From Verrucomicrobiaceae bacterium (GTDB lineage: Bacteria > Verrucomicrobiota > Verrucomicrobiia > Opitutales > Intestinicryptomonadaceae): 64,000 nucleotides of DNA. The position numbers were made by a program, and so were the translations under genes. The notes beneath the pieces were generated by a model. It worked only from the letters and a program-made list of their open reading frames with translations. It did not search any database and was not told the DNA's origin. The stretch is from the NCBI GenBank assembly GCA_015061955.1, contig SUVO01000001.1, forward strand, positions 2,233 through 66,232. The letters run 5' to 3'. This document shows positions 1-64,000 of the stretch, piece by piece; the stretch's first letter is position 1, and the number at the start of each line of letters is the position of its first letter.

Positions 1-222
1 ATAATTCAAGAATCGGTAATATTGTCGGTTATGGGGTTTATTCCAGGTTCGTTGTTAGCTGGCGTGTTGTATAAACTTACTCGCGATATTGGTAATATGC
101 CAACTTATATGTCGGTTTCAAGTTTGGTAATAGTATTTGGTTTAACAGTGTCGATGTGCGTTGTTGCAGGGCTTTTAGCAACAAGAAAACTTCGCAATGC
201 AAACCCAGCAGATATATTTTAA
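1..222 (+). CDS. C-terminal fragment of an integral membrane protein, possibly an ABC-type or FtsX-like permease. The reading frame is open from window position 1.
   Basis: The frame is open from nt 1 to the stop at 222. The translation is hydrophobic, helix-like and ends in a basic tail (...LATRKLRNANPADIF). No stronger family assignment is possible from 73 residues. Confidence 0.3.
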   Translation: MIQESVILSVMGFIPGSLLAGVLYKLTRDIGNMPTYMSVSSLVIVFGLTVSMCVVAGLLATRKLRNANPADIF

Positions 223-234
223 ATAGATAAGAAA

Positions 235-1650
235 ATGAAAAAAACATCTCAAAAATCAAAAAAATCACAGGCTACATGGGGCGGAAGATTTTCGCAGGCT
301 CCAAGCGAATTAATGTTGAAATTTGGCGAGTCGGTCTCGTTCGATAGTGCGTTGGCACAATTCGATATTCAAGGGTCGACAGCTCACGCAAAAATGCTTG
401 CCGATGTTGGTATTATTTCAAAAAAAGAATGTGCAGATATAGTTGCAGGACTCCAGAAAATTCTCAAGAAAATCGAAGCTGGTGAGTTTGAATGGAATGA
501 AGCTTTAGAAGATGTTCATATGAACATTGAACAAGCGTTAACTAAAGAAGTTCCAGCAGCAGCAAAACTCCATACAGCACGTAGTCGCAACGACCAAGTT
601 GCAACCGATATGCGTTTATTCTTTAAATCGGCAACTGTTGAAATTATTTTGAAGCTAAAAAATTTGCTATCAAATTTATTAGATTTAGCCGAAAAAAATA
701 TAAATGTGTATATTCCTGGTTATACTCATTTACAACGCGCACAACCAGTGAGTGTGGCTCATCATATTTTAGCATGGTGTGAAATGCTTTACAGAGATGT
801 TGAACGTTTCCAGTTTGTGTACGATGGTGCAAATGTATCGCCATTGGGTAGTGGTGCTATAGCTGGTACTACATTGCCAATTGATAGAGCAATATCGGCA
901 CGCTATATGGGATTTGTTGATGAAACCGACACTCCAGTTGTAACTGGAAATTCTATGGACGCTGTCGCCGATAGAGATGTGTTCTTCGAGTTCGCTTTTG
1001 CTTGCGCAACTATGGCAGTTCATTTCAGCAGAATTGCAGAAGATGTAATTATTTGGAACTCGTCGGAATTTGGTTTTGTTCGCTTGCCCGACACGTTTAC
1101 AACAGGGTCGTCGTTAATGCCTCAAAAGAAAAATCCTGATTCGTTCGAGCTTATGCGTGGTAAGTCGGCAAGAATGATTGGTAATTTAAATACTTTGATG
1201 TTGCTTGTGAAAGGTCTTCCTCTTACATATAACAGAGACTTGCAAGAAGATAAACCACCAGTGTTCGATTCGTTCAAGCAAGCATGTATGTGCTTAGATG
1301 TGTTGTCGGCATGCTCGGTAGATATTGAATTCAATAAACAGAAATGCGCCGAAGCTGTATCAGATCCATTGTTGTTGGCTACCGATTTGGCAGACTACTT
1401 TGTAATGCAAGGCGTACCTTTCCGCAATGCGCATCATATGGTTGGGGCAATAGTGGCATTGTCGGAGAAAACAGGTGTGCCAATTAATGAGCTTGCAGAT
1501 GAAGAAATTTTTGCAATTTGTCCGAATGCTAAGAAAGATTGGCGTAGTGTTTTCAATCTTGAGCGAGCATTTGAAATGCGCAAAGGCATAGGTATGCCCA
1601 ATTTGAAGTTGATTGCTAAGCAAATTGAAAATTTTAGAGATTTAATATAA
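235..1650 (+). CDS. argH: argininosuccinate lyase
   Basis: 471 aa with the N-terminal WGGRFS motif. Fumarate-lyase family signatures (GSSxMPQKKNP and [10 protein letters not shown]) are conserved throughout. Confidence 0.9.
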
Positions 1651-1672
1651 GGTTTTTAGTTATTTTATTGCA

Positions 1673-1710
1673 AAAGGTTCTTTCGAGAACCTTTTTTTAT
1701 TTTTTTTTTG
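1673..1710 (+). terminator. rho-independent terminator after argH
   Basis: Stem aaaggttct (1673-1681) pairs with agaaccttt (1686-1694), loop ttcg, followed by a T-run of more than 10 nt. Confidence 0.6.
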
Positions 1711-1766
1711 AAAATTTACATAAAAATATCTTGCATTTTTACATTAATTTGTCTTGGTATTTTACC

Positions 1767-2606
1767 ATGGAATTTTTTATATATAGTACTGCTTTAAAAA
1801 CAAATCTTTTGGCTTCAGCGCTAATAGATTATTTCAGGGATTCTAACTTAGCTGGTCAGGCAATCGTTGTTATTTTGTTTCTTATGAGTGTTGTTGCATG
1901 GGCTGTTATGTTTATGAAATACGCCGACTTATCTACAATAGAGGAGTTAAATATCAAAGCTGCAAAATGTGTAAAAAGTAGTGCAAGTTTGATAAATGCA
2001 GTAAGTAGTGTACGTTCAATTCCGAGTCCGTATTCTGTATTGCTAAAAGAAGCTTTAAATGCACGTTCAGACGCAGGTAATTGCAAGAATGTAAATATGA
2101 AAATTACAATGGTTGAAAATGCTCTTGCACGTGGATTGGCTCGTCAGATATCAAAATACGAAGAAAAAATGACTCTTTTAGGTACTGTTATTAGTGGTGC
2201 GCCATTCTTGGGACTTTTGGGTACTGCTTGGGGGGTTATGGATTGCTTCGGCTCAATGAGTGGTCAAACTTCGGTAACATTGCAACAGCTTGCTCCAGGG
2301 GTATCGGGTGCTTTGTTGACAACCGTTGCTGGCTTGGTTGTGGCTATTCCTTCTGTTTTCGGCTATAACTTTTTGAGCACGAAAATCAAAAAAATGATTG
2401 TTGATACAGAAAATTTTGCAGGATTGCTCTCCGACAAAGTTACAGTAGAAGCTATGTCGGAAGATTCTCCAGCGGTAGCAACGCGCGAACCTAAGCAAAC
2501 ACCATTGGTAGAGCGCGTTGTTAAAGGCTCAGCAGAAGCTGACAAGGTGATAGATTTTAGCCTTGATGATGATTCTATTGAGATGTCGAATTTTGATGAT
2601 GAATAA
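1767..2606 (+). CDS. exbB: MotA/TolQ/ExbB-family proton channel
   Basis: Three-TM topology with the typical MotA/TolQ/ExbB C-terminal helix pair (GLLGTAWGVMDCF...LLTTVAGLVVAIP). The start is set at the ATG at 1767 because the longer ORF beginning at 1668 runs through the argH terminator hairpin. Confidence 0.75.
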   Translation: MEFFIYSTALKTNLLASALIDYFRDSNLAGQAIVVILFLMSVVAWAVMFMKYADLSTIEELNIKAAKCVKSSASLINAVSSVRSIPSPYSVLLKEALNARSDAGNCKNVNMKITMVENALARGLARQISKYEEKMTLLGTVISGAPFLGLLGTAWGVMDCFGSMSGQTSVTLQQLAPGVSGALLTTVAGLVVAIPSVFGYNFLSTKIKKMIVDTENFAGLLSDKVTVEAMSEDSPAVATREPKQTPLVERVVKGSAEADKVIDFSLDDDSIEMSNFDDE

Positions 2607-2608
2607 TA

Positions 2609-3019
2609 ATGAAGCCACGTCATAGAGAATCGTTGTCGATTATGACAGAACTCAACGTTACGCCATTGATGGACTTGGCGTTTTCGTTGTTGATTATCTT
2701 CATGATTTCAACCCCACTATTAGAGCAAACTATACCTATAAATTTGCCTAAACAAGATGAACATACTGCAAGTAAACGCCCTGAAATAGATTTTCAGATA
2801 ATATCTATAAATAAAAGTGGTCAGATATATTGGGGTAAACAACCTGTTAGTATGGACGAACTAAATAATTTGTTGCACTCTATTGCCGGAAAAAAAGAGC
2901 CTCCAGCTATTAGTTTGCGTGCCGATTTTACTTTGCCATATCAAAAAATAGTCGACGTAATCGACGCTATAAAACGTAATAATTTAACAAAATTGCATCT
3001 AGATACGGAAGTAAAATAA
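2609..3019 (+). CDS. exbD: biopolymer transport protein ExbD/TolR
   Basis: About 136 aa with a single N-terminal TM helix (LNVTPLMDLAFSLLIIFM) and a periplasmic domain. It sits directly after exbB and before tonB; the true start may be the internal ATG at 2642. Confidence 0.75.
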   Translation: MKPRHRESLSIMTELNVTPLMDLAFSLLIIFMISTPLLEQTIPINLPKQDEHTASKRPEIDFQIISINKSGQIYWGKQPVSMDELNNLLHSIAGKKEPPAISLRADFTLPYQKIVDVIDAIKRNNLTKLHLDTEVK

Positions 3020-3828
3020 TGGCAAGTAATAATGTAAAGTTGGGTTATGTTTATTCGTTGGCTTTGCATATATTGATTGCAATTGCTATGTTTGCTTGGG
3101 CGTTGATTGATGTTCTGTTCCCCAAAGAAACAGTCGAAAATAAGTTGGTCTTTGAGATGGTTGAGCCATCAGAAAATCCTCCAGCACCACCTCCACCACC
3201 AACTGCTCCAGATACTCCACAAATAGAGGTTGAAAAGGTAAAAGAGATAGAGCCTATTGACATTCCAGATCCAACACCCCCTGAACCAGAGCCTACACCT
3301 CCAGAGCCTACACCAACTCCACCAAAAGACGACGCTCCGGTAGTTAAGCCTAAGCCAACACCTACACCTCCTAAAAAGGTCGATTTTAACGAGTGGAAAA
3401 AGAAAAATAAAAATAGAGCAACAAATCGTACTAATACTACTCCTCCAAAGAGAAAAGCAGTAAAGATTGGTCCGATAACATCAAAACATACTTCTATAAA
3501 TTCAATTTCCGATATAAAATCGCCAGCATCAAGTTCTATGTCGAATAGTGCAATGCGCGATGCTTTTGCTGAATATACAAATGCAATTTATATAATAGCA
3601 AAACGTAATTGGAAGCGACCCATGGTAAGTAGCGATATTTCTACTTTGTCGGCAAAGGTAACTTTCAGAGTAAGCAAAAATGGCATAATAAGTAATGTTC
3701 GCATTATTGAATCAAGTGGTGATAAAGATTTTGATAATTCGGTTATTCAAGTGTTCAAAATCATAACAATTCCACCACCACCCGATAATGCATCGCACAA
3801 CGTAAATATTACCTTTAGAGGTAGGTAA
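3019..3828 (+). CDS. tonB: energy transducer TonB
   Basis: N-terminal TM helix, a Pro-rich spacer (PPAPPPPPTAP...PEPEPTPPEPTPTPP) and a C-terminal TonB-like domain. Its start codon overlaps the exbD stop, indicating operonic coupling. Confidence 0.7.
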   Translation: MASNNVKLGYVYSLALHILIAIAMFAWALIDVLFPKETVENKLVFEMVEPSENPPAPPPPPTAPDTPQIEVEKVKEIEPIDIPDPTPPEPEPTPPEPTPTPPKDDAPVVKPKPTPTPPKKVDFNEWKKKNKNRATNRTNTTPPKRKAVKIGPITSKHTSINSISDIKSPASSSMSNSAMRDAFAEYTNAIYIIAKRNWKRPMVSSDISTLSAKVTFRVSKNGIISNVRIIESSGDKDFDNSVIQVFKIITIPPPPDNASHNVNITFRGR

Positions 3829-3846
3829 TATACGTAATGTTGTTAG

Positions 3847-3897
3847 AAAACGCACAAGAAAATACAAAATATTGTTTGTCTTGTGCGTTTTTTTTCC
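3847..3897 (+). terminator. terminator hairpin after tonB
   Basis: aaaacgcacaag (3847-3858) is complementary to cttgtgcgtttt (3880-3891) and is followed by a T-run. The loop is long, about 21 nt. Confidence 0.45.
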
Positions 3898-3913
3898 GTA
3901 TAAATAGATGTAA

Positions 3914-5230
<1,317 letters not shown>

Positions 5231-5296
5231 ATAAAATTGGTCTTGTTATGTGCTAATGCTTGACTTTATTTGAGTTGTAGCATTTTATAAGGCCTT

Positions 5297-7048
5297 ATGA
5301 GATGCTTATTTTTATTATTGCTATTTCTGTTCTTAACACCTGCTTTGAAGTTATTTGGTGTAAGTGTAGATTTGCCAGAATTACCTAAAACTCCAGTTTC
5401 ACAGTTAGGTATGGGTCAGTTGAGCGAAGTATTGAGTACTAATTCAACTGAAGCGTGGAATACTATCGCCGAAGAAGCAAAACAAAAGGCGTTGTCTCTT
5501 GCACAATCTGGCGATATAAAACAAGCATCGAATTGGTTGTATACTTCGCTTGCAGCATCGGTTTGTGGTAGAGAAGGCGAAAAAATGCCAATCGAGTTAA
5601 AACGAATTTTTATTGAAAATATTCCAGTTTTTTTTGATTTCTACGAATCTCTTACAAAATACGATTCTTTAAGTAATGCTTGCGATGTTGCTACTCAATT
5701 ATTCATAAATCAACCTGCTCAAGCAAAAAAATATTTTAGAGCAACATTAGCGTTAGCTCTTATTTACGATGTATCGTTGCCACCAAATTGGCCACGTTGC
5801 AATGTTGTTGATGAGCCTACGCAAGTTTCAATGCCTCAAGAAATCTTCTTGTATCTGACTTTGCATGCCGACAAATTGGCATTCGACTTAAACAAACTTT
5901 CAATTGCCGAGTTAATTCATGTTATGGGGCTTTGTGGTCCGTTGCCAGAGCTTGAAAAAGTTTTTGTTGAAAATATTAAATTGCGCGAAATTGAAAATGT
6001 ACAAACATCAATAAAAACCGATAGTTCGCGTGCTCGTGGTGCGAAAAGTAAAGATTGGGACACCACTAAAAATGATTTTACTTTAGAAAATATAAAGCGA
6101 CTTGGTGCAACTCCATACGAAAAAACTTTCTATGCGTGGCGTTTAGCAAATGCCAATGGTATACCATGCTTGTTTTTTAACGATTCAGTTCGTAGTACAA
6201 AATTTGCATGGTTGGCATATATGAATGGTGCAGGTACTTGGAAGTTTGATGTTTTTAGAGATCCAGCATCGAAAATGCTTTTTGGCGCTCCTTTAAATCC
6301 ACAAACATGGAAACCTATTACAATGTTTGATTTGCACAGATTGGTAAAGCGCGAGCATATTACAGAAAAATCAGCACAAAGTATTGTGTTGTATCGTTTA
6401 GCTCAGTTGTTGTCTGATGCTGGTAAATATGCACTTGCTCGAGATTTTGCAAAAAAGGCTCTTGAGGAAAATCCACTAAATTGGCGTGCGTATAGTTTAT
6501 TGATTCCTTCTATGGCTCGTTGTGGGGCATCGTCTAAAGAATTAGATGAAGTTTATAGGCAGAGCTTTGAGGCATTTAAAGATTTTCCAGAGCAGTCCAC
6601 CAAAATGTTAAATTTGTATCGTGATAATTTGATAGCTCGCAAAAAAGCAAAAGAAGCCGATACTTTATTCCACAATGCAATGAAGCCAATTAACCGAGCA
6701 AATCCGGGTTTGGTGGCTGTTTTGTACGGCGATGTGTTAGAAGATATGTTGTCGAGAGCTAAGTCGGATTCTGAAGCATTAAGTGTTTTTAAGAACGTGA
6801 TGCGTTATTCATCAAAAGCTCCAGTTCAATTTTACGATTATGTGGCAAAACCATCTATCGAATACTTTTGGAAGAAAAACGATAGAAAATCGGCATTTGC
6901 GGCAATAAAAATAACATCATCGTTGGCAAGATCAAATAGCTATGTTGAAAATGCTTTAAACGATATAAAAATCAAGTTTGAAGATGAAATTAAACTTGAA
7001 AAACAAGGACCTACCGCAGAGAAAAAACCTAAACCATTTTACGAATAG
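5297..7048 (+). CDS. hypothetical secreted protein (583 aa)
   Basis: Long ORF with a hydrophobic, signal-like N-terminus. I recognise no family. Confidence 0.35.
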
Positions 7049-7059
7049 CGAGGAATGTT

Positions 7060-8253
7060 TTGAAAATTCTAAAGAATTTAAAAAGTAAATTAAAAAACTA
7101 TTCACAACGCTTCGCCCATTTTACAGCAGATGTAATTTATGATAGAGCCGATGGCTTTACTGCTATTATTTATGGAGGTTTGTTGTATTGTTTATCCTTT
7201 ATTTTTGAAGGTATAGCACGTTTGCGTTTTTATATGTACAACAAACGAATTTTGCGAGATGCTCCGTTGGGGTGTTTGGTTGTTGTTGTTGGTAATTTGA
7301 CTGTTGGTGGTACTGGTAAAACACCTATCGTTGAAAAATTTGCAAAGTCGCTTGCCGATAGAGGTAGAAAAGTTGCAATATTAAGCCGAGGCTACAAAAG
7401 TAAATCGGATAGTACTTTTAACAAAATTATAAGATGGTTTACGCATGGCGAATCTCCAAAACCTCGTGTTGTTTCTAACGGGGATAAAGTTTTGTTAGAC
7501 TCGTCTGTTGCAGGTGATGAACCATTTATGTTGGCTCGAAATCTCCCTGGGGTGATTGTGATTGTAGATAAAAATAGAGTCAGAGCAGGGCATTATGCTA
7601 TTACTGAATTTGGTGCCGATACCCTCATTTTAGACGATGGTTTTCAGTATCTGCCATTGCGTGGTCAACTTCAACTTTTGTTGGTCGATAAAACTAATCC
7701 TTTTGGGAACCGACGCTTGTTGCCTCGTGGAATTTTGCGTGAACCAGTGTCGCATTTAAAACGTGCTTCGTACATATTTTTAACAAAGAGCGATGGCGAA
7801 AAAGACTTCGAGCTTGAACAAACAATACGTCAGTACAACAAAACTGCCGAAATTATAGAATGCGCTCATAAGCTTAGATATTTAGTAGATTTTTCAACTA
7901 ATGAACGTTTCGAGCTTTCGTATCTTAAAGATAAAAAGATTGCCTGCTTTTCGGCTATTGCAGCTCCTGAAAGTTTTGAGAGATTTTTGCGTGAATTTGG
8001 TGCTAAGCTCGTTTATAAAAAACGTTTCCTCGACCACCACAGATTTACTGAAGACGAACTTAACGAAGTATTTTTAAATGCCAAAAATGCAGGTGCCGAA
8101 TTTATTGTTACTACTGAAAAAGACTCGGTTAGAATTGATTCTGCGTATAAGTCGGTAATTCCTTTCTACTATACCAAACTTGAAATTGAAATTCTAAGTG
8201 GGACAGAAGACTTCAATAAAGCTGTTGAACGCATTTGTTTCCCAGAGTTGTAA
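7060..8253 (+). CDS. lpxK: tetraacyldisaccharide 4'-kinase
   Basis: Walker A motif [13 protein letters not shown], an N-terminal membrane helix and the C-terminal DHH...TEKD region. It uses a TTG start at 7060 with an aggaa RBS. Confidence 0.8.
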
Positions 8254-8265
8254 AAACTTCGTAAA

Positions 8266-9117
8266 ATGAAAGAGAAAGATTTTGCAGCAATGTTGTCGGT
8301 TGTGGCGGCTGGAGGGCTTACGCTTGCCAAGATTGTTGTAGGGGTTGCTACGGGGAGTTTAGGGATTATTTCTGAAGCGTTGCATTCGGCATTAGATTTA
8401 TTGGCTGCAGGTATGACTTGGTTTGCCGTAAAATTGTCCGACAAACCTGCCGATAAAGAACACAATTTTGGACACGGGAAAATTGAAAATCTTTCAGCAT
8501 TGTTCGAATCGGTTTTATTGTTGGCTACTTGTGTATGGGTTATATACGAAGCCATTTCAAGATTGTATTACAAAGATACTGCGTTTTCGTTAAGTGCGTG
8601 GGCTTTTGCTGTTGTTGTGGTATCAATAATTGTTGATTTTTTCAGATCTCGTCATCTGATGAATACTGCAAAAAAATACAATAGCCAAGCCTTAGAAGCC
8701 GACGCTTTGCATTTTTCAATCGATATGTTAAGCTCGTTTGTTGTGTTGATTGGGTTGGTGGCATCGTATTTAGGCTACGATTTTGCCGATAGCATTGCGG
8801 CATTGGGCGTTTCGGTTATAGTTGCGTGGGTGTCGTTGAAACTTTCATATAGGGCAATAAATGCTTTGTTAGATACAGCACCTGTCGGAATTGTCGAACA
8901 AATTGATGGTGTGTTGTCTTCGATATCAGACATAAAAAAATGGCACGATTTGCGTGTGCGTAGCAATGGTTGTGGGTATGAAATCGATATAAATATCCAT
9001 GTAAAACCCAATCTAACTTTGGTTGAAGCTCATGAAATATCGGAACGATTGGAAAATGAAATTCGTACATTGATAGGTGTTGCAACAATAAATGTTCATG
9101 TTGAACCCGATGATTAG
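8266..9117 (+). CDS. cation diffusion facilitator family transporter
   Basis: CDF signature (SEALHSALDLLAAGMTWFAVKLSDKPADKEHNFGHGKIENLSAL), six TM segments and a C-terminal cytoplasmic domain. Confidence 0.8.
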   Translation: MKEKDFAAMLSVVAAGGLTLAKIVVGVATGSLGIISEALHSALDLLAAGMTWFAVKLSDKPADKEHNFGHGKIENLSALFESVLLLATCVWVIYEAISRLYYKDTAFSLSAWAFAVVVVSIIVDFFRSRHLMNTAKKYNSQALEADALHFSIDMLSSFVVLIGLVASYLGYDFADSIAALGVSVIVAWVSLKLSYRAINALLDTAPVGIVEQIDGVLSSISDIKKWHDLRVRSNGCGYEIDINIHVKPNLTLVEAHEISERLENEIRTLIGVATINVHVEPDD

Positions 9118-9174
9118 TGCTTTTTTTTATTGTCAATAATGTTAAAAATCGGTGTATGATGTTATAAATATTGT

Positions 9175-9203
9175 TTGACCTTTTTTGTGTTAGTTGGTAA
9201 AAT
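9175..9203 (+). promoter_or_regulatory. sigma70-like promoter upstream of the glycoside hydrolase triplet
   Basis: TTGACC (9175-9180), a 17-nt spacer, then TAAAAT (9198-9203). It lies about 55 nt upstream of the aaggag RBS and the ATG at 9259. Confidence 0.35.
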
Positions 9204-9258
9204 CAATTTGTTGAGCTTTAAATTTTATTTATAGAAAACAAATAATCAAAGGAGTTGT

Positions 9259-10371
9259 ATGAAAATAAAATCATTTATAATTGGGGCGTTGTCGTTTGTA
9301 GTTGCCTCAACATCGTTTGCACGCGATGTTTGGACAGCCGAAGAAGCAAATGCGTGGTTTGCAAAACAACCATATAGAGCAGGTGTGAACTATATTCCAG
9401 CATATGCAATTAACGCAATAGAAATTTGGCAGAAAGAAACATTCGATATCAAAGTTATCGAAAAGGAGTTTGCCTTAATGCAGTCGATAGGTTTCAACGC
9501 AATTCGTGTGTTCCTTAATGATTTAGTTGTAAATGACGACCCCAAAGGTTTCCTTGAACGCTTCGAGCTTTTCCTCAAGACAGCCGACAAATACGATATT
9601 GGTGTTATGGTTGTATTCTTCACAAATGGAGGTAGAGACGATGCAAAGCTTGGCAAACAACCAGAGCCAAATGGCACTCACAATTCAGGTTGGAAAAAGC
9701 AACCCTCTTATAAAATCTTGGGCGATAGATCGAAATGGGGACACTTAGAAAAATATGTAAGAACAGTTGTTGGTGCTCACGCCAAAGACCCACGCATTAT
9801 TTGTTGGGATATCTTTAATGAACCTGGGAATATTCGTAGTGAACACATCGTTGGTGGTGGAGCAGGGCTTACAAAAGAACGCATAGAGTATTTGCAAGAT
9901 TGCGTTGTAGAAGTCATAAAATTAAGTTCGCAGTGGGCTCGTTCGTACGATCCAATTCAGCCAATTACATATGGTATGTGGGCTCGCTCTCCAGAGTTCA
10001 AAAAGAAGTTCGATAAAGTTCAGTTTGAAAATAGCGACGTTGTTTCGTATCACTCGTACGGAAATCTTCGTGAACAAATACTTCGTCATAAAGAGCTTAA
10101 AAAATTCAATAAGCCGGTATTCTGTAAAGAATGGATGGGCAGAATTTTGGGTAGTACATATAATCCAATATTGCAGTATCATAAGCAAAATAAAATTTGG
10201 TCGTTTGCATTTGGTTTAGTTGCAGGTAAAATGGAAACATGGCGTCCTTGGCCACATCATGATACTCCAGAAACAAAAGGTATATGGTTCCATGATTTGT
10301 ACAAGGCAGACCACACTCCATATTGCCCAGAAGAAATCGAATACATTAAGAGAGTTTTAAAAGATAAATAA
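9259..10371 (+). CDS. secreted clan GH-A (GH5-like) glycoside hydrolase, paralog 1 of 3
   Basis: Signal peptide followed by TIM-barrel motifs: NAIRVFLND, the WDIFNEPGN (NEP) acid/base and a CKEWMG putative nucleophile. About 65-70% identical to the next two ORFs. Confidence 0.55.
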   Translation: MKIKSFIIGALSFVVASTSFARDVWTAEEANAWFAKQPYRAGVNYIPAYAINAIEIWQKETFDIKVIEKEFALMQSIGFNAIRVFLNDLVVNDDPKGFLERFELFLKTADKYDIGVMVVFFTNGGRDDAKLGKQPEPNGTHNSGWKKQPSYKILGDRSKWGHLEKYVRTVVGAHAKDPRIICWDIFNEPGNIRSEHIVGGGAGLTKERIEYLQDCVVEVIKLSSQWARSYDPIQPITYGMWARSPEFKKKFDKVQFENSDVVSYHSYGNLREQILRHKELKKFNKPVFCKEWMGRILGSTYNPILQYHKQNKIWSFAFGLVAGKMETWRPWPHHDTPETKGIWFHDLYKADHTPYCPEEIEYIKRVLKDK

Positions 10372-10388
10372 AATAGAAAGATAAATAT

Positions 10389-11507
10389 ATGAAAATAAAA
10401 TCACTTATAATAGGAGCATTATCGTTGGTGGTTGCCTCAACCACGTTTGCACGCGATGTTTGGACAGCCGAAGAAGCAAATGCATGGTTTGATAAACAGC
10501 CATATAGAGCAGGGGTGAACTATATTCCAGCATACGCAATTAACGCAATAGAAATTTGGCAGAAAGAAACTTTCAATATCGAAGTTATCGAGAAGGAATT
10601 TGCACTCTTGCAAAAAACAGGTTTCAATGCAATTCGTGTGTTCCTTAATGATTTGGTTGTACACGACGACCCTAAAGGCTTCCTAGAACGCTTTGAGCTT
10701 TTCCTCCAAAAAGCTGATAAATACAACATCGGCGTAATGGTAGTTTTCTTCACAAACGGCGGTAAAGACGACGGGAAGTTAGGTAAACAGCCAGAGCCAG
10801 ATGGCACCCACAATTCAGGTTGGAAAAAACAGCCATCGTACTCAATCTTAGGTGATAAATCTAAATGGGGCTACTTAGAATTTTATGTAAAGACTGTCAT
10901 TAAAGCCCACGCAAAAGACCCACGTATTATTTGTTGGGACATCTTCAATGAACCTGGTAATATCACTAGTGTTCATATAGCAGGCGCTGAGAAAGGTTTA
11001 ATTCAAAAGCGAATTGAATATCTTGAAGATTGTTGCTACGACCTCATCAAAGAAAGTGCAAAGTGGGCTCGTTCTCTCGATCCAATTCAGCCAATTACTT
11101 TTGGTGTTCATCGTTATGACCATACGCCATTGGGTAAAAAGCTTAACGATCTTCAATATGCCGAAAGCGATATTATTTCGTATCACTCGTACGCAAATTT
11201 GTTAATTCAAGCAAATTTTGTAAAAAAGTTGAAGAGATTTAACAAACCATTGATGTGTAAAGAATGGATGGGTCGCAATCGTGGTAGTACGATAAATCCA
11301 ATCTTGGGCTTCCATAAGAAGAATAGAATTTGGTCGTTTATGTTCGGTTTTGTTGCTGGCAAAATAGAAACGTGGCGTCCTTGGAAGTTTGATGAAAATC
11401 CTCTCTCATCTGACGTTTGGTTCCACGATTTATATCATGCCGACCACACTCCATATTGCCCAGAAGAAATTGCTTACATCAAGCGTATTTTACAAGATAA
11501 AAAATGA
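10389..11507 (+). CDS. secreted clan GH-A (GH5-like) glycoside hydrolase, paralog 2 of 3
   Basis: Same architecture as 9259-10371. The first ~75 codons are near-identical at the nucleotide level to paralog 1. Confidence 0.55.
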   Translation: MKIKSLIIGALSLVVASTTFARDVWTAEEANAWFDKQPYRAGVNYIPAYAINAIEIWQKETFNIEVIEKEFALLQKTGFNAIRVFLNDLVVHDDPKGFLERFELFLQKADKYNIGVMVVFFTNGGKDDGKLGKQPEPDGTHNSGWKKQPSYSILGDKSKWGYLEFYVKTVIKAHAKDPRIICWDIFNEPGNITSVHIAGAEKGLIQKRIEYLEDCCYDLIKESAKWARSLDPIQPITFGVHRYDHTPLGKKLNDLQYAESDIISYHSYANLLIQANFVKKLKRFNKPLMCKEWMGRNRGSTINPILGFHKKNRIWSFMFGFVAGKIETWRPWKFDENPLSSDVWFHDLYHADHTPYCPEEIAYIKRILQDKK

Positions 11508-12667
11508 AAATAAAATCATTTTTTTTAACATTCATAGCTTGTATTGTTGCAATATCCTCGTTTGCACGCGATATATGGACACCAGAACAAGCAAATGCGT
11601 GGTACGCAAAACAGCCATTTAGAGCTGGTGTAAATTACATTCCATCGTACGCAATAAATACAATCGAAGTTTGGCAGAAAGAAACATTTAAGCTTGATGT
11701 TTTTGAGAAAGAATTTGCATTGATGGAATCAATAGGCTTCAACGCAATTCGTTTGTTCCTCAATGATCTTGTAGTTAATGACGATCCTAAAGGTTTCCTT
11801 GAACGCTTCGAGCAAGTTTTGAAGGCTGCCGATAAGCATGGGATTGGTGTTATGGTCGTATTTTTTACGAACGGAGGTAGAACAGATGGTACGCTTGGAA
11901 AACAACCTGAACCAGATGGAACGCACAATTCAGGTTGGCGTAGACAGCCTGCATATTCTATTCTGCGAGATAAATCGAAGTGGGGACATCTCGAGTTTTA
12001 TGTTAAAACGGTTGTTGGTGCGTATGCAAAAGACCCACGTATTATTTGTTGGGATGTTTTCAATGAACCAGGTAATATAAAAAGCGATCATATTGTAGGA
12101 GGTGGAAAAGGTTTGACAGAAGCAGATATGGAACATCTGCGTCGTTGTAGCCTCGATTTGGTCAGAGAAAGTGCCAAATGGACGCTTTCGTTTGATCCAA
12201 TTCAACCTATTACGTATTGTTTGTGGTCTCGTACACCGAAGGGCTTTGAGAAAGTTCAGATTGAAAATAGCGATATTCTTTCGTTCCATTCCTATGGTGG
12301 CTTAGGTCAACAAGTTCAACGTTATAAAAAACTGAAGAAGCATAATAGACCTGTTTTATGTACGGAATGGTTGGGGCGTTCTACAGGTAGTACGTTTAAT
12401 CCGATTTTAGAATTCCATAAAGACAATAATATATGGTCGTTTGCTTTTGGCTTTGTTGCTGGAAAAATGGAAACGTGGCGTAATTGGCCAGCTATGGACG
12501 ATTCGGAAATTAGAAGCATATGGTTCCACGATTTGTATCGTGCCGACCATACTCCATATTGCCCAGAAGAAATTGCTTACATAAAGCGAATTTTGAAGGG
12601 CGAAAACGCATGCAAAACTCCTTCTAAAAAGAAAAATAAACCACGCAAAGTCGGTAAATACTTCTAA
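11504..12667 (+). CDS. secreted clan GH-A (GH5-like) glycoside hydrolase, paralog 3 of 3, with a basic C-terminal tail
   Basis: Same motifs (WDVFNEPGN, CTEWLGR). Its start overlaps the paralog 2 stop in an ATGA junction. It ends in a Lys/Arg-rich tail (KTPSKKKNKPRKVGKYF). Confidence 0.55.
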   Translation: MKIKSFFLTFIACIVAISSFARDIWTPEQANAWYAKQPFRAGVNYIPSYAINTIEVWQKETFKLDVFEKEFALMESIGFNAIRLFLNDLVVNDDPKGFLERFEQVLKAADKHGIGVMVVFFTNGGRTDGTLGKQPEPDGTHNSGWRRQPAYSILRDKSKWGHLEFYVKTVVGAYAKDPRIICWDVFNEPGNIKSDHIVGGGKGLTEADMEHLRRCSLDLVRESAKWTLSFDPIQPITYCLWSRTPKGFEKVQIENSDILSFHSYGGLGQQVQRYKKLKKHNRPVLCTEWLGRSTGSTFNPILEFHKDNNIWSFAFGFVAGKMETWRNWPAMDDSEIRSIWFHDLYRADHTPYCPEEIAYIKRILKGENACKTPSKKKNKPRKVGKYF

Positions 12668-12686
12668 GAAACTATTTATAAAATTT

Positions 12687-12716
12687 AAGGCACTCTAAAT
12701 TGAGTGCCTTTTTTGT
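12687..12716 (+). terminator. rho-independent terminator after the glycoside hydrolase triplet
   Basis: aaggcactc, loop taaatt, gagtgcctt, then TTTTTT. Confidence 0.6.
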
Positions 12717-12736
12717 AAAAAAATGTAATTTTTTGC

Positions 12737-12766
12737 TTGACAAAGATTATTAGGGGGGGGTAGCAT
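12737..12766 (+). promoter_or_regulatory. putative promoter of the PEP-CTERM gene with a G8 homopolymer in the spacer
   Basis: TTGACA (12737-12742), an 18-nt spacer that contains GGGGGGGG (12753-12760), then TAGCAT (12761-12766). It lies about 30 nt upstream of the ATG at 12795. Confidence 0.35.
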
Positions 12767-12794
12767 TTGCCAACTAATTTAATAAAGATATATT

Positions 12795-13976
12795 ATGAAA
12801 AAAATTCTTGCATTAGTTTGTGCAACAGCACTATTTACATCGGCATTCGCTTTAAATGTCAGCGAAGATAAAACTATTGTTAATGGTACAGATACCATCA
12901 ACTTTACAGCACCAAATGTTACCCTTACTATTACTGGTAAATTTGATAAGTTGTGGTATTCGCCACGTGCAAATTTTGGTGATGATTATGTATATACCGA
13001 AGGTGACAAAGTTACAGTAAAGTTGGAATATGGCGCATCTCTTGTATTGGATGCTTCTCAAGGGGGCTTGTTTGGTGGTGATTCAGTTTCTACAAGTAAA
13101 GTTGATATGCATATTACTGGTGGTGGTACAATATCTACAACTCTCGAATCTATTACAACTACAAATAATAGAGGGAAACTCTACTTAGACGCATTTACCG
13201 ATTTTACTAATGCCACATATAACATTGGGTCTGCAACACAACCCACAAATCTTACATTATCAAATGCGTTGGTAGTTAACAAACTTACACTTTCAAAAGG
13301 TTCAGTTTTAACAATGTCTTCCGATGATGATTCTTCGGCAGATATTTCTGTTTTAGGTTCTTCATCAACAATCAATGGGAATTTTGTTCAAACTGCAGGT
13401 AGATACGAGGCATTAAATACAACAACAGTTGTAACTGGTACTCTTGATTTGGCTGTTTCAAAAGGTTTTGTATCACGTTGGTTAACTATTGGTAATGGTT
13501 CTACAATTATTATTCGTGCCAATAATGCAATCATGCAGAGCGAAACAGCATATCGTGTTTTTGGTATGTCTAAAGATGCAGTATCAACATTGAAACTTTA
13601 TGCCGATCAACAGTTCGCTGATTTGTGGTTTGATAATGCTAATACTACTGGAACTTTGAATGCTTATACAAATGGCAATGCGCTTACTTTTACTGGTATA
13701 AATTCAACAGGTACTCTCAATATTTTTATTGAAGAAGATTTTTCGTGGGAAAATGATAAAATCCACTTTACAAATGCAACAGTAGAGAGAGTTGTATCAA
13801 TCTTGGGTACAATTACCATTGGTGATACTGTTATTGATAAATCGTTTTGGGATATTGTAAGCGACGGTAATAAAGGTGTATATGTAAACTTGACTCAAGT
13901 TCCAGAGCCAGCCGAATGGGCTCTCATCTTCGGAGCGATAGCACTCGGCTTCATCGCCTATCGTCGCAGAAAGTAA
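12795..13976 (+). CDS. PEP-CTERM sorting-domain surface protein (Thr/Ser/Asn-rich)
   Basis: Signal peptide, then a low-complexity T/S/N/G-rich body likely forming a beta-helix or beta-solenoid. The C-terminus is VPEPAEW-ALIFGAIALGFIAY-RRRK: a canonical PEP motif, TM helix and basic cluster. Confidence 0.7.
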   Translation: MKKILALVCATALFTSAFALNVSEDKTIVNGTDTINFTAPNVTLTITGKFDKLWYSPRANFGDDYVYTEGDKVTVKLEYGASLVLDASQGGLFGGDSVSTSKVDMHITGGGTISTTLESITTTNNRGKLYLDAFTDFTNATYNIGSATQPTNLTLSNALVVNKLTLSKGSVLTMSSDDDSSADISVLGSSSTINGNFVQTAGRYEALNTTTVVTGTLDLAVSKGFVSRWLTIGNGSTIIIRANNAIMQSETAYRVFGMSKDAVSTLKLYADQQFADLWFDNANTTGTLNAYTNGNALTFTGINSTGTLNIFIEEDFSWENDKIHFTNATVERVVSILGTITIGDTVIDKSFWDIVSDGNKGVYVNLTQVPEPAEWALIFGAIALGFIAYRRRK

Positions 13977-14760
13977 AGCAAAACCGTGAGGAGCTTGCTT
14001 TAGTGGTGGTGGTTTTTACTAATAATGAATAAATGCGTTTCTTTAGAAACGCATTTTTTTTATAAATATAACCACCACCAAAGCAAGCAGTTTGATTATT
14101 ATTCGGTTTTATTTCGGACTTACGTACATAGTACGCTACGCCTCATAAAACGCGAATTCTAATGCAAACCTCACGATTTTGTACTTGCAACACGAACCTT
14201 ATTCTAAATCTTAAAACGTGCGAGAGCGCGTTTTCTTTGATGATGAGTTTTAATTTACACTATAAGGAACTTCGATGAAGTGCCTTTTTTTATTAAATAA
14301 ACTCATCAAAGAAAACACTTTACCCTCCATTTTGGTTTTAGCTTCGACTGCAGTGCGTAGCACAGCAACGCTCGCTAAAACGCAAAAGCATCGGGACAAT
14401 CTCGCACGTTTAAAACGTGCGAGGACGGTGTCTCGATTGCGAAAAATATTTATATAGAGATAAGAGCATTCCATTTGGAATGCTCTTTTTGTATAAGATC
14501 GCAATCGAGGCACCTCACAGCTTATGACGCACTTTTGCATCGACTCACGACCAAAGGTCGCTCACGCTCGCAAAAGCGACGTCCTAAGCACGTGCCTCGC
14601 ACGTTTTACTTCTTGCAACCTATGTTGGTTCTAATCTTATGGCTGAATTTTTCTAATAAAAAGTAGAGCCACATGCGAAGCATTGGCGACGGTGCCCAAC
14701 ATATAAAAACACGTTTTACTTCTTGTAACCTATGTTGGTTCTAATGTGTACTATTTTGTA
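13977..14760. repeat. intergenic mosaic of dispersed repeat modules (A, B, A', C, C-partial) at a convergent junction
   Basis: Module A (14213-14316), module B (14323-14411), module A' (14412-14510), module C (14529-14635) and a partial C (14709-14745). Each recurs at 23509-24032 and/or 55283-55810. Confidence 0.7.
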
Positions 14761-14867
14761 AGAGTATAGTGAAGTAATTTTCATTAATTTATAACCATAC
14801 AAATGCTCTATAAACAAAAAAATGCGTATAAAACGCATTTTTTTGGTAAGTTATATAAGTTATATGT

Positions 14868-15770
14868 TTATTGTTTTTTTACAGCTTTATCAGCAATTTT
14901 TTGGAATCGCTTTGCAATGGCATCTTCCATATTATCTGGTATGTATTTTATTTCGGTAGCAGACTTTTTATACAACGTTGCAAACCACACGCATGCTTGC
15001 AGATATTCTCCATATCTATTTAAGTGAATAGTATCGCTATCTATGTACATATAACCTTTTTTTGATTTTCTCCAGTAATATTTACCAACAACATCTCCAG
15101 CTTGTCTTGGCATATCGGGATATTTATACGACTTCAAGTCTGTTGGCACTACAAATGGTTCTTTTATTGCTTTTCTTGCTAATTGAACTGCTCTGCCTGA
15201 ATAGATTTGTTCTAAGCCCAACTTTTCTGCTGCTTCGGCGTAAGCGCTTTCTAATTTATTATACATTTCTTCTTGCGATAATTTCCATTGTTTCAAACGT
15301 GGGCTATCGGCTCTATACGACCACGTTTGTTGAATATATATTTTTGCTGTTGGGCAGTGTTTTTTTACATAATCAACAATATTTTGAGCATATGGAAAGT
15401 ACGATTCTTTTATATAGCTTTTATGGCTGGCTTGCTGAATTGTTACTATATCCCACTTTTTACTTTGTAAGATTTTCTTGAGGGTTGTTGTACCTCCATG
15501 GTAAATTTGTTTACCTTGTTGCTCTTCTTCTGTGATGTATCTCCAGTGGCGATCCAATTCGCAACCACCGAAGTTTGCAAGTTCTAAATCGAGTTTACAA
15601 CCTTCAACCGAGTTTACAACTTTACTAAAGTATGTGTTTAAGCTCCATGTAAAACTATTGCCTATTGTTAGAACTTTCAGTTCTTGAGCAAACGATAGAA
15701 CGCTTGAGCTAATTAAAAATATAAAAAATAATATATAAATTCTGAATGAATGTTTCATATAGTAAGCCAA
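14868..15770 (-). CDS. secreted SGNH/GDSL-like hydrolase (putative esterase)
   Basis: Signal peptide plus a GNSFT block close to the mature N-terminus (TIGNSFTWS), and the size and composition typical of SGNH hydrolases. The assignment is weak. Confidence 0.35.
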   Translation of the reverse strand: MAYYMKHSFRIYILFFIFLISSSVLSFAQELKVLTIGNSFTWSLNTYFSKVVNSVEGCKLDLELANFGGCELDRHWRYITEEEQQGKQIYHGGTTTLKKILQSKKWDIVTIQQASHKSYIKESYFPYAQNIVDYVKKHCPTAKIYIQQTWSYRADSPRLKQWKLSQEEMYNKLESAYAEAAEKLGLEQIYSGRAVQLARKAIKEPFVVPTDLKSYKYPDMPRQAGDVVGKYYWRKSKKGYMYIDSDTIHLNRYGEYLQACVWFATLYKKSATEIKYIPDNMEDAIAKRFQKIADKAVKKQ

Positions 15771-16005
15771 AATAATATTTCAGAATATGTCAAATTTATA
15801 TTATTATGCTGAATGAAAATTTTTCTTGGTTTATTAGAGATGTATTTCAATGTAGTTTTTACCCTTTTTCTACTATAAAAAAATGTAATTTATATAAAAA
15901 ATGGATTGACTTCTAAAGTATTGTTTTAAATATTAAATATGAAAGCGTTTTTACAATGCTCTTATATGCTTTACAAAAATATCAAAAAAACAAAATAATA
16001 TTATT

Positions 16006-17010
16006 ATGAAAATGAAAAAGTTTATCAACGCTCCTGAAAATCTCACAATTGAATTGCTCGAAGGTTTGCAGGCTGCATATCCTAATACACTTAAACTTGA
16101 AGGCAAGGTAGTTGTACGTGCTAAACCAAAGTCGAAAGACAAGGTTGCTGTTATTACCTTAGGTGGTGCTGGTCATGAACCTGCATTGAGTGGTTTTGTT
16201 GGTTATGGTATGCTTGATGCAAGTGTTGTAGGCGATATTTTTGCAGCTCCTAATGCAATGACTTTGTTAGAAGGATTGCGCAAGTTTAAAGACTATGCTG
16301 GCATTTTGCTCGTAGTTCTCAATCACGCAGGTGATGTAATGAGTGCAAATATGGCTTTGAAAATGGCAGCCCGTGAAAATATCAACGTAAAGAGTATTCT
16401 TGTTGCTGAAGATATTAGTGCTGGCTTAGATTCAGATATTAAAGATCGTCGTGGTTTGGCAGGTTGCATTCCACTCATCAAGGTTGCTGGTGATGCCGCA
16501 GAACAAGGTAAGAGCTTAGACGAGGTTTTGGCTGTTGCTGAAAAATTCAATTCGCGTATAGCTACTTTGGCTGTTGCAATGACTGGTTGTACTCATCCTC
16601 AAAATGGCGACCCTATCGCAGAGTTGGGCGAAGATGAAATGGAAATCGGCATGGGTCAGCACGGCGAAGGTGGTGGTGGCAGAATGGAAGTAAAATCTGC
16701 CGACGAAACTGCAAAGATTATGTTTGGTAATTTGGCAAAGGCTGTTGATTTAAAGGCTGGTGAAAAAGTATTTTTAGTTATCAATGGCACAGGTGCATGT
16801 ACTCCAATGGAAATGGCTATTGTATTTCGTGCATGTTCAAAATTGGCAGAAGAAATGGGCGCTAAAGTTGAATGTGGTATAATTGACGAAATACTCACTG
16901 TTCAAGAAATGGCTGGTTTCCAAATGATATTGTGCGTAGTTGACGATGAGCAATTAAAGGCTCTGAATGCTAAGAGTGGCGCACCATATTGGACTTGTTT
17001 GGGAGAATAA
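16006..17010 (+). CDS. dhaK: dihydroxyacetone kinase, DhaK (DHA-binding) subunit
   Basis: Collinear with DhaK from N-terminus (MKKFINAPENL...) to C-terminus; the Dak1-domain His-containing regions are conserved. Confidence 0.8.
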   Translation: MKMKKFINAPENLTIELLEGLQAAYPNTLKLEGKVVVRAKPKSKDKVAVITLGGAGHEPALSGFVGYGMLDASVVGDIFAAPNAMTLLEGLRKFKDYAGILLVVLNHAGDVMSANMALKMAARENINVKSILVAEDISAGLDSDIKDRRGLAGCIPLIKVAGDAAEQGKSLDEVLAVAEKFNSRIATLAVAMTGCTHPQNGDPIAELGEDEMEIGMGQHGEGGGGRMEVKSADETAKIMFGNLAKAVDLKAGEKVFLVINGTGACTPMEMAIVFRACSKLAEEMGAKVECGIIDEILTVQEMAGFQMILCVVDDEQLKALNAKSGAPYWTCLGE

Positions 17011-17012
17011 AA

Positions 17013-17630
17013 ATGAAAAATCTTACTCTCGAAAATTTAAAGGCAATGTTTTCTGCTGCAGCCGAAGTTATTTCGGCTCAAGAAAAGTATCTTTGTGAGC
17101 TCGATGCAACTTGTGGCGATGGCGATCATGGTGTTGCTATTAAAGGAGCTATTTCTGCCGCAAACGATGCTATTCAAGCTTCGACAAATCTCAAAGACGC
17201 GTTTTTCGATGGTGGTATGATGGCTATGTCGAATTCTAATGGTTCAACAAGTTCAATCTATGGAACTTTGTTAATGGGCGTTTCTGAAGGTATTGATGCT
17301 TCGGCGCAAGAGCTTGATGCTCCATCGCTTGCAAAGGCTTTTGAAGTTGGATTGGCTTCTATGCGTGATATCGTAAAAGGTGATGTTGGCGATAAAACTT
17401 GCTTCGATGCACTCATTCCAGCTATTCAAGCTATGGCAGGTAAATCAAGCGTTGAAGAACTCTTGAACGCTGCAGCACAAGAAGCCGATAAAGGTGCAAA
17501 AAATACTGTAAATTTACAGGCAAAATTCGGTAGAGCCAGAAATTTAGGCGAAAAATCTATCGGCACTCTCGATCCTGGTGCAGTTTCAAATGCAATGATT
17601 TTTGAAGCATTCGCAAAGGCTTTTAAATAA
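17013..17630 (+). CDS. dhaL: dihydroxyacetone kinase, DhaL (ADP-binding) subunit
   Basis: Dak2 domain with a DATCGDGDHG motif. The start is set at the ATG at 17013, which follows a ggaga RBS directly after the dhaK stop. Confidence 0.8.
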   Translation: MKNLTLENLKAMFSAAAEVISAQEKYLCELDATCGDGDHGVAIKGAISAANDAIQASTNLKDAFFDGGMMAMSNSNGSTSSIYGTLLMGVSEGIDASAQELDAPSLAKAFEVGLASMRDIVKGDVGDKTCFDALIPAIQAMAGKSSVEELLNAAAQEADKGAKNTVNLQAKFGRARNLGEKSIGTLDPGAVSNAMIFEAFAKAFK

Positions 17631-17658
17631 ATTTAAATACAAATAGTAAGGAAAAATT

Positions 17659-18537
17659 ATGGCAGACGCAGAAGGAAATATCGACGCAAAAAATTATGGA
17701 ATAGGTGTCGAAACAAATAACGAAGGCTTTTTCTTGAAAGGCTCTGGAAATTTAGATTGGGGCGTAAAGGCTCGCTTGTCTCGTATTTTCAATCCAAAGA
17801 GTGGCAATACTGTTATGTTGGCATTCGACCATGGTTATATTATGGGACCAACAAGTGGTTTGGAACGTATGGATTTATCAATTGTTCCTTTAATTGAGTA
17901 TGCTGATTGCATTATGTGTACTCGTGGTTCGTTGCGTTCGGTTGTTCCACCAACATGTAATAAACCAGTTGCTTTGCGTTTCAGTGCAGGTTCTACAATT
18001 CTCACAGAACTCAACAACGAGTGCTTGGCTGGAATTGAAGATGCTATAAAATTAGATGCGTCGGCACTTGCTCCAATGGTTGCAATTGGTGATCCAAATT
18101 TTGAAGCACTGACAATTAAAAATTTGGCGAAGTGTGTAGACTATACTGCACAGTATGGTATTCCAACATTGGGCGTAACTGCTGTTGGTAAAAATTTGGT
18201 TCGCGATGCTCGTTATCTTGGTTTGGCAACTCGTGTATGTGCTGAAAACGGTGCTACATTCGTAAAAACTTACTACTGCGAAGAAGGTTTTGAGAAGGTT
18301 GTAGCTGGTTGTCCAGTTCCTATCGTTATTGCTGGTGGCAAAAAACTTCCAGAAAAAGATGCTCTCGAGTTGGCTTACAAGGCTATTTCAAGTGGTGCAA
18401 GAGGTGTTGATATGGGAAGAAATATTTTCCAATCGGAAAATCCTGTTGCTATGATAAAAGCAGTCAAGGCTGTTGTACACGAAGGTATGAAGCCAGACGA
18501 AGCGTTTGAGCTTTACAGAAGCGAAGTTAATAAATAA
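17659..18537 (+). CDS. class I aldolase of the DhnA/FbaB/LsrF family
   Basis: 292 aa with a VMLAFDHG block and a (beta/alpha)8-barrel-like composition. Its position downstream of dhaKL fits a fructose-6-phosphate or fructose-bisphosphate aldolase type. Confidence 0.55.
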   Translation: MADAEGNIDAKNYGIGVETNNEGFFLKGSGNLDWGVKARLSRIFNPKSGNTVMLAFDHGYIMGPTSGLERMDLSIVPLIEYADCIMCTRGSLRSVVPPTCNKPVALRFSAGSTILTELNNECLAGIEDAIKLDASALAPMVAIGDPNFEALTIKNLAKCVDYTAQYGIPTLGVTAVGKNLVRDARYLGLATRVCAENGATFVKTYYCEEGFEKVVAGCPVPIVIAGGKKLPEKDALELAYKAISSGARGVDMGRNIFQSENPVAMIKAVKAVVHEGMKPDEAFELYRSEVNK

Positions 18538-18557
18538 ATTATAGGAGAGGAATTTAT

Positions 18558-21500
18558 TTGAAAGGACTGTTTATGAAAAAAATCTTTTTTACATTATTTG
18601 TTGCATTTGCTACATCGCTTTTTGCAACACAAAGTAATGACATAAAAAGCATTGCTGATAAATTATATTCAAAGAAAGACACGTTTTTAGATACGGTCCT
18701 TCAAACCCGTTCAAATTATGCGTCGTGGTTGAAAGCGCAACCCGACGCAAACGCAAATTTGAAATTTGGCGATTGGTATGTATCGCAAGCGTTGGAACGT
18801 TATCGTAAAAATGCTTTAAAGTTTGCTAATCCACAAGAAAATGGTATCGATTTAAAAGCCATTTATGGCAGAGAACCTCTTTGGCGTAAGTATGATATCA
18901 AAGATGGAACATTATTCCCATTGTGTTCTACAAATCATCGTTTGTTGCAAACTTGTATAGCTTATGTGGCTCGTGAAATTACTGCCGATGCCGATACTAA
19001 ATTTTCTTTTACAGTTGGTGCTAGAACAAGTAATGTTATAGATGTATTGCTAAATGGTAAATTTTTGAAAACTATCAAAACTGGCGATGCACAATCGTTT
19101 GAAGTCCCACTAAAAAAGGGTAAAAATATTCTTTCGTTTACTATAAAATATTTGGGTAGAATGAATGAAGATGCATTCTACTTTGTGCCATATACTGATC
19201 CAGCAGTAGAACTTACTGCAAAATTGAGAAAAGATTTCCCAACTTTTTATAACGCCTTAACTTCAATGCGTTATTATTATGCCGAAACTCCAGCTTTGTT
19301 GCCTTTCGATTGGTTTGTTGCCAAAGATAATTCGGTTTCGCACAAAGATGTAATTCAGGGTATGATTGAACATTCGCTATTTTCGGCTGGTAAGTTGGAA
19401 GAACGTTTCAAGAAAATTAAAGACGATACATCTGAAAATGCGTCGGTTGAACGTATAAAGCTTTTGGCAGATGGATTTGCTATCTTGTGTGTAGAGCGCG
19501 AGTTTGGTTATTGCATTAAGAATGTAAGATCTGCAATGGAAGATATCAAAAAAACTTACCCAGATTACGATAAAGACGGAAAACTTTTTGCAGAGCTTGC
19601 CGATTGGGAAAAACGTATGCCAGCTCTCTACAATAGCGTTCTTGAAGATGTAAAATTAAATAAACAATCGTCTTTTGCCGAAGCTAAAAAGTTTAATTCT
19701 TTTGCAACAAAGGCATTGCTTGCAAATCCACTTTTAAAGCAGTATCCACAGTGGGTTATGATTAAGCGTGATAAGGGTTCAAGTCGTTTAGGATTGCCAC
19801 AAAATTGGCAAGGTAATTCTACCTTAGCATGTAATCCTTGGTCTTCTAATAATAAGAGACAACCGAAAGTTTGTGCAACTTATAAAGATGAAATTTACAA
19901 GTTCGATATCACAAAACCACAAGAAAAACAGTTGTTGTTTAAGCCTGCAAAAAACAACATCATTTGCGATTTAGATATATCATTCGATGGTAAGAAAATT
20001 TTGTATTCTACCTTAGACGATAAAATGTATTTCCGCATGGACGAACTCGATACCACATCGGGCAAGACAAAAACTATAACGCCAACAATGCACGAGAAAA
20101 TAGATTATTACGATGGTATTTATTTGCCAGATGATCGCATTTTGTTCTGTTCAACTGCGTGTTGGGTGGGTGTTCCTTGTGTGTCGGGTACAGACTCGGT
20201 TGCAAACCTTTATGTAATGGATCCAAATGCAGGTGATGAAAAAGCTGTTGATGAATCTATACGTCAGCTCACTTTCGAGCAAGATGCCGACTGGATGCCT
20301 GTGTTGATGGAAAATGGCAGAATTATGTATACTCGTTGGGAGTACGTTGACAACTCGCACTATTTCTCGCGTATTCTAATGCATATGAATCCTGATGGCA
20401 CTGCACAATCGTCGTTGTATGGTTCTGTTAGTTATTGGCCAAATTCGCTCTTTTACGCACGTCAAATTCCGAACGACCCAAATAAATTTGTTGGTATTGT
20501 ATCGGGGCACCATGGCGTAGCTCGCACAGGTGAGCTTCATTTGTTCGACATTTCTAAAGGAACAAAAGAAGAACAGGGCAGAGTACATCAGTATCCTTCG
20601 CATGGTCGTAAATATGTTGCAGAAACTAAAGACGAACTTGTGCGTGGTAAATTCCCTCAGATTATCCATCCGTATCCTCTTTCAGAAAAATATATTGTTG
20701 CATCGGTACGTCATCACTTGGCAAATCGTATTGGTTTTGCAGTTTGTTTGATTGATAAATTTGACAACATAATAACATTGCAATCGTTTGACGATAATCA
20801 TCATGCTTTCGAGCCATTGCCATTGCAAGCTCGCCAAAAGCCTGTTGAAATTGCCGATAAAACAAATCCAGATTTAGATTATGGCCATGTGTTCCTTAAC
20901 GATATTTATCAGGGAGATGGCTTGAAAGATGTACCTCGCGGAACTGTAAAATCTTTGAGAATTTTGGAATACCATTATGCTTATCGCGATATGGGTTCGC
21001 ATGCTGTAATTGGTAATGAAGGCTCGTGGGACGTAAAACGTATTCATGGTACTGTTCCAGTTCTTGAAGATGGTTCGGCTATGTTCAAAGTTCCAGCAAA
21101 TCGTCCACTTGCACTTCAACCTTTAGACAAAGATGGTAAGGCATTAGCTTTAATGCGTACATGGTTTACTGTAATGCCTGGTGAAGTTCAAAGTTGTGTA
21201 GGTTGCCACGAAGGACAAGGTATGTCGCCAACTTCAAAGCCTGCATTGGCTTCTCGTAAGGCTCCAACAAAAATTAAACCATTTGTTGCTGGTGTGCGTG
21301 GTTATTCGTTCCATAGAGATGTTCAACCTGTTCTCGATAAATATTGCGTAGGTTGTCATAATGGTGGAAATGAAAAATTACCAAACTTTAAGCGTGGCGT
21401 ACGGGGTTATGCACACTTCCCTAAAGCATACTTAGACTTGGCTAAATTTGTGCGTCGCTCTGGTCCAGAATGTAATCAGAATATGCTTACACCTATGGAA

Positions 21501-22811
21501 TTTAATGCCGACACAAGCGAGCTTATTCATATTTTGAAAAAAGGTCATAAAGGAGTAAAGCTTGATGATCAATCTATGAAAATCCTCATTACATGGATTG
21601 ATATGAACGTCCCATGTTTTGGTACTTGGAAAGAAATAAAAGCAGATATTCCACACAATGGCGATGTAATGCGCAGAAAGTACCTTGCTAAATATGCAAA
21701 TCGTCATGAAGACCAAGATGCAATTACATACGATGGTGGTGTTCAAGAATTTGTTGCACCTGCTCAAGCTAAGAAGCATCCACAGAAAAACCTTAAGGCT
21801 GATAATTTCCCATTCGATAGTGCTACAGCTAAGAAAATGATTGAAAACACAGCTGTAAAAGCTGAAGGCTTTACCGGATTATTTGGTGCTAAGAAAAAAT
21901 TACCATCCGAAATTGAATGCGATGTTGATGGCGTGAAAATGCGTTTTGTACTCGTGCCAGCTGGTAGTTTTGTAATGGGTTCAAATCGTGGTTATTACGA
22001 TGAAGGTCCAGCAAAGATTGTACGTGTTGAAAAACCTTTCTATATGAGTCAGTTTGAAGTGTCGAATTTGCAGTACGCTAAGTTCGATGCCTCGCACAAC
22101 TCTGGATATCACGATAGACAATGGAAAGACCATGTAAATCGTGGCTACATTGCAAACAATCCAAATCAACCAGTTGTTCGTGTAAACTGGAATCAGGCAA
22201 ACGCATATGCAAGATGGTTGTCAGAAAAGGTTGGTGTTAAAGTTTCGTTACCTACCGAAAAACAATGGGAATGGGCTGCACGTGCTGGTACATCGGGCGA
22301 CTTCTGGTTTGGTAAACTCGGTAAAAATTATGGCGATTGCGAAAATTTAGCCGACTTTACTATTCGCAATTTTGCTGTTAATGGGGTAAATCCTAAACCT
22401 CGTGCCGACGAAAGCCCTCTAAACGCTTATACTCCACGCGACGACTTTGCTAACGACGGTCAGCTGGTAGGTTGTGATGTAGGTATGTTTAAACCTAACG
22501 CTTTCGGTTTGTACGATATGCTTGGTAATGTTTCAGAATGGACTGCCGACGATTTCAGCGAAACTCTTTTCGGCAAAAAACTTCAAGACAAAAAAGCAGT
22601 TCGCGGTGGTTCGTGGCGCGATAGAGCTAAACGCAGTAGAGTTACAATGCGTCGCGACTATTACTCTTGGCAGAAAGTTTACAATGTAGGTATTCGCCTC
22701 GTTATTGACGATGTTGAAACTGCAGCAAAAACTTTCGAAACTGCTAAAAAACTCCCAGAATATATCGAACGCGACATTTCTGTGAAAGTCGATAACGTTC
22801 CACACGATTAA
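18558..22811 (+). CDS. large secreted multidomain protein with PSCyt-like CxxCH motifs and a C-terminal FGE-sulfatase-like domain
   Basis: 1417 aa with a signal peptide. Two CxxCH motifs (CVGCHEG at nt 21195-21209; PVLDKYCVGCHNGG at nt 21345-21359) sit in a Planctomycete-cytochrome-c-like context. The C-terminal ~290 aa match the FGE-sulfatase fold (NWNQANAYARWL, YDMLGNVSEWT, RGGSWRD). TTG start at 18558 with an aggagagg RBS; the ATG at 18573 is an alternative. Confidence 0.6.
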   Translation: MKGLFMKKIFFTLFVAFATSLFATQSNDIKSIADKLYSKKDTFLDTVLQTRSNYASWLKAQPDANANLKFGDWYVSQALERYRKNALKFANPQENGIDLKAIYGREPLWRKYDIKDGTLFPLCSTNHRLLQTCIAYVAREITADADTKFSFTVGARTSNVIDVLLNGKFLKTIKTGDAQSFEVPLKKGKNILSFTIKYLGRMNEDAFYFVPYTDPAVELTAKLRKDFPTFYNALTSMRYYYAETPALLPFDWFVAKDNSVSHKDVIQGMIEHSLFSAGKLEERFKKIKDDTSENASVERIKLLADGFAILCVEREFGYCIKNVRSAMEDIKKTYPDYDKDGKLFAELADWEKRMPALYNSVLEDVKLNKQSSFAEAKKFNSFATKALLANPLLKQYPQWVMIKRDKGSSRLGLPQNWQGNSTLACNPWSSNNKRQPKVCATYKDEIYKFDITKPQEKQLLFKPAKNNIICDLDISFDGKKILYSTLDDKMYFRMDELDTTSGKTKTITPTMHEKIDYYDGIYLPDDRILFCSTACWVGVPCVSGTDSVANLYVMDPNAGDEKAVDESIRQLTFEQDADWMPVLMENGRIMYTRWEYVDNSHYFSRILMHMNPDGTAQSSLYGSVSYWPNSLFYARQIPNDPNKFVGIVSGHHGVARTGELHLFDISKGTKEEQGRVHQYPSHGRKYVAETKDELVRGKFPQIIHPYPLSEKYIVASVRHHLANRIGFAVCLIDKFDNIITLQSFDDNHHAFEPLPLQARQKPVEIADKTNPDLDYGHVFLNDIYQGDGLKDVPRGTVKSLRILEYHYAYRDMGSHAVIGNEGSWDVKRIHGTVPVLEDGSAMFKVPANRPLALQPLDKDGKALALMRTWFTVMPGEVQSCVGCHEGQGMSPTSKPALASRKAPTKIKPFVAGVRGYSFHRDVQPVLDKYCVGCHNGGNEKLPNFKRGVRGYAHFPKAYLDLAKFVRRSGPECNQNMLTPMEFNADTSELIHILKKGHKGVKLDDQSMKILITWIDMNVPCFGTWKEIKADIPHNGDVMRRKYLAKYANRHEDQDAITYDGGVQEFVAPAQAKKHPQKNLKADNFPFDSATAKKMIENTAVKAEGFTGLFGAKKKLPSEIECDVDGVKMRFVLVPAGSFVMGSNRGYYDEGPAKIVRVEKPFYMSQFEVSNLQYAKFDASHNSGYHDRQWKDHVNRGYIANNPNQPVVRVNWNQANAYARWLSEKVGVKVSLPTEKQWEWAARAGTSGDFWFGKLGKNYGDCENLADFTIRNFAVNGVNPKPRADESPLNAYTPRDDFANDGQLVGCDVGMFKPNAFGLYDMLGNVSEWTADDFSETLFGKKLQDKKAVRGGSWRDRAKRSRVTMRRDYYSWQKVYNVGIRLVIDDVETAAKTFETAKKLPEYIERDISVKVDNVPHD

Positions 22812-22835
22812 TTTTAAACTAAAAAAGGAATAAAA

Positions 22836-23510
22836 ATGAAAAAATTACTTGCAACTATTATATCAATCGTAACACTATTGTTTCTTGGTGCATGTTCTTC
22901 ATGCCCAAAAGGCGAATGTTGCTTTAAATCTCAACCAAAATTAACAAAAGATATGTTTTACAAAGATGGTAAATTCGATCAAGATGCTGCCAAGCAAGCA
23001 TACTTCGATATGATGGAAAAACTCGGTTATCCAATCAGCGATAATCTTCGCAAAAATATGTGGGTAACAGACTTCGCTTTAGGCGATTTTCCTAACGTAG
23101 GTATGGCTGGTATATTTTGGGCTCATGAAAACAAAAATGGCGTTTTTGGTCACGAAATTATCTTATTGCCTAACCAAATGCTCGTTGAACACTGGCACGT
23201 TGCCGGCTTAGGTTTGCCTGCTAAAAACGAATGCTGGCAGGCTCGTGCAGGTAAAACTTACTGCTTTGGGGAAGAGGGCGAAGATGCTTCTAAATATCCA
23301 AACGTAAAAGTTCCAGAAAGCCAGAAGAAATTTATTACTGTAAATAAAGTTGCATGTGCTGATGCTAAAGAAGGTAATGTTGTATGGCTCAATCGCTTAG
23401 AAGCACGTCATTATCAGATTGCTGGTCCAGAAGGTGCAGTTGTAACTGAATATGGTGCATTCCACAGCAACGACAACAATCGCTTCACCAACCCAAAGGT
23501 CGGCTTCTAA
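22836..23510 (+). CDS. hypothetical lipoprotein (224 aa)
   Basis: Lipobox LGACSS after the signal peptide. A His-rich block (HENKNGVFGHEIILLPNQMLVEHWH) hints at a metal-binding or cupin-like fold, but no family could be confirmed. Confidence 0.35.
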   Translation: MKKLLATIISIVTLLFLGACSSCPKGECCFKSQPKLTKDMFYKDGKFDQDAAKQAYFDMMEKLGYPISDNLRKNMWVTDFALGDFPNVGMAGIFWAHENKNGVFGHEIILLPNQMLVEHWHVAGLGLPAKNECWQARAGKTYCFGEEGEDASKYPNVKVPESQKKFITVNKVACADAKEGNVVWLNRLEARHYQIAGPEGAVVTEYGAFHSNDNNRFTNPKVGF

Positions 23511-24032
23511 AACGTGCGAGAGCGCGTTTTCTTTGATGATGAGTTTTTATTTACACTATAAGGCACTTCGTTGAAGTGCCTTTTTTTATTAAATAAACTC
23601 ATCAAAGAAAACGCTTTCGGCTGTTATTTGGTTTCGTATCGCCTCACGTACATAGTACGCTACGGCTCACAAAACACAAATTCCAGCTCGAATCTCGCAC
23701 GTTTTACTTCTTCCAACACATGTCGGTTCTAAACTGATTTTATTTAACCACATTCTCTTTGATGATGAGTTTTTATTTACACTATAAGGCACTTTGATGA
23801 AGTGCCTTTTTTATTAAATAAACTCATCAAATAAAACGCTTTGCCCTCCATTTTGGTTTTAGCTTCGACTGCAGTGCATAGCACAGCAATGCTCGCTAAA
23901 ACGCAAAAGCATCGGGACAATCTCGCACGTTTTTTTATTTCCGTTCCTAAGTTTATCCTAATCCGATTTAGTTAGGCAAAGAAGCTATTGCGAAGCAATC
24001 TTCGCCACTTCTCAACATACAAAAACACGTTT
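23509..24032. repeat. intergenic mosaic of repeat modules (A, E, C-tail, A, B, F) at a convergent junction
   Basis: Module A at 23509-23613 and again at 23753-23838. Module B at 23844-23931. Module F at 23932-24032, shared with 55684-55775. The E and C-tail segments at 23614-23735 are shared with 14120-14165 and 14600-14635. Confidence 0.7.
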
Positions 24033-24290
24033 TTAAGAGAGGAGTTTTATTCGCACATCTGCACAATTTGAAATTTCAACAAGCTTATCGCGAGAGGTTT
24101 CGCCAGTACATATTTCTATATCGTTGCGAGATATTCCCAATTTTTTAGCTAAAAATTTAATGAGTTCGGTATTCGCTTTTCCGTCCATTGCTTGAGCGGC
24201 AATCTTTATTTTTATCGCATCACCGTACTCGCCAACGCACTCGCTTTTGGGGGCGTTTGGAACTACTCGAATTTTTATACGTTCAGCCAT
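24033..24290 (-). CDS. DUF167/YggU-family protein (UPF0235)
   Basis: 85 aa. The blocks VVPNAPKSE...DGKAN and LIKFLAKKLGISR, and the overall length, are characteristic of YggU. Confidence 0.65.
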   Translation of the reverse strand: MAERIKIRVVPNAPKSECVGEYGDAIKIKIAAQAMDGKANTELIKFLAKKLGISRNDIEICTGETSRDKLVEISNCADVRIKLLS

Positions 24291-24293
24291 TTT

Positions 24294-25349
24294 TTATATG
24301 GGGAAACTTCCGAGCCATTTTATCATTGGCAGGGTACTGCGCAAATGCTCAACAATATTGTGAGCCTGCGTATCTTCCCAATGACCTTCAAAATCGATAA
24401 AGAAATAGTAATCCCATGCTTTTTTATGAGATGGGCGCGATTCTATTCTCTTTAGATTTATACCAGCTTCTTCAAAAGGCTTAATAACTTCACTTAGGGC
24501 TCCTGGACGATCGTTTATAGAAACAACCATACTTGTTCTGTATTTAACGTTGTCGGTTTTTTTATTAGGAGTTTTTCCGATTACCAAGAAGCGTGTTTGA
24601 TTATCTTTCAAATCTTGAATGCCATGTTCGAGAATTGGAACATTGTAGTAAGTTGAAGCAACTTCGCTTGCAATTGCAGCAATTTCTGGATTTTCTTGAG
24701 CCATACGTACAGCTGTTGTTGTGCTATCGACTGGTTCAAGTTCTACTTCCGACAAATTTCTACGCAACCAATCTCTACATTGTGCAATTGCTTGGTCTTT
24801 TGAACATATCTTGCGAATATTCTCAAGTTTGCCACGCGAAAGCAAGCAATGTTCTATTGGTAAATACACCTGACCGACAATGACAAGTGATGTTTCGGCA
24901 AGCATATCCATTGAGTGCATAACAGCACCTTCTGTCGAGTTTTCAATAGGAATCACTCCGTAATCGGCATCACCTGTTTGAACTGCTATAAAAACATCTG
25001 GGATTGAAGGTGCCGAAATGTATTCAACGCTTGAGCCAAAATTTTTAATTGCTGCCTGATGTGTAAAAGTTGCTTTTGGTCCTAAATAAGAAACTGTTAA
25101 TTTTTTTTCGGCAGAAATAGATGCCGATATTATTTCACGATAAATTGCGCGTATAGATTTTTCTGAAACTTTACCAGCGTTTTTCTTGAGCAAATTTTCA
25201 AATACAATTTTTTCTCGGCTTGGAACATACACTTCTTCGCCTTTATCATTTTTTATTTTGCCAATTTCTTTTGCACAAGATATACGCTTAGCAAGTAAAT
25301 CTAAAATTTGCGAGTCTATTGAATCTATTTCTTTTCTGAAATTATCCAT
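24294..25349 (-). CDS. pheA: bifunctional chorismate mutase / prephenate dehydratase (P-protein)
   Basis: An N-terminal chorismate mutase helix (EIDSIDSQILDLLAKR), a prephenate dehydratase domain (TSMV..PGAL region) and a C-terminal ACT domain. Confidence 0.85.
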   Translation of the reverse strand: MDNFRKEIDSIDSQILDLLAKRISCAKEIGKIKNDKGEEVYVPSREKIVFENLLKKNAGKVSEKSIRAIYREIISASISAEKKLTVSYLGPKATFTHQAAIKNFGSSVEYISAPSIPDVFIAVQTGDADYGVIPIENSTEGAVMHSMDMLAETSLVIVGQVYLPIEHCLLSRGKLENIRKICSKDQAIAQCRDWLRRNLSEVELEPVDSTTTAVRMAQENPEIAAIASEVASTYYNVPILEHGIQDLKDNQTRFLVIGKTPNKKTDNVKYRTSMVVSINDRPGALSEVIKPFEEAGINLKRIESRPSHKKAWDYYFFIDFEGHWEDTQAHNIVEHLRSTLPMIKWLGSFPI

Positions 25350-25360
25350 TGCTTATTTTG

Positions 25361-26212
25361 TTAAATGTTTTCGTTATCTGATGATGTTTCTATATCGCTT
25401 GCAGATTGCTCGAAAGTCTCTTCGGCTGATATTTCTACTGGGGCTTCTTGTTTATTTTCATCTTCAGAAGGCAAGCCTACGTCTTGGTCTTTGGGTGCAG
25501 GTGCGCTTGCACGTTTTATCCATTCCGAAATTTGCCCTGGGCTTAGTACATCTGACGATGGCAATTCTTCTATTGAATTTACGCCTACAAAATCTAAGAA
25601 ATTTTGCGAAGTCGAGTATTGAATTGGTCGACCTGGTAGGTCGGCACGTCCACTAATGAAAATCAAATCTTTTTCTGTTAATCGTGTTATAGCACTGTCG
25701 GCACTGACACCACGTATTGCTTCAATTTCTGCTCTTGTAACAGGTTGGCGATATGCTATAATTGCCAAAGTTTCTAATGCTGCACGCGAAAGCTTTTGTG
25801 GACGAGGATCGTTGCGTAAAAGTCTGACCCATTCGGCATATTCTTTTGAAATTACAAGCTTAAAGCCTGAAGAACTCTGGATTAGACGGAATACTTCATC
25901 GGAAGATTCTAATTCAGCGCCAATTTCTTCCATGGCTTCACGAATTTGTGTTGCCGTAAGCAGTGTTGGTACTTGAGCCATAATATCTTCAATAATAGTT
26001 TGTTCGTCATCTGCAACAACTTCTAAGATTTCATCTTGTGCAGGTGCGTTTTTCTCCGACTGCTCTTTTTCAGCGTGATAGCGCGATATAACTGCCTGAA
26101 TGTCCTTAATCGACAACGCTTCGTTTGTCGAGAACATCAACGACTTCAAAATTTTCTTAAGATTAAAACTCATAATAAACAGCCTCTTATTATGACTAAC
26201 CAAACAAAACAC
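25361..26212 (-). CDS. scpB: segregation and condensation protein B with an acidic C-terminal extension
   Basis: Winged-helix ScpB core (AYRQPVTRAEIEAIRG...). The true start is probably the internal Met (MSFNLKK...). The tail is Glu/Asp-rich. Confidence 0.7.
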   Translation of the reverse strand: MFCLVSHNKRLFIMSFNLKKILKSLMFSTNEALSIKDIQAVISRYHAEKEQSEKNAPAQDEILEVVADDEQTIIEDIMAQVPTLLTATQIREAMEEIGAELESSDEVFRLIQSSSGFKLVISKEYAEWVRLLRNDPRPQKLSRAALETLAIIAYRQPVTRAEIEAIRGVSADSAITRLTEKDLIFISGRADLPGRPIQYSTSQNFLDFVGVNSIEELPSSDVLSPGQISEWIKRASAPAPKDQDVGLPSEDENKQEAPVEISAEETFEQSASDIETSSDNENI

Positions 26213-26244
26213 TCAACACATTTTTTTCTCATTATAAAAAAATA

Positions 26245-28403
26245 TTGCATTTGTCTGTTATAAAAATACTTTTCATGCACATGGTTAGATTATTGTTTTT
26301 ATTATTCAAGGTTAATCTTGTTTGTTTTTTTGCTACATATTCTTTTGCAACAGCTCAATATACAAATATATTAACTGAAGACTTTGAAAATGGTGGTGGT
26401 AATTTTATAAAATTACTGCAATCTTCAAAATTTCTCAGAGTAGGAAATGAGCATGCTATATCAGGGAAATCATCGTTGATATTAGATTCTACCCAAAGAG
26501 CTGGAGAGTGGTTTTTGTATGCAAATTTTGGTAGAGGGGTAGTAGAAAAAGGCTCCGTTTATGAGGTATCGTTTAAATACGATTTAAAAGTTAGCCAAGC
26601 CCAATCGGCAGATTGTTATTTTGCAATAGCGTCTCCCGAAAAAAAGTTTTATGCAAGAACATGTTTTGCAGTAGCCGAAGGTCAAAAAGATAATGTAAAG
26701 TTTATATTTGTATTACCAGCCGATGCAAAAGAGCCATCTTTTAGAATATTTTCACGCAATCCGTGTCTGTTAGTTATCGACGACTTGCAAATAAAAAAAT
26801 GCAACATAAATATAGATTCATGGATATTCAAAGATGGAGCTTTTATCGGTATGCGTAGAACTCCAATTCACCATAATATGCTCGATTTATCTAATATGGC
26901 ATACTTTTTACCACGCGAAAAGTTCATGCCTTTTATCGATAGATATGGTCAGTATAAACACTCAAATTGGGATTGTAAAATAACTGGCAACGACGCATTT
27001 AAAATATCAATAGAAAAAGAGCAAAAATATAACCAACAAACTTGTGATATTGAAAATAGAGATACTTTAGGAGGCCTTGCAAATTCGTCGTCAAGCTCGC
27101 AAAAATCAGATGGCTTTACAACTTGCAAGGTAGACGGTAAATGGTATTTGCGAACTCCTGAAGGCAATTTATTTTGGTCTGTTGGTATAACGTGTGTAGG
27201 TATGTTTTCTTCTACTCCTATAAATAATAGGGAAGAGTATTTTGAAGAAATCGATAAGCGTTATCTAACTGATGGTCGTGGTTATAAACCTGGAACTTAT
27301 TATTACAATAAACCCGTAAAAAATTATCAGATTATTAAGAAGAATATTGTTGAAAAATACGGAGAAAACGCAGTTGAAAATTATCCACAAATTGTAGGTA
27401 ATAGAATGCGTAAGTGGGGGATAAATACTTGTGGTGCATGGAGCTCAGGCGATGTAATGCGTTCTTCTGGAGTCCCATTTACAGCAATAGCATCAAGTGG
27501 AGGCATACAGAAGTTAAAAACGAAGAAAAAATGTTTGCTTTATGGGGAAATATAGCCGACTACTTTTCACCAAATTTTGCTAAGCAAACAGAAACTAACG
27601 TAGCTAAAATAAAAGATTTATTAGAACATAAAAATTGTATAGGTGCATTTGTTGATAACGAATTGTCTTGGCAAATGAAAGCTGGTATTACAGGTTTATC
27701 GGTATTGAGTTGTCCACCAGAACAACCAGCAAAAATGGTTTTCAAAAATATGCTTGAAAATAAGTATCACGACATTTCAGCACTCAACAATGTGTGGAAA
27801 AGTAAATATCAATCGTGGGACGATTTTCTTAAAACTACAAATTTTGAACCTAAATTTGTAAATGCAAAGTCAGATATTTTAGAATTTGAAGAAGCTTTTT
27901 ATGCAAATTATTTCAAAGTTTGTCGCGATGCCGTAAAAAAAGTGTGTCCTAAGGCATTGTATTTAGGATGTCGCTTTGCCTCGAGAAACCCCTTAGTTGA
28001 GCGTGTAGCTTTCGATTATTGCGATGTTGTAAGCTACAATGCTTACCGTAGAGATACAACGTCGGTAAAATTTCCAAAAAATAGAAAAGATAAACCTGTT
28101 ATAATAGGGGAGTTTCATATTTGTAGAACTGATAAAGGCTCGCCATATGGAGGCTTGTTAGAAGTAAGAAATGCAAAACTTTCAGCCGAAGCTTATTATA
28201 AATATATGAAATCGGCAGCGGAAAATCCTGCAATAGTTGGTGCCCATTGGTTTCAATGGTTTGATATGGCCATGACTGGTAGAGCCGATGGTGCGAATGC
28301 TTCGTGTGGATTTGTAAGTGTTGTTGATGAACCAGATTACACTTTAATTGAGGCATCTCGAAAATTTGCCGAAGATATTTATAAAATAAGAATGGCAAAA
28401 TAG
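26245..28403 (+). pseudogene. large secreted glycoside hydrolase gene interrupted by a single-nucleotide frameshift
   Basis: Two overlapping ORFs: 26245-27555 in frame 1 and 27414-28403 in frame 0. Each carries a plausible protein sequence only on its own side of about nt 27500-27531. The switch maps to the A-tracts at 27516-27520 and 27526-27531. N-terminal beta-sandwich (CBM-like) region and C-terminal TIM-barrel region. Confidence 0.5.
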
Positions 28404-28507
28404 CATCAAGTTTTTGTTGGTTTAAATTAGCTACATAATTAGTGTCAAAAAGGTTGACGTTTGTTAATCATAATGATTTTATAATTCAATTATTGTTTTC
28501 AAAAAAT

Positions 28508-30343
28508 ATGCCAGAATATAGATCTAAAAAAAGTTTTGAAGGTAGAAACATGGCTGGAGCACGTGCCTTGTGGCGTGCTACTGGCGTTAAAGAACAAGAT
28601 TTCGGCAAGCCGATAATCGCTGTTGTAAACTCGTTTACGCAGTTTGTTCCCGGACACGTTCACTTGGATAAAGTTGGTGCGTATGTCAGAGAACAAGTTG
28701 AAAAAGCTGGTGGTATTGCTCGCGAATTTAATACAATAGCAATCGACGATGGTATTGCTATGGGGCATGAAGGTATGTTGTACTCGCTTCCTTCTCGCGA
28801 ATTGATTGCCGATAGCGTTGAGTATATGTGCAACGCGCATTGTGCCGATGCTATGATTTGCATTTCGAATTGCGATAAAATCACTCCTGGAATGATGATG
28901 GCATCAATGCGTATGAATATTCCAACAATATTTGTATCGGGTGGTCCAATGGAAGCAGGTGTTGGTAAATTAAGTACAGGTGAACGCAAACTCGACTTAG
29001 TAGATGCCATGATTGCAGGGGCAAATCCAAATGTATCTGATGCCGATAGCGAAATTATGGAACGCAATGCGTGTCCAACTTGTGGCTCATGTTCGGGTAT
29101 GTTTACTGCAAATTCAATGAATTGCTTGGCAGAAGCTATTGGTTTTGCATTGGCTGGCAATGGTACTGTTGTAGCAACACATAAGGCTCGTAAAAACCTC
29201 TTTGCACAGGCATCGAAACGTATTGTTGAAATGGCTAAAGCATACTACGAAAATGGCGATGAAAGCGTATTGCCACGTTCTATTGTAAAGCGTGAAAGCT
29301 TCTTGAATGCTATGCGTTTAGATATTGCTATGGGTGGAAGTACAAATACAGTTCTTCACCTGTTGGCAATTGCTCGTGAAGGCGAAGTCGATTTCTCGAT
29401 GAAAGATATAGATGCCCTTTCTCGCATAACTCCATGTATTTGCAAAGTTGCACCAAGTACACAGAAAGTACATATTCAAGATGTTCATCGTGCAGGTGGT
29501 ATAATGGCTATTTTGGGAGAGCTTGCAAAGGCTGGTTTGCTCGATACATCGGTTGGAACTGTTCATGAAAAAACTCTTGCCGATGCTATTGCAAAGTACG
29601 ATATTTCGTCGGCAATGTGTGCCGATGAAATAAAGAAATTCTATCGTGCAGCACCTGCAAATAAATATTCGGTTGAAGCATGGACTCAAGAAGAATACTA
29701 TGCAGAAAATGATTTTGATAGAGAAAATGGTGCAATTCGTTCAGTTGAAAATGCTTTCAGTAAAGATGGAGGTTTGGCAGTGTTGTTTGGCAATATTGCT
29801 CGCGATGGTTCAATTGTAAAAACTGCTGGTGTTGATGAATCGATACTCAAATTTAAAGGAACTGCAAAGGTTTATCATTCAGAGCAGTCGGCAAGTAAGG
29901 CAATTCGTGCAGGCGAAGTTTCACCTGGAGATGTTGTTGTTATTCTTTACGAAGGTCCTCGAGGTGGTCCAGGTATGCAAGAAATGCTCTATCCAACAAG
30001 CCACTTGAAAAGTATGGGCTTGGGTAAAGTTTGTGCATTGCTCACCGATGGAAGATTTTCTGGTGGTACAAGTGGTTTGTCTATCGGTCACGCCTCGCCA
30101 GAAGCAGCCGATGGTGGCGATATTGCTCTTGTTGAAAATGGTGATATTATCGATATAGATATTCCAAATCGTACAATATCGTTGGCAATTTCAGATGAAG
30201 AGTTGAATGAGCGCAGAGCAAAAATGCAGGCAAAGGGTAAAGACGCATATAAGCCTGTTCGTGATCGCAAAGTTTCAAAATCGTTGCAGTTCTACGCACA
30301 GTCGGTTTCTTCGGCAGCCGATGGTGCTGTTCGCAAAATCTAA
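28508..30343 (+). CDS. ilvD: dihydroxy-acid dehydratase
   Basis: Start at MPEYRSKK. Contains the IlvD/EDD family motifs ([30 protein letters not shown]). Confidence 0.9.
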
Positions 30344-30397
30344 CTTTAACAAACGCCCGTTTGCCTAAAATTATGGCAACGGGCTATTTTTTATTCT

Positions 30398-31276
30398 ATG
30401 AAAAGTATGACAGGCTTCGGCAGAGCAAGTGCCGATTACAGTGATTTCTCAATAACCATAGATGTTTCTTCTGTAAATAAGAAGGGGCTTGAAGTGTATG
30501 TTTCGGTGTTGCGTGATTGGCTTCCTATGGAACGTATGATAAACGCCGAATTAAAAAAGTTTTTTTCGCGTGGTAAATTCAATATTTCGGTATCGGTAGA
30601 TTTCAAGCGTGGGGCAGAAGATTTGTTTGCTTCGGGCGATTCTATTGCAGAAGCTTTAAATGTTTTGAAGAACTTGTGCTTGAAAAATGGAGCAGTTTAT
30701 ACGCCTGAAACTTCTACTGTTTTGGAAATAAATAGAATGCTTTGCGAAAATACGTCGCAAACTAAAACCGATTGGCAAGATGCTTGGGAGCTTGTGTGCC
30801 CTGTTTTCGTATCGGCTTGCGAAAATCTTGATAAAATGCGTGAGCTTGAAGGCGAGCAGTTGAAAGTTGATTTGCAACAACGCATTCAAACAATTCAAAC
30901 TCTTGTAGATAATGCTCAGCAAGTAGCAAAGGATACTCCACAAAATTATAAAGAACAGCTTTTACAACGTATAGCAACGCTCGGTTTAGAAATTGATTGC
31001 AACGACGAGCGTCTTTTAAAAGAAGTGTGTTTCTTTGCAGATAAGTGCGATGTTGCAGAAGAAATAACGCGTTTAAATAGCCATACAAAACAATTCTTGC
31101 AAATTTTAAATTCAACTGAAGCCGTAGGGCGAAAATTAGATTTTTTGTGTCAAGAGATTGGTAGAGAAATTAATACAACTGCAAGTAAAGCAAATAATAT
31201 CGAGCTTACAAAAATTACCCTCGATTTAAAAAATGAGCTTGAAAGAATCAGAGAACAAGTTCAAAATATAGAGTAG
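30398..31276 (+). CDS. yicC: YicC/YloC-family protein
   Basis: N-terminal MKSMTGFGRA signature and a C-terminal DUF1732-like coiled-coil region. Confidence 0.7.
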   Translation: MKSMTGFGRASADYSDFSITIDVSSVNKKGLEVYVSVLRDWLPMERMINAELKKFFSRGKFNISVSVDFKRGAEDLFASGDSIAEALNVLKNLCLKNGAVYTPETSTVLEINRMLCENTSQTKTDWQDAWELVCPVFVSACENLDKMRELEGEQLKVDLQQRIQTIQTLVDNAQQVAKDTPQNYKEQLLQRIATLGLEIDCNDERLLKEVCFFADKCDVAEEITRLNSHTKQFLQILNSTEAVGRKLDFLCQEIGREINTTASKANNIELTKITLDLKNELERIREQVQNIE

Positions 31277-31289
31277 TTAATTTAATTCA

Positions 31290-32690
31290 TTGAATGCAGG
31301 AAGGATAGAAATGAATATAAATATGAGTATGTTTCCAATGTTGATTGGGGTGGTGTTGGTAGTTGCTGTTGTCTGTATAATAGTATGGGCTTTGACATTG
31401 CGAAGAGTTGTACCTTTAAGCGTTGTTCATATTGTACAATCGCGTAAATCAACAAAATCATATGGTAAAGGGCAAGAAAACGGTAACGTTTATTACGAAT
31501 GGCCAAGTTGGATTCCTGTTATAGGCGTAACTAAACGCGTGTTGCCTGTTTCGAATTTTTCTTTAGATATAAACGCATATGAAGCTTACGATATTGATAG
31601 GTTGCCTTTCTGTGTTGATATTGTGTCGTTCTTTCGTATTGCTGATACGAACGAAGCCGCAAATAAAGTTGAAGACTTTATGGAGTTAAAAGAACATTTG
31701 CTTTCAATTGTTCAAGGGGCTGTTCGTTCTATTTTGGCAAAAGCAAAGCTTGAAGAAATATTGTCGGAACGTTCTATTTACGGAAAGAAATTTACTGAGG
31801 CTGTTGCTGAACAAATACGTCAGTGGGGGTGCGAGGTTACAAAATCGCTTGAGTTGCTTGATGTTCGTGATTCAAGAGATTCTCGTGTTATCCAGAATAT
31901 AATGGAGAAAAAGAAGTCTGAAATAGAAAAAGAATCTCGTGTAGAAGTTGCTCGCAATAAAAAATTGGCTGAACAAGCTGAAATTGAAGCAGAACGTGAA
32001 GTTCAACTTTCGGAACAAGAAGCTAAAGAAAAAGTAGGCATTCGCGAAGCTGAAGTTGAAAAGACTGTTGGTTTGCAAAAGCAAAAAACTCAACAAGAAA
32101 TACAAGAAGCTGCTCGCGTTACCAAAGAAAAAGAAATGGAAGTTAAACGAGTTGCAGAAGTAAAAACTGCCGAAATTGAAAAACAAGCTAAAATTATCGC
32201 AGCAGAACAAGCCAAAGAAACTTTGGTAATCAATGCTCAGGCAAAGCTCGATGCTCAATCTAAAGAATCGGAACAAATTAAGATTGAAGCCGATGCTAAA
32301 CTACACGCAAAACAGAAAGAAGCCGAAGGTATTCAAGCTGAAGGTGGTGCTAAAGCCGATGCCGAAAAACAAATGCAAATGGCTCGTGTAACTTCTGAAA
32401 TTGAACTTGCTAAGCAAATTGCAGATAGCCAAGCATATCAAGATTATCTCGTTAGAATGCGTGAAGTCGAAGCTAAACAAATTGTTGGTGTAGAACAGGC
32501 AAAAGCTATAAAAGATGCTAACTTAAAGGTTATAGCTAATGGTGGTTCTGTTGCTGATGGTGTTTCGAAAATAGGTGATATATTTTCTGCACAAGGTGGA
32601 CAGAATGTTGCATCAATGATTGAGGGGATAATTCAAACCGATGCAGGTAAAGCTTTGGTAGAAAAACTACTTGGTAAGCAAAAAAAATAA
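31290..32690 (+). CDS. SPFH/flotillin-family membrane protein with a long E/K/A-rich coiled coil
   Basis: N-terminal TM helix, a band-7/SPFH domain, then about 200 aa of EA/KQ-rich repeats typical of flotillins. Confidence 0.7.
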   Translation: MNAGRIEMNINMSMFPMLIGVVLVVAVVCIIVWALTLRRVVPLSVVHIVQSRKSTKSYGKGQENGNVYYEWPSWIPVIGVTKRVLPVSNFSLDINAYEAYDIDRLPFCVDIVSFFRIADTNEAANKVEDFMELKEHLLSIVQGAVRSILAKAKLEEILSERSIYGKKFTEAVAEQIRQWGCEVTKSLELLDVRDSRDSRVIQNIMEKKKSEIEKESRVEVARNKKLAEQAEIEAEREVQLSEQEAKEKVGIREAEVEKTVGLQKQKTQQEIQEAARVTKEKEMEVKRVAEVKTAEIEKQAKIIAAEQAKETLVINAQAKLDAQSKESEQIKIEADAKLHAKQKEAEGIQAEGGAKADAEKQMQMARVTSEIELAKQIADSQAYQDYLVRMREVEAKQIVGVEQAKAIKDANLKVIANGGSVADGVSKIGDIFSAQGGQNVASMIEGIIQTDAGKALVEKLLGKQKK

Positions 32691-32838
32691 TATAAATTTT
32701 ATTTGTATTTATTTGGAGCAATGAAAATTGCTCCATTTTTTATAGTGAAAATCGAAAAAATATAGTTAAAAATATTGTGCTTTTACATGGTTTTTTTATT
32801 GACTGTACCAATTTATTTTTCGATAATTATCAGTAGAT

Positions 32839-33687
32839 ATGGCTAAGAAAAATGTTAGACGAACCGTTCCAGTTATAAAAAAATCGGAAGTGTTTTCTTC
32901 CGATCCAGCTCCAATAGAGTGCATATTTTCGGATATGTCGGAGCGTTTGCTGAAAATACAACGCGATTTGCTCATGCCAGCGTTTATTTTCGAGAAAAAT
33001 AAAATTCAGCATACAATAACGTTCTTTGGAGCATCTCGAATAAAATCGGAAGAAGTTGCTAATGCCGAGTTGGCAAAGGTAAAGAAAAATCCAAAAGCAA
33101 AAGATTATAAAGAAAAACTTAAGGCTGCAAAAAAGTCGGTAGCGATGTCGAAATATTATACAGCTGCCGAAGAATTAGCACGTCGTTTGCAGGAGTGGGT
33201 TAATATGTCGGGTTTGCCCGAAGAAGAACGCTTTCATATTATGACAGGTGGTGGTCCTGGTATTATGGAAGCTGCCAGTAAGGGTGCTGTAAAAGCTGGT
33301 GGTACATGTGTTGGTGCTACAATTTCGATAGGCTCAGAATCTCCCAATGAGTATCTTGAGAAAGGAGTGTCGTTCAACTTTAATTATTTCTTAATGCGTA
33401 AGTTCTGGTTGTTGTTTTTTGCAAAAGCAATAGTTGTGTTCCCTGGTGGTGTAGGTACGTTCGATGAACTTTTTGAGGTTTTTACCCTTATAAAGACTCG
33501 CAAAACTCAAGGTAAAATTCCGATGGTGTTGTTTGGTAAAAGTTTTTGGCAAAAAGCTGTCAATTTCCAAACATTGATAGATGCTGATGTCATAACAGAA
33601 CGCGATATGGATCTGATAAAATACGTAGATTCGGTAGACGAAGCTTTTGATTACATAATTTCAATAATTGATAAGAAATCTAAATAA
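32839..33687 (+). CDS. LOG-family (TIGR00730) Rossmann-fold nucleotide-binding protein
   Basis: PGGVGTFDELFE motif (LOG-family PGGxGTxxE) and a GGGPGIMEA glycine-rich loop. Confidence 0.7.
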   Translation: MAKKNVRRTVPVIKKSEVFSSDPAPIECIFSDMSERLLKIQRDLLMPAFIFEKNKIQHTITFFGASRIKSEEVANAELAKVKKNPKAKDYKEKLKAAKKSVAMSKYYTAAEELARRLQEWVNMSGLPEEERFHIMTGGGPGIMEAASKGAVKAGGTCVGATISIGSESPNEYLEKGVSFNFNYFLMRKFWLLFFAKAIVVFPGGVGTFDELFEVFTLIKTRKTQGKIPMVLFGKSFWQKAVNFQTLIDADVITERDMDLIKYVDSVDEAFDYIISIIDKKSK

Positions 33688-33810
33688 ATAGTTTTTTGTG
33701 GTTTTTGAATGAGGTTGCAACTATGAGCAATCTCATTTTTTTTGTGTTTTTAAAGTCGGAAAGTTATTTTTATTCTTGAGTTTGGTCGTTTTTTGAATTG
33801 AATATATGGC

Positions 33811-36141
33811 GTGATTTTTTCAATGAAATTTTGTATGCGTTTGTTTTTTAACATTTGCGTGTTGGCAAGTGTTAGTTTTGTGTGTGCTCAGACCCCTAAA
33901 ACAAAAAAAGTAAAGCGTGCTGATGTTCCTTGGGTGTCGTTAGCTCATCAGCGTGAATTGGCTAAAAAAGCTGATAATGAAGCCGATAAACAGAAGGTGT
34001 TGGGGGCGATAGAAAAGCCTCAAGTTAAAAAGCTTGCCCAAAATGTACAGGCTCCAGAGCTTACTGCCGATAAATTCAGTTATGCAACTGGCGATACAAG
34101 TGTTCTTGTTGCAACTGGTAATGCTCGTATTGGCTCGTCAGAATTTGATGTTAGTGCCGAAAAAATTGTGTATATGCGTTCGTTTAATGCTGCTCGCGTT
34201 ATGGACGATGTTCGCATATCTGTCGATACAAATAGAATTGTTACAGAAGCTGCCGATATTACGCTTGATGGTAAATATGTAAAATCAACTAAGTCTCGTT
34301 TTGGAACTTATCCGTTGTATGTTTCGGCTGAAGTTGCAAGTGGCGATACAAAAACATATTCTTTAGAAAAATCGCATGTGTATTTTGGTGAACCATCGAT
34401 AGGTTCATTTAATGCTGAAGCTGCAAAAACTACTTACGATAAAGACTCTCGTGTAATAAAAATGGAAGATGTTTGGTTTAAGATTGACCAAATTCCTCTT
34501 GTTCATATGTCGTCGGTAGAAATAACACCCGATAATAATTTCCCATTTGAAGTTGTTAATCGTCTTTCTTACAATAGTGATTATGGCTTAGGTTTAAGAA
34601 ATACAATTCATTATCTCGGTTATGAAAATTTTGCTCCTGGGGCATTGTTCGACATATATACGGCACGTTCAGTGTTGGCTGGTCCTGCATTTAAATACAA
34701 TGTGTCGGCACCCGATAATAAGATGAAAGGTTTCTTGCAGTCGGGCTTTATATACGATACAGGTTCGCGTGACGATATAGGTGAAAACTTCTTTGGTACT
34801 CCAATCGATAGGGAACGTTATTTTGTTGAGTTTCGTCATAATCAAATTTACAAAGAACGCTTTGGCTTGACAGCCGTTGTAAGTGCGTGGAGCGATGAAT
34901 TTGTAACTCGCGACTTCCGTAGTAATTACTTCCGTAATAATCAAACACCAGATAATTTTGTTGAAGGCATCTACTATGGCGATATGTGGACTACTTCGGC
35001 TTTTACGCGTTTTGCGCCAAATAATTGGGAACTTGTTCAACAGCGTTTGCCTGAAGTTCGTTTTGATTTACAGCCTCTTGAAATTCCAAATACTGGTGCA
35101 TATGTACGCGCGTTTGCATCGGCTGTGTATTTGCATCAATACAATCCGTATCCAGATGAGTATTTCTTTGCTCCGGCTGAAAGTATAGTCTCGAAGCGTG
35201 TTGATGGTTATGTTGGAATTGATCGGCCGATAGAGTTGTCGAGTTGGGCAAAAATTACACCTGTTGCTGGTGTTAGATCTACAAGCTATTTCGATACTGC
35301 TAACGGTAGCTCGGATTATACGCGTACTTTGGGTCAAGTTGGTTTTGATGCTCAAGCCGATGCTTGGGGGCAGTTTGATGTTCAAAGCAAAACAATGGGT
35401 ATTGATGGTTTGCGTCATCATATAATGCCTGTAATTAGTTATCGATATATTCCAGAAGCCGAAACTGGAAAGAATAAAATTCGCGCAGTTGATTACGATT
35501 ATTTTACAACATATCCACCTATTCTCGACTTGGGTAGTATGCGCAATATAGATGATATGTCGGAAGTAAATACGTTGCGTTTTGGTATTAAAAATGTGTT
35601 TGAAACGCGCGATAATGAATTTGGTTCTCGCGAGTTGGCTAGATTTGATGTGTTCCAAGATATTAATTTTAAGCGTCGTCAGCCAGCTCTAAGATATAAG
35701 TATTGGGACGATGTAAACGAATATAAACAAGATTATTCCGAATTGTACGTTAATGCAAGCGTTTCGCCTGCACGTTGGCTTACGGTTGGTGCATATACGC
35801 GTGTGAGTGTAGAACATTCAACAGTTCCAGAAATACATCCTTATATTATGTTGATGGAAAGTGATATTGCTTCGTTATCGCTTGGGGCTGTTTATTTAAA
35901 AGATACACAAACCTTAAAACAGTATTATGCAGCTTTAGAATATAGATTTAGCGAACGTTATCAAACATACGCTAGTTGGCATTACGATGCTGAATTAAAT
36001 GAATTTATTCGTCAAGAATACGGATTGCGTACAAAGTTGGGTAATACTTGGTTGTTAGAATATTATTTGTCGCACAGAACTGGTTCTACGCGTGGAAATA
36101 GTACATCGGTTGGTGTAAATGTTATTGTGTTAGGCATGTAA
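33811..36141 (+). CDS. large outer-membrane protein, LptD/OstA-like
   Basis: Signal peptide and 776 aa, with an aromatic-rich beta-strand composition consistent with a large beta-barrel. The N-terminal region is OstA-like. The call rests on size and composition only. Confidence 0.4.
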   Translation: MIFSMKFCMRLFFNICVLASVSFVCAQTPKTKKVKRADVPWVSLAHQRELAKKADNEADKQKVLGAIEKPQVKKLAQNVQAPELTADKFSYATGDTSVLVATGNARIGSSEFDVSAEKIVYMRSFNAARVMDDVRISVDTNRIVTEAADITLDGKYVKSTKSRFGTYPLYVSAEVASGDTKTYSLEKSHVYFGEPSIGSFNAEAAKTTYDKDSRVIKMEDVWFKIDQIPLVHMSSVEITPDNNFPFEVVNRLSYNSDYGLGLRNTIHYLGYENFAPGALFDIYTARSVLAGPAFKYNVSAPDNKMKGFLQSGFIYDTGSRDDIGENFFGTPIDRERYFVEFRHNQIYKERFGLTAVVSAWSDEFVTRDFRSNYFRNNQTPDNFVEGIYYGDMWTTSAFTRFAPNNWELVQQRLPEVRFDLQPLEIPNTGAYVRAFASAVYLHQYNPYPDEYFFAPAESIVSKRVDGYVGIDRPIELSSWAKITPVAGVRSTSYFDTANGSSDYTRTLGQVGFDAQADAWGQFDVQSKTMGIDGLRHHIMPVISYRYIPEAETGKNKIRAVDYDYFTTYPPILDLGSMRNIDDMSEVNTLRFGIKNVFETRDNEFGSRELARFDVFQDINFKRRQPALRYKYWDDVNEYKQDYSELYVNASVSPARWLTVGAYTRVSVEHSTVPEIHPYIMLMESDIASLSLGAVYLKDTQTLKQYYAALEYRFSERYQTYASWHYDAELNEFIRQEYGLRTKLGNTWLLEYYLSHRTGSTRGNSTSVGVNVIVLGM

Positions 36142-36143
36142 AT

Positions 36144-37007
36144 ATGGATTCTTCGGTTGAAATAGACGATGGCTTGATTGATTCGGTTTCCGATATGGCA
36201 GTGAAACTCGATGTTTTCGAGGGGCCATTAGATTTGTTATTGTTTCTAATCAGAAAGAACGAAATTGATATCTACGATATTCCTATTGCCGAAGTAACGC
36301 GTCAGTATATGAGTGTTTTGCGTTCAATGGAAAAGCTTTCTTTAGATGTAGCAGGCGAATTTTTCGTTATGGCTGCTACTTTGATGTATATAAAAAGTAG
36401 AATGCTTTTGCCTTCCGATGAACGTTTGCATCAGGAAAACGAAGAAGATTTAGATGCCGATATAGACCCACGTTGGCAATTAGTAGAGCAGTTGCTCGAA
36501 TATAAAAAAGTAAAACAAGCAGCAAATGCACTCGAAGATATGATTGAAAGTCGTCAAAATTTTGGCGAGCGCGTGTTGTCGGCAAAAGACGAAACTCCAG
36601 CAGAGCGTCCGTTGCAACCTTCAGATAGAATGGAAATCTGGAATACTTTTAATCTTATATTGCGTCGTCTTGCCGAAAAACTAATCCATGGCGAAATTAA
36701 GGGCGAAAATGTAACTGTTTCGGATAGAATGGAATTTATTTTGGCTGTTGATAAAAAAGAGTTTTCGTTTACGTCGCTTTTCGATGGCGAAAAACCTACT
36801 ATTGTCAAAATTATGGCTACATTCTTGGCTATGTTAGAGCTTACACGTTTGAAGCGTTTAGTATTGCGTCAAGATGCTGTTTTTGGAGAAATTTATTGTA
36901 CTAAGTTAGAAGAACCTCAGCGTAAAGAAATTGTTGTCGATGAGGAAAATAAAGAGGCTGAAAAATCTTCATCAGCCGATGAATCGTTAAAATCGGAATT
37001 TGATTAA
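36144..37007 (+). CDS. scpA: segregation and condensation protein A
   Basis: N-terminal FEGPLDLLLFLIRKNEIDIYDIPIAEVTRQY is a near-consensus ScpA motif. Confidence 0.8.
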   Translation: MDSSVEIDDGLIDSVSDMAVKLDVFEGPLDLLLFLIRKNEIDIYDIPIAEVTRQYMSVLRSMEKLSLDVAGEFFVMAATLMYIKSRMLLPSDERLHQENEEDLDADIDPRWQLVEQLLEYKKVKQAANALEDMIESRQNFGERVLSAKDETPAERPLQPSDRMEIWNTFNLILRRLAEKLIHGEIKGENVTVSDRMEFILAVDKKEFSFTSLFDGEKPTIVKIMATFLAMLELTRLKRLVLRQDAVFGEIYCTKLEEPQRKEIVVDEENKEAEKSSSADESLKSEFD

Positions 37008-37259
37008 TTGAAAATGAGAGATAATACTAAAAAATCGCATTTATTAGGTGTTGGGCTTGATGGAAAAGATGGTCATAAACGCATAACACAAGCAGATCGT
37101 TTTTCTATTGTAGGTGGTAGCGAAGAAACTCATGAACTCATGACAGAAACTGTTATGAAAACATTTGAAGATTTAAAACGTAAAGGAAAAGATTTAGACG
37201 ATACTTCGGCTGAAGAACTTTCAGATATTATCAGAAAACACACTCATAACAAACGATAG
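37008..37259 (+). CDS. small charged hypothetical protein (83 aa) wedged between scpA and glmM
   Basis: Its start abuts the scpA stop and its stop abuts the glmM start. No family recognised. Confidence 0.3.
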   Translation: MKMRDNTKKSHLLGVGLDGKDGHKRITQADRFSIVGGSEETHELMTETVMKTFEDLKRKGKDLDDTSAEELSDIIRKHTHNKR

Positions 37260-37260
37260 T

Positions 37261-38613
37261 ATGAAATATTTTGGTACAGACGGAATTAGAGGCACCTATG
37301 GTGATGTAGAAATTAGCGAACCTTTCTTCAATGCTTTGGGAAAAGCTGTTGCAGAATATGTATGCGAAAATTCGCCAGAAAATAAATTTATCGTTGTTGG
37401 TGGCGATACTAGAGCTTCAACAGATTGTTTGAAAAACGCATTTATTCAGGGCGTTCAAGATGGTGGAGTAAAGTGTCGAGATGTGGGGGTGTTGCCTACA
37501 CCAGCTTTGGCTTATGCAGTGTTGCATACATCGGCTTATTTGGGTGCTATGATAACGGCATCACATAATCCATATACCGATAATGGTATAAAATTTTTCA
37601 ACTCGCAAGCGTTGAAAGTTGAAGACGATGTTCAACTTGCTTTTGAAGAAAAACTCGAAAAATTCTATTTGCCAAATCCATCTTATGTGAAGTGCGAATT
37701 TCAACCACGTCAGATAAATACCGGTGAATTTGCTGTTGAAGAATATGCCAAGAAAATGTCTGGTATATTTCCAGCAAACTTTTTGAAAGGTGTGAAAATT
37801 GCCATCGATATGGCAAATGGTGCCACAAGTAAAATTTCTTCGGCTGTATTTAAAATGTACGGAGCCGAAGTTTTTGAAAAATCATCGTCGCCCGATGGAA
37901 TGAATATCAATAATGGTGTTGGTAGTCAGCATCCTGAAGAAATATCGGCATTTTGCAAAGAAGTTGGTGCCGACGTAGGTTTTGCACACGATGGCGATGG
38001 CGACAGAGTTGTGGTTGTTGATGAAAATGCATCGGTTCTTGAAGGTGAAGAAGTTCTCTACTTGATTGCCGACGATGCTCAGAACAGAGGCGTTTTAAAG
38101 GGCAATGCTATTGTTACTACATTACAAAGTAATATGGGCTTAGACGATTGTTTGGCTAAAAAAGGTATAGCTGTTCATAGAAGTGGTATTGGCGACCGAC
38201 TTGTTATGCGTATGATGCTTGAAAACAACTGTAATATTGGTGGTGAAAATTCTGGACACTTTATTTTTTCAGAAATATCGCCATGTGGCGATGGTTTAGC
38301 GGCAGCGTTATCGGTGTTGTCGGTAATGGTTTGCTCTGGCAAAAAATTGTCTCAATTACGTGGTGGTGTGGTTATGTATCCATGTAAATCTAAAGCTTTA
38401 AAAGTTGAACGTAAAACACCAATCGAAGAAACAAATACTCTAAAAAATGCAATCGAACAATGTCAGCAAAAACTCGGTTCAGAGGGCAGATTACTTGTTC
38501 GTTATTCAGGTACTGAAAAGAAAATTAGATTGCTTGTTGAAGGCAAAAATATAGATTTAGTTGATGAATGTATGCTTATTTTAGAAAAAGGTGTAGAAAA
38601 TGACTTGCAGTAA
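37261..38613 (+). CDS. glmM: phosphoglucosamine mutase
   Basis: The active-site Ser loop TASHNP, the Mg-binding DGDGDR motif and full-length collinearity with GlmM. Confidence 0.85.
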   Translation: MKYFGTDGIRGTYGDVEISEPFFNALGKAVAEYVCENSPENKFIVVGGDTRASTDCLKNAFIQGVQDGGVKCRDVGVLPTPALAYAVLHTSAYLGAMITASHNPYTDNGIKFFNSQALKVEDDVQLAFEEKLEKFYLPNPSYVKCEFQPRQINTGEFAVEEYAKKMSGIFPANFLKGVKIAIDMANGATSKISSAVFKMYGAEVFEKSSSPDGMNINNGVGSQHPEEISAFCKEVGADVGFAHDGDGDRVVVVDENASVLEGEEVLYLIADDAQNRGVLKGNAIVTTLQSNMGLDDCLAKKGIAVHRSGIGDRLVMRMMLENNCNIGGENSGHFIFSEISPCGDGLAAALSVLSVMVCSGKKLSQLRGGVVMYPCKSKALKVERKTPIEETNTLKNAIEQCQQKLGSEGRLLVRYSGTEKKIRLLVEGKNIDLVDECMLILEKGVENDLQ

Positions 38614-38665
38614 TGAGTTTTTTTCATAAACTTTCAATAATTGAATTTTAACAAAGTACTTATTT

Positions 38666-40084
38666 ATGGCAGAACAATCCCAAGAAATTAAAGAAATATC
38701 TATATCAGAACTCGACCCACGTTTTGTAAAGAATATTGAAAATGCGGAAAAGTCGCTTTCTAAAAATCCAGACTACGCAATTGATATTTGTACTACCGTT
38801 TTGAACAAATATCCAAATTGTGTTGAAGTTCGCAAGATTTTGCGTCAGGCTCAGTACAGAAAATACGGCAAGGGAAGTCCTTTTGCTAAAATTGGAGCTT
38901 CGGCAAAAGCTTTAATGTTGCAAATGAAAGCTGGTGGTATGATTAAAAGTGGTCAGGCACTCGAAGTTATCAATATGGCAGAAGCGCTCTTGAACGATTG
39001 CCCAGACAATCCAGTTGCAGTTAAGATTCTTATAACAGCTGCCGAAGCTATTTCGTATTTCGGTATTGCAACTACTGGTTATCAGGCTTTGGTTCAGTAC
39101 TCTCCATCAGAAGCAAATCTCTTAGCTTTGGCAAATGCCTACATTAAAAATAAACAGCCCGATGAAGCTATGCAAGTTTGCGAAGATATTCTCAATAAAA
39201 ATAGAGCAAATGGCGAAGCTCAAGCTATTGCACGTACTGCATCGGTTATGAAAACCATGAACAAGGGCAAATGGGAAGAAGAAGGTAGTGCAAAAGACAA
39301 AGTTAAAGATGCTCAAGAACAGCTCGAACGCGAACGTCTTACAAGCTCAACTAACGATGATGAAACTGTTGCTAAGTTTGTTGAAGACCTCAAAGAAAAA
39401 ATCGCTGCAGACGAACAGAACATCAACTATTACAGAGATATTTGCAAATATTTGCGTCAACTCCGTCGCTACTCTGAAGCTTTGGAATATGTTCGTTTAG
39501 CTCGCAAACAACCTCTCGGCGCTGGCGATACTACTTTTGAAAAATTAGAACAAGATTTCGTTGTCTTAGAAGTTGAACAAGCTCGCGATACTATCAAAGC
39601 TGAGCTCGAAGCAAATCCAGACAATGCCGAAATTAAAGCAAAGCTTGTTGAAACTGAAAACAAAATTCGTCAGATTAAGCTCAACAACGCTAAAGAACAA
39701 GTCGAACGCTATCCAAACGACTACAATGCTCGCTACGAACTCGGCAGACTATATCTTGAAGACGACATTCTTGACGAAGCTATCAAGCAACTTCAGGTTG
39801 CTCAACGCAGTCCAAAGCATCGCTTATTGGCTCTCTTAGGCTTAGGCAGAGCATTCTTTAAAGGTGGTAAATACGACTTAGCAGTTGAACAGCTAAATGT
39901 TGCCAAGACTGAATCTAAAATTATGAATGACGCTAAAAAAGAAATCATTTACGAATTAGCTACAGCTTATGAAAAAATGGGCAAGGGCGATATGGCTTTT
40001 TCTGAATTTAAAGAAATCTATACAGCTGATGCTTCGTATAAAGATGTATCGGCAAAGGTTGATTACTATTACGCTAATAAATAA
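38666..40084 (+). CDS. TPR-repeat protein
   Basis: Multiple degenerate 34-aa helical repeats with no other domain. Confidence 0.55.
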   Translation: MAEQSQEIKEISISELDPRFVKNIENAEKSLSKNPDYAIDICTTVLNKYPNCVEVRKILRQAQYRKYGKGSPFAKIGASAKALMLQMKAGGMIKSGQALEVINMAEALLNDCPDNPVAVKILITAAEAISYFGIATTGYQALVQYSPSEANLLALANAYIKNKQPDEAMQVCEDILNKNRANGEAQAIARTASVMKTMNKGKWEEEGSAKDKVKDAQEQLERERLTSSTNDDETVAKFVEDLKEKIAADEQNINYYRDICKYLRQLRRYSEALEYVRLARKQPLGAGDTTFEKLEQDFVVLEVEQARDTIKAELEANPDNAEIKAKLVETENKIRQIKLNNAKEQVERYPNDYNARYELGRLYLEDDILDEAIKQLQVAQRSPKHRLLALLGLGRAFFKGGKYDLAVEQLNVAKTESKIMNDAKKEIIYELATAYEKMGKGDMAFSEFKEIYTADASYKDVSAKVDYYYANK

Positions 40085-40103
40085 ATATTTTAAGTGTATT
40101 TTA

Positions 40104-40132
40104 AAAAGGCAATTTTTAATTGCCTTTTTTTG
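40104..40132 (+). terminator. terminator after the TPR gene
   Basis: aaggcaatt, loop ttt, aattgcctt, then TTTTTTT. Confidence 0.6.
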
Positions 40133-40177
40133 TAGATAAACATAGTTACAAATTTATAACAGAATATATATAAAAAT

Positions 40178-40212
40178 AAAAAAAAGACACTTAATTTTAA
40201 GTGCCTTTTTTT
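40178..40212 (-). terminator. terminator for trxA (minus strand)
   Basis: The palindrome cacttaa/ttaagtg is flanked by an A-run on one side and a T-run on the other, so it may be bidirectional. Confidence 0.5.
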
Positions 40213-40237
40213 TATTTATTATAAGTCAGAAGTAAAC

Positions 40238-40552
40238 TTAAGCTAATGCTTTTAAACGGGCTTTTAGATCATCTTTCGATGTCATTCCACAAGCACCAAC
40301 ACGTTCGCCATTTTTAAAGAACAAAATTGTTGGAACTGCATTCACTGAAAAGCGTTGTGCAATGTCTGGAGCTACATCGACATCAAGCTTACAGATTACA
40401 GCGCTATCACCAATTTCTTCAGCAAGTGCATCGATTGTTGGTCCCAACATTTTACATGGTCCACACCATGGTGCCCAAAAATCAACCAACACTGGTTTTG
40501 TTGTATTTATTACTCTATCAAAATTTTCTGATGTTAAATGTATTAATGCCAT
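40238..40552 (-). CDS. trxA: thioredoxin
   Basis: 104 aa with a WCGPC active site. Confidence 0.9.
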   Translation of the reverse strand: MALIHLTSENFDRVINTTKPVLVDFWAPWCGPCKMLGPTIDALAEEIGDSAVICKLDVDVAPDIAQRFSVNAVPTILFFKNGERVGACGMTSKDDLKARLKALA

Positions 40553-40590
40553 AGTATATAATATTTCGGTAATTTTTATCTAAAGTAAAA

Positions 40591-41001
40591 TTACATTTCC
40601 ATAAAAATTAAAACAGCAAATGCAACACAAACTGCAGCTACAGCAAAATCTATAGCCATCGACAACGCACTCGACGATTCTTCTTGAACAGCTACTGGTG
40701 CCGATGCAACAGGGCTTACTCGTGGAGCTGCTACAACTGGCTTGGGAGCGTTAGGCAAAACTGTCTTAGGTGCTTCAGGCAAGATTGTTTTGGGAGCCTC
40801 AGGAAGTATTGTCTTAGGTGCTTCTGGTAAAATTGTTTTAGGCGCCTCAGGCAAGATTGTCTTAGGAGCTTCTGGAAGCACGGTTTTAGGTGCCTCAGGC
40901 AAAACTGTTTTAGGAGCTTCTGGAAGCACGGTTTTAGGCGCCTCAGGCAAAACTGTTTTAGGAGCCTCTGGTAAAATTGGGGTTGGGTTTTGATCTGACA
41001 T
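40591..41001 (-). CDS. tail-anchored proline-rich tandem-repeat protein (LPEAPKT[VI] x9 plus one degenerate unit)
   Basis: The N-terminus is MSDQNPTPI, followed by nine LPEAPKT[VI] units, one LPNAPKPV unit and a C-terminal hydrophobic helix (AIDFAVAAVCVAFAVLIFMEM). It is encoded by a 24-nt period array on the minus strand at about 40745-40985. Confidence 0.6.
   Translation of the reverse strand: MSDQNPTPILPEAPKTVLPEAPKTVLPEAPKTVLPEAPKTVLPEAPKTILPEAPKTILPEAPKTILPEAPKTILPEAPKTVLPNAPKPVVAAPRVSPVASAPVAVQEESSSALSMAIDFAVAAVCVAFAVLIFMEM
40745..40985 (-). repeat. 24-bp coding tandem repeat array, about 10 units
   Basis: The units differ at synonymous positions, yet the encoded peptide repeat is nearly perfect. 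Confidence 0.8.
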
Positions 41002-41100
41002 AATAACTTATAATTTAAATTTAATGTTAAAAATGTAATGTAGTTAGAAGTCAGTATTTCATATCTATTTTATTTTTCAAGCTTTTTTGTGTTGATAATA

Positions 41101-42274
41101 ATGACAAGTTTTGAAAAAATTATATTTATGATTATTGATACTGAAGTAAAAAATTCTGCTGAAAACATAAAGAAACGTGCTGGATACTTATGGAGGTTTC
41201 TTTGACGTCCCTAAAAAGCAAGAAGAAATCGAAGAATTAGAAAAAGCTATGTCGGCTCCAACATTCTGGGACGATCAAACATCGGCTCAGAAAACAGTAT
41301 CCGATATGGCTCGTTTAAAAGCCTTAGTTGCTCCACAACTTCAGTTGAAGACTATGATTGACGACCTTCAGGCTCTATTTGAGCTTGCTGAAGAATCCGA
41401 CGACGATCAGGCTTTGGCATCTGACTTAGCTTCAGAAACTCAATCATTAGCTGAATTTTTAGATCGTATAGAAATTGAATCATTCTTGAGTGGTCCACAC
41501 GATAAATGCAATGCTATTGTTACAATACACGCAGGTGCTGGTGGTACCGAAAGTTGCGATTGGGCTGAAATGCTATTTAGAATGTATATGCGTTGGGCTG
41601 AACGCAGAGGATTTTCTTTAGAAATTGAAGATATGCAAGATGGCGAAGAAGCAGGGGTTTCAAAAGTAACTTTCAGAGTTGTTGGCAATAATGCTTATGG
41701 TTATATAAAAGCTGAACGTGGAGTACATCGTTTAGTGCGTATTAGTCCATTCGATTCTAACAAACGCCGTCATACATCGTTTTCTTCTGTCGATATTATT
41801 GCAGAAATTGAAGAAGATATAGACATTGAAATCAAAGAAGAAGAACTGAAAATCGATACTTACAGAGCCAGTGGTAAAGGTGGTCAGCACGTCAACAAAA
41901 CCGAAAGTGCTGTTCGTATAACACACATACCAACAGGGATTGTGGTTGCATGTCAGAACGAGCGTTCGCAGTTTAAAAATAAGGCAACTGCAATGAAAAT
42001 TCTTAAAAGTAGAATTTACGAAAAACTTCTCGATCAAAAACGTTCTGAAATGGATAAGTTTTATGGCGAGAAAGGTGAAATATCGTGGGGTAATCAGATA
42101 CGAAGTTATGTTTTTCAACCATATCAGATGGTAAAAGACCTCCGAACTGGTGCCGAAACAGGCAACTTGCAAGCTGTTATGGACGGCGATATAGATTTGT
42201 TTATAAATGCGTGGCTTAGAGCTGGTGGTCCAACAACACGCAATAAAAATTATCAATTAGATGAAGACGAATAA
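41101..42274 (+). CDS. prfB: peptide chain release factor 2 with a programmed +1 frameshift at 41200-41206
   Basis: Frame 0 runs from the ATG at 41101 (or 41128) to the in-frame TGA at 41203-41205: ...RAGYLWRFL*. The +1 frame from GAC at 41204 encodes [14 protein letters not shown]... and the full RF2 body, including SPFDS and [13 protein letters not shown]. An SD-like GGAGG (41192-41196) lies 3 nt before the CTT TGA C shift site, as in E. coli prfB. Confidence 0.85.
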
Positions 42275-42275
42275 T

Positions 42276-44480
42276 ATGAAAAAATTATCTATTACAATTA
42301 TCTTATCGACAATCTTATTTTTAACTGGGTGCGATTATAAAAAGGAAAACATTGATTATGTAAATATGTATATTGGCTCAAAAGGTATACATTTTACGCA
42401 GAATACAGAATATGGTGGTACAACGCCTGCCGTTAGCGCACCTTTCGGTATGACTCAATGGTGTGCAGCAACTCGTGTTAATTGTATATCTAAGACAATG
42501 TATCATTACGATGATACAAATTTGATTGGCTTTATGGCAACACATCAACCTTGTGTGTGGATGGGTGATTATGGTTATGTAACATTTATGCCTCAGTGTA
42601 AGGTACGTTTTGATGCTATTGAACGTGCTCAAAAAATCGATAAATCTAAGGAAATTGCTACTCCTTATTTCTACGAAGTATCTTTTGAAGATTTCCCTAA
42701 TGGTATAATTAAGACTCAATTGACTGCAACTTCACGTTGTGGTTTTGCAAAAATAACATATCCTAAAGGTAGTGAGCCATCGTTTATGATTGAAATTACT
42801 CGTGGCTTAGGCGAGGGTAATTATATTATCGATAAACAGAAACGTGAAGTTCGCGTTTACAACGCTGAAACTCACGAAAAACACATAAGCCCAAAGCTTA
42901 AAAATTTAAAAGGCTATTATGTGTTTAAGTTCAATAAAAATATTAAAGATTTTATAGTGTTGCATCATGCACGTTTTTCAAAAGATAAGTCGCTTACATC
43001 TGAAAATCAGATGTCTATAAATGTGCAGTTTGCAAAAGGTACAGAAGATGTTGAAGTTTGTATAGGTTCGTCGTTCATCGATTACGCTCAAGCAGAAGAT
43101 AATCTCAACAGAGAAATTGGCAACAAGAGTTTTGCTGAAGTTAAAGAAAGTGTAAAGTCTTTGTGGTCGAATTATCTAAATAAGGTTAATATCGAAGGTG
43201 CAACAGATGCAGAAAGAACAATGTTCTATACATCGCTTTTTAGAACATTGCAGTATCCTCGCGAATTTTCAGAGTACGGTCGTTATTACAGTGCTTTTGA
43301 TGATAAAGTTCATAATGGTGTTTCTTACAACGCATACTCGTTGTGGGATACCTTTCGCGCTCAACATCCATGGCTTCAGATTATAGCACCTGAGCGTGTT
43401 GATGATATGATGCAAGCTTTAGTGCAAATGTACAAAGAAAGTGGTTGGTTTCCTAAGTGGCCAAATCCGTCGTTTACAAATATTATGATTGGCACTCATG
43501 CCGATACTGTAATAGCCGATGCATATATAAATGGGTTTAGAAACTTTGATGTAAAAACAGCTTTTGAAGGTATGAAGAAAGATGCTACAATACCTCCAAA
43601 AGACGACCTTAAAAAAGATTGGCGCGATGTAAATAGAATTAGAGTTCCAGAACATCATACAAAGTGGGAACGCGATGGTTATGAGGCTCGTGGTGGACTT
43701 ACAAACTATTTAAAACTCGGTTATGTAGCAGCCGATTATACAAGAGAATCTGTATCACGAACTCTCGAATTTGCTTTGAGCGATTACTGTATTGCTCAAA
43801 TGGCAAAGGCAATGGGTAATGAAGCCGATTATAAGTATTTTATGAAGCAATCGCAAAATTATAAAAATTTGTATAATGCTAAAACTGCGTTTTTCCATGC
43901 AAAAAATTCAGATGGCTCGTTCCATAAAAATAAAAATGAAGGTTTAACCGAAGCTAGCAATTGGAATTACAGATTTTGTGTAATGCAAGATGCACAAGGT
44001 CTTATTGATTTAATGGGTGGCGCAGAAAATTTTGTAAAGAATTTAGATGAAGTTTTTGATGGAAAACATTATCGTCATGATAACGAGCCTTCGCATCACT
44101 ATGTGTATATGTACAACTATTGTAATCGTTTAGATAAAGCTCAGTTGCGAATACCAAACATTATAAAGAAAAATTATAGTGCGTTGCCAGATGGTCTTTC
44201 TGGTAATGACGATTGTGGTCAGATGTCGGCATGGTATTTGTATAGTTGTATGGGTTTTTATCCTGTATGTTCGGCTTCGGGCGAATACGCATTGGGTATT
44301 CCACAGTTCAAACGTATAACAGTTGCCCTTAGAAATGGTAAAACTCTCGAGATTGTTGCCGATAAAATTGGTAAAGAAAAGGTTTTGACAAACGTTTCAT
44401 TCAATGGCAAAAAACTTGAAAGAAATTTTATAAAAGTTGGTGATGTTTTCAATGGTGGAAAACTCGTTTTCGATAAATAA
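42276..44480 (+). CDS. secreted lipoprotein glycoside hydrolase, GH92-like (putative alpha-mannosidase family)
   Basis: Signal peptide with a lipobox (LTGC). About 735 aa with blocks such as GTHADTVIADAYINGF and NEPSHHYVYMYNY that resemble GH92. I could not verify the family. Confidence 0.4.
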   Translation: MKKLSITIILSTILFLTGCDYKKENIDYVNMYIGSKGIHFTQNTEYGGTTPAVSAPFGMTQWCAATRVNCISKTMYHYDDTNLIGFMATHQPCVWMGDYGYVTFMPQCKVRFDAIERAQKIDKSKEIATPYFYEVSFEDFPNGIIKTQLTATSRCGFAKITYPKGSEPSFMIEITRGLGEGNYIIDKQKREVRVYNAETHEKHISPKLKNLKGYYVFKFNKNIKDFIVLHHARFSKDKSLTSENQMSINVQFAKGTEDVEVCIGSSFIDYAQAEDNLNREIGNKSFAEVKESVKSLWSNYLNKVNIEGATDAERTMFYTSLFRTLQYPREFSEYGRYYSAFDDKVHNGVSYNAYSLWDTFRAQHPWLQIIAPERVDDMMQALVQMYKESGWFPKWPNPSFTNIMIGTHADTVIADAYINGFRNFDVKTAFEGMKKDATIPPKDDLKKDWRDVNRIRVPEHHTKWERDGYEARGGLTNYLKLGYVAADYTRESVSRTLEFALSDYCIAQMAKAMGNEADYKYFMKQSQNYKNLYNAKTAFFHAKNSDGSFHKNKNEGLTEASNWNYRFCVMQDAQGLIDLMGGAENFVKNLDEVFDGKHYRHDNEPSHHYVYMYNYCNRLDKAQLRIPNIIKKNYSALPDGLSGNDDCGQMSAWYLYSCMGFYPVCSASGEYALGIPQFKRITVALRNGKTLEIVADKIGKEKVLTNVSFNGKKLERNFIKVGDVFNGGKLVFDK

Positions 44481-44490
44481 AACAAGTACT

Positions 44491-44988
44491 ATGTTAGAGT
44501 GGCAAATAAAACCTTTGGCAAAAAAATCGACATCAGGTAAAGAAATTAAGCCTGGCGATACTGTTGTGTGTGCAGTGTTTATAGATGAACTCGGCAATTT
44601 GGATCGAGCTGATTTTTTGAAAGAAGAATTTAATCAACAACAAATATCAGGTAGAACAATAGGTCGCTGGGAGCGTGTAGTGAGTGCAAATCCTGATGAA
44701 GATGAGCGTATGGCGCGCAAAATGTCGTTGGCATCGTCAGAAGACTTTTTTATATCGTTGTTTGATGATTCATCGCAAGTTCAGACAGAAGAAGCTGATG
44801 TGGTAAAGCAAATGCTTGCATTGTTGTTGGAACGAAAACGTGTGTTGCGTCCGATGGGTAGAGCAGTAGGTGATGTTCAAAAATATCTGCATGTTTCTAC
44901 GAAACGCGTGTTTGAAGTTCCTCAAAAAAATTTAGACGAAGATTTAATTATAAAAATTCAATCACAATTAGGAAGCATAATAATATGA
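44491..44988 (+). CDS. hypothetical protein
   Basis: Its ORF overlaps the next gene by ATGA. No family recognised. Confidence 0.3.
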   Translation: MLEWQIKPLAKKSTSGKEIKPGDTVVCAVFIDELGNLDRADFLKEEFNQQQISGRTIGRWERVVSANPDEDERMARKMSLASSEDFFISLFDDSSQVQTEEADVVKQMLALLLERKRVLRPMGRAVGDVQKYLHVSTKRVFEVPQKNLDEDLIIKIQSQLGSIII

Positions 44989-45494
44989 AAATACTTAAAT
45001 TTATATCTCTTTTATTTATTACATTGTTGGTGTCGGCTTGTAGCAGTAATAAAGATGCCAAGTTAATTACTTTTAATGTGGCAACTTTGCGTGGTGTTGA
45101 TACCGGACGCGCATATAAATCGGTTGTTATGCCCATAACAGGAACTCGTTTGTTTGTTAATACCGATATCATTTTGTATAGTGGTGATATCGAAAAAATT
45201 AATGTTGCCGAAAATGCAATGCCAATGGGAGGTAAAATAGAAGGTTTCTATTTTACATTGAATGACCGTGGTATTAGAAAACTCACTAATGCTACTGCAT
45301 CGAATATGGGTTCTTACATAGTTTGCAGTTATAATTCGAATCCAATAGGTTTGCGTATAATAGACACAGTTATTACCGATGGTCGTTTGTTTGTTCCAAG
45401 TGAATATTACGATGCTAAAAAGACTATTCACGAATTTGTAGAGGAAATGACAGATGAACTCGACAAAGTAAACGAAATGAAACGAGACCTCTAA
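44985..45494 (+). CDS. hypothetical lipoprotein
   Basis: Signal peptide with a lipobox (LLVSAC). Confidence 0.4.
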   Translation: MKILKFISLLFITLLVSACSSNKDAKLITFNVATLRGVDTGRAYKSVVMPITGTRLFVNTDIILYSGDIEKINVAENAMPMGGKIEGFYFTLNDRGIRKLTNATASNMGSYIVCSYNSNPIGLRIIDTVITDGRLFVPSEYYDAKKTIHEFVEEMTDELDKVNEMKRDL

Positions 45495-45498
45495 CTTT

Positions 45499-46491
45499 AT
45501 GTTGCGATACCTTTCATTAGTAATATTAGCTTTTTCTTGCCATGCTCTAAATGCTGACGTTGTTTGGCCAACGCCTTTAGACGATTTTGCGTTAGGGCGT
45601 AACCCCGAAAGTTTTTTGCAACCTACTGCAAGTGGAAATCCAACCAGTGGTGCTTTTGGTGATGTTCGTAATAACGGCTATAAATTTCATGAAGGTATTG
45701 ATATTCGTCCGTCGAAACGCGATAAACGTCGAGAAGCTCTCGATGATATTTATGCTGCTTTAGATGGTAAGATTGTTTGCGTAAATCAGCATTCGGGTAA
45801 TAGTGGTTATGGCAAATACGTTGTGATGGTTCATACTAACGAAGATGTTCAAGTTTATTCGCTTTATGCTCACTTAGCTGAAATCGATAAAGCAGTTGGT
45901 GTTGGTCGTTCGTTTAAGGCAGGTGAGCGTTTGGGTAAAATGGGGCGTTCGGCTGGAGGGTATAAAATTCCAAAAGAACAAGCTCATTTGCATTTTGAAA
46001 TTGGTCTTATGTCGAGTATGAGTTTCAATAAGTGGTATTATGGATCGCGTAAGTTCAAAGAGAAAAACAGATTTGGTAATTATAATGGTATAAATTTAAC
46101 AGGTTTTGATCCACTCGATTTTATGTATGCTGCTCGTGCTGGTAAGGTTTCGAGTATGGCAAAGTATATTCAAGGTTTACCAACTGCATTTGTTGTCAGA
46201 GTTTATACAAATACAATTCCTGATTTCGTAAAAATGTATCCTAATTTGGTAGATAACAATGGTTCTGATTGTGGGTGGGATATCCATTTTACATGGTATG
46301 GATTACCTCAAAAATTTGAACGTATAAAAAATCCCGACATTAAAAAACGTGGTTCAGGTGAAATAGAAATTGTAAAGTATAATCCTGAAGAAATAAAGCG
46401 TAAGTGTAGAGTTATGATGGTAGTTAATCGAAAAGGACAAGTTTTTGTAAAAACGACTTTAGTAGAAACTATAAAGAAACTTTTCCCATAA
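45499..46491 (+). CDS. M23-family metallopeptidase (LytM-like)
   Basis: HEGIDI, YAHL and HLHFE blocks typical of peptidase M23, plus a signal peptide. Confidence 0.55.
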   Translation: MLRYLSLVILAFSCHALNADVVWPTPLDDFALGRNPESFLQPTASGNPTSGAFGDVRNNGYKFHEGIDIRPSKRDKRREALDDIYAALDGKIVCVNQHSGNSGYGKYVVMVHTNEDVQVYSLYAHLAEIDKAVGVGRSFKAGERLGKMGRSAGGYKIPKEQAHLHFEIGLMSSMSFNKWYYGSRKFKEKNRFGNYNGINLTGFDPLDFMYAARAGKVSSMAKYIQGLPTAFVVRVYTNTIPDFVKMYPNLVDNNGSDCGWDIHFTWYGLPQKFERIKNPDIKKRGSGEIEIVKYNPEEIKRKCRVMMVVNRKGQVFVKTTLVETIKKLFP

Positions 46492-46577
46492 ACGATATTT
46501 AAAACTTATAATTTGAAAATAAATCTTGACAATCTATCAACTCAAATCTAATTAACATAAGGGAAAATCAACCGACT

Positions 46578-48134
46578 ATGAATAGTTTAGATGATAAATT
46601 TTTCTTGGACGCCGATGCGTTCTTCCATGCCAACGCGGGTTATGCCCTAACTTACGATGATGTGTCTTTGGCTACACAGTATTCTGATGTTCTTCCTCGT
46701 GAAACCAGAACCGATTCGTCGTTGTCTGATTCTATTGATTTGCCTTTGCCGATTATTTCATCGGATATGGATACTGTTACAGAATCGCAGATGGCTATCG
46801 CAATGGCTCGAAATGGTGGTTTGGGACTTATTCATTGCAATATGTCGCAACAAGATCAGCTTGCAGAGGTAATAAGAGTAAAAAATTACATACACGGTTT
46901 AATTCAAGATCCTATAAAAGTTTCGCCAAATATGTTGATTGGCGATGTACTTGGAATGGTAACCGATAAGAATTTCCGTTTCCGTACATTCCCAGTTGTT
47001 GATGAAAATAATACTCTTGTTGGTTTGCTTCCAGGTAGTATTGTAAAGGATCGTTATGCTTCGTTGCCAGTGGCTAAAGCAATGACTCCTCGTTCAGAAG
47101 TTTATACAGTGCGTCAAAGCGAGCTTGGTGGTGATCCAATAGCAGTTGCCGATACTTTCTTTGATAAACATTTTGGAGTTCATAAACTTTTGGTTGTTGA
47201 CGATAACGATAAATTGCGTGGCTTGTTCACTCTTAGCGATATCGAACGTATTTCAGAAGAACGCAATCGTCAGCAAAAGAATACTCGCGACTCTAAATTC
47301 CGTTTGCGTTGTGGTGCGTCGATTGCAATGATGCGTAAGCCAGATGGCTCGCTCGATTTTGAAAACATTATAAATCATGTTGGCTCTATGGTTGACGAAG
47401 GCTTAGATGTTGCAGCAGTTTCCACAGCTCATGGCTTTACACAAGGTGTTGGCGATACTGTAAAAGCACTTCGCGATGCATTTCCTGAATTGACCTTGAT
47501 TGGTGGTAATGTAACTAATGCTGCTGGGGTAGAGTTTCTTGCAGAACGTGGTGCCGATGCTATCAAAATTGGTCAAGGTCCTGGTTCTATTTGTACAACT
47601 CGTATCGTTGCTGGTGTCGGTATACCTCAGCTTACAGCGTTGTATGTTTGCTCAACACAGGCACGCAAGCTTGGTGTTCGTACTATTGCCGATGGTGGTA
47701 TTACCAAAAGTGGCGATATGGTTAAAGCCTTGACTCTTGCAGATTGTATGATTTGTGGTGGGCTTCTTGCAGGTTGTCCTGAAGCTCCTGGACAGATTAT
47801 GGAAATTAATGGCAAGATGTATAAGCAGTATCGTGGTATGGGTTCGTTATCTGCTATGAAGGCTGGTTCGGCTGCTCGCTACGGACACGATATCAAAAAT
47901 AAGACCGACAAAATTACAGCTGAAGGTGTTGAAGCACTCAAAGAAGTTTCAGTTTCGGTTGATGATATGTTGCGTCAGTTTGTTGGTGGTATTCAAAGTG
48001 GTATGGGCTATCTTGGTGCAAGAACGTTGCCTGAGCTTCGTGCAAATGCTCGTTTTACACGTTTGACTGGTGCTGGTCAAAAGGAAAGCTCGCCTCACGA
48101 TGTAATTGAAATCAAGCAAACTCCAAGTAAATAG
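46578..48134 (+). CDS. guaB: inosine-5'-monophosphate dehydrogenase
   Basis: Catalytic loop [12 protein letters not shown] and a tandem CBS-pair insertion. Collinear with IMPDH. Confidence 0.85.
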
Positions 48135-48150
48135 TTTTTTTATAAAAAAT

Positions 48151-48185
48151 AAAAGCAGTGTAAGAAAAAATACACTGCTTTTTTG
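48151..48185. terminator. hairpin terminator between guaB (+) and holA (-)
   Basis: aagcagtgta, loop agaaaaaa, tacactgctt, then TTTTT. A-rich on the other side, so possibly bidirectional. Confidence 0.55.
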
Positions 48186-48200
48186 TTTGTAACAAATATA

Positions 48201-49298
48201 TTAACGAACTGATAAAAATAATTCGCGCATTATAGCTTCATCGTTATTCGGACGCGTTATCAAATTCTCAAAAGCTTTAGTCAAATTCATCTGAATATCT
48301 ATAAGTTGCTTTAGTGTAAATTTAGCAGCAATAGGGGCAAGCTTTGAGCCTGCATACCATTCGTTTTGAGAAAATAAATTGTACGAACTTTTTTTATCGG
48401 CACCTTCAAAATATTTGCCTAAAATATTTTCGGCGTTTGAAATTGCACCTCTTGGCTGAGGTGAATTTACGCGTGGCAGAATTTTTGTATCCATTAAAGT
48501 TCTCAACTGAATAAGTAGTGAGTTTTGCTTTTGTATAACTGTTATTATTGGGCGTGCCGACGCGTTTTTATTTGTGAAAAAATATCGGTGCAGTGCTGCC
48601 ATTGCTGTTTCTATATCACCAGAATAAAAAGCGTTCGATATTTCAAAAAAATCGCCTTCGCCAAAAATTGGTACCATATCTATTACATCTTTTTCTGAAA
48701 TAGGACGTTCAAAATTTACATATGTAGCAAGCTTTTTTAACTCTTGAAGCGCCATACGCGAATTATTTGCAACAATGGCAGATATTGTTTCTGGAACACC
48801 TCGCTCAAGTTCTATGTTTAATTTCTTGGCTTCTATTTTAATTAAATCGCTACATGCGTTTTCTGAATCTTTTGTTTTAAAGTCTTCAAAATTTGATGTT
48901 GAGCTGAAATCCTTAAATATCTTGCTTGTTCGATTTACAGGCGAGGCATTTATTATTACTGTTACGTCGTTTGGCGATAATTCGGAAAGAGTGTTTAGCA
49001 TATGCTTTAATGCTTCGCGAACATCGTCGTTTTTAGATATAGGCGAATCGTTAAGGAAGTTTAGATTACGCGCCCACACTACTTTCTTTCCTCCAAAAAG
49101 AGGTGTTGTAAGTGCTGCCGATACAATTTTATTACACACGTTTAAAGCATCTTCTATTTTGCTTACAGTAGCTTCTATTATCTCAATAGACATATCATCT
49201 AAGACTTCTCTTGAAGCTTCTTCGTATATTTCTCTTGCTCTATTGATAGCAATGAAATCATCGTCTGAGACAATTAAATGTATAACGTGTTCTGACAT
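48201..49298 (-). CDS. holA: DNA polymerase III delta subunit
   Basis: About 365 aa with a helical AAA-like delta architecture and N-terminal conservation. Moderate confidence. Confidence 0.5.
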   Translation of the reverse strand: MSEHVIHLIVSDDDFIAINRAREIYEEASREVLDDMSIEIIEATVSKIEDALNVCNKIVSAALTTPLFGGKKVVWARNLNFLNDSPISKNDDVREALKHMLNTLSELSPNDVTVIINASPVNRTSKIFKDFSSTSNFEDFKTKDSENACSDLIKIEAKKLNIELERGVPETISAIVANNSRMALQELKKLATYVNFERPISEKDVIDMVPIFGEGDFFEISNAFYSGDIETAMAALHRYFFTNKNASARPIITVIQKQNSLLIQLRTLMDTKILPRVNSPQPRGAISNAENILGKYFEGADKKSSYNLFSQNEWYAGSKLAPIAAKFTLKQLIDIQMNLTKAFENLITRPNNDEAIMRELFLSVR

Positions 49299-49431
49299 AC
49301 TCTCTATACTTTTTTTTTATGATACAATGTCAAATCAAATAATAATATGTTTATGTTGGCAAATAAAAAAGGTTGCAATGAATTCATCGGTTTTAAATAA
49401 TTAAGTCAAACGTTTAATTTACTTATAATTT

Positions 49432-51813
49432 ATGAAGAAAATAATAAATATCTTGATGATGTGTTTGGGATTTTCGGTACCATCGTATGCCGATACCTAC
49501 GAAAATCCGGTTGTTGAAACCGATGCAATTTGGCAGAATGTTCCTAATGCCTTAAAAAGTGCAATGTGGATGTGGCCAGGAGAAGGCTCGTGGGGGTACG
49601 ATATCACAAATTCATATGCTGGTTTTAGAAAAACTTTCGATATTAAAAATAAACCTCAAAAAGCAATAATGTACATAACTGCCGATGCTACATATCGTTT
49701 GTACATAAATGGAGAGTTTGTCTGTAATGGTCCTGCTCGTGGTTATCAACGTTCGTGGCCTTATGACGAAGTTGATGTTGCCCGATATTTGAAAGTTGGT
49801 AAAAACGTAATAGCAGTACGCGTATTTAATCCTGGCAGACACACCTTTAGCTATGTTTTTGAAGGTAGAGCAGGTTTGTTGTTTGCTTTAGATATGGGTA
49901 AAGATTGTGTTATAAAATCTGATACTAAAATCAAGTGCCGTCGCCTTGTAGGTTATCATCGTGAAACAGCGCCATATTCTGTTCAACGCGAAAATCAGGA
50001 ACATGTTGACCTTCGCATAGAAAATCCTGAGTGGATTTTACCAGAATTTGATGATTCTTCTTGGGATACTGGTACAAAGTGGGCACGTTCTTGTTATAAT
50101 GCAATGCCATATTACTCGTTTGAAGAACGTATGATTCCTATGAACGAGTACAAAATTATTTCAATGAAAACTCTCGTTGCAGAAGGCGAAGGCAAGGCAC
50201 TTGATAATTCCGACAAAGTTCAAAATGTTGCAAAACTCATAGCTATGGAGGGAGAGACGTTGCAAAAGGGTATTGAAAAACAACAGACTTCTTTTGTTGT
50301 TTCACCATCTGCAAAAGATATGCAACGTTCGTATTTGATAGACTTTGGCAAAGTAAATGTTGGTATTCCTATTTTTAAAGTAGAAGGTGCTAATGGTGGC
50401 GAAATTATTGATACCTTGTTTACTGAATATTACACAGATGGTTATGATGTCGATAACCCATACAACATTGGTTCAATGCGTTCTATGGCTAACAGAATGA
50501 TTTGTAGAAAGGGCAGTTTTACTCACGAGTTTCATGCCTTACAGGGATTTCGCTATATGCTTGTTCGTGTTCGCAATAACTCGAGTCAACTCAAGATAAC
50601 ACCTACACTTCGTTGGGCTGCATATCCACATGCCGATAAGGGTGTTTTTAAGGTTTCAAACGATAACGCTCAAAAGATATGGAATGCTTGCAAACATACG
50701 CAAAAAATTTGTTCGCTCGATGCTTATGTTGATACGCCTTTTAGAGAACAAGCTCAATGGTGGGGCGATGCTCGCGTTCAAGCGTGGAATTCGTTCTTTA
50801 TATCGGGCGATACCAAGTTGTTGCGTAGAGGTATAAAAATTATATCTATGCAACAAGTTCCCAATGGTCTTACTTACGGACACGCTCCAACATTTGCACA
50901 CTCCTGCATATTGCCCGATTTCTCGCTGACTTGGATTATGACTATTTGGGATTATTATTGGCAAACTGGTTCTATCGAGCCTTATCTCAAGCACAAGAAG
51001 GTTGTAGATGCTATTATTTCGTACTTCGAGAATATGACTGATGAGAAAACTGGATTGGTAAAATACGATAATCGTTATTGGTTGTTCCTTGATTGGACTG
51101 GCATTCAGAAAAGTGGTCAACCAGCAATACTTAATCATTGGTATTTGCAGGCTATGGACAAACTTGTTTTAATGTGCAAGCAAAACAATTTGCAAGCCGA
51201 TGCTAAGCGTTACGAACGCATAGCAAAAAACATAAGAAAATCTATTCAGACACACTTGATAAACAAAGATGGGTTAGCTGTTGATGGTATATTACCCGAT
51301 GGTACACAAAACAAACTTTGTAGTATACAAGCTCAGATTGTATCGAAGATGAACAACATTGAGGGGTTCGATTTTGAAAAAGCCAAAACTAAAATTTTGT
51401 TGCCATACTTAAGATCCGATTTAAAAACACATGCCGAGCCATCTTCGTTCTGGGTTGTTTATGTTTTTATGACTATGGTTGATGCTGGTTATGGTCAAGA
51501 CGTTTACAACTTCATTATGCGTCGTTGGAAAGATATGGGCGAATATGGTACTACCTTTGAAAATTACGATGCCTCAAAGATGACGCACTCGCATGCTTGG
51601 ACTGCTCATCCAGCATTTATTCTACCTCAAATTTTAGGTGGTATAAAACAACTTAGTGCAGGATGGAAAAAAGTTTCTATAAACCCTTCAAATATTGAAG
51701 ATGCTTACGAGATTGTTTATCCTACACCATTGGGTGATATAGTTGTGAAAAAAGAATCTGGTAAAAAGCCGAGAGTCGAAATTCCCGTAGGTATAGAGAT
51801 AGTTAATAAATAG
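49432..51813 (+). CDS. secreted glycoside hydrolase with an (alpha/alpha)6 domain, alpha-L-rhamnosidase (GH78)-like
   Basis: Signal peptide, an N-terminal beta-sandwich resembling the bacterial rhamnosidase N-domain, and a C-terminal six-hairpin region (WWGDARVQAW...). Confidence 0.4.
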   Translation: MKKIINILMMCLGFSVPSYADTYENPVVETDAIWQNVPNALKSAMWMWPGEGSWGYDITNSYAGFRKTFDIKNKPQKAIMYITADATYRLYINGEFVCNGPARGYQRSWPYDEVDVARYLKVGKNVIAVRVFNPGRHTFSYVFEGRAGLLFALDMGKDCVIKSDTKIKCRRLVGYHRETAPYSVQRENQEHVDLRIENPEWILPEFDDSSWDTGTKWARSCYNAMPYYSFEERMIPMNEYKIISMKTLVAEGEGKALDNSDKVQNVAKLIAMEGETLQKGIEKQQTSFVVSPSAKDMQRSYLIDFGKVNVGIPIFKVEGANGGEIIDTLFTEYYTDGYDVDNPYNIGSMRSMANRMICRKGSFTHEFHALQGFRYMLVRVRNNSSQLKITPTLRWAAYPHADKGVFKVSNDNAQKIWNACKHTQKICSLDAYVDTPFREQAQWWGDARVQAWNSFFISGDTKLLRRGIKIISMQQVPNGLTYGHAPTFAHSCILPDFSLTWIMTIWDYYWQTGSIEPYLKHKKVVDAIISYFENMTDEKTGLVKYDNRYWLFLDWTGIQKSGQPAILNHWYLQAMDKLVLMCKQNNLQADAKRYERIAKNIRKSIQTHLINKDGLAVDGILPDGTQNKLCSIQAQIVSKMNNIEGFDFEKAKTKILLPYLRSDLKTHAEPSSFWVVYVFMTMVDAGYGQDVYNFIMRRWKDMGEYGTTFENYDASKMTHSHAWTAHPAFILPQILGGIKQLSAGWKKVSINPSNIEDAYEIVYPTPLGDIVVKKESGKKPRVEIPVGIEIVNK

Positions 51814-51831
51814 AAATGTTTTAAGAATGAG

Positions 51832-51863
51832 AAATGGTATTCGAATAGAATACCATTTTTTTG
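51832..51863 (+). terminator. terminator after the GH78-like gene
   Basis: atggtattc, loop gaata, gaataccat, then TTTTTTT. Confidence 0.6.
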
Positions 51864-51955
51864 AAATTATTTTTTATTGACTTTTTTATTAAAAAGAAAA
51901 AGATGTGGGCAGTTCAAGGAACATAACGAAACACGAATGAAAGGAAATACGTAAT

Positions 51956-52720
51956 ATGCAAACATACCTATATTTATCGTTGTCACCAGAAGCGTTAATT
52001 GCATCGAATTTACCACCTAAAGAGTTTGGTTCGTATTTTGCAACTGGATCGTTGCGTAGAAATTATTCGCAGGCAATCTTCTTTGAAGTCGACAAAAATT
52101 TTGTCAGCGATTATCTTCCTGTTTCAAAGATCGATGATCTTTGTAAACCACACGCCGATGGCTCGCCACATAAGTCGGTTTATTTGTCGGTTTACAGAGT
52201 TTTAGAACATGTACCAATTAGTGCAATTGGTAAGTTGTATGTAGTAACAAGCGATGGTAAAACTTTAGAAATTTCAAGTGCCGAATATAAGCCAGAAAAC
52301 AAGGTGCATCCTTATATGTATCAAACGTTAGCACCTGCTCGTACACGCGTGGTTAGCATTTTGAATCCGAGTCAGTATGTTGCCGAAATTACATCGCAAG
52401 AAGCATTAGTGCGTTTCGATAAAATTGCTTTTTGCGATATGAAATTAGGTGAACTTGAAAACGATATTTACAATGGCGATATGTCGGTTTTACCATATAA
52501 AAATCAGTATCATTTGCGTGATTGTTTAATACAAGTTTCATCAAAAGGAGGTAAAAATAACAAGGTTTTGTTGCGTACTACAAGCGAGTTTCCATACAGA
52601 ATGATCCGTTCGGGATTTTTTGTCGGAGGTAAAGATGGCTTATTGTTTTACCCCATACCCTCTATTAAACAATTAGAAGACGAGCATTACGATTGGTGGC
52701 GTTCAGCTTCAATACAATAA
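51956..52720 (+). CDS. orphan hypothetical protein (254 aa, cytoplasmic)
   Basis: A monocistronic unit flanked by terminators at 51832-51863 and 52737-52768. No recognisable family. Confidence 0.35.
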   Translation: MQTYLYLSLSPEALIASNLPPKEFGSYFATGSLRRNYSQAIFFEVDKNFVSDYLPVSKIDDLCKPHADGSPHKSVYLSVYRVLEHVPISAIGKLYVVTSDGKTLEISSAEYKPENKVHPYMYQTLAPARTRVVSILNPSQYVAEITSQEALVRFDKIAFCDMKLGELENDIYNGDMSVLPYKNQYHLRDCLIQVSSKGGKNNKVLLRTTSEFPYRMIRSGFFVGGKDGLLFYPIPSIKQLEDEHYDWWRSASIQ

Positions 52721-52736
52721 ACTAAGCTTTTTATAT

Positions 52737-52768
52737 AAAAAATGAGATACATGTATCTCATTTTTTTT
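52737..52768 (+). terminator. perfect palindromic terminator
   Basis: aaaatgagatacatgtatctcatttttttt. Confidence 0.65.
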
Positions 52769-53015
52769 AAGAATTTTTGTTTTATAGTTTATCGAAATGA
52801 ATTAAAAAACTTTAAAAACTCAAACAAAGGTTATTTTATATGTTGTTTTTTTGTGGGTTTTGTTTGAAACGATATGTTTTGCATGTACTTATGAAAGAAA
52901 AAAAATTATTTAACTAAAAAAAAATGTTCGATATTTTTTTTATTTGTGTAAGACTTATTGTGAGAAAATTTTTATCTTTCGTTTTAGAAAGAACATTTAC
53001 AAACAAAAAGTAGAT

Positions 53016-55283
53016 ATGATTACATCAATAATAACAACAATGTCTGAATCGGCTATGATGTCGGCAACAGTTAATCCAGCGTTTTGGTTAGTTCCAATCG
53101 CTTCAGTAGTAGCGTTAGTTTTTGCGCTATTATTTTATAAAGGAATGAAGTCGGAAGAAGAAGGAACCGACATCATGAAAAAAATTGCCTTACACGTACG
53201 TCAAGGTGCATTGGCATATTTAAAACAACAATACAAAATAGTTGCTTGTGTATTTGTTGCTTTATTTCTCTTCTTTGCTTTTTTGGCATATGGCTTAGGT
53301 GTGCAGAACGAATGGGTACCGTTTGCTTTTATAACTGGTGGCTTTTTCTCTGGTTTGGCTGGGTTCTTTGGTATGAAAACTGCAACCTATGCATCGAATC
53401 GTGCTGCATATGCCGCTAAGAATTCCCTCGACCACGGATTGCGTGTTGCGTTTCGTTCTGGTGCAGTTATGGGGCTTGTCGTGGTGGGCTTAGCTTTGCT
53501 CGACATTTCTATTTGGTTTGTAATTCTAAACTATTTTATTGAAGATGCAAATCCAGCACATAAGATGATTATCATAACCACTACAATGCTCACTTTTGGT
53601 ATGGGGGCTAGTTTGCAAGCTTTGTTTGCTCGTGTTGGTGGTGGTATTTTCACAAAGGCTGCCGACGTAGGTGCAGACCTTGTTGGAAAAGTTGAAGCTG
53701 GAATCCCAGAAGACGATCCTCGCAATCCTGCTACTATTGCCGACAACGTAGGCGACAACGTAGGCGACGTTGCTGGTATGGGCGCTGACTTGTACGAATC
53801 GTACTGTGGCTCTATCTTAGCAACAGCTGCATTAGGTGCTGCTGCTTATATGACTAACGTTGATGTACAGATGAAAGCTGTGTTAGCGCCTATGATTATT
53901 GGTGCTATTGGTGTTGTGCTTTCTATTGTTGGTATTTACTTTGTACGCGTAAAACCTGGTGCCGACAGCAAACAACTTTTAGGTGCTTTAGGTAAGGGTG
54001 TAAATGCTAGTTCTATTTTAATTGCCATTGTTTCTGCTTTGATTTTATGGCAACTCGGTATGCCAAACTGGCTTGGCAACTGGGCTTCTATTATTACAGG
54101 TTTGATAACTGGTATTTTCATTGGCAAAATTACCGAGTACTATACTTCAGAAGCTTACTCGCCAACTCGTGGTATTGCCGAACAAGCAAAAACTGGTCCA
54201 GCAACTGTAATTATTGCTGGTATGGGTACTGGTATGATTTCTACATTCTATCCAGTTATGGCTATTGTTGTTGGTACTGCATTAGCATTTATTTTCTCAG
54301 CAGGTGGCGATTTCTCAAATATGTCGGAAGGTCTTTATGGCATAGGTATTGCTGCTGTTGGTATGTTATCAACTTTAGGCATTACTTTGGCTACGGATGC
54401 TTACGGCCCAATTGCTGACAATGCTGGTGGGAATGCAGAAATGTCGGGCTTGGGAAAAGAAGTTCGTCGTCGCACCGATATGCTCGATTCTCTCGGTAAT
54501 ACTACTGCCGCAACTGGCAAGGGTTTTGCTATTGGGTCGGCAGCATTGACTGCTCTTGCTCTATTGGCTTCGTATGTTGAAGAGCTTCGCATTGGTTTAG
54601 TTCGCATAAAGGGCAATGCAAACATTTCTGAATACGCTTCTTCTATCTTAGAAAAATTTGAGAAAGTTGGTGGTGTTCAAAACGCTTCACTACTCGATTT
54701 TATGAACATTTACGGCGTAAACTTGATGAATCCAAAAGTTCTTTTGGGTATGTTCATTGGTTCGATGATGTCGTTCCTTTTCTGTGGTCTTACAATGAAT
54801 GCTGTCGGACGCGCTGCCAACCAAATGGTAAACGAAGTTCGTCGTCAATTCCGTGAAAATCTCGGCATTATGCAAGGTACTTCTGATCCAGACTATGCTC
54901 GTTGTGTAGAAATTTCTACCAAGGCTGCTCAAAAAGAAATGCTTTTCCCTTCGTTATTAGCTGTTGCAACTCCTGTTATTACTGGATTAGTTTTTGGCGT
55001 AACTGGTGTTTTAGGACTCCTCGGTGGTGCTTTAGCTTCGGGGTTTGTTTTAGCTATATTTATGGCAAACAGTGGTGGTGCTTGGGACAACGCCAAGAAA
55101 TACATTGAACAAGACAATTTTGGAGGGAAAGGCTCTGAAGCCCACAAAGCTGCCGTTATTGGCGACACTGTTGGCGATCCATTCAAAGACACATCTGGTC
55201 CATCTTTGAACATTCTCATAAAGCTTATGAGCATGGTAGCCATTGTTATGGCAGGTGTAACGGTATCATTCTCTCTCCTTTAA
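53016..55283 (+). CDS. hppA: membrane-bound H+/Na+-translocating pyrophosphatase
   Basis: Signature motifs [20 protein letters not shown] and [17 protein letters not shown], and about 16 TM helices. The start is set at MITSII (53016). Confidence 0.9.
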
Positions 55284-55810
55284 AAAAACGTGTGTGGACG
55301 CACCACGAGGGCAATATTTTTTATTATAATGATGAAAGGCAATTCTTCGGAATTGCCTTTTTTTGTATTAGCTTGCCCTCGTGGTGCTTGTAGCTAAAAA
55401 CGCACTTTTGCATCGACTCACGACCACAGGTCGCTCACGCTCGCAAAAGCACGTTTTTAGCAGACACCACACACGTTTTTTGTTTCTGTTTCTTACGTTG
55501 ATTCTAATCTGAGGGCAATATTTTTTATTATAATGATGAAAGGCAATTCTTAGAATTGCCTTTTTTTGTATTTAAATTCGCAAAGTGGTGCTTGTAGCTA
55601 AAAACGCACTTTTGTATCGACTCACGACCAAAGGTCGCTCACGCTCGCAAAAGCAACGTTCTAAGCACATGTCTCTCACGTTTTTTATTTCCGTTTCTAA
55701 GTTGGTTCTAATTTGATATAGTTAGACAAAGAAGCTATTGCAAAGCAATCTTCGCCATTTCCCAACATATAATAAAAAGTTTGCCCTCGTGGTGCTTGTA
55801 GCTAAAAATG
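55283..55810. repeat. intergenic mosaic of repeat modules (D, C, D, C, F, D-tail) at a convergent junction
   Basis: Module D at 55300-55400 and 55511-55606. Module C at 55402-55508 and 55607-55715. Module F at 55716-55775. D-tail at 55779-55808. A 14-bp inverted repeat aaaaacgtgtgtgg / ccacacacgttttt at 55285-55298 and 55470-55483 brackets the first D+C unit. Confidence 0.7.
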
Positions 55811-55818
55811 AACAATTT

Positions 55819-58212
55819 TTAAAATCTAAGAATTGTATAAGAATAAGGTTTTGCCTTGAAGGTTTTTGTACTATCGAACTGCCAAATATATTCAACTGGG
55901 CTGATATGTTCGGGAGCATAAGGTGTGTTTTCATCTTTGCAATTTCCCAAAATTGTAGTAGCTTTTGCTTTTGATGTACTACCAGCGAAATTTGATATAT
56001 TTATCGGCACATCTATTTCTTCCATTGTTGGATTTACAATATAAACAGCTAATGTTTTACCTTGTTCATCGGTTGCTGCCGATACAATTAGTTTATTATG
56101 TTCCGATGTTTTTACTACGCGTGGAAGTAGGTTTTGCGAATCCATTTTCTGAACATGGAACGATGGTTGGCCAAATGCTTTATTTTGGTCGAAGAACACA
56201 ATGCCTTGGTGCCAACCATTGAAGTTTTGTTTGTAGGCTTCGAGTGCGTTAGCTGGGCAAGTAGCAATTACAAAGTCCATATTCTTGCGTACTGTTTGCA
56301 AAATTCCAGCGTGCGATATAGCTCGTTGATGATTACAAATTGAGCCATTTTCCTCGAGGATAATCACACGCATTTTATGGTCGGGTTTGAATTTCTTGAA
56401 AGAGTCGCGCCAATGTTTAATAGTGCGTTCCAAATTTTTTCCGCTATTGATATTATTTACCCATGGGTGCATATCCCAAAAATCTGCAATGCCATCGAGT
56501 TCATTTAGAACGTATTTCATTATTTCAGGGATTTTATCGTTCCACCAGCACGCATGGATAATTTTTATAGACGGATCTTTTTTCTTTATGACTTCGGCTA
56601 ACAACTTTATGCGTTTTACAGTATATTCGTAATTTTCTTTATATGGGTCGATTATACATTCTTCGTTGCCGAGTTCTATATATTTTATTTTGTATGGTTC
56701 GGGGTATCCGTCTTTAGCACGTTTTGCTCCCCATTTTGTAGATGTATCGCCATTGAAATAGTCTATCATATCGGCAACATCTTCGGGAGTTTCATCTACA
56801 TTTATTGCAAATACGGGTTCTGCTCCCATAGCTTTGCAGAACTTCGTAAACTCAATAACACCAAAGCCCAGCGTTGCATAACGATACCAGTGCCCCCTGA
56901 ATGTTGGGCGTTTATCTTTGTCGCCATACATCGACTTAAATTTGTAATTTGGATTATTTACCATTGTACCTCCATAACGGAGTATACCCAAGTTTTGTTC
57001 AGCCATTTTATCAGCTATATCGGGACGAACATTTGCCATATTACGCCACAATTTTGAGCGATGCAAATATGCCATATCGAGTGCTATTTTACCTTTTCCT
57101 TGTAGTATTATAGAAAATTCATTTACATCTTGAGCGTATTTTTTATTTATTTTGAATGGATATTTTTTTATTTCGCCATTTGAATTTTTGTCTACTTTTA
57201 GCTCAACTTTATTACCTGTAATTTCTACAAAAACTTTTGCGTTTTCATCGAGGTTTGTACGCATTGTTATAAAGCCTTCAAACTCTTCATTGTCTTTTAC
57301 AGGAAAACCATTCCCATTTTTGAATGTTCCTAAATTTGTTATTTGAGCTACCGACGAATCATCTAAACCTTCTACAATTTGTAGCGTACGATTATTTTCG
57401 TGGGCAATTTGAAAATTTGCATTGTTGCTGTTTTCCGACCTAATCCAACGTCCACTAATTTGAGCTTTACTTGAATATCCAGCTAATGGACTATAAAAGT
57501 TTTTTCCGTTGCCAGTAAATTTAAAATTTCTAATACCACTGATTTCCCCTGGGTCTGTGTTATAACCAATGCCGAAGTAGCCCTTGCGAAGTGGTTTTAA
57601 ATCGGGGTAGTGTGCTACAACTTTGCCATTGAGCTTTACTTCGAGACCATTTTTATGCGATATTTTTGCACCAAAAGTATTCCACTTTTCAAATTCATAA
57701 TTTACGGGTGTCTTGCGTAAATATTTGCGATTAGCTCCAAAAATTATTATTTCACGCTGACGAATATCTACATAATAAGTATCCATTTCTCCCAGATTTT
57801 TATTATCTGGATATGTTCCATTGAGCATAAGAATTGGTTTATGTGGTTTGGGCGACATCTCTACGGAAATCTCGCCTTCTTCGGCTTGTTCTTTATACAA
57901 TAGCACTGCAATTTCTGAGCTTGGATCGCCTTCTGTGTGTGTTGGCAGTGTACGCCACGAGCCATGAGCAACTTCAAATTCAGGTGGAATTGCACCTTCT
58001 GGTGGTTCTTCAAAGCGTTCGCCGAAAATCATTTGACCATAAAGACCACCATAGACTTCATGATTGAGATCTTCCAAACATGCACCATGTAGGAAGTTTG
58101 TTGCTGTTTGAATTTGCTTAGAACAATCTACATCGATAGATTGCGTTTGTGCATTTAAACAAATTGTTGCTCCTATAATAGAAGCTATTGTAATTATTTT
58201 TTTGTATTTCAT
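55819..58212 (-). CDS. large secreted glycoside hydrolase with an N-terminal beta-sandwich plus TIM-barrel (GH51/GH39-like)
   Basis: Signal peptide and 797 aa, with an ELGNEE-type acid/base block (KYIELGNEECI) in the C-terminal half. Sits beside a GH43 gene. The family is uncertain. Confidence 0.4.
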   Translation of the reverse strand: MKYKKIITIASIIGATICLNAQTQSIDVDCSKQIQTATNFLHGACLEDLNHEVYGGLYGQMIFGERFEEPPEGAIPPEFEVAHGSWRTLPTHTEGDPSSEIAVLLYKEQAEEGEISVEMSPKPHKPILMLNGTYPDNKNLGEMDTYYVDIRQREIIIFGANRKYLRKTPVNYEFEKWNTFGAKISHKNGLEVKLNGKVVAHYPDLKPLRKGYFGIGYNTDPGEISGIRNFKFTGNGKNFYSPLAGYSSKAQISGRWIRSENSNNANFQIAHENNRTLQIVEGLDDSSVAQITNLGTFKNGNGFPVKDNEEFEGFITMRTNLDENAKVFVEITGNKVELKVDKNSNGEIKKYPFKINKKYAQDVNEFSIILQGKGKIALDMAYLHRSKLWRNMANVRPDIADKMAEQNLGILRYGGTMVNNPNYKFKSMYGDKDKRPTFRGHWYRYATLGFGVIEFTKFCKAMGAEPVFAINVDETPEDVADMIDYFNGDTSTKWGAKRAKDGYPEPYKIKYIELGNEECIIDPYKENYEYTVKRIKLLAEVIKKKDPSIKIIHACWWNDKIPEIMKYVLNELDGIADFWDMHPWVNNINSGKNLERTIKHWRDSFKKFKPDHKMRVIILEENGSICNHQRAISHAGILQTVRKNMDFVIATCPANALEAYKQNFNGWHQGIVFFDQNKAFGQPSFHVQKMDSQNLLPRVVKTSEHNKLIVSAATDEQGKTLAVYIVNPTMEEIDVPINISNFAGSTSKAKATTILGNCKDENTPYAPEHISPVEYIWQFDSTKTFKAKPYSYTILRF

Positions 58213-58216
58213 TTTT

Positions 58217-59248
58217 TTATTTTAAAGTTCTTGCTTTTACACCTTTGAAAGTCATTTTTACTGGTTTAATTTTTCCGTCTTTATCGAAGTAAAGTCTATC
58301 GATGCAAGTCATTCTATGGTCTCTATGATAGTTTGGTATTGGGCGACGATGATAACAAATATACCAATCGTCAGTGTTTGGGTAGTTGAATACCGAGTGA
58401 TGCCCCGCACCTGTTGCAACATTTTCATCGTTTTCAAGAACTGCTCCTAAGCGTTCAAACGGACCAAATGGGGTATCGGCAATTCCGTATGCAACCTTGT
58501 ATGTGCCTTTTGTCCAATTGCCTTCCGACCACATAAAGTACCACTTGCCTTTGCGTTCAAACATAACAGAGCCTTCAACATAACCTTGTGGAGTCATATC
58601 TTTGTACATTGAGCCGTCTGGAAATGGCTTGAGCGATTTGAAATCGTCAGCCAACTGAACTAAGTTGCATTTTCGCCAACCACCATAAATCATGTACCAT
58701 TGATTTTTATATTTGAAAACGTATTGGTCGATTGGTTGTGCAATGTTCCAAAATTTGTCGATTAGAGGTTTACCGATTAGGTCTTTATACGGACCTTCGG
58801 GTTTATCGGCAACTGCTACACCAATGCCTCCGTATTTTTTGTCGGTAGTTTTACGGACAGTCATATCGCCACCTTTACGATCAATAGGGTAGGCGTCGTT
58901 GCCCGAAAAGAACAGATAATATTTGCCGTCTTTCTCGATTGAATCAGGTGCCCATAAGCAACTGTTGACCCATTTTAGTTCTTTATTGTCGATAATTCGT
59001 TGATGTTTTGTCCAAGTAACCAAGTCAGGAGAACTAAAGCAATCAAAGAACACTTGATTTTTAAATAAACCTGAAGTTGTTGGAAAAATCCAATACTTGC
59101 CTTCGTAAATTCTTATTTGAGGATCTGCATACCAACCGTCGATAACAGGATTTCCTGAGTATCCACGTTCTCGTTCCAACATTTTTGCCGACAACGAAGT
59201 AGCTGTAATTCCCAATAATAAACATATAATAGACTTTATAGATTTCAT
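58217..59248 (-). CDS. glycoside hydrolase family 43 (beta-xylosidase or alpha-L-arabinofuranosidase type)
   Basis: Signal peptide, a GWYADPQIR N-terminal block (GH43 catalytic Asp region) and the size of a five-bladed propeller domain. Confidence 0.6.
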   Translation of the reverse strand: MKSIKSIICLLLGITATSLSAKMLERERGYSGNPVIDGWYADPQIRIYEGKYWIFPTTSGLFKNQVFFDCFSSPDLVTWTKHQRIIDNKELKWVNSCLWAPDSIEKDGKYYLFFSGNDAYPIDRKGGDMTVRKTTDKKYGGIGVAVADKPEGPYKDLIGKPLIDKFWNIAQPIDQYVFKYKNQWYMIYGGWRKCNLVQLADDFKSLKPFPDGSMYKDMTPQGYVEGSVMFERKGKWYFMWSEGNWTKGTYKVAYGIADTPFGPFERLGAVLENDENVATGAGHHSVFNYPNTDDWYICYHRRPIPNYHRDHRMTCIDRLYFDKDGKIKPVKMTFKGVKARTLK

Positions 59249-59325
59249 AATCTTATTTTCTGTTTCTTTAAAAAAATGTCAATTCTACTTTGATAAAAAT
59301 ATGGTTGATTGACACTTTCTTTTAA

Positions 59326-60789
59326 TTGATAATGCGTTGTATGTTTAATGAAAAAGTAAAATTACCACCAGTGTGGATATCGCTTATTCCGTTGGTACTA
59401 TTAGTTGTGCTGATTGGTTGTGTTGTGTATGTGTTTGGAAGCAATTCGCTTGCTGGAGCAAGTCAGATTTCATTGTTGATTGCATCAGCAATGTCAGTGG
59501 GGTTAGGTATGTTTTTTAAGCACATAACGTGGGCTGATTTTGAGAAGTCTGTAGCCGATAAAATTGGTGGAGTTTCGCAAGCTATTATTATTCTACTAAT
59601 GATAGGTGCTTTAGGTGGTGCATGGATGGTAAGTGGTATTGTGCCAACTATGATTTACTATGGTTTGCAAATTCTAACACCAGAATGTTTCTTGGCTATA
59701 ACTTGTTTTGTGTGTGCTATTGTATCGGTTGTGACAGGAAGCTCGTGGACAACAGTTGCAACTATTGGTGTTGCTTTAATTGGCATTGGTAGAGCATTAG
59801 GAATAAGTGATGGTTGGATAGCTGGTGCTATTATTTCTGGTGCGTATTTTGGCGATAAAATATCGCCTTTGAGCGATACTACTGTGTTGGCATCATCAAC
59901 TGTGGGAACTCCGTTATTCACACACATTAGATATATGCTCTATACAACTATACCCACATTTATGATTGCGTTGGCTATTTATGTTACGTACGGTCTTTGT
60001 CATGATGTATCGGCTTCAACATCTGTTGATTCTTATCTTAATGCTATATCGAGTACATTTTACATATCTCCTGTATTGCTTATTGTTCCCATTATTACAG
60101 GTATTATGATTGCAAAGAAAATGCCTTCTATTATGGTTTTATTTTTGGCAACAATGATAGCTGTGTTTGTTGCAATAATTGCTCAACCACATTTGTTAAG
60201 TGAAATTTCAGGTTGTAAAGATGGTGGTATTATATCGCATTTTAAAGGTGCAATGATTATAGTTTACGGAAGTACTGGTATCGATACTGGGTTGTCTGAA
60301 CTGAACAATTTAGTTTCTACACGTGGAATGGCTGGTATGATGAGCACTATTTGGCTGATATTGTGCGCTATGGTTTTTGGTGGTGCAATGACTGTTACTG
60401 GAATGCTTGAAAGTATAATGCGTTTGTTTTTGCGATTTGTGAAAACTACAGTTAGTGCAGTTGCATCGACTGTATGTGTTGGTAGCTTTTTGAATACAAT
60501 TTGTGGTGATCAATATTTATCTATTATTTTAACTTCGAGTATGTTTAAAAATGTTTACGAGCAAGAAGGCTACGAAGCACGTCTTCTGAGCCGAACGGTA
60601 GAAGATTCAGTAACCGTTACATCGGTGTTAGTTCCATGGAATACTTGTGGTATGACACAAGCAACAGTGTTGGGAGTATCAGTTTTGGCTTTTGCACCTT
60701 ATGCGTTCTTTAATTTGTTAAGTCCACTTATGTCTATTATCGTGGCTGCAAGTGGATACAAGATTTATAGAAATGTATTAAAAAAATAA
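59326..60789 (+). CDS. Na+/H+ antiporter NhaC family
   Basis: About 12 TM helices with NhaC-like organisation and length. Confidence 0.6.
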   Translation: MIMRCMFNEKVKLPPVWISLIPLVLLVVLIGCVVYVFGSNSLAGASQISLLIASAMSVGLGMFFKHITWADFEKSVADKIGGVSQAIIILLMIGALGGAWMVSGIVPTMIYYGLQILTPECFLAITCFVCAIVSVVTGSSWTTVATIGVALIGIGRALGISDGWIAGAIISGAYFGDKISPLSDTTVLASSTVGTPLFTHIRYMLYTTIPTFMIALAIYVTYGLCHDVSASTSVDSYLNAISSTFYISPVLLIVPIITGIMIAKKMPSIMVLFLATMIAVFVAIIAQPHLLSEISGCKDGGIISHFKGAMIIVYGSTGIDTGLSELNNLVSTRGMAGMMSTIWLILCAMVFGGAMTVTGMLESIMRLFLRFVKTTVSAVASTVCVGSFLNTICGDQYLSIILTSSMFKNVYEQEGYEARLLSRTVEDSVTVTSVLVPWNTCGMTQATVLGVSVLAFAPYAFFNLLSPLMSIIVAASGYKIYRNVLKK

Positions 60790-60843
60790 AAAGCAATATT
60801 GACCTATTTAAATATAAGACTAACATTTTTTTTTAATTTATAT

Positions 60844-61317
60844 ATGAAACTAAAAGATAGAATAAAGGAGTTTTATAAAAAGATTGTGGGTGAAGATGCT
60901 TCGCCTGAATTTATTGCTCGTGGTTGGGCAATTGGAATGTTCTATGGTTGTTTAATTCCATTTGGTTTACAACTTATATTGTCGATTCCTACTGCGTTTA
61001 TTTTAAAGGGAAGCAAAGTTGGTGCTACGATTGGTACATTTATTACAAATCACTTTACTGTTTTTGTAATATATCCGTTGCAGTGTTATGTAGGAAGCAT
61101 AATTTTACGAAATGGATTATCCTACGATATAATAAAAGATGCAATGCTTAAGGTTATAAACGAACAAACTTACGATAGTTTGGTTTCGTGTGGAGCCGAT
61201 TTAGTTTACTCGTTTTTTATGGGTGGGTTTTTACTTACTGCAATTATGACTCCTATTACATATATTGGGGTTTTATATATGGTAAAGAGCTATCGTAGTA
61301 AGAAAGAACAACAATAG
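60844..61317 (+). CDS. DUF2062-like small membrane protein
   Basis: Start at MKLKDRIKEF; three or four TM helices. Confidence 0.35.
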   Translation: MKLKDRIKEFYKKIVGEDASPEFIARGWAIGMFYGCLIPFGLQLILSIPTAFILKGSKVGATIGTFITNHFTVFVIYPLQCYVGSIILRNGLSYDIIKDAMLKVINEQTYDSLVSCGADLVYSFFMGGFLLTAIMTPITYIGVLYMVKSYRSKKEQQ

Positions 61318-61372
61318 TTTACACAAAAAAATGCTGAATATTATTCAGCATTTTTTTTATGTGTTAATATTT

Positions 61373-63085
61373 TTAAGCTTGTTGATTATTTGTATTTTCA
61401 ACATTTCTACGAACACGAGGGATTTTATCGTAGAACTTGCCAGCTCTGTCGATAATATTGAACAGGTTTTTAGCAACCTTGCGAATCGATTCTAACAATT
61501 CGAGGTACAAAATACCAATTTCAGGGCGACATGTACCCGAATTTACACGCGAAACGTGTTCGGCTTCAACATTGTTTAAAGTTTCGACAATAGAAGCTCT
61601 TATTTTTAGAGCATTTTTAGATGCCTCTTGCGACTTTGTTTCTAATAGAACTATAGCACATTGTGCAAGCGATTCTAACTTTTGATGTAAATCGTTATAT
61701 TCTGTTTCTGCATTTGGACTGAAAGTATACTTATTTTTCTTTATACGATTCATAATATCGCGTATACCCTCAGCTAAGTCGCCAATGCGTTCGGCATCGT
61801 TAGTGCAGTGTAGGAGCATTGGAATTTGGTCGGCTTCTTCCGATGTTAAATCGCACTGCATCAGTTTTGCAAGATATTGGGTGATGTCTTTTTGACGTGT
61901 ATCTACATCGTTTTCACTTGTATCAAGACTCTTGAGGAATTCTTGATTTTTTTCATCGTTTTTATTATATATGTTGAGCGTGCAATCTGCCATTTTCCAC
62001 GATTTTTTCAACATTTTACGCAACGCAGACGCAGCTTGTGCCAATGCAATAGGTGGTGTCGACAACAAGCTTGGTTCAAGACGCTGATAACGAACGCGTT
62101 CGTTACCAATTGGGATAACTTTTTCGCATATTTTTGCAAATGTAGGCACAAATGCTATTAGTACTATTGTTGTACATACGTTGAATAATGTGTGGGCATT
62201 TGCAATCTGGCGAGGCAAATCGCCACCCTTTGAAAACCATTCAACTGCTTTAAAAAATATTGGTTCTCCATCTATCGTGAACCAGAATGTGCAAACTATA
62301 ATAAGAACACCCATTAAATTAAAAAGAGTGTGTGCCAAAGCTGTTTGTTTTGCAATTCTGTTTGCTGGTATTGCCGCAAGCTGAGCAGTTATTGTTGTGC
62401 CGATGTTTGAACCTAATACTAAAGCAACTGCTGTATAAATATCTACCAAACCACTTGCACCTAAGGCAACCACAATACCCGAACAAGCCGATGAACTTTG
62501 AATTACAAACGTTGCTATCATACCTATTGCAATAGCTCCGAAAAGCTCAATAGGTGGAATAACACCATTTACTGGAGCACACTTGAATGTTTGAAAAGCT
62601 TGTTTGAAAGCTGGATCTTCTGCCAGAGTTTTAAGTTCGTTGCTCATCATTTCCATACCCAAGAACAAGAAGCCCAAACCTATGATAGTTGCACTCCAGT
62701 TGCTTATAGTACGCTTTGGAATAAAGCTCAAGACCAACCCCAATATAATAGATGGCATAATAATCCAACTAATATCGAATGCTACTAATTGAGCAGTTAT
62801 TGTAGTACCTATATTAGCACCAAAAATAATGCTGATTGCCTGAACTAAACTGAGCAAACCAGCATTAACAAAACCAATAACCATAACTGTACTTGCACTC
62901 GAAGATTGTATAACTGCCGTAACAGTTGCCCCCGATACAACCCCGACAAATCTGTTTGCCGAGAATAAGCGGAGAATTGTACGCATACGTTCTCCCGCTA
63001 CATGATGAAGCCCATCGCTCATAAGCTTCATTCCGAATATGAATATGGCTAAACCACCAAATACTTGTAATAATAGTTCTGTCAT
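61373..63085 (-). CDS. Na+/phosphate cotransporter (NptA/YjbB family) with a C-terminal PhoU-like domain
   Basis: An N-terminal Na_Pi_cotrans repeat pair (GANIGTT x2) and a C-terminal PhoU-like helical domain. Confidence 0.75.
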   Translation of the reverse strand: MTELLLQVFGGLAIFIFGMKLMSDGLHHVAGERMRTILRLFSANRFVGVVSGATVTAVIQSSSASTVMVIGFVNAGLLSLVQAISIIFGANIGTTITAQLVAFDISWIIMPSIILGLVLSFIPKRTISNWSATIIGLGFLFLGMEMMSNELKTLAEDPAFKQAFQTFKCAPVNGVIPPIELFGAIAIGMIATFVIQSSSACSGIVVALGASGLVDIYTAVALVLGSNIGTTITAQLAAIPANRIAKQTALAHTLFNLMGVLIIVCTFWFTIDGEPIFFKAVEWFSKGGDLPRQIANAHTLFNVCTTIVLIAFVPTFAKICEKVIPIGNERVRYQRLEPSLLSTPPIALAQAASALRKMLKKSWKMADCTLNIYNKNDEKNQEFLKSLDTSENDVDTRQKDITQYLAKLMQCDLTSEEADQIPMLLHCTNDAERIGDLAEGIRDIMNRIKKNKYTFSPNAETEYNDLHQKLESLAQCAIVLLETKSQEASKNALKIRASIVETLNNVEAEHVSRVNSGTCRPEIGILYLELLESIRKVAKNLFNIIDRAGKFYDKIPRVRRNVENTNNQQA

Positions 63086-63169
63086 AAAATAATCAGTTCA
63101 GTAGTGTGGCAATTTTTTTATTCTTGTAAAGATTTTTCGTAAAATTATGTTTTGAGGTTGTCGGGGAAT

Positions 63170-63200
63170 GAAAAAAGACTAAGATTTGTTCTTAGTCTTT
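63170..63200 (-). terminator. terminator for the small chimeric ORF (minus strand)
   Basis: agactaag, loop atttgtt, cttagtct, followed by TTTTTT on the minus strand. Confidence 0.5.
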
Positions 63201-63237
63201 AAGTTGTTTATTAGTAATGTTTTATCTTGTTGTTTTG

Positions 63238-63519
63238 TCAATTTTCAACATTTCTACGAACACGAGGGATTTTATCGTAGAACTTGCCAGCTCTGTCGAT
63301 AATATTGAACAGGTTTTTAGCAACCTTGCGAATCGATTCTAACAATTCGAGGTACAAAATACCAATTTCAGGGCGACATGTACCCGAATTTACACGCGAA
63401 ACGTGTTCGGCTTCAACATTGTTTATTTTTTCAGTTGCTATAAAAATATAGGCAACAATCAGAATTGCCGCAGAAAATGTAACGGCATTCATTTTTACAT
63501 ATTCTAAAAAAAAATCCAT
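63238..63519 (-). CDS. chimeric small ORF: new TM N-terminus fused to a duplicated C-terminal 61 aa of the Na/Pi cotransporter
   Basis: nt 63241-63425 are 100% identical to 61394-61578. The encoded NNVEAEHVSRV...RVRRNVEN is identical to the cotransporter C-terminus. The N-terminal 32 aa (MDFFLEYVKMNAVTFSAAILIVAYIFIATEKI) are unique and hydrophobic. Confidence 0.4.
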   Translation of the reverse strand: MDFFLEYVKMNAVTFSAAILIVAYIFIATEKINNVEAEHVSRVNSGTCRPEIGILYLELLESIRKVAKNLFNIIDRAGKFYDKIPRVRRNVEN

Positions 63520-64000
63520 GATTGATTATTCTTTTTCAGGATACATTGCACCATAATCTAAGTTTACAATGTTCCTATTTATTTATTTTTTTGATACGCA
63601 CAACAATGGAACAATAATTCCTACTTTATGCGTAAACGACTGAAACGAATCATTGATTTTACATAAAAACAGGCATACACACCTGTGTAGTCAATGCTTC
63701 TTATAATTATATTAGAATATCAATCAGATTATAAGTACTGTCGAGTTTTCGCAGTAGCTACTTTTACATACATAGGTATCATCTTTATAAATTTTTTCTG
63801 ATACCAGTTCGCAACATTTAGTATTAGTTGCAACAAATAATTCGTAAAATTTAACAATAGCTACAACAGCTAAAAGTGCAAATGCTCCAGATTTAGAAAA
63901 GCACATCGACATATCAAACAAAAATTTTCTTCTGTTTTGTCTATCCACTTTATAACTTCTATCTATGGAAGAATACATAACCGATGGTGGATGTGCATAA

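Follow-up and report, generated by a model that had tools for sequence, protein, structure and literature searches.

Most of what is known of simple-sequence-repeat contingency loci comes from host-adapted pathogens, among them Neisseria, Haemophilus, Campylobacter, Helicobacter and Treponema. In Bordetella pertussis, the length of a poly-C tract in the fim2 and fim3 promoters sets an ON or OFF state via the distance to the -10 element, the tract separating this element from the sites of the activator BvgA and not from a consensus -35. In Mycoplasma hyorhinis, each gene of the vlp surface lipoprotein family has a poly-A tract between its -35 and -10, and these genes are switched ON and OFF independently and in combination.

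Poly-G or poly-C tracts lying between the -35 element and the -10 element control porA, fetA and tp0126 (PMC7864442, PMC5320596). For porA and fetA, the gain or loss of repeat units alters the spacing and, with it, the level of transcription in a graded way (van der Ende 1995 and Carson 2000, both summarised in PMC5320596 and PMC7864442). In Treponema pallidum, tp0126 has a poly-G in its -35/-10 spacer with an optimum at 17 nt, a poly-G is also found in the promoters of tprE, tprG, tprJ and tprL, and such tracts (about 7-12 residues) vary in length within and between strains and modulate transcription (PMC7864442). In Akkermansia, an inverton (invertible promoter) controls the cps1 capsule (PMC13343947), and for capsule genes, long G8 and C10 runs inside the coding sequence have been pointed out as possible sites of slippage (PMC3048395). 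Our literature search returned no paper tying PEP-CTERM genes or Opitutales to promoter homopolymers. We know of no switches demonstrated so far in Verrucomicrobiota other than invertons and epigenetic ones. Gram-negative bacteria of the environment and of the gut have PEP-CTERM proteins in abundance and, to our knowledge, almost nothing is known of the function of these proteins.

The locus described here lies in a stretch of 64,000 nucleotides from a member of the Verrucomicrobiota (hereafter the window), in which a run of eight G (G8) occupies part of the -35/-10 spacer in front of a PEP-CTERM gene. We think that this run is probably a slippage-driven promoter-spacer expression switch of the porA, fetA and tp0126 kind. 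The preliminary description had likened it to the fim promoters of Bordetella, but the three other promoters fit better (their tract is placed between -35 and -10), whereas our locus differs from fim by a perfect and conserved TTGACA, with no activator site identified and no sign of activator dependence. As in Neisseria meningitidis porA (poly-G) and N. gonorrhoeae fetA/frpB (poly-C), the tract is in the spacer in front of the gene for a probable outer-surface protein, and its length differs between strains. However, porA and fetA belong to Pseudomonadota and encode a porin and a TonB receptor, whereas here we deal with Verrucomicrobiota and a predicted PEP-CTERM beta-helix; porA is maximal with a 17-nt spacer, whereas the spacers here centre on 18-19 nt; and here one cassette would serve a whole paralogous family.

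The closest parallel to this gene family is provided by the paralogous predicted outer-membrane protein genes of T. pallidum, each with a promoter poly-G, although T. pallidum, a GC-rich pathogen, commonly has poly-G tracts, whereas our organism is a commensal of the gut, known from metagenomes only, with 37% G+C and such tracts otherwise absent; the tract of tprL, moreover, overlaps the -10 rather than altering the spacing, unlike here. The vlp genes of M. hyorhinis also form a multigene surface-protein family with its own promoter-spacer homopolymers, but these are poly-A and not poly-G, and the products are lipoproteins of a wall-less organism. Finally, Akkermansia resembles our case as a gut member of the Verrucomicrobiota with phase-variable surface structures, and differs from it in that its homopolymers lie within coding regions, without a PEP-CTERM link, and not in a promoter spacer. 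The mechanism is known, then; the Verrucomicrobiota and the PEP-CTERM cargo are new for it, and a multigene family appears to be under the control of the switch.

The predicted promoter and its gene

The coordinates given in the preliminary description for TTGACA, the 18-nt spacer with its G8 run and TAGCAT are exact (Table 1). The same description called this pair the only promoter-like sequence upstream of the gene, which was too strong: in this A/T-rich stretch a consensus scan gives 7 promoter-like matches where 2.6 are expected, and TTGCCA-16-TATATT and TTGCCA-18-TATTAT (12767-12796) reach 10/12 consensus matches, just as the TTGACA/TAGCAT pair does. These TTGCCA-based matches, however, abut or overlap the ATG, so that no transcript including the start codon could be made from them; TTGACA-N18-TAGCAT sits mid-way in the 78-nt gap between the upstream terminator and the ATG. 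The consensus used for scoring was that of sigma-70, its one backing for this phylum here being the enrichment of TTGACA between genes (9 of the 20 occurrences in the window are intergenic, against 11% of intergenic DNA, p = 1.5e-4), an enrichment that supports the promoter assignment.

Table 1. Features of the promoter region and of the PEP-CTERM gene (positions in the window)
Feature	Position	Strand	Basis or detail
Intrinsic terminator of the upstream GH5-like gene (stem-loop 12687-12710 and T run)	12687..12716	+	terminator scan
A/T-rich stretch AAAAAAATGTAATTTTTTGC, adjoining the -35 on its upstream side	12717..12736	+	direct reading
-35 hexamer TTGACA, perfect consensus	12737..12742	+	consensus scan
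18-nt spacer AAGATTATTAGGGGGGGG, i.e. AAGATTATTA then G8	12743..12760	+	direct reading
G8 homopolymer, candidate slippage element, last 8 nt of the spacer	12753..12760	+	direct reading
-10 hexamer TAGCAT	12761..12766	+	consensus scan
Invariant GC, 3-4 nt past the -10	12769..12770	+	alignment A2, columns G102 and C103
PEP-CTERM gene (393 aa; predicted secreted beta-helix, signal-peptide-like N terminus, C-terminal VPEPAEWALIFGAIALGFIAYRRRK)	12795..13976	+	
Intrinsic terminator 3' of the PEP-CTERM gene (14031-14056 and T run)	14031..14064	+	11-bp stem, 4 GC pairs

The TTGACA hexamer is unchanged in 12/12 distinct G-tract promoters for which the region is on the contig. The -10 of the window has the key positions T1, A2, A5 and T6, and is replaced across the family by TAGTAT, TAACAT, TATAAC, TATATC, TAGGCT or CAACAT. 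Transcription is predicted to start at about 12772-12774, beside the invariant GC. Immediately upstream of the -35, the A/T-rich stretch is UP-element-like, may have this role and is a part of the conserved cassette; TTTTTTGCTTGACA, located in this region, is common to the paralogous promoters of L005, L011, L012 and L026 (contigs are designated by such L numbers). The hairpin of the upstream terminator is retained, with an altered sequence, at the orthologous loci of L011, L012 and L020, and would insulate the PEP-CTERM gene from the preceding operon. Since this gene has a terminator of its own, it can be considered as a monocistronic unit.

A stop codon at 12783-12785 closes the reading frame 5' of the ATG, so that the tract is non-coding in the gene of the window, and a coding-region tract is ruled out for it. 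Two further candidates were rejected: the Bacteroidetes-type -7 motif TAnnTTTG is off by one in register relative to TAGCATTTG and thus fails to match it, and a G-quadruplex is ruled out because a single G8 run cannot form one. A scan of the whole 64-kb window with Rfam gave no match, hence no known RNA element accounts for the region.

That the gene encodes a PEP-CTERM protein, as first proposed, is borne out by a match of its residues 369-393 (VPEPAEWALIFGAIALGFIAYRRRK) to TIGR02595, with 19.6 bits for a curated cut-off of 16; the motif is invariant in 10 homologues, and the identical protein is labelled 'PEP-CTERM sorting domain-containing protein [Verrucomicrobiaceae bacterium]' at NCBI, where close relatives are labelled Opitutales. 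The richness in Thr, Ser and Asn is also confirmed (T 13.2%, S 8.4%, N 7.4%, with 12 N-x-S/T sequons in the 393 aa). By direct reading, the N terminus MKKILALVCATALFTSAFA is signal-peptide-like, and the protein is predicted to form a right-handed beta-helix, most like the passengers of autotransporter adhesins, in line with the earlier remark that it belongs to a class of surface proteins that is usually phase-variable. The model contains no outer-membrane beta-barrel translocator, no Pfam autotransporter domain was found in the 393-aa protein, and a single PEP-CTERM helix closes the chain beyond residue ~368; with no barrel and a PEP-CTERM end, the protein is not an autotransporter, and is passenger-like in its fold only. 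The signal-peptide-like N terminus, the sorting signal and the predicted fold suggest exposure at the cell surface, and the fold an adhesin-like role.

Upstream, three GH5-like paralogues follow each other in tandem, the third (11504-12667) being the immediate neighbour of the PEP-CTERM gene, and the window also encodes LpxK, LptD, enolase, GH92, GH43, a rhamnosidase and an arabinofuranosidase; it is an ordinary piece of chromosome of a Gram-negative glycan degrader. No exosortase (EpsH/Xrt) domain was detected among the 44 larger ORFs of the 64-kb window.

The G8 run is the sole run of seven or more G or C in the window (37.5% G+C). Dinucleotide shuffles give a mean of 0.10 G8 or C8 runs per window, and 10 of 100 shuffles contain at least one, so the run by itself is not statistically significant in 64 kb. 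The significance of the element comes from its position and from its conservation in orthologues and paralogues, and not from the run alone.

Length and distribution of the tract

It had been suggested that heterogeneity in tract length should be sought in isolates or metagenome bins, and between consensus assemblies the length does differ. An exact protein look-up led us to 10 independent metagenome contigs (from 9 JGI samples and 1 ENA sample, which may be related, for instance as serial enrichments from the same inoculum), consensus assemblies of 1.8-6.1 kb each that are 99.7-100% identical to the window over a total of 30,555 aligned nt. All 10 encode an identical protein, and the 135 nt 5' of the ATG are the same in 10/10 apart from the tract, where eight contigs have G8 and the other two, L002 and L004, have G9. 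The G9 consensus comes from JGI samples 3300024272 and 3300029705, and G8 from 3300032167, 3300031555, 3300023371, 3300018878, 3300024270, 3300024268, 3300018494 and ENA ERZ27248370. With the window included, this makes 9 copies with G8 and 2 with G9 at the consensus level, and the only two indels in the 30,555 aligned nt are both at the G tract; in L004, the additional G is the sole difference from the window across 2,845 nt.

The two G9 contigs differ in their SNP background. L002 (G9) and L005 (G8) have five downstream SNPs in common (14121, 14268, 14274, 14276 and 14317), and L004 (G9) is SNP-identical to the window and to L003, L006, L007 and L010, all of them G8. G8 and G9 are each present on both SNP haplotypes, which implies either recurrent length change or recombination. 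This homoplasy fits recurrent change in both directions and is the pattern expected from recurrent slippage, recombination being an alternative that could also give it. Of the spacers of 17, 18 and 19 nt foreseen in the preliminary description, those of 18 and 19 nt are seen for the promoter of the window, but a spacer of 17 nt is seen in one other promoter only. Pattern scans of a metagenome contig collection (with a variable gap across the tract, or with a fixed 39-mer downstream of it) gave no match, this collection evidently being without the samples in question.

Orthologues with protein identities from 88% down to 51% have a run of 8 to 11 G in the same place (Table 2). In alignment A2, made from the upstream regions of these orthologues, little more than the A of the -35, GGGGTA and the GC just past the -10 is invariant, and the flanking spacer bases and the remaining intergenic DNA diverge until they are unalignable in distant orthologues. 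Further away, L021/L022 (44%) have TTGCAA ... (GGT)4GGGG TAATTT, i.e. an interrupted tract, and L023 (~40%, a GTDB Opitutales MAG) has GGCGGG only and no tract. This last contig was the one distant homologue recovered by a scan of genome contigs with the family alignment, and the species of the window is absent among the matching GTDB representatives. A run of 8 to 11 G has thus persisted in the same place of the promoter through considerable divergence, with a changing length, in an A/T-rich genome, and a selected contingency repeat is usually recognised by just this, a tract that is kept in place while its length varies.

Table 2. G-tract promoters of orthologues and of the second PEP-CTERM gene
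Locus	Protein identity	-35	Segment before the tract	Tract	-10	Spacer (nt)
L011	88%	TTGACA	ACAAGAATT	G9	TAGTAT	18
L012, L013	83%	TTGACA	AAAATAATT	G10	TAGCAT	19
L020 (Opitutales MAG)	74%	TTGACA	AAGATAGTT	G9	TAGCAT	18
L015	63%	off contig	...AATTA	G10	TATATC	
L017, L018	56%	TTGACA	ATTTGTC	G8	TAGGCT	15
L019	51%	TTGACA	AACGGCGT	G11	TATAAC	19
Second gene, L012			AATATAGTTA	G8	TAGCAT	18
Second gene, L011			AAGATAGTTA	G8	TAGTAT	18
Second gene, L005			AAGATTATTA	G9	TAACAT	19

All fetched loci were scanned for runs of seven or more G or C, and the further runs that were found are all at genes of the PEP-CTERM kind. Every G run of at least 8 in the window and in the ~110 kb of fetched loci (partly redundant) is located at a PEP-CTERM gene, and the tracts are always G on the coding strand (13/13 promoter variants with a visible -35). 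At least three further PEP-CTERM paralogues have the same promoter cassette, which consists of TTTTTTGC-TTGACA, 7-10 nt, G8-11 and TAnnAT, and which would drive several paralogous PEP-CTERM beta-helix genes.

One of these paralogues, a second PEP-CTERM gene of 493 aa whose homology to the protein of the window is limited to the C-terminal 100 aa (46% identity), is present directly downstream in L005, L011 and L012 with the same cassette (Table 2), and is absent from the window and from L002. In L005, which belongs to the species of the window, 34 nt of its promoter (AATTTTTTGC through the tract) are identical to the promoter of the window. Judging from a read-through ORF ('IIRGGV'), the second gene has G9 in at least nine contigs of this species; a look-up of its cluster returned only G9 read-through forms, and the 427-aa forms reflect a gene-caller or tract difference.

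A different chromosomal region of a related genome (L024/L025, 21.5 kb) contains only two runs of seven or more G or C, both of them G9 in TTGACA promoters, with spacers of 17 and 18 nt, and these promoters precede two additional PEP-CTERM genes, one of 426 aa and one of 500 aa. An NCBI MAG (L026) has TTGACA-AAGGTATTTA-G8-TAGTAT at a PEP-CTERM gene, and in L027 the tract has decayed to GGTGAGGA. The paralogue P0008 (in L016) has a TTGACA promoter without a tract and an in-frame G9 at nt 88-96 of its ORF, encoding Gly-Gly-Gly, which by its position would be the classical translational (frameshift-type) form of the same device.

The spacers of the 13 promoter variants with a visible -35 (corresponding to 12 promoters, that of the window being counted twice, as its G8 and G9 alleles) measure 15 nt (1), 17 nt (1), 18 nt (7) and 19 nt (4), and are therefore mostly of 18-19 nt and not centred on the canonical 17. 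According to the E. coli rule, spacers of 15, 17, 18 and 19 nt would differ in promoter strength. The other TTGACA promoters of the window are few and ambiguous as to a preference for 17 or 18 nt. Tract lengths agree within the pairs L012/L013, L017/L018 and L024/L025 and, together with the G9 of the second gene in at least nine contigs, this indicates that consensus tract lengths are fairly stable.

A probable slippage switch and its alternatives

In our preferred hypothesis, the G8 run would be a hypermutable simple-sequence repeat in the spacer of a sigma-70-type promoter, in front of a monocistronic gene for a PEP-CTERM surface protein. Slipped-strand mispairing at replication would add or remove one G, bringing the -35/-10 distance to 17 nt with G7, 18 nt with G8 and 19 nt with G9 and turning one hexamer relative to the other. 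RNA polymerase would then bind better or worse, and transcription of the gene could be raised, lowered or shut off in a fraction of the cells, in a way that is heritable yet reversible. Slippage as the cause of the length change, the promoter assignment and the effect on transcription are all inferred from comparisons between sequences. The slipped-strand switch put forward in the preliminary description gains support from such comparisons, namely the G8/G9 polymorphism, the lengths of 8 to 11 in orthologues and the recurrence of the tract at paralogues. One may speculate that the 19-nt spacer corresponds to a low or OFF state and the 18-nt spacer to an ON or intermediate state, a reading weakly hinted at by the second gene, which is lost in some strains and has G9 and a 19-nt spacer in L005.

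Among the other hypotheses, the one that best withstands the data, and that we nevertheless consider unlikely, is that of a static promoter element. The tract would then be a rigid G-rich spacer, would mimic an extended -10 with its G at -14, or would be the site of a regulator; it would set promoter strength, and the differences in length would be the result of slow drift between lineages. In keeping with this, the total spacer clusters tightly at 18-19 nt even though there are 8 to 11 G and, before them, 7 to 10 nt, and the variance of their sum is 1.08, against 1.64 if the two parts were independent. Most independent assembly pairs of one strain agree in tract length, as a static element would have it, and one species has the same non-G part of the spacer (AAGATTATTA) in two paralogous promoters, which one would not usually expect of a sequence that is a spacer only. 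On the other hand, G8 and G9 coexist among otherwise identical sequences on two SNP backgrounds, the interrupted tracts of L021/L022 and L027 indicate that an intact run is not indispensable for the promoter, and the intragenic G9 of a paralogue makes sense only as a slippage device.

It seems quite improbable to us that the G8/G9 difference is a technical artefact, i.e. a homopolymer miscall in sequencing or assembly of a tract that is invariant within the strain. Homopolymers are admittedly error-prone and G-rich stretches are hard for Illumina chemistry; three contigs (L014, L015 and L019) end within ~20 nt of the tract, and the comparison was made on consensus sequences. However, the aligned 30,555 nt contain no other indel, and in these same alignments (30.5 kb) A/T runs of seven or more changed length in none of 43 observations (14 of them of eight or more), which argues against a generic homopolymer sequencing error. 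The assemblies moreover fall into two groups, eight agreeing on G8 and two on G9, without scatter; the different lengths of the orthologues (8-11) are each reproduced wherever there are two independent samples (L012 = L013, L017 = L018, L024 = L025), and the conservation of the tract across species is independent of the question of miscalls. Least probable of all, in our opinion, is a neutral hotspot that slips without a meaningful effect on expression and owes its association with PEP-CTERM genes to the duplication of an ancestral cassette and not to selection, since, although all these promoters are evidently homologous (TTTTTTGCTTGACA ... TAnCATTTGC) and their distribution could be a matter of inheritance, unselected runs of G8-11 should decay by substitution in a 37% G+C genome, whereas these persist down to 51% protein identity while the surrounding intergenic DNA has become unalignable, and in the porA, fetA and tp0126 promoters a change of 1-2 nt in spacing alters expression.

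A possibly variable family of PEP-CTERM proteins

If we now extend the hypothesis of a slippage switch to the whole family, the shared cassette and the coding G9 of P0008 suggest that these bacteria are probably able to vary each of several adhesin-like surface proteins independently of the others. We are slightly inclined to believe in such a 'phasome', in which each genome of uncultured Verrucomicrobiota of the herbivore gut, which MAG records assign to Opitutales or Verrucomicrobiaceae, would have four or more paralogous adhesin-like genes for PEP-CTERM beta-helix proteins, each of them switched independently by a poly-G, located in the promoter spacer of most genes and in the 5' coding region of one. 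Should this be correct, it would mean combinatorial variation of exosortase-sorted surface proteins; a contingency-locus system would for the first time be linked to PEP-CTERM cargo, and the PVC superphylum would have its first promoter-spacer homopolymer switch. The finding would also extend simple-sequence-repeat contingency loci to a commensal phylum.

A PEP-CTERM family under stochastic ON/OFF or graded control would probably consist of proteins exposed at the cell surface. If they do switch, these proteins would be under fluctuating selection, exerted for example by phages, protozoan grazing, host antibodies or attachment to plant particles.

Finally, the tract has some practical consequences. 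It causes annotation errors, since gene callers run the ORF through the promoter when the frame is open, and it may break contigs; its length could serve as a cheap marker of strain state in metagenomes.

G tracts in paralogues and relatives of the PEP-CTERM gene

The paralogue P0008 (locus L016) has a promoter without a tract and carries instead, in frame within its ORF, a run of nine G that codes GGG. Judged from the sequence, this run is a candidate phase-variation site of the frameshift type, in the same family as the PEP-CTERM gene of the window. In the relatives L021 and L022 the homologous promoter position, about 40-60 nt 5' of the true ATG, holds an interrupted tract, (GGT)4GGGG, and in a further relative, L027, this position also holds an interrupted tract, GGTGAGGA. 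Such interrupted tracts may represent "locked" promoters or, in the case of L021 and L022, a trinucleotide repeat.

The tract also leaves its mark on annotation. In the second PEP-CTERM gene of L005, a metagenome contig near-identical to the window, the G9 allele leaves the frame open through the promoter, and gene callers have placed the ORF start within the -35 region, at a TTG ('LTKIIRGGVTF...'), giving 450 aa vs 427 aa (L005; protein forms P0015, P0038 and P0039). The 450-aa form is an annotation artefact, caused by the G tract. Three short contigs (L014, L015 and L019), moreover, terminate close to the G tract, at most about 20 nt from it (their starts are given in the table); these ends would fit breaks of the assembly graph at a site that is either heterogeneous in length or hard to sequence.

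Features of the window and of related loci (window coordinates unless another locus is named)
Feature	Position	Remarks
GH5-like array	9259-12667	three genes
Slot 3' of PEP-CTERM gene	13977-14867; L005 1805-2852; L012 4183-6150; L001 4183-7182	
Repeat stretch	14055-14745	gene-free
36-nt direct repeat	14600 and 14710	within repeat stretch
Copies of the repeats	23508-23932 and 55357-55712	two other intergenic gaps; 75-84% identical
1417-aa protein	18558-22811	
ORF pair	26245-28403	26245-27555 (CBM_4_9); 27414-28403 (GH42-like)
TTGACA with A9 spacer	49333-49299	minus strand
DNA polymerase III delta-like gene	48201-49298	
Other TTGACA sites	15793, 59282	23-35 nt 5' of start codons
Second PEP-CTERM gene	L005 about 2395-2850	G9 allele
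G9 of P0008	L016 3088-3096	ORF nt 88-96
Interrupted tract	L027 1-73	
Trp318 codon	L020 about 1241-1243	TGG to TAG
Start of L015		5 nt 5' of G10
Start of L019		3 nt 5' of -35
Start of L014		21 nt 5' of ATG

Surroundings and integrity of the PEP-CTERM locus

The slot that follows the PEP-CTERM gene differs among strains. In L005, L011 and L012 it contains the second PEP-CTERM gene, preceded by a G-tract promoter of its own; the window and L002 lack this gene, and in L001 a citrate synthase gene replaces the DUF4886 gene. In the window, the stretch 3' of the PEP-CTERM gene is made up of dispersed repeats, with several hairpins, and has no match in Rfam.

Directly 5' of the PEP-CTERM gene lies a tandem array of three GH5-like glycoside hydrolase paralogues (370, 372 and 387 aa; pairwise nucleotide identity 71-74%), and this adjacency is syntenic in L012, L013 and L020. 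In the L020 orthologue (MAG GCA_017623955.1), the codon of a tryptophan invariant in the family has become a stop and the protein is therefore cut to 316 aa, a change that, taken at sequence level, suggests that the gene is dispensable or has become a pseudogene.

Other TTGACA sites and unusual ORFs

Just 5' of the DNA polymerase III delta-like gene, TTGACA is followed by an A9-containing spacer, TTGTATCATAAAAAAAAAG, and then by TATAGA. Several other TTGACA sites of the window lie so close to start codons as to hint at mRNAs with very short leaders, or none, in the source organism.

The CBM_4_9 and GH42-like ORFs overlap by about 140 nt and may together represent one glycosidase gene that has been split or has undergone a frameshift; no long homopolymer is found at their junction. 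Finally, the 1417-aa protein has an unusual architecture: its middle domain is hydrazine-synthase-alpha-like (PF18582), and an FGE-sulfatase domain forms its C-terminal part.

Follow-up and report, generated by a model that had tools for sequence, protein, structure and literature searches.

The stretch of DNA analysed here, referred to as the window, comprises 64,000 nt and contains three intergenic intervals, 13977-14760, 23509-24032 and 55283-55810, with common repeats that are absent from the rest of the window (BLASTN, E down to 1e-84). These intervals separate a PEP-CTERM-type gene from a gene read as SGNH, a lipoprotein gene from yggU, and hppA from a glycoside hydrolase gene, respectively. 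Both the common repeats and this gene context had been given in a preliminary description of the sequence, and both are borne out, with Pfam support for YggU (DUF167), H+-PPase and an arabinofuranosidase-type glycoside hydrolase as array neighbours. Pfam assigns DUF4886 to the gene read as SGNH and returns nothing for the PEP-CTERM and lipoprotein genes. Self-BLASTN pairs 14055-14411 with 23581-23932 (80.6% over 360 nt, E 1e-84), 55307-55512 with 55511-55716 (87%, E 3e-65), 14519-14635 with 55596-55712 (84%, E 3e-30), and 23921-24032 with 55672-55782 (85%, E 9e-30), and the repeat analysis of the window yields families D6, D8, D10-D12, D14 and D20. Repetition in the arrays is genuine and far exceeds chance expectation. 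The sequence AAACGTGCGAG or its complement (at most one mismatch) occurs at 14214, 14401, 14413, 14596, 23510, 23694, 23922 and 55673; a ninth site in the window, at 25506, lies within a gene and is probably due to chance.

The intervals had been described as freely shuffled modules (A to F) of 40-110 bp. Instead, the repeat is a unit of ~195-205 nt that runs from inverted repeat to inverted repeat and consists of one 'A/D-type' and one 'B/C/E-type' palindrome, each measuring 60-100 nt. The terminal inverted repeats of 11-15 bp read AAAACGTGCGAG...CTCGCACGTTTT, or (T)AAAACGTGCGAG...CTCGCACGTTTT(A) in the extended form, and the canonical versions are identical across genomes of 37%, 43% and 52-53% GC. 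The first arm of the unit is a long palindrome with a tip resembling an intrinsic terminator (A-tract, GC hairpin and T-run). The second arm is a palindrome whose internal loops carry conserved motifs (..TCGACTCACG.. / ..GCTCACGCTC..), and its inner hairpin carries GTAG or ATAG in the loop and not as a 5' tag. Only short, non-conserved open reading frames overlap the units.

A conserved, unstructured tail of ~30 nt (..TATGTTGGTTCTAAT..) usually lies 3' of the unit. Both the tail and the F modules, which end with the short palindrome AAAAACACGTTTT, were rejected as structured elements, with fold z scores of merely -0.4 to -2.2. Other identities of the tail were also considered. A tRNA T-arm (GGTTCTAATCC) was rejected, as pairing is possible in a subset of copies only and ARAGORN reports nothing; the window contains no tRNA or tmRNA by the same program. 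The tail contains CTTG and GTTC, as in an IS91-type target, which is probably a coincidence. As a promoter, the tail has no sigma-70-like site on either strand, and by eye it fits neither sigma-54 nor Bacteroidetes-type motifs.

Every unit and every tail in the window's arrays lies on the + strand. Besides two units, the first array additionally holds a divergent unit and an F-type module. The divergent unit, U0 (13980..14180), begins 3 nt past the TAA (13974-13976) of the PEP-CTERM-type gene. Its inverted repeats are the variants aaaaccgtgagg / cctcacgatttt, with the same 2-nt loss in both arms; it folds at -76.1 kcal/mol (z -9.3) and matches the unit model with 143 bits. The tip of its first palindrome is a hairpin of 11 bp with a T-run behind it (14031..14064; terminator-scan site 14031-14056). 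U0 is followed by a divergent copy of the 3' tail (14181..14212; gtacttgcaacacgaaccttattctaaatctt), read from the sequence by comparison with the other tails by eye. U1 (14213..14411; A + B of the preliminary description) has canonical inverted repeats, a z score of -8.3 and a model match of 167.6 bits, and is 82% identical to 23508-23704 (BLASTN); its tip hairpin and T-run (aaggaacttcgatgaagtgcctt ttttt; 14264..14291) were located by eye and are paired in the U1 fold. U2 (14412..14607; A' + C) folds at -98.8 kcal/mol (z -13.5), has a 96% identical copy at locus L012, and carries its tip hairpin and T-run at 14462..14492 (scan site 14462-14487). U1 and U2 abut directly, creating a 23-bp palindrome, ctcgcacgtttaaaacgtgcgag. 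The F-type module (14608..14717) comprises a tail (acttcttgcaacctatgttggttctaatctt), a short hairpin body and cccaacatataaaaacacgtttt, and is weakly structured (z -1.75). The array ends with another exact copy of the tail core (14718..14748; 0 mismatches, 97% to 14600-14635).

In the second array, the left repeat of U3 (23509..23705; A + E; model match 200 bits) overlaps the TAA stop codon of the upstream gene (23508-23510), and the tip hairpin and T-run lie at 23560..23589 (scan site 23560-23582). A tail with linker (23706..23754; 2 mismatches to the tail) leads to U4 (23755..23936; A + B; 86.6 bits), in which the left repeat is absent and the right repeat intact, and which has its tip hairpin and T-run at 23786..23814 (scan site 23786-23808). 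The F-type module that follows (23937..24034) is 85% identical to 55672-55782, and its end (aaaaacacgttttt) overlaps the yggU stop codon (24033-24035, - strand). In the third array, U5 (55285..55481; D + C) starts within the A-run right behind the TAA of hppA (55281-55283). It folds at -92.4 kcal/mol (z -11.1; 173 bits), its inverted repeats are the variants aaaacgtgtgtgg / ccacacacgtttt with two compensatory changes, and its tip hairpin and T-run occupy 55334..55368 (scan site 55334-55361). After a tail (55482..55510; 2 mismatches) comes U6 (55511..55686; D + C; 107 bits), which lacks the left repeat, is 87% identical to U5, and has its tip hairpin and T-run at 55538..55571 (scan site 55538-55564). 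The array ends with an F-type module of tail and hairpin body (55687..55778; BLASTN; 1 mismatch in the tail) and an orphan 3' arm of a D-type palindrome (55779..55813; 97% identical to 55370-55400, family D20), which stops 5 nt short of the stop codon of the glycoside hydrolase gene (- strand).

Hairpins followed by T-runs are enriched in the arrays, with 5, 4 and 2 sites per interval compared to 1.0, 0.4 and 0.7 in shuffled sequences. They are confined to the first palindrome of each unit, so the earlier suggestion that every module is a terminator does not hold. In the array scan they lie on the + strand only; the U0 tip hairpin was flagged on the - strand as well. A typical tip consists of an A-tract, a GC-containing hairpin of 8-12 bp with a loop of 3-4 nt, and a run of 5-8 T. 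By consensus match, the tips qualify as intrinsic terminators in the direction of the upstream gene, and they are predicted to terminate its transcription. They share the form of the window's ordinary stand-alone terminators (14816-14844, 40105-40134 and 48150-48184), from which they differ in being wrapped in ~170 nt of additional conserved, repeated and structured sequence. The possibility that a palindrome had grown around a native local terminator was rejected because the outer stems are common to different loci. Scanning of both strands revealed no promoter-like sites in the arrays.

Full units adopt one common Y-shaped fold, in which a closing stem holds the terminator-tipped long palindrome and the second palindrome. 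This shape is the minimum-free-energy structure in eight of eight units despite a mean column identity of merely 60%, and z scores range from -8.3 to -13.5 for the four units compared with shuffles. In an alignment of 16 units, 19 of 33 modelled pairs are altered on both sides, 89% of cells are paired (about 40% when partners are slid), and two-sided changes outnumber one-sided changes 71 to 10. The covariation score in these 16 units is 0.334, compared to 0.119 in shuffled alignments, and none of 500 shuffles scored equally high. The inverted repeats also covary within units, as seen in U5, U0, an L030 variant (AAACAATGGGCGAGA/TCTCGCCCATTGTTT) and the unit at L013:220. At locus L017, from a sister species with a 96% identical hppA (GCA_054274735.1), a unit occupies the same site and retains the fold through compensatory changes, with a different tip hairpin. 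Watson-Crick pairs dominate, with 0-5 G-U pairs among ~73 on either strand, and the - strand of a unit folds equally well or better. Such pairing points to palindromy at the DNA level.

Strong covariation could also arise from selection on an RNA fold, independent of mobility, if the units were structured 3'-UTR elements serving as mRNA stabilisers, RNase III duplexes, or stall sites or sensors for terminating ribosomes. The very stable folds, the co-orientation of units with the upstream gene, their start at the stop codon and the conserved fold at the orthologous hppA site are consistent with such a role. However, the internal terminator lies ahead of the 3' halves of all parts of the fold, namely first palindrome, second palindrome and closing stem. 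An RNA that ends there would lack them, so that only read-through transcripts could adopt the Y shape. Near-total Watson-Crick pairing on both strands is unusual for selected RNA helices, and a - strand that folds at least as well, a patchy and strain-variable distribution among close relatives, and the lack of an Rfam match or promoter-like site further argue against this reading, which we regard as unlikely. The Rfam search returned 0 matches at gathering thresholds over the window, and permissive settings gave only sub-threshold hairpin matches, attributed to chance. Retron ncRNAs (msr-msd) also possess flanking inverted repeats that close a two-arm fold, and they occur as single copies beside a reverse transcriptase gene. 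The units resemble them in shape and were rejected as retrons, as they have no adjacent reverse transcriptase, occur in multiple tandem copies and carry an internal terminator co-oriented with genes.

Of 11 gene ends, about 10 have a TAA stop codon directly adjoined by the first unit, which takes the orientation of the gene. In the window, these genes are the PEP-CTERM-type gene (with a 3-nt spacer), the lipoprotein gene and hppA. Elsewhere, they are the hppA orthologue in L017, a gene in L002, the left gene in L012, rplS, a gene in L034, and citrate synthase in both L012 and L013. The gene hppA with an adjoining unit retains its native C-terminus, and rplS with a unit is 2 codons shorter than in unit-free relatives, its TAA being supplied by the repeat. 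Two opposed units in a single L012 junction are each oriented as their own gene, indicating that orientation follows the gene and not the direction of replication. One exception is a unit in antisense orientation beside a start codon (L013:220-428). The co-oriented abutment at TAA, the most distinctive feature of the family, was missed by the earlier reading, which had placed the repeats in every large convergent junction. Within the window that statement stands, as the arrays fill the three largest of six convergent junctions and the remaining three are 55-153 bp long with simple terminators. A restriction to convergent junctions fails at L013:220, at L020, where an array lies upstream of a + strand gene, and at L013:6334, which is located between two same-strand genes.

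Ordinary transposition into TA or TTAA is blind to orientation, and it leaves the near-exclusive, co-oriented abutment at TAA unexplained. Insertion specific for site and strand, in which a structure-recognising enzyme (HUH-type or another recombinase) reads the Y-shaped DNA and the tail at TAA, may account for this pattern and is put forward tentatively, as one of the less probable possibilities. If true, the units would form a distinct class of 'stop-codon-homing portable terminators' that replace stop codon and terminator in one step, separate from ordinary MITEs sorted by selection. Such targeting has not been described for bacterial MITEs, and it would provide a natural system for wholesale replacement of gene 3' ends.

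A rival reading holds that the units derive from a single-strand DNA transposon of the IS200/IS605 or REP/RAYT type, with a Y1 HUH enzyme recognising the palindromes as hairpins in single-stranded DNA and inserting on the 3' side of a short target that contains TAA and is specific to one strand. A target of this kind would account for the fixed orientation as well as for the lack of any distance to the stop codon. Palindromes with Watson-Crick pairs only, an asymmetric element with a one-sided tail, strand-specific placement immediately after TAA at about 10 gene ends, the lack of a visible target-site duplication, and the REP-rich genome of Opitutus terrae, from the same phylum (PMC3733652), are compatible with this origin. 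Against it, Y1 transposase, RAYT and TnpB are absent from all sequences examined, including ~85 kb of the species for RAYT, and no GTAG/CGTC tag stands beside a REP hairpin of 20-40 bp. In addition, terminal inverted repeats are missing from IS200/IS605 elements, whereas the unit ends are complementary and covary, and the opposed units of L012 are oriented by gene rather than by replication. Overall, this derivation appears improbable.

Five arrays are found in about 85 kb of the source species, namely the three of the window, L020:1-230 and L030:15292-15689, the latter placed after rplS. Units also occur in at least three organisms besides the source species, including Candidatus Merdousia sp. 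(53% GC) and, after citrate synthase, a 52% GC contig. The repeats are thus not limited to the window, but recur in the same species and in other genera. Their distribution is patchy. Relatives with hppA at 89% and 84% identity have simple terminators and no unit after this gene, the relatives compared have none after rplS, and none is present in 271 kb of sequence covering 20 loci in two related species; the filled and empty hppA and rplS sites were compared between species only. When sequence collections were scanned for exact occurrences of the gapped inverted-repeat pattern, there were 1 genome match and 4 metagenome matches, 2 of the latter being unrelated long palindromes (L014, L015), and 0 matches in the viral collection. 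BLASTN of a unit with its tail against plasmids and phages found nothing.

Strains also differ in their arrays. The same junction can hold one unit or two; for example, contig L008 aligns with one fused unit where the window has U3 and U4. Nested insertions are found inside a unit. One array joins a different upstream gene and genome region between strains, with 99.87% identity on the other side, and this array is a synteny breakpoint. Most short-read contigs end 100-165 bp into an array, so the repeat family explains why short-read assemblies of common, uncultured gut Verrucomicrobiota break after particular genes.

A difference in gene content exactly at an array, together with head-to-tail units sharing a palindromic junction and a folded structure bounded by inverse core-like repeats, is reminiscent of recombination-site arrays (attC- or Xer/dif-like), in which units would be empty 'cassettes' and the crossover the junction CTCGCACGTTT|AAAACGTGCGAG. 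This reading is very improbable. By eye, the ends fit neither attC (RYYYAAC / GTTRRRY) nor the dif-like 11-6-11 arrangement. Pfam detects neither an integrase nor a recombinase among the proteins of the window and its neighbouring loci, and breakpoints of some strain differences fall inside palindromes and not at the junction. Moreover, units without an open reading frame are scattered behind housekeeping genes (hppA, rplS and citrate synthase) instead of occupying a single platform. An integron attC array in particular was rejected given the ends AAAACGTG.../...CACGTTTT, the absence of a Pfam integrase and the absence of ORF cassettes.

Taken together, the units are best explained, with a probability of roughly 60%, as a lineage-restricted, non-coding and non-autonomous family of MITEs or small interspersed repeats that act as portable terminators in gut Opitutales (Verrucomicrobiota). 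According to this model, copies would either insert at the TAA stop codon that ends a gene or persist nowhere else, oriented like that gene, and the terminator within the unit would end the upstream transcript ~50-60 nt past the stop codon. Later copies may then accumulate behind the first unit. Recombination and nesting between shared palindromic segments would generate the mosaic orders and units without a left end, as well as strain differences and genome rearrangements; the mosaic is better explained by such exchange among ~200-nt units than by the shuffling of six modules. We infer, rather than observe, that copies spread by transposition with an enzyme supplied in trans, because no clean filled-versus-empty pair at the strain level was recovered. 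No target-site duplication can be defined because both unit ends run into A/T homopolymers; these A-runs and T-runs vary in length, and TA, TAA or TTAA is readable at some copies, not all. Transposase, integrase and reverse transcriptase are absent from the 38 window ORFs and nine proteins of neighbouring loci (Pfam), and neither an autonomous partner nor a mobilising enzyme was found in the window or the fetched loci. Besides the TAA abutment and the single antisense unit, the Y shape with its covarying closing stem counts against this explanation, being atypical for a MITE derived from insertion-sequence ends.

The arrays mark points of rearrangement in gut Verrucomicrobiota genomes. A covariance model of the unit would allow masking of spurious small ORFs in arrays, such as the 64-aa 'gene' called inside the L030 array. 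A terminator-carrying interspersed repeat from a phylum distant from that of the pneumococcal SPRITE suggests that portable terminators may arise repeatedly. The family is apparently undescribed, as had been surmised, and belongs to a known kind of small mobile repeat: it has no Rfam match, no paper on such repeats in Verrucomicrobia was found, and the inverted-repeat string appears in the literature only in human p27 primers.

Among known systems, the preliminary description had likened the repeats to both REP/BIME and MITE elements, and only the latter likeness is sustained, the units being dispersed, non-coding and terminator-bearing. RAYT-mobilised REP, BIME and REPIN sequences (PMC3733652) likewise form mosaics of extragenic palindromes after genes; both kinds are palindromic in their DNA, and both have been proposed to act in termination or mRNA stability. 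However, REPs measure 20-40 bp and bear a GTAG or CGTC tag that stays unpaired, and in BIMEs successive REPs switch orientation (Di Nocera et al. 2013, PMC3733652). The ~200-nt units contain longer, tagless palindromes, keep one orientation per array, and have no RAYT in evidence. Classical MITEs (Correia/NEMIS, ERIC, RUP and QMITE; PMC2229807, PMC10969869) are closer. The units fall within their size range (roughly 50-500 bp), have terminal inverted repeats, and occur as dispersed, non-coding copies that are present or absent among relatives; AT-richness, stable predicted folds and effects on neighbouring transcripts are further similarities. In contrast, classical MITEs usually form one long hairpin from insertion-sequence ends, accompanied by duplication of the target (TA in Correia and RUP; PMC2229807, PMC10969869), and insert independently of stop codon and gene orientation.

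The closest known counterparts are SPRITE and BOX of pneumococcus, which provide precedent for such elements (PMC3049150; review PMC10969869). Like the present family, SPRITE (2011, PMC3049150) is a small, AT-rich, non-coding interspersed repeat that begins AAAA... and ends ...TTTT, with a terminator-like, T-rich tract behind a stem. Both are enriched near gene 3' ends and between convergent genes, and neither family has a known target duplication or mobilising enzyme. The likeness is one of description, and kinship in sequence is not expected between different phyla. SPRITE consists of a single 18-bp duplex and T-tract, whereas the unit is a three-way junction with a closing stem of 11-15 bp, and only the Y-shaped unit has a second conserved palindrome, a conserved tail, stop-codon abutment and tandem mosaic arrays. 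BOX of S. pneumoniae (boxA-boxB(n)-boxC; PMC3049150) is similarly a modular mosaic with a variable number of modules, ends that pair in the predicted fold, mutual insertions and intergenic clusters. Unlike the present family, BOX combines modules of different sequence in the order A-B(n)-C and has no built-in terminator; here, the whole Y-shaped unit repeats, and the mosaic would stem from exchange between units.

BLASTN of the intervals 13977-14760, 23509-24032 and 55283-55810 (arrays 1-3) against the whole window returned cross-matches with E-values down to 1e-84, which bears out the shared repeats reported for them in the preliminary description. The matches pair 14055-14411 with 23581-23932 (80.6% over 360 nt), 55307-55512 with 55511-55716 (87%), 14519-14635 with 55596-55712 (84%), and 23921-24032 with 55672-55782 (85%). 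The sole match beyond the arrays is a 33-nt likeness between a terminator hairpin and the stand-alone terminator at 40105-40134. This terminator, which follows a TPR gene, shares 87-88% identity over 33-38 nt with the tip hairpins of D-type units (55335-55367 and 55539-55576); ordinary terminators and unit tips may have exchanged sequence, or the two may have converged. The 11-mer and its complement quoted earlier are present where they had been placed, and a further near-match at 25506, within a gene, is probably due to chance. Arrays occupy all three large convergent junctions of the window (891, 522, and 535 bp), as proposed, and the other three of its six convergent junctions measure 55-153 bp and carry plain terminators.

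The flanking genes are as first described, with the caveats that the 'SGNH' gene is a DUF4886 match and that the PEP-CTERM and lipoprotein genes are without a Pfam match. Just upstream of array 1, three tandem paralogous genes (9259-12667; 370, 372, and 387 aa; spacing ~1115-1130 bp; 66-88% DNA identity; weak Glyco_hydro_2_C and Cellulase/GH5 matches) look like a local gene triplication. The small lipoprotein gene preceding array 2 lies just downstream of a gene (18558-22811) for a 1417-aa protein with a hydrazine-synthase-alpha middle domain and an FGE-sulfatase domain. Elsewhere in the window, a 136-aa ORF without a Pfam match (40591-41001, minus strand), next to thioredoxin, contains a 24-nt tandem repeat in at least nine copies (40718-41003), predicted to encode low-complexity 8-residue repeats. 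The 3' end of a Na/Pi cotransporter gene is present as a 192-nt direct duplication (61394-61585 and 63241-63432; 98% identity); contigs of other strains stop close to the second copy, where strain L027 carries a different set of genes.

The repeats had been read as six independent, shuffled modules (A-F). This reading did not hold, as the modules pair into units of ~200 nt with the left boundary AAAACGTGCGAG and the right boundary CTCGCACGTTTT. Full units lie at 13980-14180 (U0), 14213-14411 (U1), 14412-14607 (U2), 23509-23705 (U3), and 55285-55481 (U5); U4 (23755-23936) and U6 (55511-55686) are without their left ends. Most right ends are followed by a tail of ~30 nt, ACTTCTTGCAACCTATGTTGGTTCTAAT, whose core (allowing up to two mismatches) is confined within the window to the arrays and lies on the plus strand every time. 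Module F consists of the tail, a short hairpin, and CCCAACATATAAAAACACGTTTT. Fold tests detected no significant structure in tails and F modules. Small ORFs called inside arrays, such as a 64-aa 'gene' (L030:15349-15543, on the contig with rplS) and a 96-aa ORF (14250-14540, minus strand), are not conserved from copy to copy and are probably spurious.

Folded singly, all full units form the same three-way junction (free energies of -70 to -99 kcal/mol; z-scores of -8.3 to -13.5 against dinucleotide shuffles). The two end repeats make a closing stem of 12 bp. Both arms are palindromic: a long first arm, interrupted by an AT-rich internal loop and tipped by a GC hairpin and T-run, and a second arm whose internal loop is conserved and which encloses a small hairpin. 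First arms of different units are essentially unalignable in sequence, and mean column identity is 60% across eight units. A covariance model built on these eight retrieved 16 units or part-units. In their alignment, which was fitted to the model and is thus biased towards structure, 89.4% of paired cells are complementary, versus ~40% after partners are shifted by 1-3 columns; two-sided changes are seen in 19 of 33 pairs, and the covariation score is 0.334 versus 0.119 in shuffles, none of 500 scoring as high. Independent evidence points to the same structure: the end repeats have changed jointly in U5 (AAACGTGTGTGG/CCACACACGTTT) and in the rplS unit (AAACAATGGGCGAGA/TCTCGCCCATTGTTT), and in U0 both arms have lost the same 2 nt. 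In a species whose hppA is 96% identical, the orthologous unit after this gene preserves its outer stem via an A-T to T-A swap, and its tip hairpin differs from the window's.

Such a fold could be that of an RNA. The units match no known RNA family in Rfam, and the window holds no tRNA or tmRNA. Retron RNA is similar in outline and was rejected, since a retron is single-copy with an adjacent reverse transcriptase. Pairs are almost exclusively Watson-Crick, with 0-4 G-U pairs among ~73 on the plus strand and 2-5 on the minus strand, whose fold is equal to or slightly better than that of the plus strand. One-sided changes are rare (10 cells versus 71 two-sided), and a consensus scan found no promoter-like site in the arrays on either strand. 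The tip terminator of the first arm, as modeled, would moreover stop plus-strand transcription too early for the 3' halves of the fold to be made. For these reasons, the palindromy reads as a property at the DNA level, or as one maintained by a process acting on DNA. At the RNA level, the one clear feature of the unit is the tip hairpin with its T-run, which has the same form as stand-alone terminators of the host genome.

About 10 of 11 gene ends have a first unit that begins at the TAA stop of a gene in the same direction, and in all tabulated junctions the A-run of the repeat is continuous with this codon. These junctions are TAAaacgtgcgag (lipoprotein gene and a gene on L002), TAAaaaaacgtgtgtgg (hppA), TAAaaaacgggtgtgg (its 96% identical orthologue on L017), TAAaaaacgtgcgag (left gene of L012 and a gene on L034), TAAaaaaacgtgcgag (citrate synthase, L013), TAAaatgtgtgtag (citrate synthase, L012; partial unit, minus strand), and TAAacaatgggcgag (rplS). 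The PEP-CTERM-type gene has a 3-nt spacer between stop and unit, and in a Merdousia contig the reading frame enters the unit for six codons before stopping. At the C-terminus, hppA has the same length as in relatives that have no unit. rplS falls two codons short of its length in relatives, which means that its stop is supplied by the repeat itself. One L012 junction has two units in opposite orientation, each aligned with its own gene; orientation thus tracks the gene and not the direction of replication. The one clear exception (L013:220-428) is antisense, 13 nt from a start codon. Selection alone should permit insertions anywhere from the stop codon to the native terminator, whereas the observed positions peak sharply at zero distance, which suggests, from the junction sequences, that insertion favors a target with TAA on the sense strand. 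Downstream of array 1, a unique 65-nt spacer and a native bidirectional terminator (14816-14844) are still present. Both element ends merge with A/T runs, and the loci compared yielded no strain-level empty site.

Walking out from window genes revealed a fourth array 2.2 kb upstream of the window (L020:1-230) and a fifth after rplS (L030:15292-15689), giving five arrays in ~85 kb of this species. A collection scan for exact matches to both end repeats, spaced 160-190 nt, found a single genome, that of Candidatus Merdousia sp. (Opitutales, 53% GC), and no viral contig; among metagenomic contigs, two hits were relevant, namely L012, which is close to the window species, and L013, which has 52% GC. 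Few matches are expected, because short-read contigs of the window species nearly always end 100-165 bp inside an array. Two further metagenomic hits (L014 and L015) were rejected as long perfect palindromes (54% and 63% GC); they include the 11-mer by coincidence and may be assembly fold-backs. The window's hppA product is identical to a protein listed by NCBI as 'MAG: Verrucomicrobiaceae bacterium', and relatives at 85% include Coraliomargarita sp. CAG:312. In relatives whose hppA is 89% and 84% identical, a plain terminator follows the gene, and the same holds for rplS in its relatives. Two related species gave no match to the covariance model in 271 kb (20 loci). The family thus has the patchy distribution of mobile repeats. 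Some strains of a related species (54% GC) without this family carry another element of ~290 bp, whose inverted repeats are AATGAATAATGAAAAATGAATAAT (L039:4015-4501 and L041:3895-4501, in opposite orientations; missing from L038), which appears to be an unrelated MITE family.

Strains also vary in their arrays. Where the window has two units, one contig has one fused unit. From 14447 onwards, a second strain matches the window at 99.87% identity; to the left it carries other units and another upstream gene and continues into another part of the genome, the rpsP-trmD-rplS neighborhood, so that array 1 is a synteny breakpoint. This region contains, on the opposite strand, what looks from its sequence like a tmRNA (ssrA) gene (L030:~11750-12000, ending in ...GGGGTTCAACTCCCCTCACCTCCA). 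A third variant is a U2-like unit with two insertions nested in palindromes, one of them an F-type body. Hybrid units combine the left repeat of one type with the right repeat of another, or the outer stem of one with the tip of another. Because breakpoints fall within palindromic segments that the units have in common, recombination between units and nesting of one in another best account for the mosaic.

Beside the observed anatomy, covariation, position, orientation, patchiness, and polymorphism of the units, we infer transposition, a targeting rule, and terminator activity. Units would be moved by a putative trans-acting enzyme, and copies landing at a gene's TAA in its orientation would be tolerated or favored because the element provides a stop codon and a terminator. 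Later copies would be added to existing ones, and recombination at shared palindromes would shuffle, truncate, and fuse units and now and then rearrange the chromosome. We give this mechanism as a whole a probability of roughly 60%. The units have no conserved ORF; the 38 window ORFs and nine neighboring-locus proteins include no transposase, integrase, or reverse transcriptase, and plasmid and phage records hold no similar sequence.

The family seems, as suspected, to be undescribed, no account of it having been found in the literature. attC and dif sites were rejected, as their consensus sites are lacking. The likeness to REP/BIME elements proposed earlier fails on their defining features, as REP-sized palindromes, a GTAG or CGTC tag, and alternating orientation are all lacking (PMC3733652). 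The best functional analogue is SPRITE of Streptococcus pneumoniae, a terminator-like interspersed repeat with AAAA/TTTT ends, enriched near gene 3' ends and between convergent genes, whose transposase and target duplication are not known (PMC3049150; PMC10969869). For the modular, nested arrays, the closest analogue is BOX. The family is real and tidy, and of moderate interest unless stop-codon targeting turns out to be mechanistic. In contrast to SPRITE and BOX, its units are three-way junctions whose closing stem covaries; they include a second palindrome, which is conserved, and a conserved tail on one side only, and they abut the stop codon in an oriented fashion.

Follow-up and report, generated by a model that had tools for sequence, protein, structure and literature searches.

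The fourth gene of a five-gene operon in a gut Opitutales bacterium, a glycan-degrading host, encodes an exported protein in which a unit resembling the alpha subunit of hydrazine synthase (HZS-alpha), carrying two CxxCH motifs, is fused to a C-terminal domain with the fold of the formylglycine-generating enzyme (FGE). On the best reading, the protein is neither an FGE nor a hydrazine synthase. The chances appear about even that it is a periplasmic two-heme enzyme of the HZS-alpha superfamily, fitted with lectin-like modules, that works together with an exported cupin on a carbohydrate-derived substrate, leading to phosphorylation in the cytoplasm and to DHAP. Within the window (the whole 64-kb stretch of DNA that was analysed), the gene and its parts are arranged as follows:

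18573–22811, + strand: gene for the exported HZS-alpha-like/FGE-fold fusion, 1412 aa (ORF list, translation)
18573–18629, + strand: predicted Sec-type signal peptide, MKKIFFTLFVAFATSLFA/TQ (visible in the translated sequence)
18645–19217, + strand: N-terminal beta-sandwich, boundaries approximate (family profile, hhalign)
19218–19772, + strand: helical linker ending in a conserved ALLANPLL motif (conservation in homologue alignments)
19773–20807, + strand: beta-propeller, TolB-like/HZS-alpha N-terminal type
20940–21212, + strand: HZS_alpha "middle" domain with heme motif 1 (Pfam PF18582)
21195–21209, + strand: CxxCH motif 1, C875-V-G-C878-H879 (sequence, homologue alignments, profile alignment to HZS-alpha)
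21285–21707, + strand: all-helical C-terminal cytochrome c-type domain (phmmer, profile alignment, helices in the model)
21345–21359, + strand: CxxCH motif 2, C925-V-G-C928-H929 (sequence, homologue alignments, profile alignment to HZS-alpha)
21945–22703, + strand: C-type-lectin-like domain with the FGE fold, PvdO/PorK type, catalytic Cys pair missing

The open reading frame extends on the forward strand from an alternative TTG start at 18558 to 22811 (ORF list). The ATG at 18573 is the likely start, giving 1412 aa, because an identical 1412-aa protein exists in the database (P0001) and the N-termini of the homologues all read MKK. The N-terminus, MKKIFFTLFVAFATSLFA/TQ, has the form of a typical Sec signal peptide, in agreement with the original prediction of a secreted protein; the attachment of heme c requires that export take place first.

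Residues ~400–1045 constitute a complete HZS-alpha-like unit, which begins with the beta-propeller that had been anticipated. Pfam HZS_alpha (PF18582) matches aa 790–880 with an E of 8.2e-33, and profile alignment places this middle domain on HZS-alpha residues 485–571. The cytochrome domain was matched by phmmer to 5c2v_A (E 4e-5), and weakly to Cytochrome_CBB3. When a profile of the core was compared with the PDB, hydrazine synthase alpha was the sole match (5c2v_A, E 1.7e-17), with both heme sites aligned. The same structure was the best Foldseek match (E 2.4e-24; 748 columns aligned, target length 768 residues) of an AlphaFold model covering aa 401–1412 (pLDDT 91.1, pTM 0.90), which contains no hemes. 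The heme region was initially thought to be of the PSCyt type, an assignment that has to be abandoned; Pfam PSCyt1 gave no match to the isolated heme segment even at E<=10, PF18582 being found in its place, and the stretch RDVQPVLDKYCVGCH, taken earlier as PSCyt context, aligns with RDIQPILDAKCAMCH, the site of heme alpha-II in HZS-alpha.

The two CxxCH motifs, CVGCH at aa 875–879 and again at aa 925–929, lie at exactly the nucleotides first predicted for them, and their reading as genuine heme-c attachment motifs was upheld. C875, C878, and H879, together with C925, C928, and H929, show no variation among the full-length homologues, whether 24 or 119 of them are aligned, and among the ORFs of 100 aa or more, taken in all six frames of the window, there is no other CxxCH. 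By profile alignment, motif 1 coincides with the heme alpha-I site of HZS-alpha, without its Tyr591-type ligand, and the domain of motif 2 is equivalent to that of heme alpha-II; an invariant H992 in the cytochrome domain is a candidate sixth heme ligand. We infer that both sites are occupied by heme. At 16 loci of relatives, a fused ResB-CcsA cytochrome c synthase (CcsBA) is encoded within the cluster, and thioredoxin-like genes are present at others. The motifs might be incidental, and the protein a binding or structural component of the cell envelope that carries no heme, given that FGE-fold proteins of the PorK/GldK type are structural and that the 64-kb window contains no cytochrome c maturation gene. 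However, two motifs were observed where the composition of the protein predicts 0.0066 by chance, and this figure, the invariance of both motifs, their alignment with the two HZS-alpha heme sites, and the dedicated CcsBA render such a protein barely credible.

The closest characterized relative is HzsA of the anammox bacterium Kuenenia stuttgartiensis (PDB 5C2V), with which the fusion shares a propeller, a middle domain with a CxxCH heme, and a helical domain with the second; the sequence around both heme motifs aligns, and relatives of the fusion are often encoded beside a beta-gamma homologue. Unlike HzsA, to which it is ~17% identical, the fusion has ~400 extra N-terminal residues and the ~300-aa FGE-fold domain at its C-terminus, and it is found in a gut glycan degrader, in a context of sugar metabolism and not of the anammox pathway. 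The structural homology of the whole unit, and the fused HZS beta-gamma homologue adjoining the gene in many relatives, would suit nitrogen chemistry as in hydrazine synthase, in which hydroxylamine, NO, or ammonia would be detoxified or an N-N bond formed, jointly with a beta-gamma partner from another part of the genome. Such chemistry is nevertheless very unlikely: motif 1 reads CVGCH-E-G-Q-G-M and offers no counterpart to Tyr591, the ligand contained in "CSGCHYGSY," the special environment of heme alpha-I thus being absent; the NCBIfam hydrazine_alpha model gave 44.7 bits (cutoff 800); the conserved neighbors are genes for a kinase, an aldolase, and an isomerase of sugar type, and not hao or hdh; and the host is a glycan-degrading member of the gut Opitutales. 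The Tyr591-type ligand is likewise absent from other non-anammox HZS homologues (PMC12758564). These HzsA/HzsBC homologues, described as clades I–IV from Planctomycetota, Desulfobacterota, and others (Hagglund et al., 2025; PMC12758564), resemble the present family as uncharacterized periplasmic heme proteins with co-located alpha and fused beta-gamma genes and canonical heme pockets, but the report mentions no FGE-fold fusion, no linkage to DhaKL, LsrF-type, or cupin genes, and no carriers among gut Opitutales or Bacteroidales.

At the C-terminus, Pfam FGE-sulfatase (PF03781) matches aa 1125–1377 (E 4.5e-46), and VRGGSWRDRAKRSRV stands where true FGEs hold their two catalytic, copper-binding cysteines, aligning with the cysteine-free VRGGSWKDVARFIRS of PorK; the FGE fold without a catalytic pair was thus correctly foreseen. 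The term "cysteine-less" applies to this pair but not to the domain, which contains C1256 and C1301, neither of them a cysteine in the family consensus. The nearest structures are PvdO (pyoverdine maturation, PDB 5HHA), TvpA, PorK, and SUMF2. These proteins, and GldK, are free-standing or have other partners, whereas the domain here is fused to a two-heme HZS-alpha-like enzyme. Orthology with PvdO was rejected, as the NCBIfam PvdO model gave 99.8 bits against a cutoff of 500.

The FGE-fold domain looks non-catalytic, but it could be catalytic instead of a binding module. It would then be a periplasmic oxidase similar to PvdO, acting on a small molecule or a peptide, with the two-heme part serving as its electron sink or wire. 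This arrangement seems unlikely, as the propeller and middle domain are conserved at least as strongly as the FGE-fold domain. The invariant residues of the propeller include C536, WEY (589–591), H596, MNPDG (605–609), and GHHG (645–648), and the three motifs among them would be unexpected in a mere wire. Moreover, paralogues have an F5/8-type-C domain in place of the FGE-fold domain or are without the latter, and TvpA, PorK, and SUMF2 are binding or structural proteins; for PvdO, no catalytic residues are defined. Heme-dependent sulfatase maturation, in which exported sulfatases would have a Cys or Ser turned into formylglycine with hemes in place of the copper centre of classical FGEs, finds some encouragement in the fold and in the distribution of the family among Planctomycetota, Verrucomicrobiota, Kiritimatiellota (including Pontiella), and Bacteroidota, all of them sulfatase-rich. 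It is still highly improbable, since the catalytic Cys pair is absent, the nearest structures are non-FGE members of the fold, the conserved partners are genes of sugar metabolism, and no sulfatase gene was present among the annotated neighbors, whether in the window or at the related loci that were inspected.

The N-terminal beta-sandwich has no Pfam match, but the profile of its family weakly matches sugar-binding jelly-roll domains, both in a sialate O-acetylesterase (E 1.5e-4) and in GH2 enzymes, while hhalign paired it (97% probability) with the N-terminus of a relative bearing NPCBM domains. It is probably a galactose-binding-domain-like module of the carbohydrate-binding type. That relative is from the gut, and a Sedimentisphaerales locus encodes three alpha paralogues, one with an F5/8-type-C domain; on this evidence, the accessory modules belong to carbohydrate-binding types and can be exchanged for one another. 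The fusion, automatically named "SUMF1/EgtB/PvdO family nonheme iron enzyme," was found in 97 of 106 long close representatives. Its cultivable carriers include Intestinicryptomonas porci and Puniceicoccaceae Marseille-Q1082. The initial statement that no described system with this fusion was known agrees with our search of the literature, which found neither a paper describing it nor an experiment or paper tying any family member to a reaction, but in the sequence databases the fusion is abundant.

The remaining features of the operon are:

15970–15999, + strand: strongest promoter-like match ahead of dhaK, weakly supported (10/12 positions match)
16006–17010, + strand: DhaK-type kinase subunit (Dak1), opening the operon (Pfam Dak1, E 9e-96)
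16989–17630, + strand: DhaL-type kinase subunit (Dak2) (Pfam Dak2, E 4e-36)
17659–18537, + strand: LsrF-type DhnA-family aldolase/thiolase (NCBIfam NF006081, Pfam DeoC)
22836–23510, + strand: exported cupin (lipoprotein signal), related to D-lyxose/D-mannose isomerases (PDB matches, ligand alignment)
23560–23582, + strand: terminator-like hairpin, 10-bp stem and T run, closing the five-gene operon (consensus match only)

The genes thus run dhaK, dhaL, aldolase/thiolase, fusion, and cupin, with gaps of 24–35 nt between operon genes and a strong hairpin 3′ of the last; promoter-like sites in the region were no more numerous than expected from shuffled sequence. The first product falls in the NCBIfam DhaK family, and the second scored 133 bits on the DhaL model, slightly below its cutoff of 138. 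The aldolase matches NF006081 (LsrF) over its full length (444 bits, cutoff 297), cluster aldolases scoring 444–465 bits. The cupin, matched in the PDB by 7nzo (E 4.8e-13) and 2y0o (E 9.6e-12), retains all four metal ligands of the D-lyxose isomerases (HxH, E, and H align), and in almost every lineage examined it carries a signal of the lipoprotein or Tat type. Neither a beta-gamma homologue nor CcsBA is encoded in the window, and the surroundings of the operon lack a transporter gene. The host is a bacterium of the gut, and nothing points to a particular electron acceptor or oxidant.

The original prediction saw no functional hint in the position of the gene downstream of dhaKL and the aldolase, a view that was not borne out, as this linkage and the cupin are kept across phyla in several gene orders. 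DhaK, DhaL, the LsrF-type aldolase/thiolase, and the exported cupin are encoded beside the fusion in at least five lineages of three phyla (<70% mutual identity), including Phycisphaerales MAGs, Gemmataceae MAGs, and contigs from the human gut that cluster with a MAG labelled Parabacteroides. Dak1, Dak2, DeoC, and cupin genes flank the fusion gene in about 20 loci of Opitutales; the cupin adjoins it in 43 loci, and when the search was begun independently from the cupin, the fusion gene reappeared in two of three neighborhoods. Gene order varies from lineage to lineage, so that the set is unlikely to have been simply inherited as a single block. Other lineages add an IclR regulator, the dedicated CcsBA, and the fused beta-gamma homologue, which matches HZS beta at E 2e-29 and HZS gamma at E 4e-21. 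A small protein of ~105 aa, absent from the window, also accompanies the cluster aldolase in other lineages; no similarity was detected to LsrG, Pfam, NCBIfam, or PDB entries. About half of the sampled lineages, among them one 6-Mb genome and one Pirellulales MAG, lack every partner gene in the flanking sequence that was available, and the linkage is therefore frequent, not universal.

Two known systems offer parallels. In the Lsr pathway for autoinducer-2, a kinase (LsrK), then an isomerase (LsrG), and then a thiolase (LsrF) act in succession to yield DHAP and acetyl-CoA. The cluster resembles it in that its aldolase passes the LsrF equivalog model and is accompanied by a kinase and, in other lineages, by the ~105-aa protein; it differs in having a kinase of the DhaK/DhaL type (not LsrK), no Lsr transporter, and periplasmic heme and cupin proteins attached. 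Periplasmic quinohemoprotein and polyol dehydrogenases feed DhaK, as in the conversion of glycerol to dihydroxyacetone in Gluconobacter. Here the analogy is functional only: an extracytoplasmic enzyme of propeller and cytochrome c would supply a ketose-type product to a Dak-type kinase, but there is no sequence relationship, the redox centres of the fusion are c-type hemes in an HZS-alpha scaffold, and no PQQ-dependent dehydrogenase was among the best structural matches.

If the fusion is indeed such a periplasmic two-heme enzyme, heme 1, at the interface of the propeller and middle domain, would be the reaction centre and heme 2 an electron relay, with electrons passing, in many lineages, to or from the co-encoded fused HZS beta-gamma partner (a MauG/peroxidase-like two-heme protein). 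We further infer a carbohydrate-type substrate, which would be held by the two lectin-like modules. The heme enzyme and the metal-cupin isomerase would first act, within the periplasm, on a glycan-derived compound and turn it into a small molecule that, like dihydroxyacetone, ends in a hydroxymethyl ketone. This molecule would then be imported and phosphorylated by DhaKL, and the LsrF-type enzyme would split the phosphorylated product into DHAP and an acyl or aldehyde fragment. The gene cluster looks like a periplasm-to-cytoplasm route for sugar-type breakdown that is common to several phyla.

The fusion gene, which joins a unit resembling HzsA, the alpha subunit of anammox hydrazine synthase (HZS), to a C-terminal domain with the fold of the formylglycine-generating enzyme (FGE), lies in an operon whose intergenic gaps measure 24-35 nt:

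16006-17010, plus strand: dhaK, upstream of the fusion gene
16989-17630, plus strand: dhaL, upstream of the fusion gene
17659-18537, plus strand: DeoC-family (LsrF-type) gene (NCBIfam LsrF, 444 bits against a cutoff of 297)
18558-22811, plus strand: fusion gene, as delimited in the ORF list of the window
21195-21209, plus strand: first CVGCH motif of the fusion protein, residues 875-879
21345-21359, plus strand: second CVGCH motif, residues 925-929
22836-23510, plus strand: 224-aa cupin ORF, downstream of the fusion gene
23560-23582, plus strand: strong hairpin with T run, after the cupin gene

The gene-free stretch following the cupin gene (23527-23942) carries a tandem duplication of ~226 nt in two copies that are 85-95% identical, each with a strong 10-bp hairpin and T run (23560-23582; 23786-23808) lying within a longer, imperfect palindrome. 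The arrangement could represent a small repeat element or a terminator that works in both directions and has been duplicated. Upstream of the operon, a DUF4886 gene is encoded divergently (14868-15770, minus strand), and a homologue of it lies upstream in eight related Opitutales loci.

The ATG at 18573 is most likely the start of the fusion gene, giving a product of 1412 aa, because a public collection holds an identical 1412-aa protein and close homologues begin with MKK. The N-terminus (MKKIFFTLFVAFATSLFA/TQ) is predicted to be a standard Sec signal peptide. The two CxxCH motifs that had been placed at nucleotides 21195-21209 and 21345-21359 were confirmed at exactly these positions; they are the only ones in the six-frame ORFs of at least 100 aa in the window, and from the composition of the protein only 0.0066 such motifs would be expected by chance. 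All six motif residues are invariant among 24, and again among 119, aligned full-length homologues. Given this invariance and the low chance expectation, the motifs are real and under selection.

The original prediction had assigned the heme region to the planctomycete-type cytochromes. This identity was dropped, as Pfam found no match to PSCyt1 (PF07635) in the whole fusion protein at E<=1, in isolated residues 895-1030 at E<=10, or across 24 homologues; what matched instead was HZS_alpha (PF18582), the middle domain of the HZS alpha subunit, at residues 790-880 (E 8e-33). At the second motif, Pfam gave a weak class-I cytochrome c signal below its cutoff (Cytochrome_CBB3, E 0.0018-0.009). An AlphaFold model of residues 401-1412, built on the 119-sequence alignment, was confident (pLDDT 91.1, pTM 0.90), and in a Foldseek search of the PDB with it, HzsA of Kuenenia stuttgartiensis (5c2v_A) ranked first (E 2.4e-24). 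As the alignment ran to 748 columns against a 768-residue target, the whole HZS-alpha unit is present, comprising the propeller, the middle domain and the C-terminal heme domain. The same chain was the sole PDB match of a core profile built from 30 sequences (E 1.7e-17). In the profile alignment, motif 1 (CVGCHEGQGM) falls on CSGCHYGSY, the heme alpha-I site of HZS, and motif 2 (RDVQPVLDKYCVGCH) on RDIQPILDAKCAMCH, the heme alpha-II site, so that the sequence context once read as PSCyt is that of heme alpha-II. The invariant histidine H992 may be the sixth ligand of heme 2.

Like HzsA, the fusion protein thus has a beta-propeller, a middle and a C-terminal domain, the last two each with one CxxCH motif. 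In HzsA, however, the proximal ligand of heme alpha-I is Tyr591, four residues after the CxxCH histidine, which is itself diverted to a zinc ion, whereas a ligand of the Tyr591 type is missing at motif 1 of the fusion protein. A 2025 survey of HZS-alpha homologues from outside the anammox bacteria (Hagglund et al.; PMC12758564) reports that others of them also have no Tyr591 ligand. The genetic setting differs as well: anammox HZS is co-encoded with its beta and gamma subunits, hdh and hao-like genes, whereas the neighbours in the window are sugar-metabolism and housekeeping genes. With the heme ligand missing and the gene context wrong, a true hydrazine-synthase role was set aside; nitrogen chemistry of the HZS type, against which also stands a score of 44.7 bits, from a partial match only, where the NCBIfam hydrazine_alpha equivalog has its cutoff at 800, is regarded as very improbable.

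The C-terminal domain matched FGE-sulfatase (PF03781) in Pfam with an E-value of 4.5e-46, and Foldseek returned TM-scores of ~0.65 to FGE structures. The two catalytic cysteines with which FGE binds copper lie in a C-terminal GGS-x-x-C-x4-C segment (C336 and C341 in the human enzyme). In the fusion protein this segment, GGSWRDRAKRSRV / VRGGSWRDRAKRSRV, is devoid of cysteine and lines up with PorK, which is cysteine-free too, and the family consensus GGSWxDRPKRAR, in both the 24- and the 119-sequence alignments, is likewise without the catalytic pair. The earlier description of the domain as cysteine-less therefore holds for this pair, but not literally, since C1256 and C1301 are present; neither belongs to the family consensus. 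The domain is accordingly best read from its sequence as an FGE fold without FGE chemistry. Proteins of this fold that lack the cysteines, such as PvdO and PorK, were already known, and ToxD, CalU17 and EgtB rank after the nearest structural neighbours. FGE acts on the CxPxR motif of sulfatases, but the neighbours of the fusion gene that were inspected included no sulfatase gene; as the cysteine pair is also absent, a role in sulfatase maturation was set aside, and a heme-dependent sulfatase maturase is given very little probability on the same two grounds. That the domain holds a PvdO-like catalytic site for which the hemes serve only as a wire is unlikely, though a more serious proposition. 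Neither the NCBIfam PvdO equivalog nor the pyoverdine gene context, by which a dihydropyoverdine dehydrogenase is recognized, was found for the fusion protein. Database relatives that bear a name are labelled either "SUMF1/EgtB/PvdO family nonheme iron enzyme" or "formylglycine-generating enzyme"; the first of these, assigned automatically, misleads for the fusion proteins.

Within the N-terminal 400 residues, Pfam found no match, and BLASTP of this region against a gut relative bearing two Pfam NPCBM domains was not significant. The signals obtained came from profile methods only: the family profile gave weak but consistent matches to the sugar-binding jelly-rolls of a sialate O-acetylesterase (E 1.5e-4) and of GH2 enzymes, and hhalign paired the region with the N-terminus of the NPCBM-bearing relative at 97% probability. 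In a Sedimentisphaerales MAG, one paralogue carries an F5/8-type-C domain in its place. Together, the jelly-roll matches, the NPCBM relative and this paralogue are suggestive of accessory modules that are interchangeable and of carbohydrate-binding types. The protein as a whole is an exported HZS-alpha-like scaffold for two hemes, bearing apparently lectin-type accessory modules and an FGE fold that has lost its catalytic residues.

Searched with the full fusion protein, the database yielded 397 relatives at E<=1e-5, and PF18582 and PF03781 occur together in 120 of 120 among the matches listed. Named carriers belong to the Planctomycetota, Phycisphaerales, Pirellulales, Sedimentisphaerales and Hydrogenedentes, and genome loci add the gut Opitutales, the source lineage of the window, in which the best matches are uncultured Opitutales, Coraliomargarita sp. 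CAG:312, Ca. Merdousia, Puniceicoccaceae Marseille-Q1082 and Intestinicryptomonas porci. Further loci lie in Kiritimatiellia (including Pontiella), Akkermansiaceae, Sumerlaeota, Anaerolineales, and MAGs labelled Bacteroidales and Parabacteroides. An exhaustive HMMER search with the HZS-like core recovered 5006 representative proteins at E<=1e-3, 2886 at E<=1e-10 and 1195 at E<=1e-30; among the 149 closest, 118 have exactly two CxxCH motifs and 107 carry the FGE-fold domain (97 of the 106 with at least 1000 aa). The fusion is old, stable, widespread and unstudied, and literature searches found no paper describing it or its multi-phylum cluster. Its parts are of known kinds.

The block of Dak, DeoC, fusion and cupin genes is kept in ~20 Opitutales loci, and distant relatives (37-43% identity) are elsewhere flanked by the same genes in differing orders. 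Such linked loci outside the Opitutales include a 4-Mb metagenomic contig, a Gemmataceae MAG, a JGI metagenome contig, a Phycisphaerales MAG in which the two halves are divergently arranged, and a large group of human-gut contigs that clusters with a Parabacteroides-labelled MAG. When lineages were defined by clustering the central segment at 70% identity (n=32), the Dak/DeoC/cupin linkage was seen in at least 5 of the 32, and about half had no partner gene within the available flanks. Seeding independently from the cupin retrieved the fusion gene in two of three neighbourhoods, the third, on an I. porci-type contig, being a Dak1-Dak2-DeoC-cupin arrangement without it. In I. porci, a cultured isolate (loci L012 and L129), the system is split: the Dak1-Dak2-DeoC-cupin operon lacks the heme gene, and the fusion gene occupies a separate locus next to an IclR gene and a divergent homologue of beta-gamma.

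The cupin itself (22836-23510) had no Pfam match. It is a lipoprotein with an LFLGAC lipobox and resembles D-lyxose/D-mannose isomerases (PDB 7nzo, E 4.8e-13; 2y0o, E 9.6e-12); its EHWH, KNE and RHY segments align to the HxH...E...H metal-ligand positions of those enzymes. Isomerase cupins of this kind are normally cytoplasmic and export signals on them are unusual, yet such signals were found in nearly all lineages examined, as a lipobox in the Opitutales and gut contigs and as a twin-arginine signal in Planctomycetota-type loci. These signals place the activity of the cupins outside the cytoplasm, together with the heme protein. The fusion gene is thus in conserved linkage with genes for an exported homologue of metal-cupin isomerases, a DhaKL kinase and an LsrF-type aldolase/thiolase.

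At other loci, cytochrome c maturation genes and the gene of a beta-gamma partner of the MauG/peroxidase type are linked as well. A fused homologue of HZS beta and gamma (5c2v_B, E 2e-29; 5c2v_C, E 4e-21) was found in 28 loci, an IclR regulator in 27, a ~105-aa protein in 18, a fused ResB-CcsA cytochrome c synthase (CcsBA) in 16, a Mal-s-1-like beta-propeller in 16 and a chorismatase/RidA-like protein in 15. The 64-kb window holds no homologue of beta-gamma, which adjoins the relatives in other lineages, nor of CcsBA, the ~105-aa protein or the chorismatase/RidA-like protein. The ~105-aa protein, without a match in Pfam, NCBIfam or the PDB, looks by eye glyoxalase/VOC-like; the positions for it and for a 367-aa chorismatase (FkbO/Hyg5)/RidA-like protein are 7416-8516 and 15979-16290 of locus L094 and 4260-4580 of locus L043. 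A Sedimentisphaerales MAG (L125, 1170-14114) carries three consecutive HZS_alpha-domain genes and, after them, a single beta-gamma homologue; of the three, one has an F5/8-type-C domain, another the FGE-fold domain, and the remaining one lacks both. That three alpha genes precede a single homologue suggests that several alpha-type subunits share one beta-gamma partner.

That these related clusters include a dedicated cytochrome c synthase argues strongly, if indirectly, for heme attachment at the CxxCH motifs. With its export signal and invariant motifs, the fusion protein of the window, where CcsBA is lacking, is a candidate c-type cytochrome with covalently bound heme. That the motifs are incidental features of a structural protein is contradicted by their invariance, the HZS-alpha homology and the CcsBA linkage, and next to no weight is placed on it.

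Elsewhere in the window, genes for GH92, alpha-L-rhamnosidase, arabinofuranosidase and GH5-like enzymes fit a glycan-degrading lifestyle. Three consecutive paralogues of ~370-390 aa (9259-12667) have weak GH5 or GH2-TIM-barrel matches. After them comes a gene (12795-13976) for a 393-aa protein that bears a PEP-CTERM sorting signal. A CBM_4_9-type ORF (26245-27555) overlaps a GH42-like ORF (27414-28403) by 142 nt, and in an Opitutales MAG (L006, 755-7139) a second fusion-gene paralogue has homologues of the two ORFs immediately upstream. Rfam and tRNA scans of positions 1-64000 gave no tRNA gene and no Rfam family at the gathering threshold.

In the mechanism proposed, heme 1, lying where the propeller meets the middle domain, would be the reaction centre, as in HZS-alpha, and heme 2 would exchange electrons with the beta-gamma hemes or some other carrier. 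A carbohydrate-type substrate would be gripped by the accessory modules, and the heme enzyme would, jointly with the cupin, yield a compound with a dihydroxyacetone-like end, which DhaKL would phosphorylate and the LsrF-type enzyme then convert to DHAP and an acyl or aldehyde fragment. This route would parallel autoinducer-2 breakdown, in which a kinase, an isomerase and a thiolase act in turn. The general picture of an exported heme enzyme and cupin feeding a DhaKL/LsrF-type route is given about an even chance, and the specific substrates, be they autoinducer-2-like diketones, deoxy-pentodiuloses, 1,5-anhydro sugars or polyols, are a guess. More tentatively, and at rather less than even chances, the fusion protein, beta-gamma, exported cupin, CcsBA and DhaKL/LsrF-type enzymes may form a self-contained, horizontally mobile and hitherto unrecognised catabolic system, in which an HZS-like heme complex would act outside the cytoplasm on a glycan-derived compound, by redox chemistry that is possibly driven by peroxide. 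If so, its hosts would be anaerobic glycan degraders, human gut bacteria included; it would be the first function assigned within the non-anammox HZS-like superfamily (~1200 representative clusters at E<=1e-30), and it would reveal the type of enzyme from which anammox hydrazine synthase evolved.

Hydrazine synthase has been treated as an evolutionary oddity of anammox, with non-anammox relatives of no known function. A large branch of these relatives is a stable FGE-fold fusion that occurs, across at least three phyla, in glycan degraders from the gut and the environment and is repeatedly tied to an exported sugar-isomerase-like cupin, DhaKL, an LsrF-type thiolase, HZS beta-gamma and sometimes its own cytochrome c synthase. 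Since at least two carriers, Intestinicryptomonas porci and Puniceicoccaceae Marseille-Q1082, are cultivated, its function is directly testable. The fusion and its cluster offer a concrete entry point to the evolutionary origin of hydrazine synthase and, with cultivated gut carriers at hand, give the very large, uncharacterised family of its relatives a first functional context that can be tested.

Follow-up and report, generated by a model that had tools for sequence, protein, structure and literature searches.

The stretch of DNA considered here, 64 kb long and called the window below, raises the question of what kind of palindromic sequence begins directly at the end of a lipoprotein gene. 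According to the original prediction, an imperfect palindrome of ~100 bp centred on a canonical terminator (module A) occupies positions 23509-23613, can fold into a stem of ~40 bp or a cruciform and, from its placement, may itself have been inserted, in a targeted manner, immediately after the stop codon. Module A is, however, only the left arm of a larger, Y-shaped repeat unit of ~197 nt, or ~230 nt with its tail, and it is this unit of ~200 nt that constitutes the actual entity. The unit family is undescribed and is not an ordinary terminator, because its members are conserved far above neutral DNA, lie at the stop codons of some genes and supply the terminator there.

The sequence of module A was found where it had been placed, with copies at 14226-14316 and 23522-23613 and, as also claimed, a 5'-truncated copy at 23753-23838; a repeat finder joined 14212-14338, 23508-23634 (91%) and 23734-23860 (65%) into one family. 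Its palindromic character and terminator centre are confirmed by the complementarity of the outer arms (gcgttttcttt / aaagaaaacgc and gatgagttt / aaactcatc) and of the inner arms (aaggcacttc / gaagtgcctt), and by folding of the module alone, which for DNA gave -25.8 kcal/mol (z = -9.1, a value equalled by none of 200 shuffles) and for RNA -35.5 kcal/mol (z = -7.6). The ~40-bp stem was not borne out, the paired region amounting to ~30 bp in three helices, with a bulge of 3 nt and internal loops rich in AT between them. The extent holds for 23522-23613, the palindrome proper, but not for 23509-23521, which is a separate 13-nt element, aaaacgtgcgaga, pairing with 23693-23705 outside module A. The central hairpin with its T-run is called a terminator on the + strand only, at 23560-23582; this call and the terminator-like sites at 23786-23808, 14031-14056 and 14462-14487 concern only the tip of arm A, a GC-rich hairpin followed by a T-run, located 3' of a gene and on the gene's strand, as in intrinsic terminators. 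A whole-unit MAFFT alignment mis-registers arm A, and the arm was therefore judged from individual folds and orthologous pairs. The outer stem and terminator design are kept in 12 of 12 A modules representing about nine sequence types, with fold z-scores from -5.4 to -11.8 in 11 of them; the twelfth (L017), re-extracted with the correct bounds, has the same fold at -42.3 kcal/mol. A hammerhead-like reading of CTTTGATGATGAG...GAAA in type A1 was rejected, the motif being absent from the other A types, as was a small toxin peptide, the 11-codon ORF concerned being present in A1 only.

The whole unit consists of a closing repeat, arm A, arm B, a second closing repeat and tail C. The closing repeats form a 13-nt inverted repeat (AAAACGTGCGAGR...YCTCGCACGTTTT), lie ~175 nt apart and pair into a 13-bp closing stem; their motif has 11 matches with up to two mismatches in the window, against 2.7 expected by chance. 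Variants of the closing stem co-vary, CGTGCGAG, CGTGTGTGG and GCGCGAGG each matching its own partner. Arm A has an outer stem of 15-20 bp, AT-rich internal loops and the intrinsic-terminator hairpin with its T-run at the tip. Arm B, of ~80 nt and with three types in the window, comprises three helices round a nearly invariant internal loop. Tail C is a conserved module 3' of the right closing repeat, that is, outside the inverted repeat; no tRNA or tmRNA was found by a dedicated search, which rules out a tRNA-derived attachment site for it. A common Y fold was obtained for 8 of 8 units from three organisms (-70 to -107 kcal/mol), and the unit at the lipoprotein gene, U4, reaches whole-unit z-scores of -11.7 and -13.6 on the two strands. 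The units are short and non-coding, with short spurious ORFs only, and a search of a protein database for further copies through such ORFs found none. An uptake sequence was also considered for the 13-mer and discarded, as it is not scattered across the window. The parts of the array at the lipoprotein gene are as follows (TIR-L and TIR-R, left and right closing repeats).

23508-23510, + strand: TAA stop codon of the lipoprotein gene (ORF 22836-23510), whose last two A's also begin the closing repeat
23509-23521, + strand: TIR-L of U4, AAAACGTGCGAGA, pairing with 23693-23705 (motif count and folds)
23522-23613, + strand: arm A of U4, type A1 (module A), with outer stems, 3-nt bulge and AT-rich loops
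23560-23582, + strand: terminator hairpin in arm A of U4, then the T-run
23614-23692, + strand: arm B of U4, type B1, a three-helix hairpin with the conserved internal loop
23693-23705, + strand: TIR-R of U4, TCTCGCACGTTTT (motif matches and fold)
23706-23738, + strand: tail module C (ACTTCTTCCAACACATGTCGGTTCTAAACTGAT), recurring 3' of TIR-R in other units
23753-23933, + strand: U5, without TIR-L, composed of truncated A1 (23753-23838), B2 (23839-23920) and TIR-R (23921-23933)
23934-24032, + strand: modules C2 and D2, whose end, CACGTTTTT, abuts the TAA (24033-24035) of a convergent DUF167 gene

Read on the - strand, the end of the DUF167 gene is TAA-AAACGTG.

Seven units, truncated copies included, are grouped in three mosaic arrays within the window, and a fourth array (L046) lies just upstream of it, in the contig extended by 2.2 kb. 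Within an array, it is the first unit that directly adjoins the stop codon of the gene upstream. The A and B types occur in various combinations. The two remaining arrays of the window contain the following features.

13980-14212, + strand: U1, beginning 3 nt past the TAA of ORF 12795-13976, composed of a degenerate TIR-L (13980-13992), A3 (13993-14088), B1 (14089-14167), TIR-R (14168-14180) and C (14181-14212)
14213-14412, + strand: U2, composed of TIR-L, A1 (14226-14316), B2 (14317-14399) and TIR-R
U2/U3 junction, + strand: perfect 25-bp palindrome TCTCGCACGTTTAAAACGTGCGAGG with a short central AT spacer
14412-14750, + strand: U3 and the composite that it forms, with A2 (14425-14514), B3 (14515-14594), TIR-R (14595-14607) and, 3' of U3, C1 (14608-14640), D (14641-14717) and a second C1 (14718-14750)
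55285-55509, + strand: U6, set on the TAA that ends the H+-pyrophosphatase gene (52944-55283), composed of the TIR-L variant AAAACGTGTGTGG, A4 (55299-55388), B3 (55389-55466), TIR-R (55467-55479) and a tail
55510-55818, + strand: U7, composed of a 5'-truncated A4, B3 (55593-55671), TIR-R (55672-55684), C2, D2 and a fragment (right arm of A4 and start of B3) reaching the stop codon of a convergent gene (55819-58212)

The contact with stop codons is systematic. The copy at 23509 does begin inside the TAA at 23508-23510 of the lipoprotein gene, as had been claimed, and a closing repeat lies 0-7 nt from the stop at eight independent gene ends. Three related species have lipoprotein orthologues (83%, 74% and 64% identical in amino acids) whose stop codon is in the same position and is followed by a plain short terminator; the closest of these orthologues (L037) ends in the same residues. 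Plain terminators occupy the orthologous site in five related species (L037/38, L039/40, L041/42, L044 and L045), so that the unit stands in place of the relatives' plain terminator at the same gene ends. Strain-level assemblies, for their part, differ by a 226-bp indel at the lipoprotein-gene array. Orthologous sites thus do not all carry one sequence free of indels, as those of an ordinary conserved terminator would. Insertion within the lipoprotein or pyrophosphatase gene with a stop codon supplied by the element was rejected, the stop position being the same in relatives lacking the unit. Targeted insertion after the stop is partly supported. The contact with stop codons is systematic; however, the loci compared yielded no target-site duplication and no clean pair of an empty and a filled site in which both flanks are conserved, the polymorphisms reflect recombination between copies and not clean insertion or excision, and the unit is old. 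The age of the unit at the lipoprotein gene is apparent from L048, a species with 86% protein identity, which carries an orthologous copy after the same gene with closing stem, A arms and B hairpin all co-varied; its stop is TAG, with a gap of 7 nt to the closing repeat. Another relative, L043, carries the orthologue of U6, in whose arm A three pairs have changed with compensation and no stem change is left uncompensated. In both of these closer relatives every helix shows compensatory changes. Module B of this copy is identical at 79 of 80 positions, whereas four-fold sites of the adjacent gene (86% identical) are only 54% identical and other intergenic DNA 66-75%. Arm B is thus under strong constraint, its conservation lying far above the neutral level.

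Beyond these loci, exact pairs of closing repeats were found among 185,579 species genomes in one Merdousia metagenome-assembled genome only; in a metagenome collection the pair gave two true matches and three unrelated long palindromes (L014-L016), and a viral collection scanned with it gave none. The 337-nt composite at 14412-14750 also follows a different gene in L012 (96% identical), and a near-identical one follows another gene in L028; overall, copies at unlinked loci are 91-96% identical. The closing repeat and arm B are conserved across genera, and the units are distributed patchily among close relatives. We read the family as restricted to gut Opitutales related to Intestinicryptomonas and Merdousia. 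The host lineage belongs to uncultured gut Verrucomicrobia, for which no repeat or RNA families are described within Rfam and the literature searched.

The reading that we prefer, with some reserve, is that the units are mosaic repeats of the REP/BIME-MITE kind, extragenic, structured and lineage-restricted, which now serve as the terminator of the host gene. Transcription of the upstream gene would end at the T-run in arm A, and the full Y fold would therefore be confined to DNA in single-stranded form and to RNA from read-through or antisense transcription. A trans-acting factor probably recognises the fold, most likely an enzyme that acts on single strands in the folded state, either a transposase or a recombinase, e.g., of the RAYT or TIRYT type, or alternatively an RNase or RNA-binding protein. 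The units may have spread, and their arrays grown, via transposition, recombination between copies, or both. REP/BIME and REPIN-RAYT elements are likewise extragenic, strongly structured and multi-copy, join different hairpin types through conserved linkers into mosaic clusters, often stand directly after stop codons and between convergent genes, tolerate G·T pairs on one strand and persist vertically for long. Opitutus terrae, of the same order, has been reported as rich in GTAG-tagged REPs, and composites of a REP with an unrelated stem-loop as well as TIR repeats linked to tyrosine transposases have been described (PMC3733652). A 5' GTAG is present at the tip hairpin of B1 on one strand: on the - strand of U4 the tip reads GTAG and CGTAC-TAT-GTACG, and the B1 arms of U1, U4, L011 and L048 all have GTAG before this hairpin despite changed stem sequence. 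Unlike in the tagged REPs, it is not kept in the other types, becoming GTGAG in B3 and GTTG in B2. REPs are also hairpins of 20-40 nt, whereas the unit is a three-way junction of ~200 nt with a 13-bp closing stem and an intrinsic terminator built into one arm; moreover, no RAYT gene is linked to the units in the 64-kb window, and there is no sequence similarity to the described REP families.

Several observations fit the preferred reading poorly. Neither the window nor any unit-bearing locus examined contains a gene for a transposase, integrase or reverse transcriptase, and the loci compared showed no target-site duplication. Module C lies beyond the right closing repeat, unlike in a simple TIR-bounded transposon, and the 99% conservation of arm B between species with near-saturated synonymous sites exceeds what a selfish repeat needs. 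This conservation fits a host function, and the constraint on module B is not what would be predicted of a selfish insertion made recently. The GTAG tag comprises only 4 nt and changes in B3 and B2. The strand on which arm B pairs best is the C-rich one, and by the usual reading of GC skew it is not the lagging-strand template. Repeat-like behaviour (arrays, truncated copies, shuffling and patchiness) is thus combined with conservation far above neutral, and the persistence of the unit is of the kind discussed for REPIN-type elements lasting long evolutionary times. The replacement of a plain terminator by a structured repeat exactly at the stop codon represents a route to terminator gain in bacterial genes, and arm B, changed at 1 of 80 positions against 46% of synonymous sites, makes the unit a compact, well-defined structure for experiments.

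The conservation of arm B also speaks for a possible, if somewhat unlikely, alternative, namely that the unit is no mobile repeat but an RNA element conserved for its function, acting as a 3'-UTR or read-through structure of the upstream mRNA or as an opposite-strand RNA. On the opposite strand its order would be closing repeat, B', A', closing repeat. Arm B would be a protein-binding domain, and the long stems would be a processing or insulation device between adjoining transcription units. Covariation in all helices argues for such an element: in arm B 94.8% of the cells are paired, against 31-42% with the 3' partners slid, and 14 of 22 pairs are changed on both sides, values reached by 0 of 500 shuffles. 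So does the strand bias, as G·T pairs in arm B favour the - strand, where they are G·U, in 13 cells against 1, G·U pairs in the minimum-energy unit folds number 34 on the - strand against 14, and in 9 of 10 units the - strand folds more stably than the + strand. The internal loop of arm B is purine-rich on the - strand (GAGCGUGA / GAGUCGAU) and could form tandem G·A pairs there. On the + strand the terminator within arm A would halt transcription ahead of the full fold, which only a - strand or read-through RNA could therefore take. Against this stand the lack of sigma-70-like promoters in the arrays on either strand, which leaves an sRNA gene with its own promoter unsupported, and the lack of Rfam matches: the whole window gave none at the gathering threshold, and a permissive search (E<=10) of two arrays gave generic hairpin noise only. 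Tandem arrays, 5'-truncated copies and the shuffling of A and B types are traits of repeats and not of RNA genes; patchiness among close relatives and near-identical composites after unrelated genes also speak against it. The strand on which arm B pairs best is the C-rich one, and by the usual reading of GC skew it is not the lagging-strand template.

It is unlikely, but deserves mention, that the units represent a new kind of element docking on stop codons with a dedicated protein partner, either mobile or a Y-shaped host device. A mobile element of this kind could aim its integration at the end of an ORF and bring its own terminator along, while in a host device arm B could be a protein-binding domain opposite the gene strand, the whole closing or insulating transcription units.

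Less probable still is that the unit is a classical MITE, mobilised by a DDE (cut-and-paste) transposase whose gene lies elsewhere in the genome, with TA or TAA as target. At the left end the base before the A-run is invariably T, and the right end borders on TA in U3, U4, L011 and L012. With AAAACG at its start, the element would restore TAA on inserting into the TA of a stop, and such insertions would be tolerated and retained. The 13-bp terminal inverted repeats, small size and absence of ORFs, together with copies at unlinked loci and the patchy distribution, agree with this mechanism. However, the A-run varies from 4 to 7 nt and the junction with the stop codon is thus not fixed, L048 has its TAG and 7-nt gap, and conserved module C lies beyond the right repeat. 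AT-rich intergenic DNA offers many TA and TAA sites, yet at eight gene ends the unit is within 7 nt of the stop, and strong conservation with compensatory evolution in place is unexpected for inert copies. No parent insertion sequence or other element with these inverted repeats was detected in the window or the loci examined, Pfam searches of all window ORFs returned no transposase, integrase or reverse transcriptase, and no gene for any of these was present in any unit-bearing locus examined. Among terminator-forming MITEs, the Correia elements of Neisseria (CREE/NEMIS) are comparable in being short, devoid of ORFs, bounded by terminal inverted repeats and variably present between strains. 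They also lie at gene ends and are co-transcribed, can terminate transcription and have long stems that are RNase III substrates. Their inverted repeats, however, are 26 bp long, they have a TA duplication and they fold into one hairpin, whereas the unit has no visible duplication, a conserved tail outside the repeat, two independently varying arms and orthologous copies conserved far above neutral.

The closing repeats are very unlikely to be half-sites of a tyrosine recombinase, with the units resembling integron cassettes or attC-like folded sites at stops. The attC sites combine variable sequence with conserved structure and overlap stop codons; the fold defines them more than the sequence, and strand-specific features matter. 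The unit shares this structured, variable core within short conserved inverted ends (AAC...GTT) as well as the stop-codon overlap, and the palindromic U2/U3 junction with its AT spacer also resembles a recombination site. The ends, AAAAAAC... and GTTTTAC or GTTTAAA, do not, however, fit RYYYAAC / GTTRRRY, ~197 nt is beyond the attC length (57-141 nt), the window contains no integrase gene, and the preceding genes are not cassettes but housekeeping genes in conserved synteny.

More improbable yet is an orphan retron-like msr-msd RNA gene on the - strand. Retron non-coding RNAs consist of a1/a2 repeats, msr and a long msd hairpin, and the closing repeats (a1/a2), B' (msr) and A' (msd hairpin) resemble them in order and size; however, no reverse transcriptase gene lies beside any unit or in the window, the units form tandem arrays with truncated copies, and no conserved AGC branch context is found 3' of the 5' repeat.

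An ordinary intrinsic terminator whose flanks form a palindrome through chance or a local inverted duplication is barely credible and already refuted: the central hairpin is similar in sequence to the ordinary terminators of the same genomes (AAGGCA...TGCCTTTTTT) and evolves, like them, by compensatory change, and the A-tract and T-tract of the closing stem give the layout of a bidirectional terminator, but the A-module z-scores above, copies at several loci, the conservation across genera of the closing repeat and arm B, neither of which is part of the palindrome, plain terminators at the relatives' orthologous gene ends, and the ~150 further nt (outer arms, B, closing repeat and tail) conserved and repeated without being needed for termination all contradict it.

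The arrays also differ between assemblies in deletions and changed gene neighbours, with breakpoints within modules; these rearrangements could be assembler chimeras at repeats. Many metagenome contigs of the lineage terminate within arrays, which therefore appear to break assemblies, and the arrays may also be places of gene-order difference between strains.

Module A, the imperfect palindrome of about 100 bp with a terminator hairpin at its centre, is found, as the original prediction had it, at 23509-23613 and 14213-14316 and, 5'-truncated, at 23753-23838; a repeat finder places the three copies in the window in one family, with 91% and 65% identity. The segment 23522-23613 folds as DNA with -25.8 kcal/mol against -6.5 ± 2.1 for shuffled sequences (z = -9.1), its central hairpin (23560-23582) with the T-run is called as a terminator for the + strand alone, and the copy at 23509 does begin within the TAA (23508-23510) of the lipoprotein gene, ORF 22836-23510. 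The palindrome was therefore correctly observed and lies far beyond chance. Its extent had to be revised: the first 13 nt, AAAACGTGCGAGA (23509-23521), have no partner in module A and pair with TCTCGCACGTTTT at 23693-23705.

These 13-nt stretches form an inverted repeat, the closing repeat, which encloses module A and a second structured module, B, of ~80 nt, located between A and the right closing repeat; together they make up a unit of ~200 nt. Tail C, a conserved stretch reading ACTTCTTGCAACCTATGTTGGTTCTAAT or a variant of it, usually follows 3' of the right closing repeat. With ≤2 mismatches allowed, the closing-repeat 13-mer has 11 matches in the window versus 2.7 expected, a count reached in none of 100 shuffles, and repeat units are bounded by eight of the 11. 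A common Y shape, composed of the 13-bp closing stem and two hairpins, B and the long A with its apical terminator, is adopted by all eight complete units folded (from the window and three fetched loci), at -70 to -107 kcal/mol; for unit U4 the + strand gives -82.6 kcal/mol (z = -11.7), the - strand -93.4 kcal/mol (z = -13.6). The window holds seven units in three arrays, which combine numbered sequence types of A, B, C and a further module, D:

13980-14750: U1 (A3+B1), U2 (A1+B2), U3 (A2+B3), then C1-D-C1
23509-24032: U4 (A1+B1+C), U5 (5'-truncated A1 + B2), then C2-D2
55285-55818: U6 (A4+B3), U7 (5'-truncated A4 + B3), then C2-D2 and a fragment

The pairing of A types with B types varies from unit to unit. 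Convergent genes flank all three arrays; since two further pairs of convergent genes in the window have just one short shared bidirectional terminator each, convergent termination does not require an array. The same genome has a fourth array; this one, ~2.2 kb 5' of the window (L046, 1-340: the end of B3, right closing repeat and C1, then 5'-truncated A3, B1, right closing repeat and C), precedes the start of a + strand gene, and the arrays are therefore not confined to convergent pairs. No sigma-70-like promoter was found within the arrays and no tRNA gene in the window. Pfam scans of all sizeable window ORFs returned housekeeping genes only, with no transposase, integrase or reverse transcriptase; Rfam gave no match at gathering thresholds and generic hairpin noise only at E ≤ 10. 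Plain bidirectional terminators (A-tract, hairpin, T-tract) at 14816-14846, 48140-48195 and 61320-61370 serve other gene ends.

Eight gene ends, independent of one another and located in the window or in loci fetched from other assemblies (L numbers), have their stop codon at a distance of 0-7 nt from the left closing repeat:

U1
U4 (orthologous copy in L048)
U6 (orthologous copy in L043)
L012: U3-C1-D-C1 composite, sharing 96% identity over 337 nt with window 14412-14745, directly 3' of the TAA of another gene than in the window
L013 (metagenome contig, GC 52%): unit immediately 3' of the TAA of a - strand gene
L028: U4-U5 array, as in L029, behind yet another gene, the TAA again overlapping the repeat
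24033, - strand: TAA of the convergent DUF167 gene, then AAACGTG and module D
L012/L017: TAA of the citrate synthase gene, then a closing-repeat variant and an A5 arm

At the left ends an A-run of 4-7 nt always has a T before it, so that the stop codon TAA runs on into the closing stem's A-tract; the use of TAA as such is uninformative, because 37 of the 47 window genes use it. With a generous 20% per site, eight of nine corresponds to roughly 2e-5, and on this rough hand inference a chance origin of the positional bias is very unlikely. In E. coli, REP elements near stop codons influence translation and mRNA decay.

The comparison of orthologous loci called for by the original prediction found the unit absent at some sites, which carry plain terminators, and present in the closer relatives L043 and L048. 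Behind the lipoprotein orthologues of L037/38, L039/40 and L041/42 (83%, 74% and 64% amino-acid identity), which keep the stop codon position and, in L037, the same terminal residues as the window protein, the closing repeat, outer stem and B are absent and a plain short terminator stands instead; in L048 (86% identity) the unit lies 7 nt after a TAG stop. The H+-pyrophosphatase gene upstream of U6 (52944-55283) has orthologues with plain terminators in L044 and L045 (89% identity), and one with an orthologous U6 in L043 (96%, syntenic with the window). Measured against the plain terminators, the unit has been gained at both genes, but long ago. The view that module A is no ordinary conserved terminator thus stands, that reading of its sequence being refuted. 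The family is patchy in distribution, since ~100 kb sampled from five relatives holds no closing repeat and no B module, versus seven units in the 64-kb window.

Outer arms, closing stem and B have all been maintained, the last in sequence as well as in structure, as follows from the comparison with L043, the compensated changes there and in L048, and the covariation of B.

Identity between the window and L043
Pyrophosphatase gene: 86%
Four-fold degenerate sites of that gene: 54%
Other intergenic regions: 66-75%
U6, stop codon and left closing repeat: 16/18
U6, A left arm: 15/17
U6, A centre: 38/56
U6, A right arm: 14/16
U6, module B: 79/80

Every change in the A stems of U6 is compensated, the outer stem passing from CACGAGGG/CCCTCGTG to CACGTGGG/CCCACGTG and the tip hairpin of arm A from GGCAATTC/GAATTGCC to GGCGTTTC/GAAACGCC. 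L048 shows co-variation of the closing stem (GAAAGCGCGAGG/CCTCGCGCTTTC), of both arm A helices and of the B tip hairpin (CGTAC/GTACG to CGGGC/GCCCG). Across nine B modules, representing three or four independent types, 94.8% of cells pair versus 31-42% with slid partners, and 14 of 22 pairs are changed on both sides; no shuffle reached the observed values. Ordinary terminators likewise evolve by compensatory changes between the window and L043.

The host is an uncultured, low-GC (about 37-38%) gut member of Opitutales, as indicated by its pyrophosphatase (100% identical to that on a 175-kb contig labelled as a Verrucomicrobiaceae MAG, ~85% to the Coraliomargarita sp. CAG:312 homologue), by the lipoprotein-like gene with a homologue in Intestinicryptomonas porci (64% identity), and by the exact closing-repeat pair, found in just one of 185,579 species representatives, a Candidatus Merdousia MAG (Opitutales, Intestinicryptomonadaceae); a viral collection gave no match to the pair. 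The Merdousia locus (L011, GC 53%) shares the closing repeat with the window and carries a B1-type module and a C-like tail, while its arm A is of different sequence, fully paired and with its own terminator; the repeat falls within the last codons of an ORF, whose stop codon comes inside the element. A fourth B type is shared by the L013 unit and a second, reversed copy of L011, and L013 also contains a decayed copy.

Arrays also differ between assemblies. One unit (A1+B2) replaces the window's two in L008, a 226-bp difference corresponding to recombination between the two A1 copies. L017 and L021 lack stretches between B1 copies and have a different downstream gene. Relative to window 13977-14867 the array in L017/L012 adjoins citrate synthase, not DUF4886, and relative to 23509-24033 that in L028/L029 has a Cys/Met PLP enzyme upstream, not the lipoprotein gene. 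Many contigs end within arrays, and with short-read metagenome assemblies as the source throughout, these deletions and swapped neighbours may be real strain recombination through the repeats or assembler chimeras.

The terminator in arm A is predicted to act on the strand of the upstream gene, so the right closing repeat, B and the right arm of A would be missing from the terminated transcript, and only single-stranded DNA, read-through RNA or opposite-strand RNA can adopt the complete fold. The opposite-strand fold is the more stable in nine of ten units and has 34 G.U pairs versus 14. Within B, G.U occupies 13 cells on the - strand (A.C on the + strand) versus one in the reverse case, the invariant internal loop is purine-rich on the - strand (GAGCGUGA / GAGUCGAU), and GTAG stands 5' of the B1 tip hairpin on that strand in U1, U4, L011 and L048. 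Resting on few independent events, this strand bias is suggestive only.

On the best-supported reading, the units form a family of structured extragenic mosaic repeats, restricted to one lineage and of the REP/BIME-MITE kind. Arm A would serve as terminator of the gene 5' of the unit, and the remaining parts may be kept because some factor recognises the folded single strand. Closest to the unit stand REP/BIME and REPIN-RAYT systems, with their mosaic clusters, one-strand G.T pairs, GTAG tag and long persistence, and the terminator-forming Correia-type MITEs. Opitutus terrae is reported to be rich in GTAG-tagged REPs; composites of a REP and a stem-loop have been described, as have TIR repeats linked to tyrosine transposases (PMC3733652). 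Membership in either family is not established: no cognate transposase was found among the window ORFs or in the unit-bearing loci fetched, and no target duplication at unit junctions, the tag is kept in only some B types, and tail C lies beyond the inverted repeat. Foremost among the rival readings is a host-functional RNA element, which may be read from the opposite strand; it draws on the extreme conservation of B, but fits poorly with the repeat-like behaviour of the units. This and the mosaic-repeat reading are not mutually exclusive. Integron-attC-like and retron-like readings failed their defining tests. The finding is real and of more interest than a palindromic terminator: the unit, which is apparently undescribed, is a Y-shaped repeat under strong constraint, provided with a terminator and docked on stop codons.

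Several other features of the window are worth mentioning. The protein encoded upstream of U1 (12795-13976) has a C-terminal PEP-CTERM-like sorting signal (VPEPAEWALIFGAIALGFIAYRRRK) and no Pfam match, and 9259-12667 comprises three tandem paralogous genes (about 370-390 aa, 66-88% DNA identity), one with a PF00150 cellulase family match. Hydrazine-synthase-alpha-like and FGE-sulfatase domains occur in a large protein (18558-22811) encoded 5' of the 224-aa protein of 22836-23510, whose homologues some sources name D-lyxose ketol-isomerase; the pair is syntenic in four of five related species and absent in Intestinicryptomonas porci (L041/42). On the - strand, 40591-41001 encodes 136 aa with ten tandem 8-aa repeats, LPEAPKT(V/I), which recur every 24 nt in the DNA, and with a hydrophobic tail at the C-terminus. 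The 93-aa ORF at 63238-63519 (- strand) duplicates in its C-terminal 64 aa the C-terminus of the adjoining Na/Pi-cotransporter/PhoU gene (61373-63085), a partial gene duplication of 192 nt at 98% identity (61394-61585 versus 63241-63432).
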